Assembly: GCA_964593915.1 (NCBI GenBank)
Contig: CAZQLB010000001.1
Coordinates: forward strand, 1-32,734
Length of the DNA stretch: 32,734 nucleotides
Direction of reading: 5' to 3'
DNA from: an uncultured Pseudobdellovibrionaceae bacterium
GTDB lineage: Bacteria > Pseudomonadota > Alphaproteobacteria > Micavibrionales > Micavibrionaceae
Below are positions 1-32,734 of this stretch, in pieces. Position 1 is the stretch's first letter; the number at the start of each line of letters is the position of its first letter. The translations under genes were made by a program, and so were the position numbers. The notes beneath the pieces are model-generated. The model was given only the letters and a program-made list of their open reading frames with translations. It searched no databases and was not told the DNA's origin.

Positions 1-278
1 CGCATGTATCTTCATCAGGACAATATGGTTTCTCATCCTCAAAATCGGCATCATATATTGATACAGCAAAGTTCGCCAATGCCTGGCGCACCAACAGCGC
101 GCGGGCTGCAGACGAGGGCACATTACTGGGTGCAGATGACACATCCAGCACCGTCCCTAATGTTGCTGAATTACTGGTCGCAGATGCCCCCGGCGGATGC
201 GTCGCTTATATCAAAGAGGCGCGGTATTATCCGCACCGTATCTCTAACCCAGAATTACAAAGGATCACAACACCATGA
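1..278 (+). CDS. 3' end of a gene truncated by the window edge; hypothetical, possibly a phage tail/host-recognition protein C-terminus
   Basis: Frame 3 is open from nt 3 to TGA at 276-278 (...SSSGQYGFSSSKSASYIDTAKFANAWRTNSARAADEGTLLGADDTSSTVPNVAELLVADAPGGCVAYIKEARYYPHRISNPELQRITTP*). Its stop overlaps the next ATG (ATGA at 275-278), a translational-coupling signature. It is absent from the ORF track because it has no start in the window. The function is guessed from context only. Confidence 0.45.
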   Translation, partial: HVSSSGQYGFSSSKSASYIDTAKFANAWRTNSARAADEGTLLGADDTSSTVPNVAELLVADAPGGCVAYIKEARYYPHRISNPELQRITTP

Positions 279-616
279 TATATACAGATTTATTTTTAAA
301 ATTTACAAGCAAGGCAGAGGCCGAAAGCACGTTTACATCCATAGGTATTCCGCTTCAAAATGGGAAAATCCCCTTGTCCGCAAGCATAAACGGATATGAT
401 ATCGTGATGGATATCTTGTTTGGAAATGGGACCGTGTATTCCCCGATAGGCGAAAATCAAACCATTGACGGGATGACGGTTCCTGTCATGGCCGCTGTCC
501 CTGGATATCATGTCAACGTTCGTATTCTTGGCAATTACACTCCGCCTGAACTGGAGCCATTCATGTTAGACCCCGAACCCACCAATCCAAAATGTGTATT
601 TGCGATGAAAGTGTGA
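275..616 (+). CDS. hypothetical protein (113 aa), phage-associated by context
   Basis: ATG overlaps the upstream stop (ATGA). The stop at 614-616 abuts the next ORF. No recognisable catalytic motif. It is part of a tightly packed same-strand string of small genes. Confidence 0.55.
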   Translation: MIYTDLFLKFTSKAEAESTFTSIGIPLQNGKIPLSASINGYDIVMDILFGNGTVYSPIGENQTIDGMTVPVMAAVPGYHVNVRILGNYTPPELEPFMLDPEPTNPKCVFAMKV

Positions 617-868
617 TTGATCATGATTGATTTTTCTCAAAACATCATGGAAAGCGTTTTGGCGGCCGGTATGGCGGTGATCGGTTTTTTTAGCCGTGTT
701 TTGCACGCCGATATCAAACAGAACACAAAGGACATTGCTGATTTTAAAACACGTGTCGCAGAGCAGTATTTGCGCCGCGATACCATCGCCGAAATTAAAC
801 AGATTATTCAGGTCACGAATAAACGCGTGGATGAGATATATATTTTACTGACAAAAAAAGAGAACTAA
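617..868 (+). CDS. small membrane-anchored coiled-coil protein (83 aa; ATG at 623 is the more likely start)
   Basis: N-terminal hydrophobic helix (ESVLAAGMAVIGFFSRVL) followed by a charged heptad-like segment (KDIADFKTRVAEQYLRRDTIAEIKQIIQVTNKRVDEIY). It starts immediately after the previous stop. This architecture is typical of phage lysis-accessory or holin-associated proteins. Confidence 0.5.
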   Translation: MIMIDFSQNIMESVLAAGMAVIGFFSRVLHADIKQNTKDIADFKTRVAEQYLRRDTIAEIKQIIQVTNKRVDEIYILLTKKEN

Positions 869-903
869 TTGATTTTAAGCATTAAAAATAAGGAGTATTC
901 AAA

Positions 904-1098
904 ATGAACGATACAAAAAATTTTCTCACCTCCAAAACAATTTGGGGCGCGATGATTGCATTGATCGCAACGATGTTACAAATGATGGGGTTTGATGTAA
1001 CCGGTATGGATGGAACGGCCGAAGAAATTGTAACCATTGCCGGTGCCGCGATGGCGATTTATGGCCGTATAAAAGCTGTTAAGAAAATCGGTACATAA
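904..1098 (+). CDS. holin-like small 2-TM membrane protein (64 aa)
   Basis: Strong RBS (AAGGAG, 890-895) 8 nt before the ATG. Two hydrophobic helices (TIWGAMIALIATMLQMMGF; IVTIAGAAMAIYGRI) and a basic C-terminal tail (KAVKKIGT), i.e. class II holin/pinholin-like topology. Confidence 0.55.
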   Translation: MNDTKNFLTSKTIWGAMIALIATMLQMMGFDVTGMDGTAEEIVTIAGAAMAIYGRIKAVKKIGT

Positions 1099-1120
1099 AA
1101 CGATTGATAAATGGGTGTAA

Positions 1121-1147
1121 TAAGGGGGTTTTGCAATGCCCCCCTTA
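1121..1147 (+). terminator. stem-loop after the small-gene string (weak terminator candidate)
   Basis: TAAGGGGG (1121-1128) pairs with CCCCCTTA (1140-1147) across an 11-nt loop, 23 nt after the stop at 1098. No clean U-tract follows, so termination is uncertain. A TATAAT hexamer sits at 1155-1160, ahead of the next gene. Confidence 0.3.
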
Positions 1148-1194
1148 TGCGCGTATAATGTAGATGGTTCTATAAATAGATAACGGTATGGCTG

Positions 1195-2118
1195 ATGTAT
1201 AAAAGCAATAAAAGATTTTTAAAACTTTCTACTCATTGCTCTAAATTTATTTTGGTAGCGGGGCTTACTTCTACGCTTTGTGCTTGTAGCACCGGGGTTT
1301 CATCCGAAGATCGATATAAAACAGCTTATCAAATTGTGGCATCTGAAAATAAAGATGATAGGGGCAGGGAATCTTTGTCACTCTCACCATTTATTTATCC
1401 TGATCCTTTTTATCCGATCCAAACATTTGAACGTGTGAAGGCGATGTCGGATACGGACGTCATTTATATTGTAGGAGACGGATTGAATTTTCTGTCCCGT
1501 GGACAAATTTCCGGGGATCCGACACCCCTTAATCCTCTTGCCCTGCGGTTGGCGCATATGGATCCCGCGGATGCTGTGATTTATGCGGCGCGTCCCTGTC
1601 AATATGTGCGCGATGTGCCATCTTGTACCTATCCGATATGGACTGATGCCCGCATGGGCGATGATGTTATCCGGCGGTATGAACGTTTTCTGGATCAGAT
1701 TCGTTTGCGGTATCCCCGGATTAAATCATTTCATCTTGTTGGATATTCTGGCGGCGGCGGGGTTGCTGTTTTGCTGGCGGCGCGGCGATCTGATGTGGTC
1801 AGTATACGCACGATTGCGGGTAATCTGGACACGGATATGTTTACGCGTTTGCATGATTTAACCCCCATGTCATCGTCGCTTAATCCGGCGGCTGTTGCAA
1901 ACCGTGTGCGCAGGGTGCCGCAGATTCATTATGTGGGTATGGATGATTCGCGTGTGCCGATCGATATTGCGCAGAGTTATATGCGATCTATGGCCGGGCC
2001 AAACGACCCCCAAACTTTATCATGTGCGTATAGTACCCGCGTGCCTCATACAGATCATGTGGATGGCTGGACGTCCTATTGGCGGGATGCGGTCCGGGTG
2101 ATCCCGATGTGCCGATAA
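1195..2118 (+). CDS. alpha/beta-hydrolase fold lipoprotein (serine esterase/lipase-like)
   Basis: Signal peptide with a lipobox-like L-C-A-C (…LTSTLCA|CSTG). Nucleophile elbow G-Y-S-G-G (HLVGYSGGGGVAVLLAARR). Downstream Asp (VGMDDSRVP) and His (VPHTDHVDGW) lie in the Ser-Asp-His order expected of the fold. Confidence 0.8.
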   Translation: MYKSNKRFLKLSTHCSKFILVAGLTSTLCACSTGVSSEDRYKTAYQIVASENKDDRGRESLSLSPFIYPDPFYPIQTFERVKAMSDTDVIYIVGDGLNFLSRGQISGDPTPLNPLALRLAHMDPADAVIYAARPCQYVRDVPSCTYPIWTDARMGDDVIRRYERFLDQIRLRYPRIKSFHLVGYSGGGGVAVLLAARRSDVVSIRTIAGNLDTDMFTRLHDLTPMSSSLNPAAVANRVRRVPQIHYVGMDDSRVPIDIAQSYMRSMAGPNDPQTLSCAYSTRVPHTDHVDGWTSYWRDAVRVIPMCR

Positions 2119-2406
2119 ACCGATAAAGAGTTCCCGAATATATTTATGAGATCCTGGATCATGTCCGGAATCACAATCATGTTATTTTTTATGATCAAGC
2201 CGCTTAGCCACTTGTAAAATAAAATGAACGGAGCTGCGATCTTACGCCTGTCTTTGACTTTTTCGGTGCTCACGTACTTTATGTGTACGCTGCGTGCCGG
2301 GTTCTCGCCTGGTCTTGCTCTCGATCTCGCTTAGCGTTCATTTCATTTATCAAACAGCTATATATATGTCGCGATTTGGATCTTTCTAATAAAAATGCAT
2401 AAACGT

Positions 2407-2440
2407 AAAAAGCCCCGCAAAACGCGGGGCTTTTAATTTT
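2407..2440. terminator. bidirectional rho-independent terminator
   Basis: GCCCCGC (2412-2418) / GCGGGGC (2424-2430) stem with a 5-nt loop. It is flanked by AAAAA on the left and TTTTAATTTT on the right, so a U-tract follows the hairpin on either strand. It lies about 30 nt downstream of the autotransporter stop (2461) and between two convergent genes. Confidence 0.75.
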
Positions 2441-2460
2441 GTTACGATCATTAGACCAGA

Positions 2461-5400
2461 TTAGAAGCGGTAACCCGCGCGAACCATCCCGGTGTGGGCG
2501 GTGTAATCCGATTTAATGCTGAAGTCATAGTCGGCTTTAACTTGCCAGTTGTTGGCAGAGTAGAAGTCAACGCCTGCGCCCACATTAAATGTGCTGCGTG
2601 CAGGATCTGCCCCTTGAGTGTCAAACGTGGTACCTGTGGAACCAACGAAGTTTGATGTGACTTCCAGGTTGTCGCCAATTGCATCGTAGCTATAGCCAAC
2701 GCGTACAACGGGTTCAACTTTGGAACCATCTTCGTTCATCATGGACCATTTTGCATCCAAGCCCAGACCCAGTTCCAGAGCATCCATATCGCTGTCACCA
2801 ACGGTCAGGAGAGCGCCTGTTCCTGTTTCTGTATAACCATCAGCACTGTAGTGCCAGTAGTTTGCCGAAACGTTCGGGGTCAATGTCAGACCATCTGCAC
2901 CCACATCATATCCGCGGCCAACTTCAGCACGTGCATTCCACAGGCTGGAGTCATAGTCGGCGTTTTGTGTGGTTGCGGACGTTGCATGACGGGTCATGTC
3001 ATTGCTGTTCCATGCGTAGGACGCAACACCTTCAACATAAGCATTGCTGCCGATGTCATAGTCGCCATACACGGACACTTGGTAGCTGTCCACATCTGTT
3101 TCAGCATTTGCCGCATTGTCGCTATCGACATTGGTCATACCGTAGCTGAGTGCCGCACCGGCGGTCCCTTTGCCATCAGCAACTTCCATGTCGGAACCGA
3201 TCGCTACACCAACGGTGTTTGAATCATATCCGGCAACGCTGTCACGTTCGTCTTGGTTTGCAACGCCACCAAAGCCTTGAAGCCAAACACTGTTTGGTAG
3301 TTCATCCGCCGCAGCGCCCATACCGCGTACGCCAGCCAAACGGCCAGAGATCACGTTCGATGCACCGGAAGCCACGGATGTCGCCGCAGAGACAGCACCC
3401 ATATCAACGGTTGGCGATACCGCTTCCAGGACTTCGTTTGCAGCAGCTTGTGTTGTCGCATCGTTCAAGAGACCTTGAACAGCATCAACCGCAGCCACAC
3501 CTGTGTCATCAATCGAAGCCAAAGCAGTTGCTATCGCATCGTTGTTTGCGTTGGTCCCAATCGAAGCGGCCGAAGCACGTGTCGCAATCAGGTAAGCATC
3601 GTTGGCTGAACCAGAAACTGTTGCGTTCGAACCATCTGTGATCACAAAGCTCAGGACATAGGAGTCATCCGTTACTGTGAAATCATCGGTTGTCGCATCA
3701 AGACCGCCAACACTGCCCGTACCATCAACCACTTTAAAGTAGTCGTTGGTTGCAATGAAACCGGATCCAGTTTCAACACGAACAGCAATCGTTGAACCTG
3801 TCAGATCAGCCGCACCGCCGGAAACGGTCAAAAGACCTTGTCCAAGCGATCCATCCGATCCACCAGCCACACCGAAGCTATAGGTACCTGTTGATGCAAC
3901 GTGCGTTGCAACTGTCAGACCTTTGTCAGCATCGATTTTAACTGTACCGGCGTTGGTTAATGCGCCGCCGTTGGTTACATCAGCGCCATCCAGATGCAGC
4001 GTACCGCCGCTGTTTACAGCCAAAGCTGCTGCGCCGGTTGTAACCGCATGGTTAACGGTAAATGTACCGCCGCTGGCAACCGTAATTGCCGCTGTACCAC
4101 CCGTGGCATCAAATGTGCCGCCGGTTGTGAACGCATCATCGATAGAAACGGTGTTTGTACCCGCTTCCAAATCAATCGTACCGGTTACGGAACCACCAGA
4201 GAGCGTCAGGGTATCGTTACCCGCGCCCATCGCAATGTTACCGGCAACGGCGGTTGTGCCATCCAATTTCAGCAACTGCGCGTTTGCACCAGATGTGATA
4301 TCACCTGTTACAGTAACGTTATTTAATGTGAATGTACCGGTTTGTGCCGTTGCACTCAAATAAATCGCGTTGTTGGTTGCCCCAGATGCCGTGTTGGCAA
4401 TGGTACCACCCGTGATTGTTGTATCAACAAGGTCAACTGCACCGACGGTGATTGTACCTTCTGTTGATGTGACGTTCGCCGATGTAAACGTACCGCTTGT
4501 GTTGGTGATGGTGTTTGGTGATGTTGTGCTTCCCAAAACCAAAGCTTCACCTGTGGTCGCCGAAACGGTGCCCGAGTTGGTGAAGGTTGTTAATGTACCG
4601 GATACGTTAATCGCGTCACCCGTTGTCGTAGAAACCGTACCGGAGTTGGTCAGGGTTGTCACTGTGCCAGATGCATCAATGGTTGTTCCTGTTGTTCCTG
4701 AAACGGTGCCCGAGTTGGTGAAGGTTGTTAATGTACCAGCTGCCACAACACCTTTACCTGTGGTCGCCGCAATGGTGCCCGAGTTGGTTAAGGTGGTCAG
4801 TGTGTCACCAGAAGTTACATCAATTGCATTACCACTGGTTGTACGAACGGTACCCGAGTTGGTAATCGATGTTGTTGTACCAGCAAGATCCAAATCGATC
4901 GCATCGCCTGTATGGCTTGTCGAACCGATTGTCCCTGTGTTGGTAATGGTTGCGGTTGCCGCGTTGACATCAAGAGCAATACCTGATCCAGAATCACCGC
5001 CGGTAATTGTACCCGCGTTTGTTAATGTTACGGATGCACCATCCAAACGGATACCAGCCCCGTCTGTACCCGCTGCACCAGCTGTACCGGAACCACCTGT
5101 ACCCGCTGCACCACCAGCACCCCCGGTTACGGTTACGCCCGAACCAATGGTGATCGTTGCGGTCGCACCGTCAACGTCAATACCATCGCCCCCAGCACCC
5201 CCGTCACGGTTGTTTGCTGTTCCAACGGATGCACCACCGTCGCCCCCAGCACCCCCGGTTACGGCCGATCCACTGGTCAGTGAAACGGTGTTGTTGTCAG
5301 AAATGAGGTCAATAGCAGCACCCCCGGCACCAGCTGTACCCCCTTGAAGGTTATCGTTACCGCCTGTTTCGTTTGCGTCGCCACCGTCGCCCCCGGCACC

Positions 5401-5952
5401 CCCGGTAAAGTCACCAGCGCCTGTTACGCGGCCATAGTTGGCATCAACATAGGCAGCCGATCCCCCGGCACCCCCGGCACCCCCAATTGCACCGTCAGCG
5501 TCGCCATCGGAACCATCAGAACCGTCGCCACCAGCGCCCCCAACTGCGGATGCTGTGCTATTCAGCAAAATGGTTGGATACGCGCCTGATGTACCATCCT
5601 GAGCAGATGGGAAGTTAATACCGTGGCCACCAGCGCCCCCAGCTTCCCCATCATCCATCGTTGTATCAACGCCCCCAGCGGCCCCGGCACCCCCGGTAAC
5701 GGCCACACCGTTCACGGTAATGTCGATTGCAGAGCCACCAAATTGAATACCGTCATCCCCGGCACCGCCAGCTGTATCAGCAGCAGCAGCAGAGGCGGCG
5801 TCACCTGTTTTCGCGGTTGTATAGGTTGTGTCCGCTGCCGGTGTTGCGGCGTCGGCAGCATGTGCGACGTTCACGCTGAAAGCACCCATCAGGGCGCCAA
5901 CGGCGACAATCGCAGAGCCTGTTAATAATGTCGATTTGAAATTGAGTTTCAT
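2461..5952 (-). CDS. autotransporter (type Va) outer-membrane protein, 1163 aa, with repetitive beta-helical passenger domain
   Basis: The best start is the ATG at 5950-5952, preceded by AAGGAG. Sec signal peptide MKLNFKSTLLTGSAIVAVGALMGAFSVNVAHA|AD. Gly-rich and T-x-T-N-S-G-T repeat passenger. The C-terminal ~275 aa (nt 2464-3288) have alternating beta-strand character and end in the barrel signature ...GMVRAGYRF. The 61 in-frame codons upstream (to 6135) lack an RBS or signal peptide and are taken as an ORF-track artefact. Confidence 0.9.
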   Translation of the reverse strand: MKLNFKSTLLTGSAIVAVGALMGAFSVNVAHAADAATPAADTTYTTAKTGDAASAAAADTAGGAGDDGIQFGGSAIDITVNGVAVTGGAGAAGGVDTTMDDGEAGGAGGHGINFPSAQDGTSGAYPTILLNSTASAVGGAGGDGSDGSDGDADGAIGGAGGAGGSAAYVDANYGRVTGAGDFTGGAGGDGGDANETGGNDNLQGGTAGAGGAAIDLISDNNTVSLTSGSAVTGGAGGDGGASVGTANNRDGGAGGDGIDVDGATATITIGSGVTVTGGAGGAAGTGGSGTAGAAGTDGAGIRLDGASVTLTNAGTITGGDSGSGIALDVNAATATITNTGTIGSTSHTGDAIDLDLAGTTTSITNSGTVRTTSGNAIDVTSGDTLTTLTNSGTIAATTGKGVVAAGTLTTFTNSGTVSGTTGTTIDASGTVTTLTNSGTVSTTTGDAINVSGTLTTFTNSGTVSATTGEALVLGSTTSPNTITNTSGTFTSANVTSTEGTITVGAVDLVDTTITGGTIANTASGATNNAIYLSATAQTGTFTLNNVTVTGDITSGANAQLLKLDGTTAVAGNIAMGAGNDTLTLSGGSVTGTIDLEAGTNTVSIDDAFTTGGTFDATGGTAAITVASGGTFTVNHAVTTGAAALAVNSGGTLHLDGADVTNGGALTNAGTVKIDADKGLTVATHVASTGTYSFGVAGGSDGSLGQGLLTVSGGAADLTGSTIAVRVETGSGFIATNDYFKVVDGTGSVGGLDATTDDFTVTDDSYVLSFVITDGSNATVSGSANDAYLIATRASAASIGTNANNDAIATALASIDDTGVAAVDAVQGLLNDATTQAAANEVLEAVSPTVDMGAVSAATSVASGASNVISGRLAGVRGMGAAADELPNSVWLQGFGGVANQDERDSVAGYDSNTVGVAIGSDMEVADGKGTAGAALSYGMTNVDSDNAANAETDVDSYQVSVYGDYDIGSNAYVEGVASYAWNSNDMTRHATSATTQNADYDSSLWNARAEVGRGYDVGADGLTLTPNVSANYWHYSADGYTETGTGALLTVGDSDMDALELGLGLDAKWSMMNEDGSKVEPVVRVGYSYDAIGDNLEVTSNFVGSTGTTFDTQGADPARSTFNVGAGVDFYSANNWQVKADYDFSIKSDYTAHTGMVRAGYRF
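4513..5040 (-). repeat. in-frame tandem ~69-bp (23-aa) repeats encoding T(L/F)TN(S/T/A)GT beta-helix rungs
   Basis: Protein repeats TLTNSGTIAATTGKGVVAAGTLT / TFTNSGTVSGTTGTTIDASGTVT / TLTNSGTVSTTTGDAINVSGTLT / TFTNSGTVSATTGEALV..., plus more degenerate flanking units. At DNA level a perfect 38-bp duplicate (gaaacggtgcccgagttggtgaaggttgttaatgtacc) occurs at 4562-4599 and 4700-4737, 138 bp = 2 periods apart. Confidence 0.8.
5053..5775 (-). repeat. low-complexity Gly-rich coding repeats (GGAGG-x-G / GGAGGDGG motifs)
   Basis: GGAGG, GGAGGDGG and GGAGGAGG are reiterated through passenger residues ~60-300. The + strand shows the recurring motif cccc(c)(a/g)gcacccccgg (e.g. around 5117, 5241, 5391, 5462 and 5686). 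Confidence 0.7.
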
Positions 5953-6273
5953 AAGGGGTCTCCTTACCCATTTAGAAGTTTTGGAACATCTTTTGTTTTG
6001 AGGATGCGGCAAAAAGCCAAAGTCCCCCAAAACTTTGAAGCACGTTAAAGATACGTGAACCAAGATGATTCGCCAGAGGAAAAAGCAAACTCTATATAAT
6101 TTTCGCTTTTCGTGTGGCAAGAATATCACGCGCATTTTTATCGCAATTTATATCTGCATATACATGTGTGTTTCGTATTGATTTATCTTGATTGTGTTTG
6201 CTGTCCTCTTGACATCATCGTGCGTTCTCTGCAGTGTTATGCCTGCCTTTGTGCATTATAAGGAGTCGATCTC

Positions 6274-6645
6274 ATGGCGGCGGGTGATTTTCTGTCAAAT
6301 TATTTTCCTATTCTTGTGTTTATGGCTATTGCCGTTGGTATTTCTGGCGCGGCGGTGATCGCGTCTTTAATCGCGGGGCGTCAACGGCCAGATGCGCAAA
6401 AGCTTGCGGCCTATGAATGCGGCTTTGATGCTTTTGACGATGCGCGGTCCAAATTTGATGTGCGTTTTTATCTGGTGGCCATCCTTTTTATTATCTTTGA
6501 TCTGGAAATCGCGTTTTTGTTTCCCTGGGCCGTGACGCTTGGGACTATTGGGATGGCTGGTTTTTGGTCAATGATGATTTTCCTGGGTGTCTTGACGGTT
6601 GGATTTGTGTATGAATGGCGCAAGGGTGCCCTGGATTGGGAATAA
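6274..6645 (+). CDS. nuoA: NADH-quinone oxidoreductase subunit A
   Basis: 123 aa, 3 TM. Conserved YECGF motif ([34 protein letters not shown]). RBS AAGGAG at 6260-6265. First gene of the nuo string. Confidence 0.96.
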
Positions 6646-6660
6646 GAGATAGGTTTTATA

Positions 6661-7236
6661 ATGACACATGATCGCACCATTGAGCTGGCCCCGGCTGTAC
6701 CTTTTCAAACCTTGACGCCCCAGCAGCGGGCGGAAGGCGGGGATGTTCTGGCGGCCGCTATTGCAAAAACGACCGAAGAAAAAGGGTTTATGTTAACAAC
6801 GGCCGATGCCTTGTTTGACTGGGCCCGGACCGGATCGATGTGGCCAATGACGTTTGGGCTTGCGTGCTGCGCGGTTGAAATGATTCATGCTTATATGTCG
6901 CGGTATGACCTGGACCGTTTTGGAATCATTCCGCGCCCCAGTCCGCGCCAGTCAGATGTGATGATTGTTGCGGGGACGTTGACGAATAAAATGGCGCCTG
7001 CGCTGCGGCGGGTGTATGACCAGATGCCGGAACCTCGGTGGGTGATTTCCATGGGATCCTGTGCGAATGGCGGCGGATATTATCATTATTCATATTCTGT
7101 TGTGCGGGGGTGCGACCGGATCGTTCCGGTGGATATTTATGTGCCTGGATGCCCCCCAACGGCTGAGGCTTTGGTATATGGTATCCTCTTGCTTCAAAAG
7201 AAAATCGGGCGCGAAGACACGCGGATTGTGCGGTAA
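6661..7236 (+). CDS. nuoB: NADH-quinone oxidoreductase subunit B
   Basis: Cluster N2 ligand motifs [23 protein letters not shown] and VPGCPPT. Confidence 0.97.
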
Positions 7237-7239
7237 AAA

Positions 7240-7983
7240 ATGACGGAAAATACCATTCAAAAAACAGAAGACGTACAGCACGTACAGGGTGCAGAGGAGA
7301 GGGCTTCTCCTATGCCTTTGGAACGTATTGTGTCCCAAATTAACCAGGACCGTTCAAATGATATTATTGATTGCTTATGGTATAAGAATGAAGCTTCTTT
7401 TACCGTACGTGTCGATACTTTGATTGATTTTATGTCTTATTTGCGGGGTGAATCTGGGGGGGCTTTTGTTCAGCTGGTGGATCTGTGCGGATGTGATGAT
7501 CCTTCTTTAGAAAATAGATTTACAGTGGTCTATAACCTATTGTCCCTTAAGGAAAATGTACGTGTACGTGTCAAGGTGTACGTGTCTGAAAACCAGACTG
7601 TTCCTTCCGTTGTCAGCTTATTTAGCACAGCTGGGTGGTTTGAGCGCGAGGCGTACGATATGTATGGTATTGTGTTTGCCGGAAATGCTGATCTGCGCCG
7701 TATTCTGACCGATTATGGATTTGAAGGATACCCCCTGCGCAAGGATTTTCCGATGACCGGGTTTGTGGAACTGCATTATGATGATCTGCAAAAACGAGTG
7801 GTGTACGCGCCGGTTGAATTGCAACAGGCGTACAGATCGTTTGATCATGTCAGCCCGTGGGACGGGATGACGGACGTACAGCTTCCGGGCGATGAAAAGG
7901 CAACGAAACCAACCCGGGGATGGGTACCCGCGAATGCGGATGTGTCGGTGGATATCCCCTCCGAACACAAAAAACTTAAATAA
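7240..7983 (+). CDS. nuoC: NADH-quinone oxidoreductase subunit C
   Basis: WFEREAYDMYGIVFAGNADLRRILTDYGFEGYPLRKDFP signature, with the alphaproteobacterial-type C-terminal extension (LPGDEKA...). Confidence 0.96.
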   Translation: MTENTIQKTEDVQHVQGAEERASPMPLERIVSQINQDRSNDIIDCLWYKNEASFTVRVDTLIDFMSYLRGESGGAFVQLVDLCGCDDPSLENRFTVVYNLLSLKENVRVRVKVYVSENQTVPSVVSLFSTAGWFEREAYDMYGIVFAGNADLRRILTDYGFEGYPLRKDFPMTGFVELHYDDLQKRVVYAPVELQQAYRSFDHVSPWDGMTDVQLPGDEKATKPTRGWVPANADVSVDIPSEHKKLK

Positions 7984-7998
7984 GGCAGGGTTTTTGAC

Positions 7999-9219
7999 AT
8001 GTTTCTAGAAGAAAAAGTCGATTTTGATCAGACGAATTTGACGGATTCCGAAAAAATCCGCTCTTATATGCTGAATTTTGGGCCGCAGCACCCGGCTGCG
8101 CACGGTGTCCTTCGCTTGATCATGGAGATGGATGGTGAGGTTGTGGAACGTGCCGATCCCCATATCGGTCTTTTACATCGCGGAACCGAAAAACTTATTG
8201 AATCCAAAACGTACATGCAGGCATTGCCCTATTTTGATCGATTGGATTATGTCAGCCCGATGAATCAGGAACATTGCTTTGCGCTGGCGACTGAAAAATT
8301 GCTGGGTATCACGGCGCCCCGCCGTGCGCAGTATATTCGCGTTCTGTTCTGCGAACTGACCCGTATTTTGAACCACGTTCTGAATATAACGACCTTTGCG
8401 CTGGACGTTGGGGCGATCACGCCTGCCTTGTGGGGATTTGAGGAACGTGAAAAAGGGATGGAGTTTTATGATCGGGTCTGCGGCGCACGCCTGCATGCCA
8501 ATTATATCCGTCCCGGCGGCGTCCATCAGGATGTGCCCCAAGGACTGCTGGAGGATATGGCCGCCTGGACTGATTCGTTCCCCGCGTTTCTGGATGATCT
8601 GGATAATTTGCTGACCGATAACCGTATTTTCAAACAGCGCACGGTGGATATTGGCGTTGCAACCCCCGAAGAAGCGATGGACTGGGGATTTACGGGGCCG
8701 ATGCTGCGCGGATCGGGTGTGGCATGGGACTTGCGCCGGGCACAGCCGTATGACGTGTATGATGAACTGGAATTTGATATTCCGGTCGGTAAAACGGGCG
8801 ATTGCTATGCGCGCTATCTGGTCCGGATGGCCGAAATGCGTGAATCATTAAAAATCATGAAGCAATGTATTCAAAACATGCCGCAGGGTAATGTTATGAT
8901 TGATGATTTTAAGGTCGCGCCCCCCCCGCGTGCCGAGATGAAATCGTCGATGGAGGCCTTGATTCATCATTTTAAACTGTATACCGAAGGGGTGCACGTC
9001 CCCGCCGGCGAAACGTACACCGCCGTTGAAGCCCCAAAGGGGGAATTCGCGGTCTATTTGATGTCAGACGGCACAAATAAACCGTATCGTTGCCATATTC
9101 GCGCCCCGGGCTTTGCCCATTTACAGGCGTTGGATTTCTTGTCACGCGGGCATATGCTGGCCGACGCGGTGTCGATCATCGGATCCATGGATATTGTATT
9201 CGGGGAAATTGACCGGTAG
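7999..9219 (+). CDS. nuoD: NADH-quinone oxidoreductase subunit D
   Basis: [15 protein letters not shown] near the N-terminus, canonical C-terminus ...[11 protein letters not shown], 406 aa. Confidence 0.97.
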
Positions 9220-9238
9220 AAAGAGGCGATCAGGATAT

Positions 9239-9266
9239 TGTCATTCCCGCGAAAGCGGGAATCCAG
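9239..9266. repeat. left terminal inverted repeat / hairpin (tgtcATTCCCGCgaaaGCGGGAATccag)
   Basis: Read directly from the sequence. The internal 8-bp stem ATTCCCGC/GCGGGAAT has a GAAA loop. The reverse complement of 9561-9588 matches it at 27/28 positions; the only mismatch is in the loop. Confidence 0.9.
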
Positions 9267-9274
9267 AGTAAAAA

Positions 9275-9586
9275 ATGCTTGCTGCTGTTTATATTCTTGC
9301 CAATAAAAGAAATGGGACGCTTTATGTCGGGGTATCTTCAAATCTGGTGGGGCGAATCTGGCAGCATAAAAGGGGAGACATAGAAGGGTTTACCAAGAAA
9401 TACGGTGTAAAAATGCTGGTGTGGTATGAGGTGACAGACGATATTTATGCCGCTATAACCCGTGAGAAACAAATAAAAAAATGGAATCGTGGATGGAAAT
9501 TAGAACTGATAGAGAAAATGAATCCAGATTGGAAAGATTTGAGTGAAGATATAGGATTGACTGGATTCCCGCCTTCGCGGGAATGA
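9275..9586 (+). CDS. GIY-YIG nuclease family protein (short stand-alone, COG2827/UPF0213-like)
   Basis: AVYILANKRNGTLYVGVSSNLVGRIWQHKRG...FTKKYGVKMLVWYE...AITREKQIKKWNRGWKLELIE. This fits the GIY...YIG strand pair, the conserved Arg/His helix and the catalytic Glu region of the small GIY-YIG family. Confidence 0.85.
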   Translation: MLAAVYILANKRNGTLYVGVSSNLVGRIWQHKRGDIEGFTKKYGVKMLVWYEVTDDIYAAITREKQIKKWNRGWKLELIEKMNPDWKDLSEDIGLTGFPPSRE

Positions 9587-9588
9587 CA
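9561..9588. repeat. right terminal inverted repeat / hairpin (ctggATTCCCGCcttcGCGGGAATgaca)
   Basis: Inverted copy of 9239-9266. It encodes the GIY-YIG C-terminus (…GFPPSRE) and contains its TGA stop (9584-9586). Confidence 0.9.
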
Positions 9589-9610
9589 TATATGACCGAA
9601 TGAGGGAAAA

Positions 9611-10270
9611 ATGAAAAAACACGTTGATTTTGAAACCGCGCAGGTGCTGTATCCTGCCTTCGCCTTCCGGGATGCGAAAATGGTTGCTGATATTTTATCC
9701 CGTTATCCGGATGAACAGAAACGCTCGGCGATTATGCCCTTGCTGGATCTTGCTCAGCGTCAGGTCGCTGTGGATGGCGCGTCTGCGGCGCCTGTTCCCT
9801 TCGGCGGCTGGATCCCCCGTTCGGCCATGGATGAAATCGCCCGTATCGTAGAAGAACCTCCGGTGAAAGTATATGAAGTTGCCAGTTTTTACAGTATGTA
9901 TAATCTGGAACCTGTTGGAAAATATTTGATCCAGCTGTGTACAACCACCCCCTGTTGGCTGTGCAATGCCGGCGGTATTTTAAAGGCGTGCGAAGATCAT
10001 TTGGGTATTCATATTGGGGACACAACGGCGGATGGGTATTTCACGTTGATGGAGGTGGAATGCCTGGGGGCTTGTGTGAACGCGCCAATGGTTCAAATCA
10101 ATGACGATTATTACGAAGATTTAACCGCCGAAAATATTATTATTTTGCTGGATGATCTGCGGGCGGGGCGTCCTGTGTCTGTCGGATCTCAAAAGGGGCG
10201 GCGCGGATCTATGGCGATTACGGGGCCGACAACGCTGGCCGATCTGGCCCAGAAATCAAACGTGGCGTGA
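9611..10270 (+). CDS. nuoE: NADH-quinone oxidoreductase subunit E
   Basis: Thioredoxin-like 2Fe-2S subunit. Cys ligands in LCTTTPCWLC and VECLGACVNAP. RBS GAGGGA lies upstream. Confidence 0.96.
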   Translation: MKKHVDFETAQVLYPAFAFRDAKMVADILSRYPDEQKRSAIMPLLDLAQRQVAVDGASAAPVPFGGWIPRSAMDEIARIVEEPPVKVYEVASFYSMYNLEPVGKYLIQLCTTTPCWLCNAGGILKACEDHLGIHIGDTTADGYFTLMEVECLGACVNAPMVQINDDYYEDLTAENIIILLDDLRAGRPVSVGSQKGRRGSMAITGPTTLADLAQKSNVA

Positions 10271-10301
10271 TGAGGGATTGCGGCGGCGGGATTGATCCCT
10301 G

Positions 10302-10328
10302 AAAAAAGGCTGGTTGACCACAGGCCTT
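10302..10328 (-). terminator. weak intrinsic terminator candidate for the symporter-Nudix unit
   Basis: On the - strand, TAAGGCCTGTGGTCAACCAGCCTTTTTT: a 5-bp stem AAGGC/GCCTT (+ strand 10306-10310 / 10324-10328) followed by a T-run. It overlaps the Nudix stop codon. The stem is short, so confidence is low. Confidence 0.3.
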
Positions 10329-10818
10329 AGGCCGCATGATTTTTTAAAGGGAGCGGCGCGGCCAGGCGGCCCTTTTGTGCCAGACATTCGTTGATCGTGG
10401 ATGACAGCTGGTCTATTCCGCCCATATTTTGAATCAGATTTATAATCGGCAGAAATAAGTTATCCGGTAATTGCCGAAGATCAAACCATTCCCATGCATC
10501 GAATTTATCCGGTTCCATGCGTTTTGGAATGGTTCCTTTCGGGACGGTTGTGACATAAAAAAGAGTGATATAGTGCGTATCGTTTTCAGGAAAGAGATCG
10601 CTGGTTATACCCAGAAGATAGGGTGAAGGGATATCAATCCCTGTTTCTTCCTTTGTTTCTCGCTGGGCGGTACAGCTGGGATCCTCTCCGAATTCAACAT
10701 GCCCGCCAGGTATACCCCATAGCCCTTGCCCATGACGAGACAGGCGGTGACCCATCAGAATTTGGTTATCCGGGTCTACAAGGAAAACAGCTGCTCCAAC
10801 GAATGGGCGGTTTGTCAT
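10327..10818 (-). CDS. Nudix hydrolase
   Basis: Canonical Nudix box GX5EX7REUXEEXGU: GHVEFGEDPSCTAQRETKEETGI. The start overlaps the upstream symporter stop (ATGA at 10815-10818). Confidence 0.9.
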   Translation of the reverse strand: MTNRPFVGAAVFLVDPDNQILMGHRLSRHGQGLWGIPGGHVEFGEDPSCTAQRETKEETGIDIPSPYLLGITSDLFPENDTHYITLFYVTTVPKGTIPKRMEPDKFDAWEWFDLRQLPDNLFLPIINLIQNMGGIDQLSSTINECLAQKGRLAAPLPLKNHAA

Positions 10819-12365
10819 TCCTTTGTTCCTGCGGGTGCTGTGTGGGATCCTCCTTGGTCTACAAGGGCCGTATGGTCCGTGCCGTGATGGTGCCCGCCAC
10901 CGTGATGGTGGTGATGGTGATAATCACGTTTGCCGATATAGCCGCCAATAAGCATCCCGATAATCGCCATCCCAAGCCCGGCCAATTGGGGCGGAACGAT
11001 CAGTTCAGGCGACCCTTCGGGCAGATTATAGGCAAGGGATTGCAGGAAGACCCACGTGCTGACCCCCATGAGGATAGAGAGCGTAGCGCCGGCCGTATTC
11101 GCGCGTTTCCAATATACACCAAAGGCCAGCGGGACAAATGCGCCGCACAACGTTACCATATAGGCATTTTCAACCATTTCAAAAATGGTGACGCCTTCTT
11201 GTGTGCTGTAATAGCTGTAAACAAAGACAATGCATGCAAACCCGACAACTGTCGTACGCAGTAATTTTAAAAGGTGTTTATCGTCCATGTGCCGCAGCAT
11301 CGGTTTTAAGATGTTTTCAGCAAAAAGGGCCGATGGCGCAAGCAGAGTCCCGGATGCTGTTGACATAATGGCGGAGAGTAGGGCGCCAAAGAAGATTACC
11401 TGGGCATATATGGGCATGTGGTTCATGATAAAGCTGGGCAATATCAATTGGGTATCACCATCCGGGCCCATGTTTTGCGCAACCAACGAAGGGTCGATCA
11501 GCGTCGCCGAATAGGCAATAAAGATGGGAATAAAGGCAAAGACCAAATACAGTGATCCACCCAGAACAGATCCGCGCACGGCTGTTTTCTCATCCTTTGC
11601 GGACATGACGCGTTGGAACACGTCTTGCTGTGGTACGGATCCGAGGGCCATGGTCAAGAATCCCGCCGCAAAAACAAGAATAGAGGCCAGATCCATAGAG
11701 GGCCAGAAATCAAATTTGTCGGCTTCAACTGCGTGCTGGATCACCGCGCCGGCGCCTCCGTCCACCATGCCAGAAATCATGTAACAGATAAATAGCATAC
11801 CCGCGCAGATGATCAACATTTGGATAAAGTCGGTCAGGGCCACCGACCACATCCCCCCAAACATGGTATAGATCAGCACGACCGAGATACCAACCAACAT
11901 CCCCATCTCGCGCGAGATCATCCCATCCGATATCACGTTGAAAACAAGGCCAAGCGCCGCCACCTGGGCCGATACCCACCCCAGATAACTGATGCAAATC
12001 GCAATGGATACAAATACTTCTATCGTGCGGTTATACCGGCGACGGTAAAAATCCCCGATTGTCAGAAGATTCATTTTATAAAGATGCCGGGCAAAGAAAA
12101 CCCCTACGATGATCAAGCAGGCAGAGGCCCCGAACGGATCCGCGATAATCCCGCCCAGGTTTTCATCCAGAAAGGTTGATGAAGTTCCCAAAACGGTTTC
12201 GTACCCAAACCATGTAGCAAATACCGTTGCTGTTGTTATGTATAACGGAAGGGAGCGGCCAGCAACCACATAGTCTTTTGATGTTTTGACCCGCAATGCT
12301 GCGTAAAGGCCGATGGCAATAGACGCCAGAATATATAAAACGACAAAACCGATCAATGTGGACAT
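10815..12365 (-). CDS. sodium:solute symporter (SSS/SLC5) family transporter with His-rich C-terminal tail
   Basis: 516 aa with ~13 hydrophobic segments. SSS-type N-terminus (…DYVVAGRSLPLYITTATVFATWFGYETVLG…LLTIGDFYRRRY). The cytoplasmic tail is …RDYHHHHHHGGGHHHGTDH…. The substrate cannot be assigned from sequence alone. Confidence 0.85.
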   Translation of the reverse strand: MSTLIGFVVLYILASIAIGLYAALRVKTSKDYVVAGRSLPLYITTATVFATWFGYETVLGTSSTFLDENLGGIIADPFGASACLIIVGVFFARHLYKMNLLTIGDFYRRRYNRTIEVFVSIAICISYLGWVSAQVAALGLVFNVISDGMISREMGMLVGISVVLIYTMFGGMWSVALTDFIQMLIICAGMLFICYMISGMVDGGAGAVIQHAVEADKFDFWPSMDLASILVFAAGFLTMALGSVPQQDVFQRVMSAKDEKTAVRGSVLGGSLYLVFAFIPIFIAYSATLIDPSLVAQNMGPDGDTQLILPSFIMNHMPIYAQVIFFGALLSAIMSTASGTLLAPSALFAENILKPMLRHMDDKHLLKLLRTTVVGFACIVFVYSYYSTQEGVTIFEMVENAYMVTLCGAFVPLAFGVYWKRANTAGATLSILMGVSTWVFLQSLAYNLPEGSPELIVPPQLAGLGMAIIGMLIGGYIGKRDYHHHHHHGGGHHHGTDHTALVDQGGSHTAPAGTKE

Positions 12366-12403
12366 GTCTTTGGGCTGCGCTCCTGCCGCGTGATGTTTTT
12401 TGG

Positions 12404-12421
12404 CTTTTAAATATTTAAAAG
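12404..12421. promoter_or_regulatory. perfect 18-bp palindrome (candidate operator) upstream of the symporter gene
   Basis: CTTTTAAATATTTAAAAG is its own reverse complement. It lies 39 bp upstream of the symporter ATG (12365) in the divergent symporter/nuoF spacer. Confidence 0.35.
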
Positions 12422-12503
12422 GTGTTTATGTGTATAAATCTCCGTTTTTTATGATGACTGTGCCTGAAGATGAGTCAAGAAGATTGAGAAAAAGGGATAG
12501 GTT

Positions 12504-12521
12504 ATCAACAGGAATGTTGAT
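12504..12521. promoter_or_regulatory. 7-4-7 inverted repeat (candidate regulator site) in the symporter/nuoF divergent region
   Basis: ATCAACA-GGAA-TGTTGAT read directly. It lies ~140 bp from the symporter start and ~148 bp from the nuoF start. Confidence 0.3.
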
Positions 12522-12668
12522 TTATATTAACGTAATGCTTGTTTAAGGACGAGGCTTCTTATCATTTATTAAAACCGCATATTCCGTGCATCTCCCCCCT
12601 CGCTTTTTTTCTAAAATGGATTATCCTGCCTGTTAGATTGTTTTTTGCACGTGAGAGGATTTTGAACG

Positions 12669-13952
12669 ATGCTTGCGGATCAGGACCGGATTTTTACGAA
12701 TATTTATGGTTGGGGGTCGTCTGGCCTTGCTGGGGCCCGGTCCCGTGGGGACTGGGATGGGACCAAGGATATTATCGCAAAAGGTCGCGACTGGATCATT
12801 GATGAAATGAAAAAGTCCGGTATGCGGGGCCGGGGTGGCGCGGGCTTTCCCACCGGGATGAAATGGTCCTTTATGCCAAAGGAATCCGGCAAACCTCATT
12901 ACCTGGTGATCAACGCGGATGAATCAGAACCTGGAACGTGTAAAGACCGTGATATCCTGCGTCATGATCCGCATAAATTGATTGAAGGTGCCTTGATCGC
13001 TGGTTTCGCGATTGGTGCCCACCGGGCCTATATCTATATCCGGGGTGAGTTTTATAACGAAGGATCTGCCGTCGTAAATGCGATCCGCGAGGCGTATGAC
13101 GCGGGCCTGCTGGGTAAAAACGCGGCGGGGTCCGGATGGGATTTTGATGTTGTCCTGCATCGCGGGGCAGGGGCGTATATCTGCGGTGAAGAATCAGCCT
13201 TGATCGAAAGTATTGAGGGGAAAAAGGGCCAGCCCCGGAACAAGCCGCCCTTTCCCGCTGGTGCCGGGCTTTATTCATGTCCCACCACGGTGAATAATGT
13301 GGAAACGATCGCATCTGTCCCGACCATTATGCGGCGGGGCGGGAGCTGGTTCGCTGGCATTGGCCCTAATGAAAAGAATACGGGAACCAAGTTGTTTTGT
13401 ATTTCGGGTCACGTCAATAATCCCTGTAATGTTGAGGAAGCGATGGGAATTCCTATGCGCGAATTGATTGAAAAACATGCGGGCGGGGTGCGCGGCGGGT
13501 GGGATAATCTGCTGGCTGTGATTCCGGGGGGATCGTCCACCCCGCTTTTGCCCAAAGATTTGTGCGAAAAAGCGATGATGGATTTTGATTCTCTTAAGAC
13601 TCTGCAATCCTTGTTGGGGACCGCGGGTCTGATCGTGATGGATAAATCCACGGATATTATTTATGCGATTGCGCGGCTGTCGTTCTTTTACATGCATGAA
13701 AGCTGTGGGCAGTGTACGCCGTGCCGCGAGGGGACGGGGTGGATGTGGCGAATCATGCAGCGTATGGTCAAAGGCAATGCCACGATCGATGAAATTGATA
13801 CCCTTTTGGATATTTCAAAAGAGATTGAAGGGCATACAATCTGTGCGCACGGCGATGCATCGGGCTGGCCGATCCAGGGGTTGATGCGGCATTTCCGCCC
13901 TGTGGTTGAGCAGCGTATTTTAGATTACCGCAAAACGGCAAAGGCGGCGTAA
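12669..13952 (+). CDS. nuoF: NADH-quinone oxidoreductase subunit F
   Basis: N-terminus [21 protein letters not shown] motifs [10 protein letters not shown] and [11 protein letters not shown]3 cluster motif [22 protein letters not shown] lies upstream. Confidence 0.97.
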
Positions 13953-13958
13953 GAAATA

Positions 13959-14255
13959 ATGACAACCCCCAGTGAATCCATTTTGAATCGATTGCGTGCA
14001 TTAAAGCCCGCTTTGGCCGCGCGTGGAGTCACACGCCTGCGCGTTTTTGGATCGGTTGCACGCGGGGAAGCACGGGATGATAGTGATGTAGATTTGATTG
14101 TTGATTTCGATCAGAAACCAGATCTACTTGAATTTTCCGAACTTCGTTTGGATCTTATTGATCTTTTAGGGCGTGATGTCGATTTATTGACAGATGCGGC
14201 GATACACCCACGCATGCGGGTTGATATTCTGAATGAGGCCCGTGATGTCGAATAA
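13959..14255 (+). CDS. mntA: MNT-family nucleotidyltransferase, antitoxin of a HEPN/MNT (type VII) TA pair
   Basis: 98 aa. Minimal NTase motif FGSVARGEARDDSDVDLIVDF (GSx10-12DxD). It overlaps the downstream HEPN gene by 23 bp. Confidence 0.85.
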   Translation: MTTPSESILNRLRALKPALAARGVTRLRVFGSVARGEARDDSDVDLIVDFDQKPDLLEFSELRLDLIDLLGRDVDLLTDAAIHPRMRVDILNEARDVE

Positions 14256-14595
14256 AAAGAATTGGTATGCCAGGGTTGATGATATTCTAGAATCTATCTT
14301 GGTGATTGAAGAGAGTATTGATGGACTTAGTTTTGAGGACTTTAAATCAAATAGGGTTTTATTTTATGCTGTGTCGCGGGCTATTGAAATTATTGGCGAA
14401 GCAGCAAAAAATATCCCTGATGATGTCCTTGAAAAATACCCTGAAGGGATGTGGCGAGGGGTAAAGGGAATGCGTGATATTATTGCACATGAATATGCGC
14501 GATTAGATAAAGAGCTCATGTGGAATGTTGCTGTTCAGCGTATTCCAGATTTGAAACATACGATTTTGAAAATGATAAAAGATATAGGTTCCTAA
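14233..14595 (+). CDS. hepT: HepT-like HEPN (DUF86) RNase toxin
   Basis: 120 aa. HEPN Rx4HxY motif (MRDIIAHEYARLD) at the usual C-terminal-third position. Paired with the upstream MNT gene. Its stop TAA (14593-14595) directly abuts the nuoG ATG (14596). Confidence 0.85.
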   Translation: MRPVMSNKKNWYARVDDILESILVIEESIDGLSFEDFKSNRVLFYAVSRAIEIIGEAAKNIPDDVLEKYPEGMWRGVKGMRDIIAHEYARLDKELMWNVAVQRIPDLKHTILKMIKDIGS

Positions 14596-16638
14596 ATGCC
14601 CAAGTTAAAAATCAACAATACCGAAATCGAAGTTGCGCCGGGGACATCGATCCTACAGGCCGCAGAAATGCTGGGGATTGAAATTCCGCGTTTTTGTTAT
14701 CATGACAAGTTATCGGTCGCGGCAAATTGCCGGATGTGCTTGGTTGAGGTGAAGGGAGCGCCCAAACCGGTTGCGTCCTGTGCCCTTGCTTGCGGCGACA
14801 ATATGGAGGTGTATACAAAAACCCCCATGGCGGATAAGGCGCGCCGTGGTGTCATGGAAATGTTGCTGATCAATCACCCGCTGGATTGTCCCGTGTGCGA
14901 TCAGGGCGGCGAATGTGATCTTCAGGATCAGTCGGTCGCCTATGGTTTTGATCGATCCCGTTATCACGAATCAAAACGCGCGGTAAAGGACAAGGATATT
15001 GGCCCTCTGGTCAAAACCGTCATGACGCGGTGTATTCAGTGCACAAGATGCGTTCGGTTCTGTGATGAAATCGCGGGTACATCTGAACTCGGGTTGATGA
15101 ACCGGGGGGAAAACGTTGAAATTGGTCCATTTGTTGATCGTCCCGTGACAACGGAATTGTCTGGAAACTTGGTTGATATTTGTCCTGTTGGTGCCTTGAC
15201 GAATAAACCTTATGCCTTTAAGGCCCGTGCATGGGAAATCAAAAAGACAGACAGCGTTGATGTCATGGATGCGGTCGGGTCGAATATCCGTGTGGATAGC
15301 CGCGGGAATGAAGCCCTGCGCATTCTGCCTCGTCTTCACGAAGATATTAACGAGGAATGGATTGGGGATCGTTCGCGGTATGCTGTGGATGGATTGAAAT
15401 ATGCCCGTTTGGATACCCCGTATGTCCGTGATGCGGGGACGGGGGCCTTGGTTCCTGCTAGCTGGGATGATGCATTGGCCATGATTGCAAGCCGTATGTC
15501 GCAGACGACACCGGATAAAATTGCGGCTTTTGCCGGCGAACTGTGCGCTCTTGAAGAAATGGTTGCATTAAAAGACTTGATGGATCAGATGGGCGCGCAG
15601 CGCACGGAATGCCGCGTCAATGGCGAACAAATTGAAAATGGCCCGCGTGGCGGATATTTATTTAACACAACGATTGCCGGAATTGAACAAGCAGATGCTA
15701 TTCTCATCGTGGGGGCAAATCCTCGCCATGAGGCGACTATGGTGAATGCCCGTATCCGCAAAGCCTGGCTTGCGAAACATAAACGGTTACCGATCGGTGT
15801 TATCGGAACTGATACAGATTTAACATACGATATCGAACACATTTCGGCCGGGCCGGATGGAATTGATTCTCTGCTTTCTGGTACGCATCCTTTTTCTGCC
15901 GTTTTACGTGCGGCTAAAAACCCCATGATGATTGTGGGAATGGGGGCTTTAAGGCGCGTGGATGGTGTCCAGATTTTAAAACGCCTTTATGAATTGGCCG
16001 GGTCTTTTAATATGATTCGGGCGGATTGGAATGGGTGGAATATCCTGCATATAGCCGCGTCGATGGTGGGCGGTATGGATATTGGATTTACGTCTACACC
16101 ATTTGATATCTGTGAAATGGATGTTGTTTATTTGATGAATACGGATACACCCCATGTCGTGGACAGTATGCGTGACGATGCGTTTGTGGTGTATCAAGGA
16201 CATCATGGCGACCGAGGGGCTGCGCGTGCCGACGTGATTTTACCGGGCGCGGCCTATACCGAAAAAAATGGTATTTACGTCAATATGGAGGGCCGGGCCC
16301 AGCAGGCGCGTGCGGCTGTTCACCCCCCTGGCCTTGCCCGAGAGGACTGGAAAATTATTCGGGCGTTGTCTGGTGTGATGGGGTATCCATTGCCATATGA
16401 TGACCTGGCGCAGCTGCGTGCCCGTATGGCCCGCACATATATTCCTGTTTCTCATATGGGGGATGTTCGTGCAGCTGTTATGCCTCAATCGCTGGGCCGT
16501 TCTGGTACATCGTCGCGCAGTGATTTTATCAGTACAGTTCCCAATTATTATGATACAAATGTGATCACGCATGTTTCAAAAACAATGAAGGCATGTGTTG
16601 ATGCCTTTTTAAAATCCAACCACCGTCAGGCAGCGTAA
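14596..16638 (+). CDS. nuoG: NADH-quinone oxidoreductase subunit G
   Basis: 2Fe-2S motif ([18 protein letters not shown]) and 4Fe-4S motifs ([18 protein letters not shown]; [11 protein letters not shown]…CPVGAL). 680 aa. Confidence 0.97.
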
Positions 16639-16640
16639 AG

Positions 16641-17651
16641 ATGATGGAATTGATCAATTTATATGGGATGGACTTTGTTTGGACCCTTTTGCACATTGGG
16701 GCCATTGTTGGGTGCGTTTTGGGCGGCGTTGCTTATCTAACCTATGCGGAACGTAAAGTCCTGGGCGCGATGCAGCGTCGGCAGGGGCCGATGACCGTTG
16801 GTCCTTTCGGCTTGCTGCAACCGATTGCGGATGGTATCAAGTTACTTTCCAAAGAAACTATTTTACCGACGCAGGCGAATAAACCTGTCTTTGTTTTGGC
16901 GCCGATGATGCTTTTTTCTTTGGCGCTTCTGGCGTGGGCGGTCATTCCCGTGGATGCAAAGGTTGTTTTGGCCAATATTAACGTCGGAATTCTGTATCTG
17001 TTTGCGATCTCGTCCATGGGTGTATATGGCGTTATCATGGCCGGATGGGCCAGTAATTCGCGTTATGCTTTCCTTGGCGGTATGCGTTCGGCATCCCAGA
17101 TGGTGAGTTACGAGGTGTCGATGGGCCTTGTGATTGTTTGTGTGTTGTTGACCACGGGTACATTGAACCTGACCGGGATTATTGAGGCTGATCGTCCGTG
17201 GTGGATGGTGGCTTTGCTGTTTCCCATGTTCATTGTGTTTTTGGTGTCGATTTTGGCCGAAACAAATCGTCCACCGTTTGATTTACCCGAAGGGGAATCG
17301 GAATTATCCGGCGGATTTATGGTTGAATATTCATCGATGACCTTTGCGCTGTTTTTCCTTGGGGAATACGCCAATATGATTTTGATGAGTGCGATGACCA
17401 CTGTTCTCTTTCTGGGCGGCTGGCATGTTCCATTCGGGATTGAGGGATTATCGTTTGTGCCTGGATGGATTTGGTTTATCCTAAAAATCTGCGCCGTGCT
17501 GTTTTTCTTTATCTGGGCGCGCGCGTCATTTCCGCGTTATCGCTATGACCAATTGATGCGTTTGGGATGGAAGGTGTTCTTGCCGCTGTCGCTGATATGG
17601 ATCGTGGTCGTTGCCGGAACCCTTTTATATATGGATGCGTTGCCGAAGTAA
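16641..17651 (+). CDS. nuoH: NADH-quinone oxidoreductase subunit H
   Basis: Polytopic membrane protein with [26 protein letters not shown] and [16 protein letters not shown] signatures. Confidence 0.97.
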
Positions 17652-17663
17652 GTGAGATAAATT

Positions 17664-18152
17664 ATGTCCATAAAACAAGTTGCTAAATCGTTTTTACTGT
17701 ATGAAATCGTCAAGGGTATGGCCTTGACCCTCAAGTACATGTTTTTTGTGCCGCGTGTGACAATTAACTATCCATACGAAAAGGGGCCGATTAGTCCTCG
17801 TTTCCGGGGTGAACATGCCCTGCGCCGCTATCCCAATGGGGAAGAACGCTGTATTGCCTGCAAACTGTGCGAAGCGATTTGCCCCGCCCAGGCCATTACG
17901 ATTGAGGCCGAACCTAGGGACGATGGATCCCGCCGCACCACGCGCTATGACATTGATATGACCAAATGTATTTATTGCGGTCTGTGCCAGGAAGCGTGTC
18001 CGGTGGATGCCATTGTCGAAGGCCCCAATTTTGAATACGCAACCGAAACCCGGGCCGAATTATTTTATAACAAGGAAAAATTGCTGGAAAATGGCGATCG
18101 GTGGGAAGCCCAAATCGCCCGTAATATCGCAAGCGATGCGAGGTATCGATAA
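17664..18152 (+). CDS. nuoI: NADH-quinone oxidoreductase subunit I
   Basis: Two ferredoxin-type 4Fe-4S motifs, [12 protein letters not shown] and [12 protein letters not shown]. Confidence 0.97.
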
Positions 18153-18154
18153 TC

Positions 18155-18781
18155 ATGATCACTGCTTTGTCTTTTTATCTTTTTGCGCTTGTGCTGACGT
18201 TATCCGCCGGCATGGTGATTACCGCAAAGAACCCGGTGCATTCGGTTTTATTCCTGATCCTTGCGTTTTTTAACGCGGCTGGTCTTTTTGTTTTAATGGG
18301 CGCGGAATTTATCGCCATGCTGCTTGTGATTGTTTATGTCGGCGCAGTGGCGGTGCTGTTCCTGTTCGTTGTGATGATGCTGGATATCAATTTTGCCCAG
18401 CTGCGGCATGGCGCCCTGCGTTACGCGCCAATTGGTATGGTTTTGGGCGGTGTTTTGCTTGCTGAACTTGTTTTGCTGTATGCGGGAATGCCGGGCGCGG
18501 ATGCGCGCCCCTCGTCCCACGATCCGGCTTTGGCCATTCCGTCCCCTGATATGACCGAGAATACAAAGGCGCTGGGCCATGTTCTGTATACCCATTATAT
18601 ATTGCCGTTTCAGGTCTCGGGCCTTATTTTGCTGACCGCGATGATTGGGGCGATTGTCTTGACGCTGCGTCAACGTCCGGGTGTACGGCGTCAGCGCGTG
18701 GCAGATCAAAATGCGCGCAAGGCATCCGATGTATTAGAAATGAAATCAATTCCATCCGGAGTAGGTATAAAAAATGTTTGA
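18155..18781 (+). CDS. nuoJ: NADH-quinone oxidoreductase subunit J
   Basis: 208-aa hydrophobic protein in the conserved position between nuoI and nuoK. NuoJ-like N-terminus (…[52 protein letters not shown]). Confidence 0.94.
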
Positions 18782-19085
18782 TATTGGATTGACCCATTAC
18801 CTGACCCTGGCCGCGATTTTGTTTACGCTGGGCGTTTTTGGCATTTTTTTGAATCGCAAAAATGTGATTGTCATTTTGATGTCGATTGAATTGATGCTTT
18901 TGGCGGTGAATATCAACTTTGTGGCCTTTTCCTCTTTTATGGGGGATATTGCAGGGCAGGTTTTCACGATGTTTATTCTGACCGTTGCGGCAGCTGAAGC
19001 CGCAATTGGTTTGGCTATTCTGGTTGTATTTTTCCGTAACCGCGGATCAATCGCCGTTGACGATATATCTGAGATGCGAGGGTAA
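18774..19085 (+). CDS. nuoK: NADH-quinone oxidoreductase subunit K
   Basis: 103 aa, 3 TM (…[19 protein letters not shown]…[17 protein letters not shown]). Overlaps nuoJ by 8 bp. Confidence 0.95.
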
Positions 19086-19090
19086 AGACA

Positions 19091-21169
19091 ATGTCTCTTG
19101 AACTGATTGCTGTATTTGCGCCGCTGATCGGCTTTTTAACGGTGGGGTTGTTTGGCCGTATCATCGGAGATCGACTTTCCCAGTTGATCACGTGCGGATT
19201 GATGATCGCGGCGGCTGCATCCTCTATCCTGTTGTTTCAGGATGTGGTCCTGGGGGGACATGTGCGCGTGACCATGCTCGCGACATGGATGGATGTTGCC
19301 GGATTTACGGCCAATTGGTCCATTCGTGCCGATCAGTTATCTGTTGTCATGATGAATGTTATTACGATTGTATCGGCGTGTGTGCATGTGTATTCGGTTG
19401 GGTATATGTCGCATGATCATTCCATTCCCCGGTTTATGGCGTATTTGTCGCTTTTTACCTTTGCCATGATGATGCTGGTCACAGCTGATAACCTGCTGCA
19501 AATCTTTTTTGGATGGGAAGGGGTGGGGCTTGCATCCTATCTGCTGATCGGGTTTTGGCATGAAAAGCCATCCGCCTGCGCGGCATCGATTAAGGCGTTT
19601 ATTGTAAATCGTGTGGGGGATTTGGGCTTGGTCCTTGGCCTTTTTGCGACATTTTTTGTTTTTGGCAGCATCGAGTTTTCGTCAATTTTTGCCGCCGTTC
19701 CAGATAAAAAAGATTTGATTATACCTTTTCTTGGGTATGAGGTTCACGCATTAACCCTGATCGGTATTTTGCTGTTCATTGGCGCGATGGGGAAATCGGC
19801 GCAGCTGGGGCTTCATACCTGGCTTCCCGATGCGATGGAGGGGCCCACGCCTGTTTCCGCCCTGATCCATGCGGCCACAATGGTGACGGCCGGTGTTTTC
19901 TTGGTTGCGCGTTTTTCCCCCGTTTATGATGCGGCGCCGGATGCATTGATGATCATTTGTGTTGTTGGTGCGTTGACTGCCTTTGTGGCTGCGACCATTG
20001 GGTTAACCCAATTTGATATCAAACGGGTTATTGCGTATTCCACGATGTCTCAGCTGGGGTACATGTTTTTTGCCCTTGGCGTTGGGGCATATGGCGCCGC
20101 GATGTTCCATTTGGTGACGCATGCGTTTTTCAAAGCATTGTTGTTTTTAGGTGCTGGATCTGTCATTCACGCTATGGACGGCGAGCAAGACATGCGCAAA
20201 ATGGGCGGCATTTGGCGGAAGATTCCGGCTACACATCTGATGATGGTGATTGGGTCTTTGGCCCTTTGTGGTGTGCCTTATTTTGCTGGATATTATTCCA
20301 AAGATACCATCCTGGAATCTGCATGGGCGGCTGGAAGTGACGTGGGGATATTCGCCTATTGGATGGGTATTGCAGCTGCATTTATGACCGCGTTTTATTC
20401 GTGGCGTCTGATGAGCATGACATTCTATGGCAAGACGCGGGCCGATCATCACACATATGATCATGCGCATGAAAGTCCGGCTGTAATGATGATCCCGCTT
20501 GTTGTTCTGGCGGCGGGTGCTTTGTTTAGCGGCGCATACCTGTATGGCGGAATGGTCGATGGTTATACGCATCATGCGGATACTGTTGTTGCCGTTCATG
20601 AATCCGATAAAGGACATCATGGTGCAGAGCATTCTCAAGCAATGGCCCATACGACATCGGCGGCGCAATCATTTACATCCTATCACGAATGGACCCGAGA
20701 TTCTTTTTGGGGCGATAGTTTAATCGTGAATCATGATGATGCAGTTGCCCATGCGCACGGCGTGCCCGAATGGGTTGCAATGACCCCGACCGTTGCTGGT
20801 GGATTGGGTATATTTCTGGCTCTTGTTATTTATTTGCTGGTTCCTGGGTTCCCGGTTTGGTTTTCTGGTGTGCTGCGGCCTCTTTACAACCTGTCATTTT
20901 ATAAATGGTATTTTGATCAGGTGTATGATGTTTTATTTGTTCGTACGGCGCGTCTTTTGGGCCGTGTGTTCTGGAAGGCCGGCGATGGCGCGCTGATCGA
21001 TGGACTGGGGCCCAATGGATCGGCCCGTGTTACGCGATGGGGTGCAATGGCGTTGTCATGGCTTCAGACCGGATATGTTTACCATTATGCGTTTGCCATG
21101 ATGGGGGGAGTTTTGGTTTTGGTTACGTGGATGGCCATTCGTTTAGGGCTGTTTGCGGGATTACATTAA
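19091..21169 (+). CDS. nuoL: NADH-quinone oxidoreductase subunit L
   Basis: Antiporter-like subunit with the motif HTWLPDAMEGPTPVSALIHAATMVTAG. 692 aa, with a long C-terminal lateral-helix region. Confidence 0.96.
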   Translation: MSLELIAVFAPLIGFLTVGLFGRIIGDRLSQLITCGLMIAAAASSILLFQDVVLGGHVRVTMLATWMDVAGFTANWSIRADQLSVVMMNVITIVSACVHVYSVGYMSHDHSIPRFMAYLSLFTFAMMMLVTADNLLQIFFGWEGVGLASYLLIGFWHEKPSACAASIKAFIVNRVGDLGLVLGLFATFFVFGSIEFSSIFAAVPDKKDLIIPFLGYEVHALTLIGILLFIGAMGKSAQLGLHTWLPDAMEGPTPVSALIHAATMVTAGVFLVARFSPVYDAAPDALMIICVVGALTAFVAATIGLTQFDIKRVIAYSTMSQLGYMFFALGVGAYGAAMFHLVTHAFFKALLFLGAGSVIHAMDGEQDMRKMGGIWRKIPATHLMMVIGSLALCGVPYFAGYYSKDTILESAWAAGSDVGIFAYWMGIAAAFMTAFYSWRLMSMTFYGKTRADHHTYDHAHESPAVMMIPLVVLAAGALFSGAYLYGGMVDGYTHHADTVVAVHESDKGHHGAEHSQAMAHTTSAAQSFTSYHEWTRDSFWGDSLIVNHDDAVAHAHGVPEWVAMTPTVAGGLGIFLALVIYLLVPGFPVWFSGVLRPLYNLSFYKWYFDQVYDVLFVRTARLLGRVFWKAGDGALIDGLGPNGSARVTRWGAMALSWLQTGYVYHYAFAMMGGVLVLVTWMAIRLGLFAGLH

Positions 21170-21238
21170 AAAGGTTTTGTCGTTTTGGGTGGGGAAGGTC
21201 TTATCTCCGCTGTGATACGTTAATAAAAGGATTGAGAT

Positions 21239-22867
21239 ATGCATTCGTTTTCCCTTCTGTCTTTGATGATTGCGCTTCCGCTTTTGGGGGCGATTGTCCT
21301 TTGCCTTTTGCGTGGGGATGACGCCCGCATCGCCAGTACATCGAAATCGATTGCCTTTTTTACCTCTATGGCGGTTTTTGCCTTGTCTCTTTTGATGCTG
21401 CAAAAGTTTGATCCGACGTTCCAGCTATCTTCCCTTTCTACTGCCGGGGCCGAAGGGGCTGGCGCATCGCTATCTACCGGATGGTGGGACCGCCTTTTGG
21501 GGGTTGACGGAATATCTGTCTATTTCGTTTTGCTTTCCGCATTTTTAACGCCCGTTTGTATCGTGTCGGCATGGCGCAGCGTGACGGTACGTGTCCGTGA
21601 ATATATGGCGGCTTTTCTGGTTCTTGAAACCTTTATGATCGGGACCTTTGCGGCACTGGACCTGGTTCTTTTTTATGTCTTCTTTGAAGCGGTTTTGATC
21701 CCCATGTATTTAATTATTGGGGTATGGGGCGGAAAACGGCGTATTTATGCTTCGTTTAAATTCTTTTTATATACGCTGCTTGGGTCCGTTTTAATGCTGG
21801 TTGCGATGATGGTTATGATCCATACGGCCGGGACATCATTTATTCCGGATCTGATGGCGTATCATTTCTCGCCGAATATGCAATTTTGGCTTTGGATCGC
21901 CTTTTTCGCAAGCTTTGCTGTGAAAATGCCGATGTGGCCTGTTCATACCTGGCTTCCTGATGCCCACGTTGAGGCACCAACTGCAGGGTCTGTGATTCTG
22001 GCTGGCGTTTTGTTGAAAATGGGGGGGTATGGCTTTTTGCGATTCTCTATTCCCATGTTCCCGGACGCATCCCTTTATTTTACCCCGTTTGTTATGGCGC
22101 TGAGTGTCATTGCCATCGTTTACACATCTCTTGTTGCCCTGGTCCAGGATGACATGAAAAAGATGATTGCTTATTCATCTGTGGCGCATATGGGTTTTGT
22201 GACCATGGGGATATTTACGGCCACCCTTCATGGGGTGCAGGGCGCGATGTTCCAGATGTTGTCGCACGGGATTATTTCCGCTGCCTTATTCCTGTGTGTT
22301 GGGGTTGTATATGATCGGTTACATACGCGTGAGATTAAGGCGTATGGTGGGATTGCCGGGAATATGCCGAAGTATGCGGTGGTGTTTATGATTTTGATGC
22401 TGGGGTCTGTTGGATTACCGGGAACATCTGGATTTGTGGGCGAATTTTTATCCCTGATGGGGGCTTATGCCTATGATCCGCGTGTTGCGATTGTGGCTGG
22501 CACGGGAGTTGTCCTGGGCGCCGCATACATGCTGGTCCTTTATCGCGGTGTGCTTTTTGGTCCACGCGTGAATGCCGATGCACTGGCTATGCCTGATCTA
22601 TCGCGGCGCGAATTTGCGATGTTTGTTCCGATGATTGTTATGGTTATTTTATTTGGGGTCTTGCCTGGATCTCTTTTAAAAGGAATGGAACCCAGCGTAT
22701 CTCATGTCGTGACAACGTATCAAATGCGTCTTGAAGAGACTCGTGCGGCGATGCCGGTTCCTCTTTCTGTATCTGAATCCGATAAAACAAAACCTTTACA
22801 ACCCATACAGCAAGATAATGTGAAAGAAATGGGAAAGAACGCGGATCAATCCCACACAGGTCACTAA
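21239..22867 (+). CDS. nuoM: NADH-quinone oxidoreductase subunit M
   Basis: Antiporter-like subunit with [30 protein letters not shown]. 542 aa, with a ~45-aa hydrophilic C-terminal extension. Confidence 0.96.
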
Positions 22868-22928
22868 TGTAGTGTGGTTTTGGATTTAAATAGCGTGCTA
22901 ATTTTTTTAGAAAGAGACGAATATAAAA

Positions 22929-24386
22929 GTGAGTAATACGATGACATTTTTACCGCTCCCTGTACCTGAAACTGTTTTGGCTGTCCTTACCTTTCTGACT
23001 TTGATGGTGGGGGCTTTTGCTGGGCCTGCGCGCGCATTTACCTATACCCGCTGGATGGGGTCTTTGTCGCTTTTGGGGGTTTCTGTTTTTCTGATGACTG
23101 CCTTTAATGCGGGTCATACTGTCCCTGATTTTGGATTTATTCAGGCGTTTGGTCCGTCCTTGCCGGAGCTGATGGGGCATCTTTATATACTGGCCTTGCC
23201 GGTTATACTGATCGGGCTTGCTTTTGCCTTGATGATGTCTGGCCGATCTCTGCGAGCCGATCATATCGCGCGGTTTGAATATCCGGTGCTCGTTATGTTG
23301 ATCGGACTGGGGCTGATGGTCATGATGGCCGCGCGGGATTTCCTGTTACTGTATGTCGGGATTGAGCTTGTGGCATTGTCTTCTTATGTCTTGGCGGCGT
23401 TTCGCCGGGACGAAGCTGTTTCCGCTGAAGCGGGTCTTAAATACTTTATTCTGGGGGCGTTGTCGTCTGGATTATTACTGTTCGGGATATCCTTGATTTA
23501 TGGATTTACCGGATCTTTGGTCTATACCGATATTATGATGTCGTTGGTGGACGGGACAAATGTTGGATCCTTGCGTATGGGCGTTGTTTTGGGGATGGCG
23601 TTTGTAATGGCGGGATTTGCGTTTAAATTATCGGCGGTTCCGTTCCATATGTGGACACCAGATGTGTATCAAGGTGCGCCGGCCGCTGTCACGGCTTTGT
23701 TTGCGATGGTGCCTAAAATTGCAATCGTTTTTGTTTTGTATACGTTGTGCACACATGTGTTTGGGCCCATTTCCGGTGATGTCGCCCAGATTGTTGGATT
23801 TTTATGTTTCGCATCCATGATTTGGGGGGCGTTTGGGGCAATTGTACAAACCAGTATGCGCCGTTTGCTGGCCTATGGTACCATTGGGAACGTGGGATAT
23901 GCCTTGCTGGCTATTCTGGCCGGTCTTCATGGTCCTGAAGGGCTGGGGGCGACCGCTGTTTTATACATGATGACCTATATGGTCATGACGGCGGGGACAT
24001 TTTGCGTTCTGCTGGCCTTGCGTCAAAAGGGTGTCATGATTGATCGGATTGCGGATTTGTCGGGATTGTCCAAACAACATCCTGTTCTGGCCTATGCCCT
24101 TATGGTGATGATGTTTTCAATGGCGGGGATCCCTCCGTTCATTGGCTTTGCCTCTAAATTCCTTGTTTTTTATACCGCTGTTCATGCGGGGTATCTTGTT
24201 TTGGCCGTGATCGGGGTTTTGACATCTGTGGTCGCCGCGTTTTATTACATCAACGTTATTCGCGTGATGTTTTTTGAAGAGCCAAGAGGGGAGATCACCG
24301 TAGATATGGGTAAAGGACAGATGTTTGTTTTGGCTTTTTCCCTATTGATTACAGTCTTTCCGCTTTGTTTGTTTGTCGTTTTGTAA
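22929..24386 (+). CDS. nuoN: NADH-quinone oxidoreductase subunit N
   Basis: Antiporter-like subunit with PFHMWTPDVYQGAPAAVTA. The start is GTG 22929 (ORF track) or ATG 22941. Confidence 0.95.
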   Translation: MSNTMTFLPLPVPETVLAVLTFLTLMVGAFAGPARAFTYTRWMGSLSLLGVSVFLMTAFNAGHTVPDFGFIQAFGPSLPELMGHLYILALPVILIGLAFALMMSGRSLRADHIARFEYPVLVMLIGLGLMVMMAARDFLLLYVGIELVALSSYVLAAFRRDEAVSAEAGLKYFILGALSSGLLLFGISLIYGFTGSLVYTDIMMSLVDGTNVGSLRMGVVLGMAFVMAGFAFKLSAVPFHMWTPDVYQGAPAAVTALFAMVPKIAIVFVLYTLCTHVFGPISGDVAQIVGFLCFASMIWGAFGAIVQTSMRRLLAYGTIGNVGYALLAILAGLHGPEGLGATAVLYMMTYMVMTAGTFCVLLALRQKGVMIDRIADLSGLSKQHPVLAYALMVMMFSMAGIPPFIGFASKFLVFYTAVHAGYLVLAVIGVLTSVVAAFYYINVIRVMFFEEPRGEITVDMGKGQMFVLAFSLLITVFPLCLFVVL

Positions 24387-24411
24387 AAGCGCGCAAGATT
24401 TTTTGGTTGTC

Positions 24412-25140
24412 ATGGAATTTGATATTCATCCCTTTAAAACAATCGACAGCACGCAAGATGAGATCATGCGGCGGTATCGATCATCTCCGCGATCTGGTAC
24501 CGTTGTGATATCTGATGTACAGACAAAAGGGCGCGGGCGCGGGGCGCGCACATGGGATAGCGAAGAGGGTAATTTTGCGGCAAGTCTGCTGTGGCGGGTT
24601 CCGGGTTCCGATCACAGGTCTTCGATTGTATCGGATATCAGTTTAATTGTGGCGGTGGCTTTGCACCGTGCGGTGGCTTCATTTCTGGATAATCCGATTG
24701 CATTACGCATTAAGTGGCCGAATGATCTGATCCTTGGGGATTTAAAATGCGCGGGGATTTTGATTGAACGGCCAGATCCGGAATGGTTTATCATTGGCAC
24801 CGGCGTGAACATAAAAACGTCTGCGCAGGGGCGTGCAAAGATGGCCGATGTGACAAAAGATATACCAGCCCCGCGTGCCTTGCTGGACTGTTACCTCTCT
24901 CATTTTACGCAGATTATGGGTACGTACCAGGCACAAGGATTGGCCCCTGTTCGGGCCGCATGGATGGATCGCGCCTATGGCGTCGGGCAACCCATGAGTA
25001 TTCGGTTGCCCCACGATACGTTCGAGGCCCGATTTGAAGGATTGGCCGACAATGGGGCCTGTATTGCCCGTCTGCCGGATCAAAGTATACGTTATGTGAC
25101 AACGGGTGAGGTTTTCTTTGGTTTGGTCCCCTCTATTTAA
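24412..25140 (+). CDS. birA: biotin--[acetyl-CoA-carboxylase] ligase (group I, no HTH domain)
   Basis: Biotin-binding loop KGRGRGARTW, then KWPNDL and the C-terminal SH3-like tail. I prefer ATG 24412 (MEFDIHPFKTIDSTQDE…). The ORF track extends to a TTG at 24373 that overlaps nuoN. Confidence 0.9.
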   Translation: MEFDIHPFKTIDSTQDEIMRRYRSSPRSGTVVISDVQTKGRGRGARTWDSEEGNFAASLLWRVPGSDHRSSIVSDISLIVAVALHRAVASFLDNPIALRIKWPNDLILGDLKCAGILIERPDPEWFIIGTGVNIKTSAQGRAKMADVTKDIPAPRALLDCYLSHFTQIMGTYQAQGLAPVRAAWMDRAYGVGQPMSIRLPHDTFEARFEGLADNGACIARLPDQSIRYVTTGEVFFGLVPSI

Positions 25141-25178
25141 TAGCTTGCAGAAGGCGTCTTGTGATTATATAAAGTCCA

Positions 25179-26873
25179 ATGTCTGATTTTTTGAACGCAT
25201 TCCCACCTGACAAGGTCATTTTTATCCCCCTGGGCGGTTGCCAGGAATTTGGGATCAATTTGAATGTCTACGGATATAATGGAAAATGGCTGGTTGTGGA
25301 TTGCGGGATCGGGTTTACCCAGGACCAAAAACATCCGGGTCTTGATGCCTTGTTGCCGGATCCCACGTTTCTTGAAGATCATCGCGATGATATCTTGGGT
25401 ATTTTAATCACCCATGCGCACGAGGATCATGTGGGCGCTATTCCTTATTTGTGGTCACGCCTTAAATGCCCTGTATACTGCACGCCTTTTACAGCGTCGT
25501 TTTTGAAACGCAAGTGCAGCGAATTTGAAGAGGTGCGGGATGTTATCACCATTCGTGAGATGAAGCCGGATCAGATTTTAGATCTATCTCCATTCAAGGT
25601 GAAAGTTGTGGGTGTTACGCATTCGACCCCCACCACTGTTTCTTTTATCATTGATACGCCGCTTGGTACCGTTGTTCATGGCAATGAATGGACACTGGAT
25701 CCCGCACCGGCGGTTGGTCCCCTGACCAACCGGGAGGTTTTTAAATCATCGGGTCGGCAAGGGGTTTTGGCCTATATCGGTGATTCAACAAATGCCCCGT
25801 ATTCAGGGGCGTCGCTGGGTGAAGGCGTGGTCCAGGACGGGATGACCCGTGTGATGCAGCGCGCAGAAGGACGCGTGATTGTCACCATGTTTGCATCAAA
25901 CGTGGGGCGCCTTGTGACCCTTGCAAAGGCGGCGCGGGATTGCGGGCGGCAGGTTTGTGTTTTGGGACGGTCTCTTTTTAATTATTCGGCGATTGCCCGG
26001 GACCATCATATGCTTTCGTCCATTCCGCCGTTATTATCCCCGGCTGAGGCGGCTGCCTTGCCCGACCATGCTGTGGCGTATGTTGTGACGGGTGCCCAGG
26101 GGGAGCCGCGCGCTGTTCTGTCCCGTATTGCGCGGGGACAGCATTCTGACCTAACTGTTCATGCGGGGGACACGATTATTTTCTCGGCCCGGGCGATTCC
26201 GGGAAATGAAGCAGCGATTACGCGTTTGAAAAGTGATTTAATGGCGGCGGGGGCTGTGGTCATCGATCATGAAAATACATCTGAAACCATTCATGTGACG
26301 GGACATGCGTACCGCGAAGAGATTATGGAGATGCTGGATTGGGTGCGCCCCCAGATTGTTATTCCTATTCATGGTGAACGTTTCCATCTGGAGGCACAGG
26401 CAGATTTGGCGCGCCAGAAACAGGTGCCACATGTTCATGTACCCGAAAATGGATCCGTTCTGGTGCTGGGTCCTGATGGTGTTTCGGAAATTGGGCGCGT
26501 TCAGGGCGGCGTTTTGGGGGTTGAGCCATCCCGGATTATATCAATGGATCACCCGGCCCTTCGTGAACGGCAGCAATTACCAGAGACAGGCGCGTTGTTT
26601 ATCAGTGTTGTCTTGTCTCCAAAAGGGGATTTGAAGACAGATATCCAGATTTCGGGTATGGGTCTTTTTGATCTGGACGATCCGGATGATCAGGCCTTAA
26701 TCGCGGATATGCGGGCCGGGCTTGCTGATCGCCTTAAACAACTTTCAAAACTGTCGGACCGTGTGGACCATGTTGCTTTTGTTGCCGAGGAGCTGCGGCT
26801 TTGTGCGCGGCGGCTTGTGAATACAGCGCTGGGGTTTAAACCCAAGACAAGTGTTCATGTTGTGCAGATTTGA
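25179..26873 (+). CDS. rnj: ribonuclease J (metallo-beta-lactamase / beta-CASP family)
   Basis: HxHxDH motif (THAHEDHVGAIPYLW). beta-CASP organisation with a late His (HVTGHA; IPIHGE). 564 aa. Conserved position after birA in alphaproteobacteria. Confidence 0.92.
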   Translation: MSDFLNAFPPDKVIFIPLGGCQEFGINLNVYGYNGKWLVVDCGIGFTQDQKHPGLDALLPDPTFLEDHRDDILGILITHAHEDHVGAIPYLWSRLKCPVYCTPFTASFLKRKCSEFEEVRDVITIREMKPDQILDLSPFKVKVVGVTHSTPTTVSFIIDTPLGTVVHGNEWTLDPAPAVGPLTNREVFKSSGRQGVLAYIGDSTNAPYSGASLGEGVVQDGMTRVMQRAEGRVIVTMFASNVGRLVTLAKAARDCGRQVCVLGRSLFNYSAIARDHHMLSSIPPLLSPAEAAALPDHAVAYVVTGAQGEPRAVLSRIARGQHSDLTVHAGDTIIFSARAIPGNEAAITRLKSDLMAAGAVVIDHENTSETIHVTGHAYREEIMEMLDWVRPQIVIPIHGERFHLEAQADLARQKQVPHVHVPENGSVLVLGPDGVSEIGRVQGGVLGVEPSRIISMDHPALRERQQLPETGALFISVVLSPKGDLKTDIQISGMGLFDLDDPDDQALIADMRAGLADRLKQLSKLSDRVDHVAFVAEELRLCARRLVNTALGFKPKTSVHVVQI

Positions 26874-26894
26874 TGGTGGCTAAGGTCTTTTATT

Positions 26895-27176
26895 ATGTCA
26901 TATGTTTCTGATATTGTTTTCTTTCTGCTGATTTGGTGGGTTGTTTTTTTTACAACCTTGTCGGTTGGGAACCGTTTGCCTGAAAAGCAAGAAACGGGTC
27001 ACGCGGGCAGTGCGCCCGAAAACCATAATATGGGGCGGAAGGCGCTGGCGACGACCGGGATGGCGGTCTTACTGTGGCTCGTTTTGAACCCGTTGTTCCA
27101 AAATTGGTTGGGCCAGGTGCGGTATCAGGCCAAGGAAATGGCCATTCATGATTTGGAAGAAGACCTCCAAAAATAG
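26895..27176 (+). CDS. DUF1467-family small membrane protein
   Basis: 93 aa with two TM helices flanking a GHAGSAPE… loop. It sits in the position between rnj and proS that DUF1467 genes typically occupy in alphaproteobacteria (from my recollection of the family). Confidence 0.7.
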   Translation: MSYVSDIVFFLLIWWVVFFTTLSVGNRLPEKQETGHAGSAPENHNMGRKALATTGMAVLLWLVLNPLFQNWLGQVRYQAKEMAIHDLEEDLQK

Positions 27177-27284
27177 GATCTGGCTGTAAAAATCCTATAA
27201 TTTGTGGGCAATCGCGCTGTTACTCTGGACATCTTTTATAAAATCCCCTTATGATGCCTCATGCTTTTTTATTGAGGTGGTTTT

Positions 27285-28556
27285 ATGCGCTTTTCACAGC
27301 TTTTTGTTCATACAGTCAAAGAAAATCCAGCCGAGGAAGACAGCGTAAATGCGCGCTATCTGACCCGGGGCGGGTTTGTTCGTAAAGTTATGGCGGGGGT
27401 TTATACGTATATGCCTTTGGGCCTTCGGGTTTTAAATAAGATCGAAAATATTGTCCGGGATGAAATGAATGCGATTGGCGCGCATGAGATTTTGATGCCG
27501 GCCTTGCAACCGTCCGAATTTTGGAAACAGACGGGTCGTTGGGACGGTATTGATGTTATGTTTAAATTAAAAGGGGCAGGGGATCGTGACCTGGCCCTGG
27601 GGTGCACGCACGAAGAAATTGTCACTCCTTTGGTTGGTGAATTTATTCAGTCATATCGGGATTTGCCGATTGCAACATATCAAATTCAAACAAAGTTCCG
27701 GAATGAGGCGCGCGCCAAGTCGGGGATCTTGCGCGGCCGTGAATTTCGGATGAAGGACATGTATTCCTTTGACACAACCGAGGAGGGGATGAACGCCTTT
27801 TACGACCGGGCGCACAAGGCCTATACCAAGGTATATGATCGCTGCGGCATTGGTGATATTACCTATTTTACTTATGCATCGGGCGGTGTCTTTTCAAAAT
27901 ATTCGCATGAATATCAAATGCTGACGCCTTATGGTGAAGATCATATTCATATTTGTGACAAGTGCCGGATTGCGATTAACGAAGAAATTATTGATGACCT
28001 GAATCGCGCCTGTCCGGAGTGTGGTAACAAAGATTTGCGTTCTGAAAAAGCGATTGAGGTTGGGAATATTTTTAAACTGATGACCCGTTTTTCGGATGCT
28101 TTTGGATTAAAATATAATGACCAAAATGGTGCCCAGCAGGACAATGTTTATATGGGCTGTTATGGTATTGGGTCGTCCCGTGTGATGGGCGCGGTGGTCG
28201 AAGCTTCGCACGATGATGCGGGTATTATTTGGCCTGGGTCCATTGCTCCGTTTGATATCGGGCTTTTGAATCTGAAGGTTGGCGATGCCGCCGCTGATGC
28301 TGCCTGTACAGATATTTATAATGCCCTGAAAAAAGACGGAATGGATGTTTTGTATGATGATCGTGACGAACGTGCCGGCAGCAAGTTTGCCGATATGGAT
28401 TTAATCGGATTGCCATGGCAGGTGATCGTGGGGCCAAAAGGCCTGGCCGAGGGTAAAGTAGAAATCAAAAATCGTAAAACCGGTGAACGTTTGGATTGTC
28501 CACTGAGTCAGGTGGTTGCCTATTTAACCCAGCAGGATCAACGTCAGGTGGCATGA
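27285..28556 (+). CDS. proS: proline--tRNA ligase (short bacterial type lacking the large INS editing domain)
   Basis: Class II motifs: YQIQTKFRNEARAKSGILRGREFRMKDMYSF (motif 2 region) and GCYGIGSSRVMGAV (motif 3). C-terminal anticodon-binding domain. 423 aa. Confidence 0.93.
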   Translation: MRFSQLFVHTVKENPAEEDSVNARYLTRGGFVRKVMAGVYTYMPLGLRVLNKIENIVRDEMNAIGAHEILMPALQPSEFWKQTGRWDGIDVMFKLKGAGDRDLALGCTHEEIVTPLVGEFIQSYRDLPIATYQIQTKFRNEARAKSGILRGREFRMKDMYSFDTTEEGMNAFYDRAHKAYTKVYDRCGIGDITYFTYASGGVFSKYSHEYQMLTPYGEDHIHICDKCRIAINEEIIDDLNRACPECGNKDLRSEKAIEVGNIFKLMTRFSDAFGLKYNDQNGAQQDNVYMGCYGIGSSRVMGAVVEASHDDAGIIWPGSIAPFDIGLLNLKVGDAAADAACTDIYNALKKDGMDVLYDDRDERAGSKFADMDLIGLPWQVIVGPKGLAEGKVEIKNRKTGERLDCPLSQVVAYLTQQDQRQVA

Positions 28557-28557
28557 A

Positions 28558-29799
28558 ATGTTTAGCCCGTATGAACGTATGATGGCATGGCGATATTTGC
28601 GAGCCCGTAAAGCCGAGGGGTTTGTGTCTGTGATCGCGGCATTTTCCTTTTTGGGGATTATGCTGGGCGTTGCCACGTTAATTATTGTTATGTCCGTCAT
28701 GAATGGATTTCGGGCCGAGCTGATTAACCGTATGCTGGGCCTGAATGGTCATTTAATGGTGTATGCGCAGGATTCTCCTCTTGTTGACTATATGGGCTTG
28801 GCCGATCGCGTGCGTGTCGTTCCGGGTGTTGTATCTGCGTCCCCGATGGTGGAGGGGCAGGCCCTGATGACTGTTTCCGGATCAGCCAGCGGCGTGATGG
28901 TGCGTGGGTTTGATCCAGTCGATTTTTCGAAGAAAGAGATGATCAAGACACATATCTCTGATGGCCTAATGGAGGATTTTTCAGGGACCCGCGTGGCCAT
29001 TGGTATTAAAATGGCGGATCGTTTGGGGTTGAAAATCGGTGATACGATTACCCTTTTGTCTCCTAAAATCCGTTCGGGCCCCTTTGGATCCATCCCGCGG
29101 ATGCAGGCGTTTCAAGTCGCCTTGATCTTTGATGTGGGGATGTATGAATTTGATAATAGCTTTGTCTTTATGCCCCTTGCGGCAGCGCAGGCGTTTTTCA
29201 GTATGCCGGGACAGGTTAATTCGATTGAGGTGATGACGGTAAACCCATCTGATGTGGACCGTTTAAAACCAAGATTAGTTGACGCGGTCGCCGGTGAAGC
29301 CGGGGTGTATGACTGGCAAGCCACGAATCAAACGTTCTTTAATGCGCTGAAAGTGGAGCGGAATGTGATGTTTTTGATTTTAACGCTTATTATCTTGGTT
29401 GCGGCGTTTAATATCATTTCATCGATGATTATGATGGTTAAGGATAAAACACGCGATATTGCAATTATGCGGACCATGGGGGCCAGTTCCATGAGCATGA
29501 TGCGGATCTTTATGCTGACCGGAGCCAGTGTTGGATTTCTGGGGACGATTTTTGGTGCATTTATTGGGGTGACATTTGCCATGAACATAGAAGAGGTTCG
29601 CCAGATCTTGCAATCGATCACAGGGGCGAAACTATTCCCTGATGAAATTTATTTCCTATCGCAGTTACCATCCAAAATTGATCCCGCAGAAGTTATTTTT
29701 GTGATTGCGATGGCTTTTATCCTTTCTATTCTCGCTACGTTATACCCGGCATGGCGGGCCGCGCGCCTTAACCCGGTTGAGGCAATTCGTTATGAGTAA
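28558..29799 (+). CDS. lolC: lipoprotein-releasing ABC transporter permease (LolC/E family)
   Basis: FtsX/MacB-type topology: TM1, a ~220-aa periplasmic domain, then 3 TM. N-terminus ERMMAWRYLRARK…FVSVIA and C-terminus …YPAWRAARLNPVEAIRYE are typical of LolC/E. Followed by lolD. Confidence 0.9.
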   Translation: MFSPYERMMAWRYLRARKAEGFVSVIAAFSFLGIMLGVATLIIVMSVMNGFRAELINRMLGLNGHLMVYAQDSPLVDYMGLADRVRVVPGVVSASPMVEGQALMTVSGSASGVMVRGFDPVDFSKKEMIKTHISDGLMEDFSGTRVAIGIKMADRLGLKIGDTITLLSPKIRSGPFGSIPRMQAFQVALIFDVGMYEFDNSFVFMPLAAAQAFFSMPGQVNSIEVMTVNPSDVDRLKPRLVDAVAGEAGVYDWQATNQTFFNALKVERNVMFLILTLIILVAAFNIISSMIMMVKDKTRDIAIMRTMGASSMSMMRIFMLTGASVGFLGTIFGAFIGVTFAMNIEEVRQILQSITGAKLFPDEIYFLSQLPSKIDPAEVIFVIAMAFILSILATLYPAWRAARLNPVEAIRYE

Positions 29800-30508
29800 A
29801 CACGAAGAAATAGAGATGACCGTGTCTTATCGCGCGCCCTTACTGATGGTTCAGAATCTGGGACATGCGTTTACGCAGGGCGGCGAGCATTTGACAGTTT
29901 TTAAAGATGTTGGTTTCCAGATTGAACGCGGCGAGATCGTTGCGCTTGTGGGCCCAAGCGGCGCGGGGAAATCCACTTTGTTACAAATGGTGGGATTACT
30001 GGACCATCCAGCGTCCGGGCAAGTGATTATTGATGGCAAGACAGTATCGGGAAAAGAAGATTATATCCGCACAGCCTTGCGCCGGGATCATATTGGATTT
30101 GTGTACCAGTTTCATCATTTGCTACCCGAATTTTCAGCACTTGAAAACGTGATGATCCCCCAGATGATTGCGGATGTTCCGGCGCACAAGGCACGGGCCA
30201 AGGCCAGTGGGCTTTTGGATTTAATGGGACTGTCTCACCGCTTGATGCACCGGCCTGCACGGCTTTCGGGCGGTGAACAACAACGTGTCGCGATTGCACG
30301 TGCGCTTGCGAATTCACCCAAGTTATTACTGGCCGATGAGCCGACGGGTAATTTGGATCCAGAAACGGCCCAGCATGTTTTTGATATACTGCTTAAAATG
30401 GTGCGTACCATGAATATGGGGGCCTTGATTGCCACGCATAATATGGAACTGGCCCGAAAAATGGATCGTATTTTAGAATTAAAATCCGGTGTCTTGCGGG
30501 AAGGGTAG
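29792..30508 (+). CDS. lolD: lipoprotein-releasing system ATP-binding protein
   Basis: Walker A GPSGAGKST, signature LSGGEQQRVAIARAL, Walker B LLLADEPTGNLD. ATG 29792 overlaps the lolC stop. The ORF-track extension to 29705 lies inside lolC. Confidence 0.93.
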   Translation: MSKHEEIEMTVSYRAPLLMVQNLGHAFTQGGEHLTVFKDVGFQIERGEIVALVGPSGAGKSTLLQMVGLLDHPASGQVIIDGKTVSGKEDYIRTALRRDHIGFVYQFHHLLPEFSALENVMIPQMIADVPAHKARAKASGLLDLMGLSHRLMHRPARLSGGEQQRVAIARALANSPKLLLADEPTGNLDPETAQHVFDILLKMVRTMNMGALIATHNMELARKMDRILELKSGVLREG

Positions 30509-30517
30509 ATCTGTTTT

Positions 30518-32734
30518 ATGACGGCGCCTTACATTCATCTTCATGTACATTCGGCTTATTCTTTGGCTGAAGGCGCGATTAAGGTAAAAGACCTTGTCAA
30601 AACGTGCATCAAATATGATATGCCCGCGGTGGCGATCACGGATACAAATAATCTGTTTGGTGCGATGGAATTATCGCTTGAGGCATCAAAGGCGGGGGTC
30701 CAGCCTATTGTAGGGGTGCAGCTGAATATAGCTGATTTAGGGCAGATTGTTTTATTGGTACAAAGCGAGATTGGCTATCGCAATTTATCGGCACTTGTGT
30801 CTATTGCTCATTTGGAATCCAGGGACCTACACCAGCCAGCTATATCGATGGCCGATTTAACACACGCGGCAACCGAGGGGCTTATTTGCCTTTCAGGCGG
30901 TATACGCGGCGGCATTGGACGCGCTATCCTGGCAGGAAAGGCCGCCGAAGCACGTGCCCTGGCGCAGACGTTTTTGGATATTTTCGGTGACCGATATTAT
31001 ATTGAAATACAGCGTCATCATTTGCCGGATGAACAGCGGTCGGAAGAGGATATATTGGATATCGCCTATGATTTGGGTATTCCGATTGTTGCCACGAATG
31101 ATGCTTATTTTTTAAAACGCGATATGCATTTGGCGCATGATGCGTTGCTGTGTATCGCGGCGGGACGGTACATATCCGAAACGGATCGCCGTACCGAAAC
31201 GCCTGATCACTATTTTAAAACCGCAGCCGAGATGGAAGATCTGTTTTTCGATTTACCAGAGGCCATTGAAAATACATCCGTGATTGCGCGGCGATGCGGA
31301 TATATCCTAAAGACTGTTAAACCACTTCTGCCCCCGTTTAAAACAGAATCAGGTAGAAGCGAAGTTGAGGAATTGCGTGCCCAGGCGTATGAGGGGCTTT
31401 CCTGGCGGCTTGAAAATTACGTATTCCAACCTGATATGAACGATGATCGGCGATCAGAAATACGCAAGCAATATGAACAGCGTTTGGAATACGAACTTGG
31501 GATTATTATCCAAATGGGGTTTCCAGGGTATTTTTTGATCGTTTCTGATTTTATCAAATGGGCAAAGAACAATGATATTCCGGTAGGGCCCGGTCGAGGA
31601 TCGGGGGTGGGATCCCTTGCCGCGTGGTCATTAAAAATCACCGACCTGGATCCGATTCCTTTGGGGCTTTTGTTTGAACGTTTCCTTAATCCTGAACGGG
31701 TTTCGATGCCGGATTTTGATGTGGACTTTTGCCAGGATCGCCGGGATGAGGTGATTAAATATGTCCAGGAACGCTACGGATCCGACCATGTGGCCCAGAT
31801 TATTACATTTGGTAAATTACAGGCCCGTGCGGTTGTGCGTGATGTCGGACGTGTTTTACAAATGCCGTATGGCCAGGTAGACCGTATCGCAAAAATGATC
31901 CCGCAAAACCCGACGAATCCGGTGACATTGGAACAGGCGTTAGAGGCAGATCCTGATTTAAAAACCAGCCTTATGTCGGATGAGACGTCGGCGAAATTGG
32001 TTGAAATTGCCTTGCAACTTGAGGGGATGTATCGGCATGCATCCACTCATGCGGCTGGGATTGTGATTGGGGATCGGCCACTCACTCAGCTGGTTGCCCT
32101 TTATCGTGATCCGAAATCGGATATTCCAGCCACCCAGTTTAATATGAAGTTTGTCGAGCAAACGGGCCTTGTTAAATATGACTTCCTGGGTCTTAAAAAC
32201 TTGACGGTCATAAAGCGGGCCATCAATTATGTACATGAACGTCAAGGGATCGATATTGATATCCTGAAAATCCCGCTGGATGATCCGGAGGCTTATAAAA
32301 CACTTAACAGCGGAAATACAACCGGTCTGTTTCAGGTGGAAAGCGCAGGGATGCGGGATGCGATTAAAAAAATTCGTCCTTCGTGCCTTGAGGATATTAT
32401 CGCGATTTTATCCCTGTATCGTCCAGGTCCTATGGACAATATCCCCGTTTATGGACGTATCAAGGAGGGAAAGGAAGAACCCGATTACATTCACCCCAAA
32501 TTAGAGCCTGTTTTAAGAGAAACTTATGGGATCATGGTGTATCAGGAACAGGTGATGGAGGCCGCGAAAGTTTTATGCGGCTATACCCTGGGCGGTGCCG
32601 ATCTTTTACGCCGTGCGATGGGGAAAAAGATCAAGGCTGAAATGGATGCGCAGCGTTCTGTTTTTGTGAAAGGGGCCGTTGATACATCCGGTCTTGATGA
32701 AAAACGAGCCAGTGAGATTTTTGATCTGATCGCC
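30518..32734 (+). CDS. dnaE: DNA polymerase III subunit alpha, 5' partial (runs off the window end)
   Basis: Frame 2 is open from ATG 30518 to the window end (739 codons) and is not in the ORF track because it has no stop. PHP domain start MTAPYIHLHVHSAYSLAEGAIKV. Palm motif GPGRGSGVGSLAAWSLKITDLDPI translated from 31587 onward. Confidence 0.93.
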   Translation, partial: MTAPYIHLHVHSAYSLAEGAIKVKDLVKTCIKYDMPAVAITDTNNLFGAMELSLEASKAGVQPIVGVQLNIADLGQIVLLVQSEIGYRNLSALVSIAHLESRDLHQPAISMADLTHAATEGLICLSGGIRGGIGRAILAGKAAEARALAQTFLDIFGDRYYIEIQRHHLPDEQRSEEDILDIAYDLGIPIVATNDAYFLKRDMHLAHDALLCIAAGRYISETDRRTETPDHYFKTAAEMEDLFFDLPEAIENTSVIARRCGYILKTVKPLLPPFKTESGRSEVEELRAQAYEGLSWRLENYVFQPDMNDDRRSEIRKQYEQRLEYELGIIIQMGFPGYFLIVSDFIKWAKNNDIPVGPGRGSGVGSLAAWSLKITDLDPIPLGLLFERFLNPERVSMPDFDVDFCQDRRDEVIKYVQERYGSDHVAQIITFGKLQARAVVRDVGRVLQMPYGQVDRIAKMIPQNPTNPVTLEQALEADPDLKTSLMSDETSAKLVEIALQLEGMYRHASTHAAGIVIGDRPLTQLVALYRDPKSDIPATQFNMKFVEQTGLVKYDFLGLKNLTVIKRAINYVHERQGIDIDILKIPLDDPEAYKTLNSGNTTGLFQVESAGMRDAIKKIRPSCLEDIIAILSLYRPGPMDNIPVYGRIKEGKEEPDYIHPKLEPVLRETYGIMVYQEQVMEAAKVLCGYTLGGADLLRRAMGKKIKAEMDAQRSVFVKGAVDTSGLDEKRASEIFDLIA

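Follow-up and report, generated by a model that had tools for sequence, protein, structure and literature searches.

The complex I (nuo) cluster of a Micavibrio-like alphaproteobacterium, 14 genes within the 32.7-kb stretch of DNA analysed here (the window), raises the question of why three consecutive junctions hold extra genes. A preliminary description read the cluster as a landing pad in which each of these junctions carries a different foreign cassette, two of them of selfish type. We think it likely that the cluster belongs to a clade in which the nuo junctions from B/C to I/J tolerate insertion and turnover, and that those in the window hold an Ssn nuclease unit, an old symporter/Nudix pair and an MntA/HepT pair.

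Layout of the nuo cluster

All nuo genes are on the forward strand: nuoA (6274-6645), nuoB (6661-7236), nuoC (7240-7983), nuoD (7999-9219), nuoE (9611-10270), nuoF (12669-13952) and the run of nuoG, H, I, J, K, L, M and N (14596-24386, with nuoG at 14596-16638). nuoA, nuoB, nuoC and the run from nuoG to nuoN were identified from the ORF list and by tblastn, nuoD by PF00346, NF004739 and tblastn to relatives (also used for nuoA to nuoC), nuoE by PF01257 (2.5e-52) and NF005725, nuoF by NF010120 (794 bits) and nuoG by TIGR01973. By ORF coordinates, the A/B, B/C and C/D gaps are 15, 3 and 15 bp and those from G/H to M/N are -8 to 69 bp; the wide spacers are D/E (391 bp), E/F (2398 bp) and F/G (643 bp). 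The gap figures of the preliminary description were recovered to the base, and Pfam and NCBIfam uphold its gene identities. All parts of the three cassettes belong to known kinds, and none of the inserts matches a complex I assembly factor in Pfam or NCBIfam.

A predicted nuclease unit at the D/E junction

The D/E spacer encodes an ssnA-like single-domain GIY-YIG nuclease of 103 amino acids (9275-9586, forward strand; PF01541, 2.4e-16) between two NTS/SRM hairpin repeats. The left repeat, TGTCATTCCCGCGAAAGCGGGAATCCAG, is at 9239-9266 on the forward strand (inverted repeat I1, recognized by the NTS consensus and SRM pattern). The right repeat, in the opposite orientation to the left one, is at 9561-9588 on the reverse strand (inverted-repeat and SRM scans), and the final codons and stop codon of the gene fall within it. 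The inverted repeat reported earlier around this gene is real: the search returned arms of 28 nt each that are 96% complementary, and the chance expectation is no match. The published NTS consensus CGTCATTCCCGCGMAVGCGGGAATCYRG and the SRM pattern are matched by both arms, the consensus by the left one at 27/28 positions. The hairpin folds as single-stranded DNA at -9 kcal/mol (z = -4.8), and compensatory substitutions are seen in its stem, where pair 7-22 occurs as four Watson-Crick pair types.

The Ssn family, described in 2025, consists of site-specific single-stranded DNA nucleases, and tested members cut single-stranded DNA beside the hairpin repeat that brackets their own gene (Chenal et al., Nat Commun 2025, PMC11893778). 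Judged by its sequence, the D/E cassette is an NTS-ssnA-NTS unit of this kind, where the label ssnA-like refers to the GIY-YIG domain, the size of ~100 amino acids and the NTS/SRM repeats and not to membership of CDD cd10448 (the Ssn clade). It resembles the published units in its small single-domain protein and in the inverted 28-nt hairpin repeats that bracket the gene, and its repeat resembles the Neisseria NTS in consensus agreement and SRM pattern (PMC11893778). Unlike Neisseria, which has hundreds of dispersed NTS copies, the window has only two in 32.7 kb, both at the ssnA-like gene (PMC11893778). Unlike the published Ssn units, this predicted nuclease unit sits within an essential respiratory operon; the word "operon" is absent from the main text of Chenal et al. 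(PMC11893778).

Homologues of the ssnA-like protein occur in several phyla at 65-77% identity. The repeat-gene-repeat arrangement surrounds those of L012, L108 (two copies), L095 (a Thermodesulfobacteriota MAG), L096 and L115. For L110 and L111 an SRM scan picked up the left arm, and the right arm shows up only on reading the sequence; L007 has a right NTS arm only. Near-identical NTS repeats are found across phyla, and homologous Ssn units in other phyla occupy unrelated gene contexts. Ssn units are co-oriented with both neighbors at 9/9 distinct insertion sites examined. In the window the unit points the same way as nuoD and nuoE and lacks an obvious terminator, so transcripts from the nuo promoter probably run through it.

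A symporter and Nudix pair at the E/F junction

The E/F junction contains two genes on the reverse strand. One encodes a Nudix hydrolase of 163 amino acids (10327-10818; PF00293, 2.4e-24), with a Nudix box that reads as intact in the translation, and the other an SSF sodium:solute symporter family transporter of 516 amino acids with a His-rich C-terminal tail (10815-12365; PF00474, 7.8e-37). The SSF gene and the start of the Nudix gene overlap by 4 bp, and the Nudix gene is convergent with nuoE. An AT-rich spacer (12366-12668, GC about 0.43) lies between the divergent SSF gene and nuoF, and its final ~100 bp upstream of nuoF are conserved in the sister species. Divergent promoters may be located in this spacer; if so, the cluster is probably split by the antisense SSF/Nudix operon into nuoA-E and nuoF-N transcription units.

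Besides the window, eight related lineages have SSF at E/F or F/G, including orthologues that are 55-63% identical (L001, L002, L003, L012 and L015) and one that is 75% identical (L108). Among relatives the gene shifts between the two junctions and switches strand. Against the sister species, dS is 0.96 for the SSF gene (GC3 0.58) and 1.24 for the Nudix gene (dN/dS 0.14). Because its composition is native-like and its linkage to nuoE/F is shared with eight related lineages, the pair is an old resident, vertically inherited and long linked to nuoE/F in this clade. Recent foreign cargo was considered for this pair and ruled out by the native-like GC3, a dS at least as high as that of the nuo genes, and the eight-lineage linkage.

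A putative toxin-antitoxin pair at the F/G junction

The F/G junction encodes an MntA-like minimal nucleotidyltransferase of 98 amino acids, a putative antitoxin with the motif GSVARGEARDDSDVDL (13959-14255, forward strand; PF01909, 7.6e-15, and PF18765), and a HepT-like HEPN RNase of 116-120 amino acids, a putative toxin with the R-x4-H motif RDIIAHEY (14233-14595, forward strand; PF01934, 1.4e-26). By these matches, the cassette is a predicted MntA/HepT-type pair with intact motifs. MntA also matches PDB 1wot, a minimal nucleotidyltransferase (1e-18), and the PADLOC candidate PDC-S09 (4e-27). The sister-species HepT is 98-99% identical and the nearest outside the genus at most 50% identical; a homologous HepT pair was found in an unrelated context in other phyla.

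In type VII toxin-antitoxin systems of the HepT/MntA kind, such as SO_3166/SO_3165 of Shewanella oneidensis, a HEPN RNase is neutralized through AMPylation by a minimal nucleotidyltransferase. The pair in the window is like these systems in that the antitoxin gene precedes the toxin gene and overlaps it, both proteins are small, MntA has GS-x9-D-x-D, and HepT has R-x4-H with a Tyr two residues on. It differs from them in falling under both NCBIfam equivalog cutoffs of 60 bits (46.2 bits for mntA with its closest model, MntA_antitoxin, and 33 bits for hepT with HepT_toxin) and in having no space for an autoregulated promoter of its own between nuoF and nuoG. mntA starts 6 bp past the nuoF stop codon, and the hepT stop codon TAA directly abuts the nuoG ATG. 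The two genes are probably co-transcribed and translationally coupled with nuoF and nuoG.

Junction occupancy in relatives

Counting a nuo junction as occupied at 250 bp or more, we found 49/132 occupied in Micavibrio-like genomes versus 10/719 in other alphaproteobacteria, which here means orders other than Rhodobacterales; Fisher tests on these counts treat genomes as phylogenetically independent. The landing-pad idea holds for the Micavibrio-like clade. Every occupied junction in these genomes lies within B/C to I/J (49/97), with no insertion at A/B (0/10) or from J/K to M/N (0/25).

In relatives a given junction may be empty or filled, and the cargo differs from genome to genome, so the inserts are not order-wide fixed subunits. 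F/G, for example, may contain MntA/HepT, a nucleotidyltransferase with NTase_sub_bind (the pair in L108), orphan ORFs, or purL/purQ, and L109 has the order nuoF-mntA-hepT-SBP-nuoG. Of the inserted ORFs, 21/61 (about one third) are antisense. Ssn units and nucleotidyltransferase/HEPN-type pairs recur: ssnA genes are present at C/D, D/E and E/F (at both C/D and D/E in L108), and three different pairs at C/D and F/G. Most cargo in relatives is ordinary (purL/purQ, folK, SpoU and SAM methyltransferases, M16 peptidase, MCP/PAS chemoreceptor, SBP and Dus). The selfish character claimed for two of the three cassettes is borne out by profiles and repeats in the window; across the clade, permissive junctions seem to be the rule and not selfish-gene targeting. 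Hitch-hiking on the nuo operon, which the preliminary description put down to strong transcription and to the operon being hard to delete, is plausible for these two cassettes.

All three cassettes are also present in the sister species (~89% DNA identity), and the toxin-antitoxin pair and D/E ssnA in more distant congeners. The cassettes are genus-level residents, and the idea of fresh arrivals is not retained.

Unidentified reading frames in the nqo/nuo clusters of Paracoccus denitrificans and Rhodobacter capsulatus were reportedly described by Xu, Matsuno-Yagi and Yagi in 1993 and Dupuis et al. in 1998. As in those clusters, extra ORFs in Micavibrio-like genomes are at junctions in the first two thirds and the J-N block is contiguous; unlike there, the cargo varies even among species of one genus and includes identifiable selfish modules and antisense multi-gene blocks of up to 8 kb (L012). 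Integration hot spots and defense islands are flanked by conserved core genes, and like them a single nuo junction holds different accessory or defense-type modules across related genomes. The nuo hot zone differs in that it falls within the gene cluster of a single multi-subunit enzyme instead of being bordered by unrelated core genes, and no integrase, tRNA or att-like repeat was found at it.

Divergence and selection

Synonymous divergence from the sister species is 0.115 in ssnA, 0.169 in mntA and 0.138 in hepT versus 0.43-0.79 in nuo genes, which is 3-5 times lower than in the flanking nuo genes; among sliding 100-codon nuo windows, 0/349 have dS < 0.24. Nucleotide identity is 96-97% in the two cassettes versus 87-90% in the flanks (binomial P 3e-9 and 4e-13), and GC3 is 0.32-0.39 versus 0.46-0.58 in nuo genes. 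The high-identity tract at F/G has a gradual left boundary; at the nuoG start identity falls abruptly.

The low dS and low GC3 of ssnA, mntA and hepT suggest recent exchange between lineages, in which the ssnA unit and mntA/hepT were probably replaced by homologous recombination via the conserved nuo flanks. Searches outside the genus turned up no near-identical copy of either cassette, so exchange would be between sister lineages only. The description of three foreign cassettes can be kept for ssnA and mntA/hepT, with their foreign-like GC3 and low dS, and has to be dropped for SSF/Nudix. All five inserted genes are under purifying selection, with dN/dS of 0.03-0.14 against the sister species (ssnA 0.11, hepT 0.05).

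The low dS of the two cassettes could also have a cause other than exchange.

Alternative explanations

It is possible, if somewhat unlikely, that nuo is not special: Micavibrio-like operons would be loose and often rearranged locally, and insertions would survive where translational coupling is unbroken. The mostly ordinary cargo, the share of antisense ORFs and the mobility of SSF in junction and strand fit this, but no insertion interrupts A/B or J/K to M/N (0/35), two selfish module types recur independently (ssnA copies only 54-66% identical to each other, and the three pairs), and the birA-rnj-DUF1467-proS-lolE-lolD string elsewhere in the window is compact. We regard it as very unlikely that the inserts are accessory genes fixed long ago that work with complex I, as the Paracoccus and Rhodobacter reading frames might be. 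The three cassettes are kept under purifying selection in the sister species, SSF is tied to nuoE/F in eight lineages, and four genomes have a fixed MazG-like gene at G/H; against this, occupancy and content vary from one Micavibrio-like genome to another and the other alphaproteobacterial orders are compact, an Ssn nuclease, a HEPN RNase with its nucleotidyltransferase, a Nudix hydrolase and an SSF transporter are neither complex I subunits nor assembly factors, and homologous Ssn units and the HepT pair occur in unrelated contexts in other phyla.

Constraint or mutational bias (AT-rich codons, overlapping signals or structured DNA) is an improbable source of the low dS in ssnA and mntA-hepT. 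The effect extends over about 350 and 640 bp and takes in codons outside the overlap as well as the D/E spacers, no 100-codon nuo window comes near the cassette dS, and identity drops abruptly at the nuoG start, although the cassette third positions are AT-rich, mntA and hepT overlap, hepT contains the nuoG ribosome-binding region, and no donor copies were found beyond the genus. That a metagenome misassembly or binning artefact stitched the cassettes into nuo is hardly credible. The window is apparently from a metagenome-derived contig, but the ssnA/NTS architecture is found in independent sister-species assemblies (JGI, ENA and Logan), and the gene order and exact junctions recur in >20 contigs of these sources from different samples, including contigs of 147 kb, 437 kb and 1.27 Mb.

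Organization of the nuo cluster

Complex I gene clusters are usually seen as textbook compact operons, and additional ORFs have been reported in the nuo clusters of alphaproteobacteria since the 1990s. A search of open-access literature gave nothing usable on the Paracoccus and Rhodobacter nuo reading frames or on Micavibrio nuo organization. In the window, an ORF map and profile searches place nuoA-B-C-D at 6274-9219 with spacers of 15, 3 and 15 bp, and nuoG-N at 14596-24386 with spacers of -8 to 69 bp. The wide spacers between them, at D/E (391 bp), E/F (2398 bp) and F/G (643 bp), reproduce exactly the lengths in the preliminary description. D/E contains a plus-strand gene for a 103 amino acid GIY-YIG protein (9275-9586). 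E/F contains two minus-strand genes that overlap, a Nudix hydrolase (10327-10818) and a sodium:solute symporter-family (SSF) gene (10815-12365). F/G contains two overlapping plus-strand genes, a minimal nucleotidyltransferase (mntA, 13959-14255) and a HepT-like HEPN protein (hepT, 14233-14595).

Downstream, the string nuoN-birA-RNase J-DUF1467-proS-lolE-lolD follows the classical alphaproteobacterial order and is tightly packed. Upstream of nuoA is an autotransporter gene (2461-6135, minus strand) that encodes 1224 amino acids and contains repeats of ~70% identity around 4544-4884; at this position, gene length and content vary among otherwise nearly identical contigs of the sister species. 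An Rfam scan of 9000-15000 for riboswitches or other RNAs gave no match at E up to 1, and no tRNA or tmRNA was found. Counts from a promoter and terminator consensus scan were not above those in shuffled sequence, and the scan has no power to define transcription units.

In data with one genome per species, the nearest nuoF sequences are 76-84% identical and come from metagenome-assembled genomes (MAGs) labelled Micavibrio, Pseudobdellovibrionaceae or Bdellovibrionales. The sister species (L104) occurs in several JGI, ENA and Logan assemblies, with contigs up to 1.27 Mb, and has the same nuo cluster at ~89% DNA identity to the window.

Junction occupancy in Micavibrio-like genomes

The 14 nuo genes were mapped on 80 loci and every junction was measured; the window, the sister species and L108, a more distant congener, were then added. 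Counting junctions of at least 250 bp as occupied, we found 49/132 in Micavibrio-like genomes versus 10/719 in other alphaproteobacteria, including Azospirillum, Reyranella, Parvibaculum, Kordiimonas and Acetobacteraceae (Fisher P 7e-34, a descriptive value because the lineages are non-independent). Occupied junctions in the Micavibrio-like clade are confined to B/C through I/J (occupied/observed: A/B 0/10, B/C 3/11, C/D 3/12, D/E 9/13, E/F 11/17, F/G 12/13, G/H 5/12, H/I 3/11, I/J 3/8, J/K to M/N 0/25). A ProS scan of metagenome contigs for the nuoN-birA-rnj-proS-lolED string was uninformative as a control for hot-spot specificity, as the matches it gave were at best 44-58% identical and not syntenic.

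The cargo varies from genome to genome within the clade. It includes folK, a chemoreceptor with a PAS protein, an M16 peptidase, HTTM with DCC1, TerD, a CheZ-like protein, solute-binding proteins and many orphan ORFs. Four genomes have F/G blocks of 4-8 kb with antisense purL and purQ and methyltransferases. In these, purL (FGAM synthase) lies antisense between nuoF and nuoG (L006:11638-15430, L008:6509-10241, L011:12329-16045, L012:14188-17091), purQ adjoins it in 3/4 genomes (it was not recovered in L012), and the methyltransferases are SpoU and SAM in L008 and SpoU in L012. A MazG-like (PRA-PH) gene of about 135 codons is found at G/H in four genomes (L004:13068-13490, L006:17550-17957, L008:14300-14707, L011:18818-19228); it is highly conserved, with pairwise E-values of 1e-56 to 1e-65, and seems to be an insertion that became fixed in a single sub-clade. 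Selfish-type modules at nuo junctions are Ssn units (L007 D/E, L012 E/F, L108 C/D and D/E), nucleotidyltransferase and NTase_sub_bind pairs (L003 C/D, L108 F/G), a PD-(D/E)XK_3 protein (L004 G/H) and a DUF559 protein (L108 B/C). The L108 cluster (258-20318) has at least six occupied nuo junctions, and its nuoB/nuoC junction holds seven co-oriented genes, among them Dus, a 2-hydroxyacid dehydrogenase, a Na/Ala symporter and the DUF559 gene.

The inserts could instead be accessory genes fixed across the order, but what the junctions contain varies inside the clade, and in other orders the same junctions are empty. Subunits or assembly factors of complex I are likewise not indicated, as no insert has such a Pfam or NCBIfam match. 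An ancestral F/G reading frame finds no counterpart among the small F/G ORFs of Micavibrio-like genomes, which are mutually unrelated and without Pfam match. Neither of the refuting outcomes given in the preliminary description was seen, and its proposal that the operon acts as a landing pad finds support at the level of the clade. All three inserts are stable at the genus level. The Ssn unit and the MntA/HepT-type pair are selfish-type modules; most cargo across the clade is ordinary, which argues for permissive junctions as the general pattern rather than for targeting by selfish genes.

The D/E insert resembles Ssn units

Single-domain GIY-YIG proteins of the Ssn family cut single-stranded DNA beside a cognate hairpin, and most Ssn-family genes have the layout NTS-ssnA-NTS, where NTS is the Neisseria Transformation Sequence (Chenal et al. 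2025, PMC11893778). Assignment to the family was based on a single-domain GIY-YIG protein of about 100 amino acids (<150) and on inverted hairpin motifs, NTS or the Ssn-related motif (SRM), on both sides of the gene. The 103 amino acid protein matches PF01541 over residues 4-75 and has no second domain in the profile search. Two 28-nt arms of an inverted repeat, at 9239-9266 and 9561-9588, bracket its gene with 96% complementarity; chance alone predicts no such match. Each arm is a hairpin by itself, ATTCCCGC-GAAA-GCGGGAAT, which folds as single-stranded DNA at -9 kcal/mol (z about -5). The arms agree with the NTS consensus CGTCATTCCCGCGMAVGCGGGAATCYRG at 27/28 positions, with one mismatch, and both fit the degenerate SRM pattern of Chenal et al. 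2025. Compensatory changes are found in the stem, where pair 7-22 occurs as T-A, C-G, G-C and A-T.

Homologous proteins are 54-76% identical. The repeat-gene-repeat layout surrounds their genes in L012, L108 (two copies), the Thermodesulfobacteriota MAG L095, and L096 and L115 from other phyla. In L110 and L111, also from other phyla, the SRM scan found the left arm and the right arm was visible only on reading the sequence; L007 has a right arm only. Given the NTS/SRM arms, the shared layout and the stem covariation, we place the D/E insert among the Ssn NTS-ssnA-NTS units and predict nuclease activity. Beyond PF01541 and the NTS/SRM arms, which carry this placement, the family is marked by membership of CDD cd10448 (GIY-YIG_unchar_3) or by a protein homologous to the SsnA of N. 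meningitidis. A sequence search of solved structures with the GIY-YIG protein returned nothing except a spurious WD40 match.

The inverted repeats would also suit an insertion sequence or transposon, but there is no transposase domain and no flanking direct repeat; no target-site duplications or direct repeats flank the 9 NTS-bounded units. The final ssnA codons are encoded within the right arm, and Ssn units are co-oriented with both adjacent genes at 9/9 distinct insertion sites examined. Compared with the text of Chenal et al. 2025, the absent target-site duplications, the ORF end in the right arm and the co-orientation are additional details; the word "operon" is absent from the main text of that paper (PMC11893778).

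The E/F symporter and Nudix genes

SSF orthologues with 55-63% identity are found at E/F in L001 (minus strand) and in L002 and L003 (plus strand), and at F/G in L012 and L015; the L108 orthologue is 75% identical. Nudix genes are at D/E in L002 and L003, and both the sister species and L108 also have the minus-strand Nudix-SSF pair at E/F. The pair, described in the preliminary description as foreign cargo, is an old, native-like resident and not recent cargo: a long-standing neighbor of nuoE/F that was inverted and shuffled over time. Its antisense orientation probably divides the cluster into two transcription units, nuoA-E and nuoF-N, with a predicted termination after nuoE, a predicted promoter in 12366-12668 and predicted read-through of ssnA and mntA-hepT.

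Next to the pair, the sister species and L108 carry further orphan ORFs of which the window keeps no trace. In the sister species, one encodes 154 amino acids (L104:4726-5190, plus strand; equivalent to window 10271-10326) and one 282 amino acids (L104:7496-8344, minus strand; equivalent to window 12528-12566). As neither left a remnant in the window, the E/F junction is still changing at the species level. The symporter C-terminus (10815-10900, minus strand) has a His-rich tail, DYHHHHHHGGGHHHGTDH, and no riboswitch was found by Rfam in the symporter 5′ region.

The F/G pair resembles type VII toxin-antitoxin systems

The translated MntA contains the catalytic GS...DxD motif as GSVARGEARDDSDVDL, matches PF01909 and PF18765, and matches the minimal nucleotidyltransferase of PDB 1wot at 1e-18. 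HepT matches PF01934 at 1.4e-26, and its translation contains RDIIAHEY, an R-x4-H motif with Tyr two residues past the His. The best NCBIfam models are MntA_antitoxin (46 bits) and the HepT_toxin equivalog (33 bits), both under the 60-bit cutoff. The pair thus has the features used to define type VII systems, a HEPN-fold HepT (DUF86) with R-x4-6-H and an adjacent upstream minimal nucleotidyltransferase with GS...DxD, and its gene order and overlap are like those of HepT/MntA systems. In type VII systems HepT is toxic and is neutralized through AMPylation by MntA; here the Tyr of RDIIAHEY is a candidate for this modification, at a position we take from the Shewanella system.

The mntA gene starts 6 bp past nuoF and the hepT stop codon directly precedes the nuoG ATG, which leaves the pair without space for its own promoter. 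In PADLOC, MntA matches only the candidate family PDC-S09 and the Nudix protein matches candidate PDC-S07; HepT, the GIY-YIG protein and SSF had no hits. An exact look-up did not find the 120 amino acid HepT on record, and a 116 amino acid form with a later start codon is on record. A sequence search of solved structures with HepT returned nothing.

Divergence of the inserts

Between the window and the sister species, the 14 nuo genes have dS of 0.43-0.79, dN/dS of 0.01-0.15 and GC3 of 0.46-0.58. Values of dS, dN/dS and GC3 are 0.115, 0.11 and 0.39 for ssnA, 0.169, 0.03 and 0.38 for mntA, 0.138, 0.05 and 0.32 for hepT, 0.96, 0.03 and 0.58 for SSF, and 1.24, 0.14 and 0.45 for Nudix. Selection preserves each of the five inserted genes. 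Nucleotide identity is 97.1% across the 350-bp Ssn unit and 96.4% across the 643-bp toxin-antitoxin cassette, against 87-90% in the flanking genes (binomial P 3e-9 and 4e-13, respectively). At the right edge of F/G identity drops abruptly at the nuoG start, and at the left edge the last ~150 bp of nuoF are elevated too (94-96%).

Constraint or mutational bias is a rival reading of the low cassette divergence. Among sliding 100-codon nuo windows, 0/349 have dS <0.24 and the median is 0.62. More distant congeners already have these genes, with mntA-hepT at F/G in L109 (81-82% protein identity) and ssnA at D/E in L108 (76%), so we read the low divergence as replacement and not as first acquisition. 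The likeliest account is a recent replacement from one sister lineage to another, with homologous recombination in the nuo flanks as the probable route.

A putative hitch-hiking on host transcription would fit the arrangement of both selfish cassettes, which are promoter-less and co-oriented, as well as their low divergence and the uniform orientation of Ssn units with their neighbors elsewhere. Tentatively, the nuo cluster of Micavibrio-like bacteria may be a long-lived insertion zone into which selfish cassettes are re-imported across species by homologous recombination, a combined reading we regard as possible rather than probable. Ssn units and nucleotidyltransferase/HEPN pairs would persist there by running on host transcription, and the ultra-conserved nuo genes would serve as homology arms for the re-import. 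If true, essential conserved operons would be vehicles that spread selfish genes between species.

Significance and further NTS copies

Every inserted part belongs to an already known family. New are an insertion zone within the complex I cluster that is restricted in position and spans the clade, the recurrence of Ssn and nucleotidyltransferase/HEPN modules, and a divergence signature that suggests cassette exchange. In this one clade, up to six junctions per cluster are occupied and the membrane-arm block nuoJ-N is never broken, a natural map of interruptible and uninterruptible operon positions. Two recently characterized selfish modules, the Ssn unit and the HepT/MntA-type pair, are placed in an essential operon, and the divergence of both suggests exchange between species. 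If confirmed, this would show small promoter-less selfish genes exploiting conserved operons for expression and spread, and would give a natural context for Ssn units, whose biology beyond Neisseria is still poorly understood.

In other phyla, NTS-bounded ssnA units are at L115:2466-2830, L095:3962-4323, L096:3966-4332, L110:2464-2870 and L111:2465-2850. The L115 unit is inside a liv-type ABC transporter operon, with ATPase and permease genes on either side, and in L110 the loop of the right arm contains a further, nested hairpin. In L108 the ssnA copies at C/D and D/E are only 55% identical to each other, and a solitary NTS is upstream of nuoA (142-169). In the Acetobacteraceae MAG L069, NTS arms twice form back-to-back doublets that enclose no ssnA gene (5978-6059 and 6833-6912). 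The doublets, of which one is upstream of nuoA and the other lies between nuoA and nuoB, are similar to REPIN-like non-autonomous copies.
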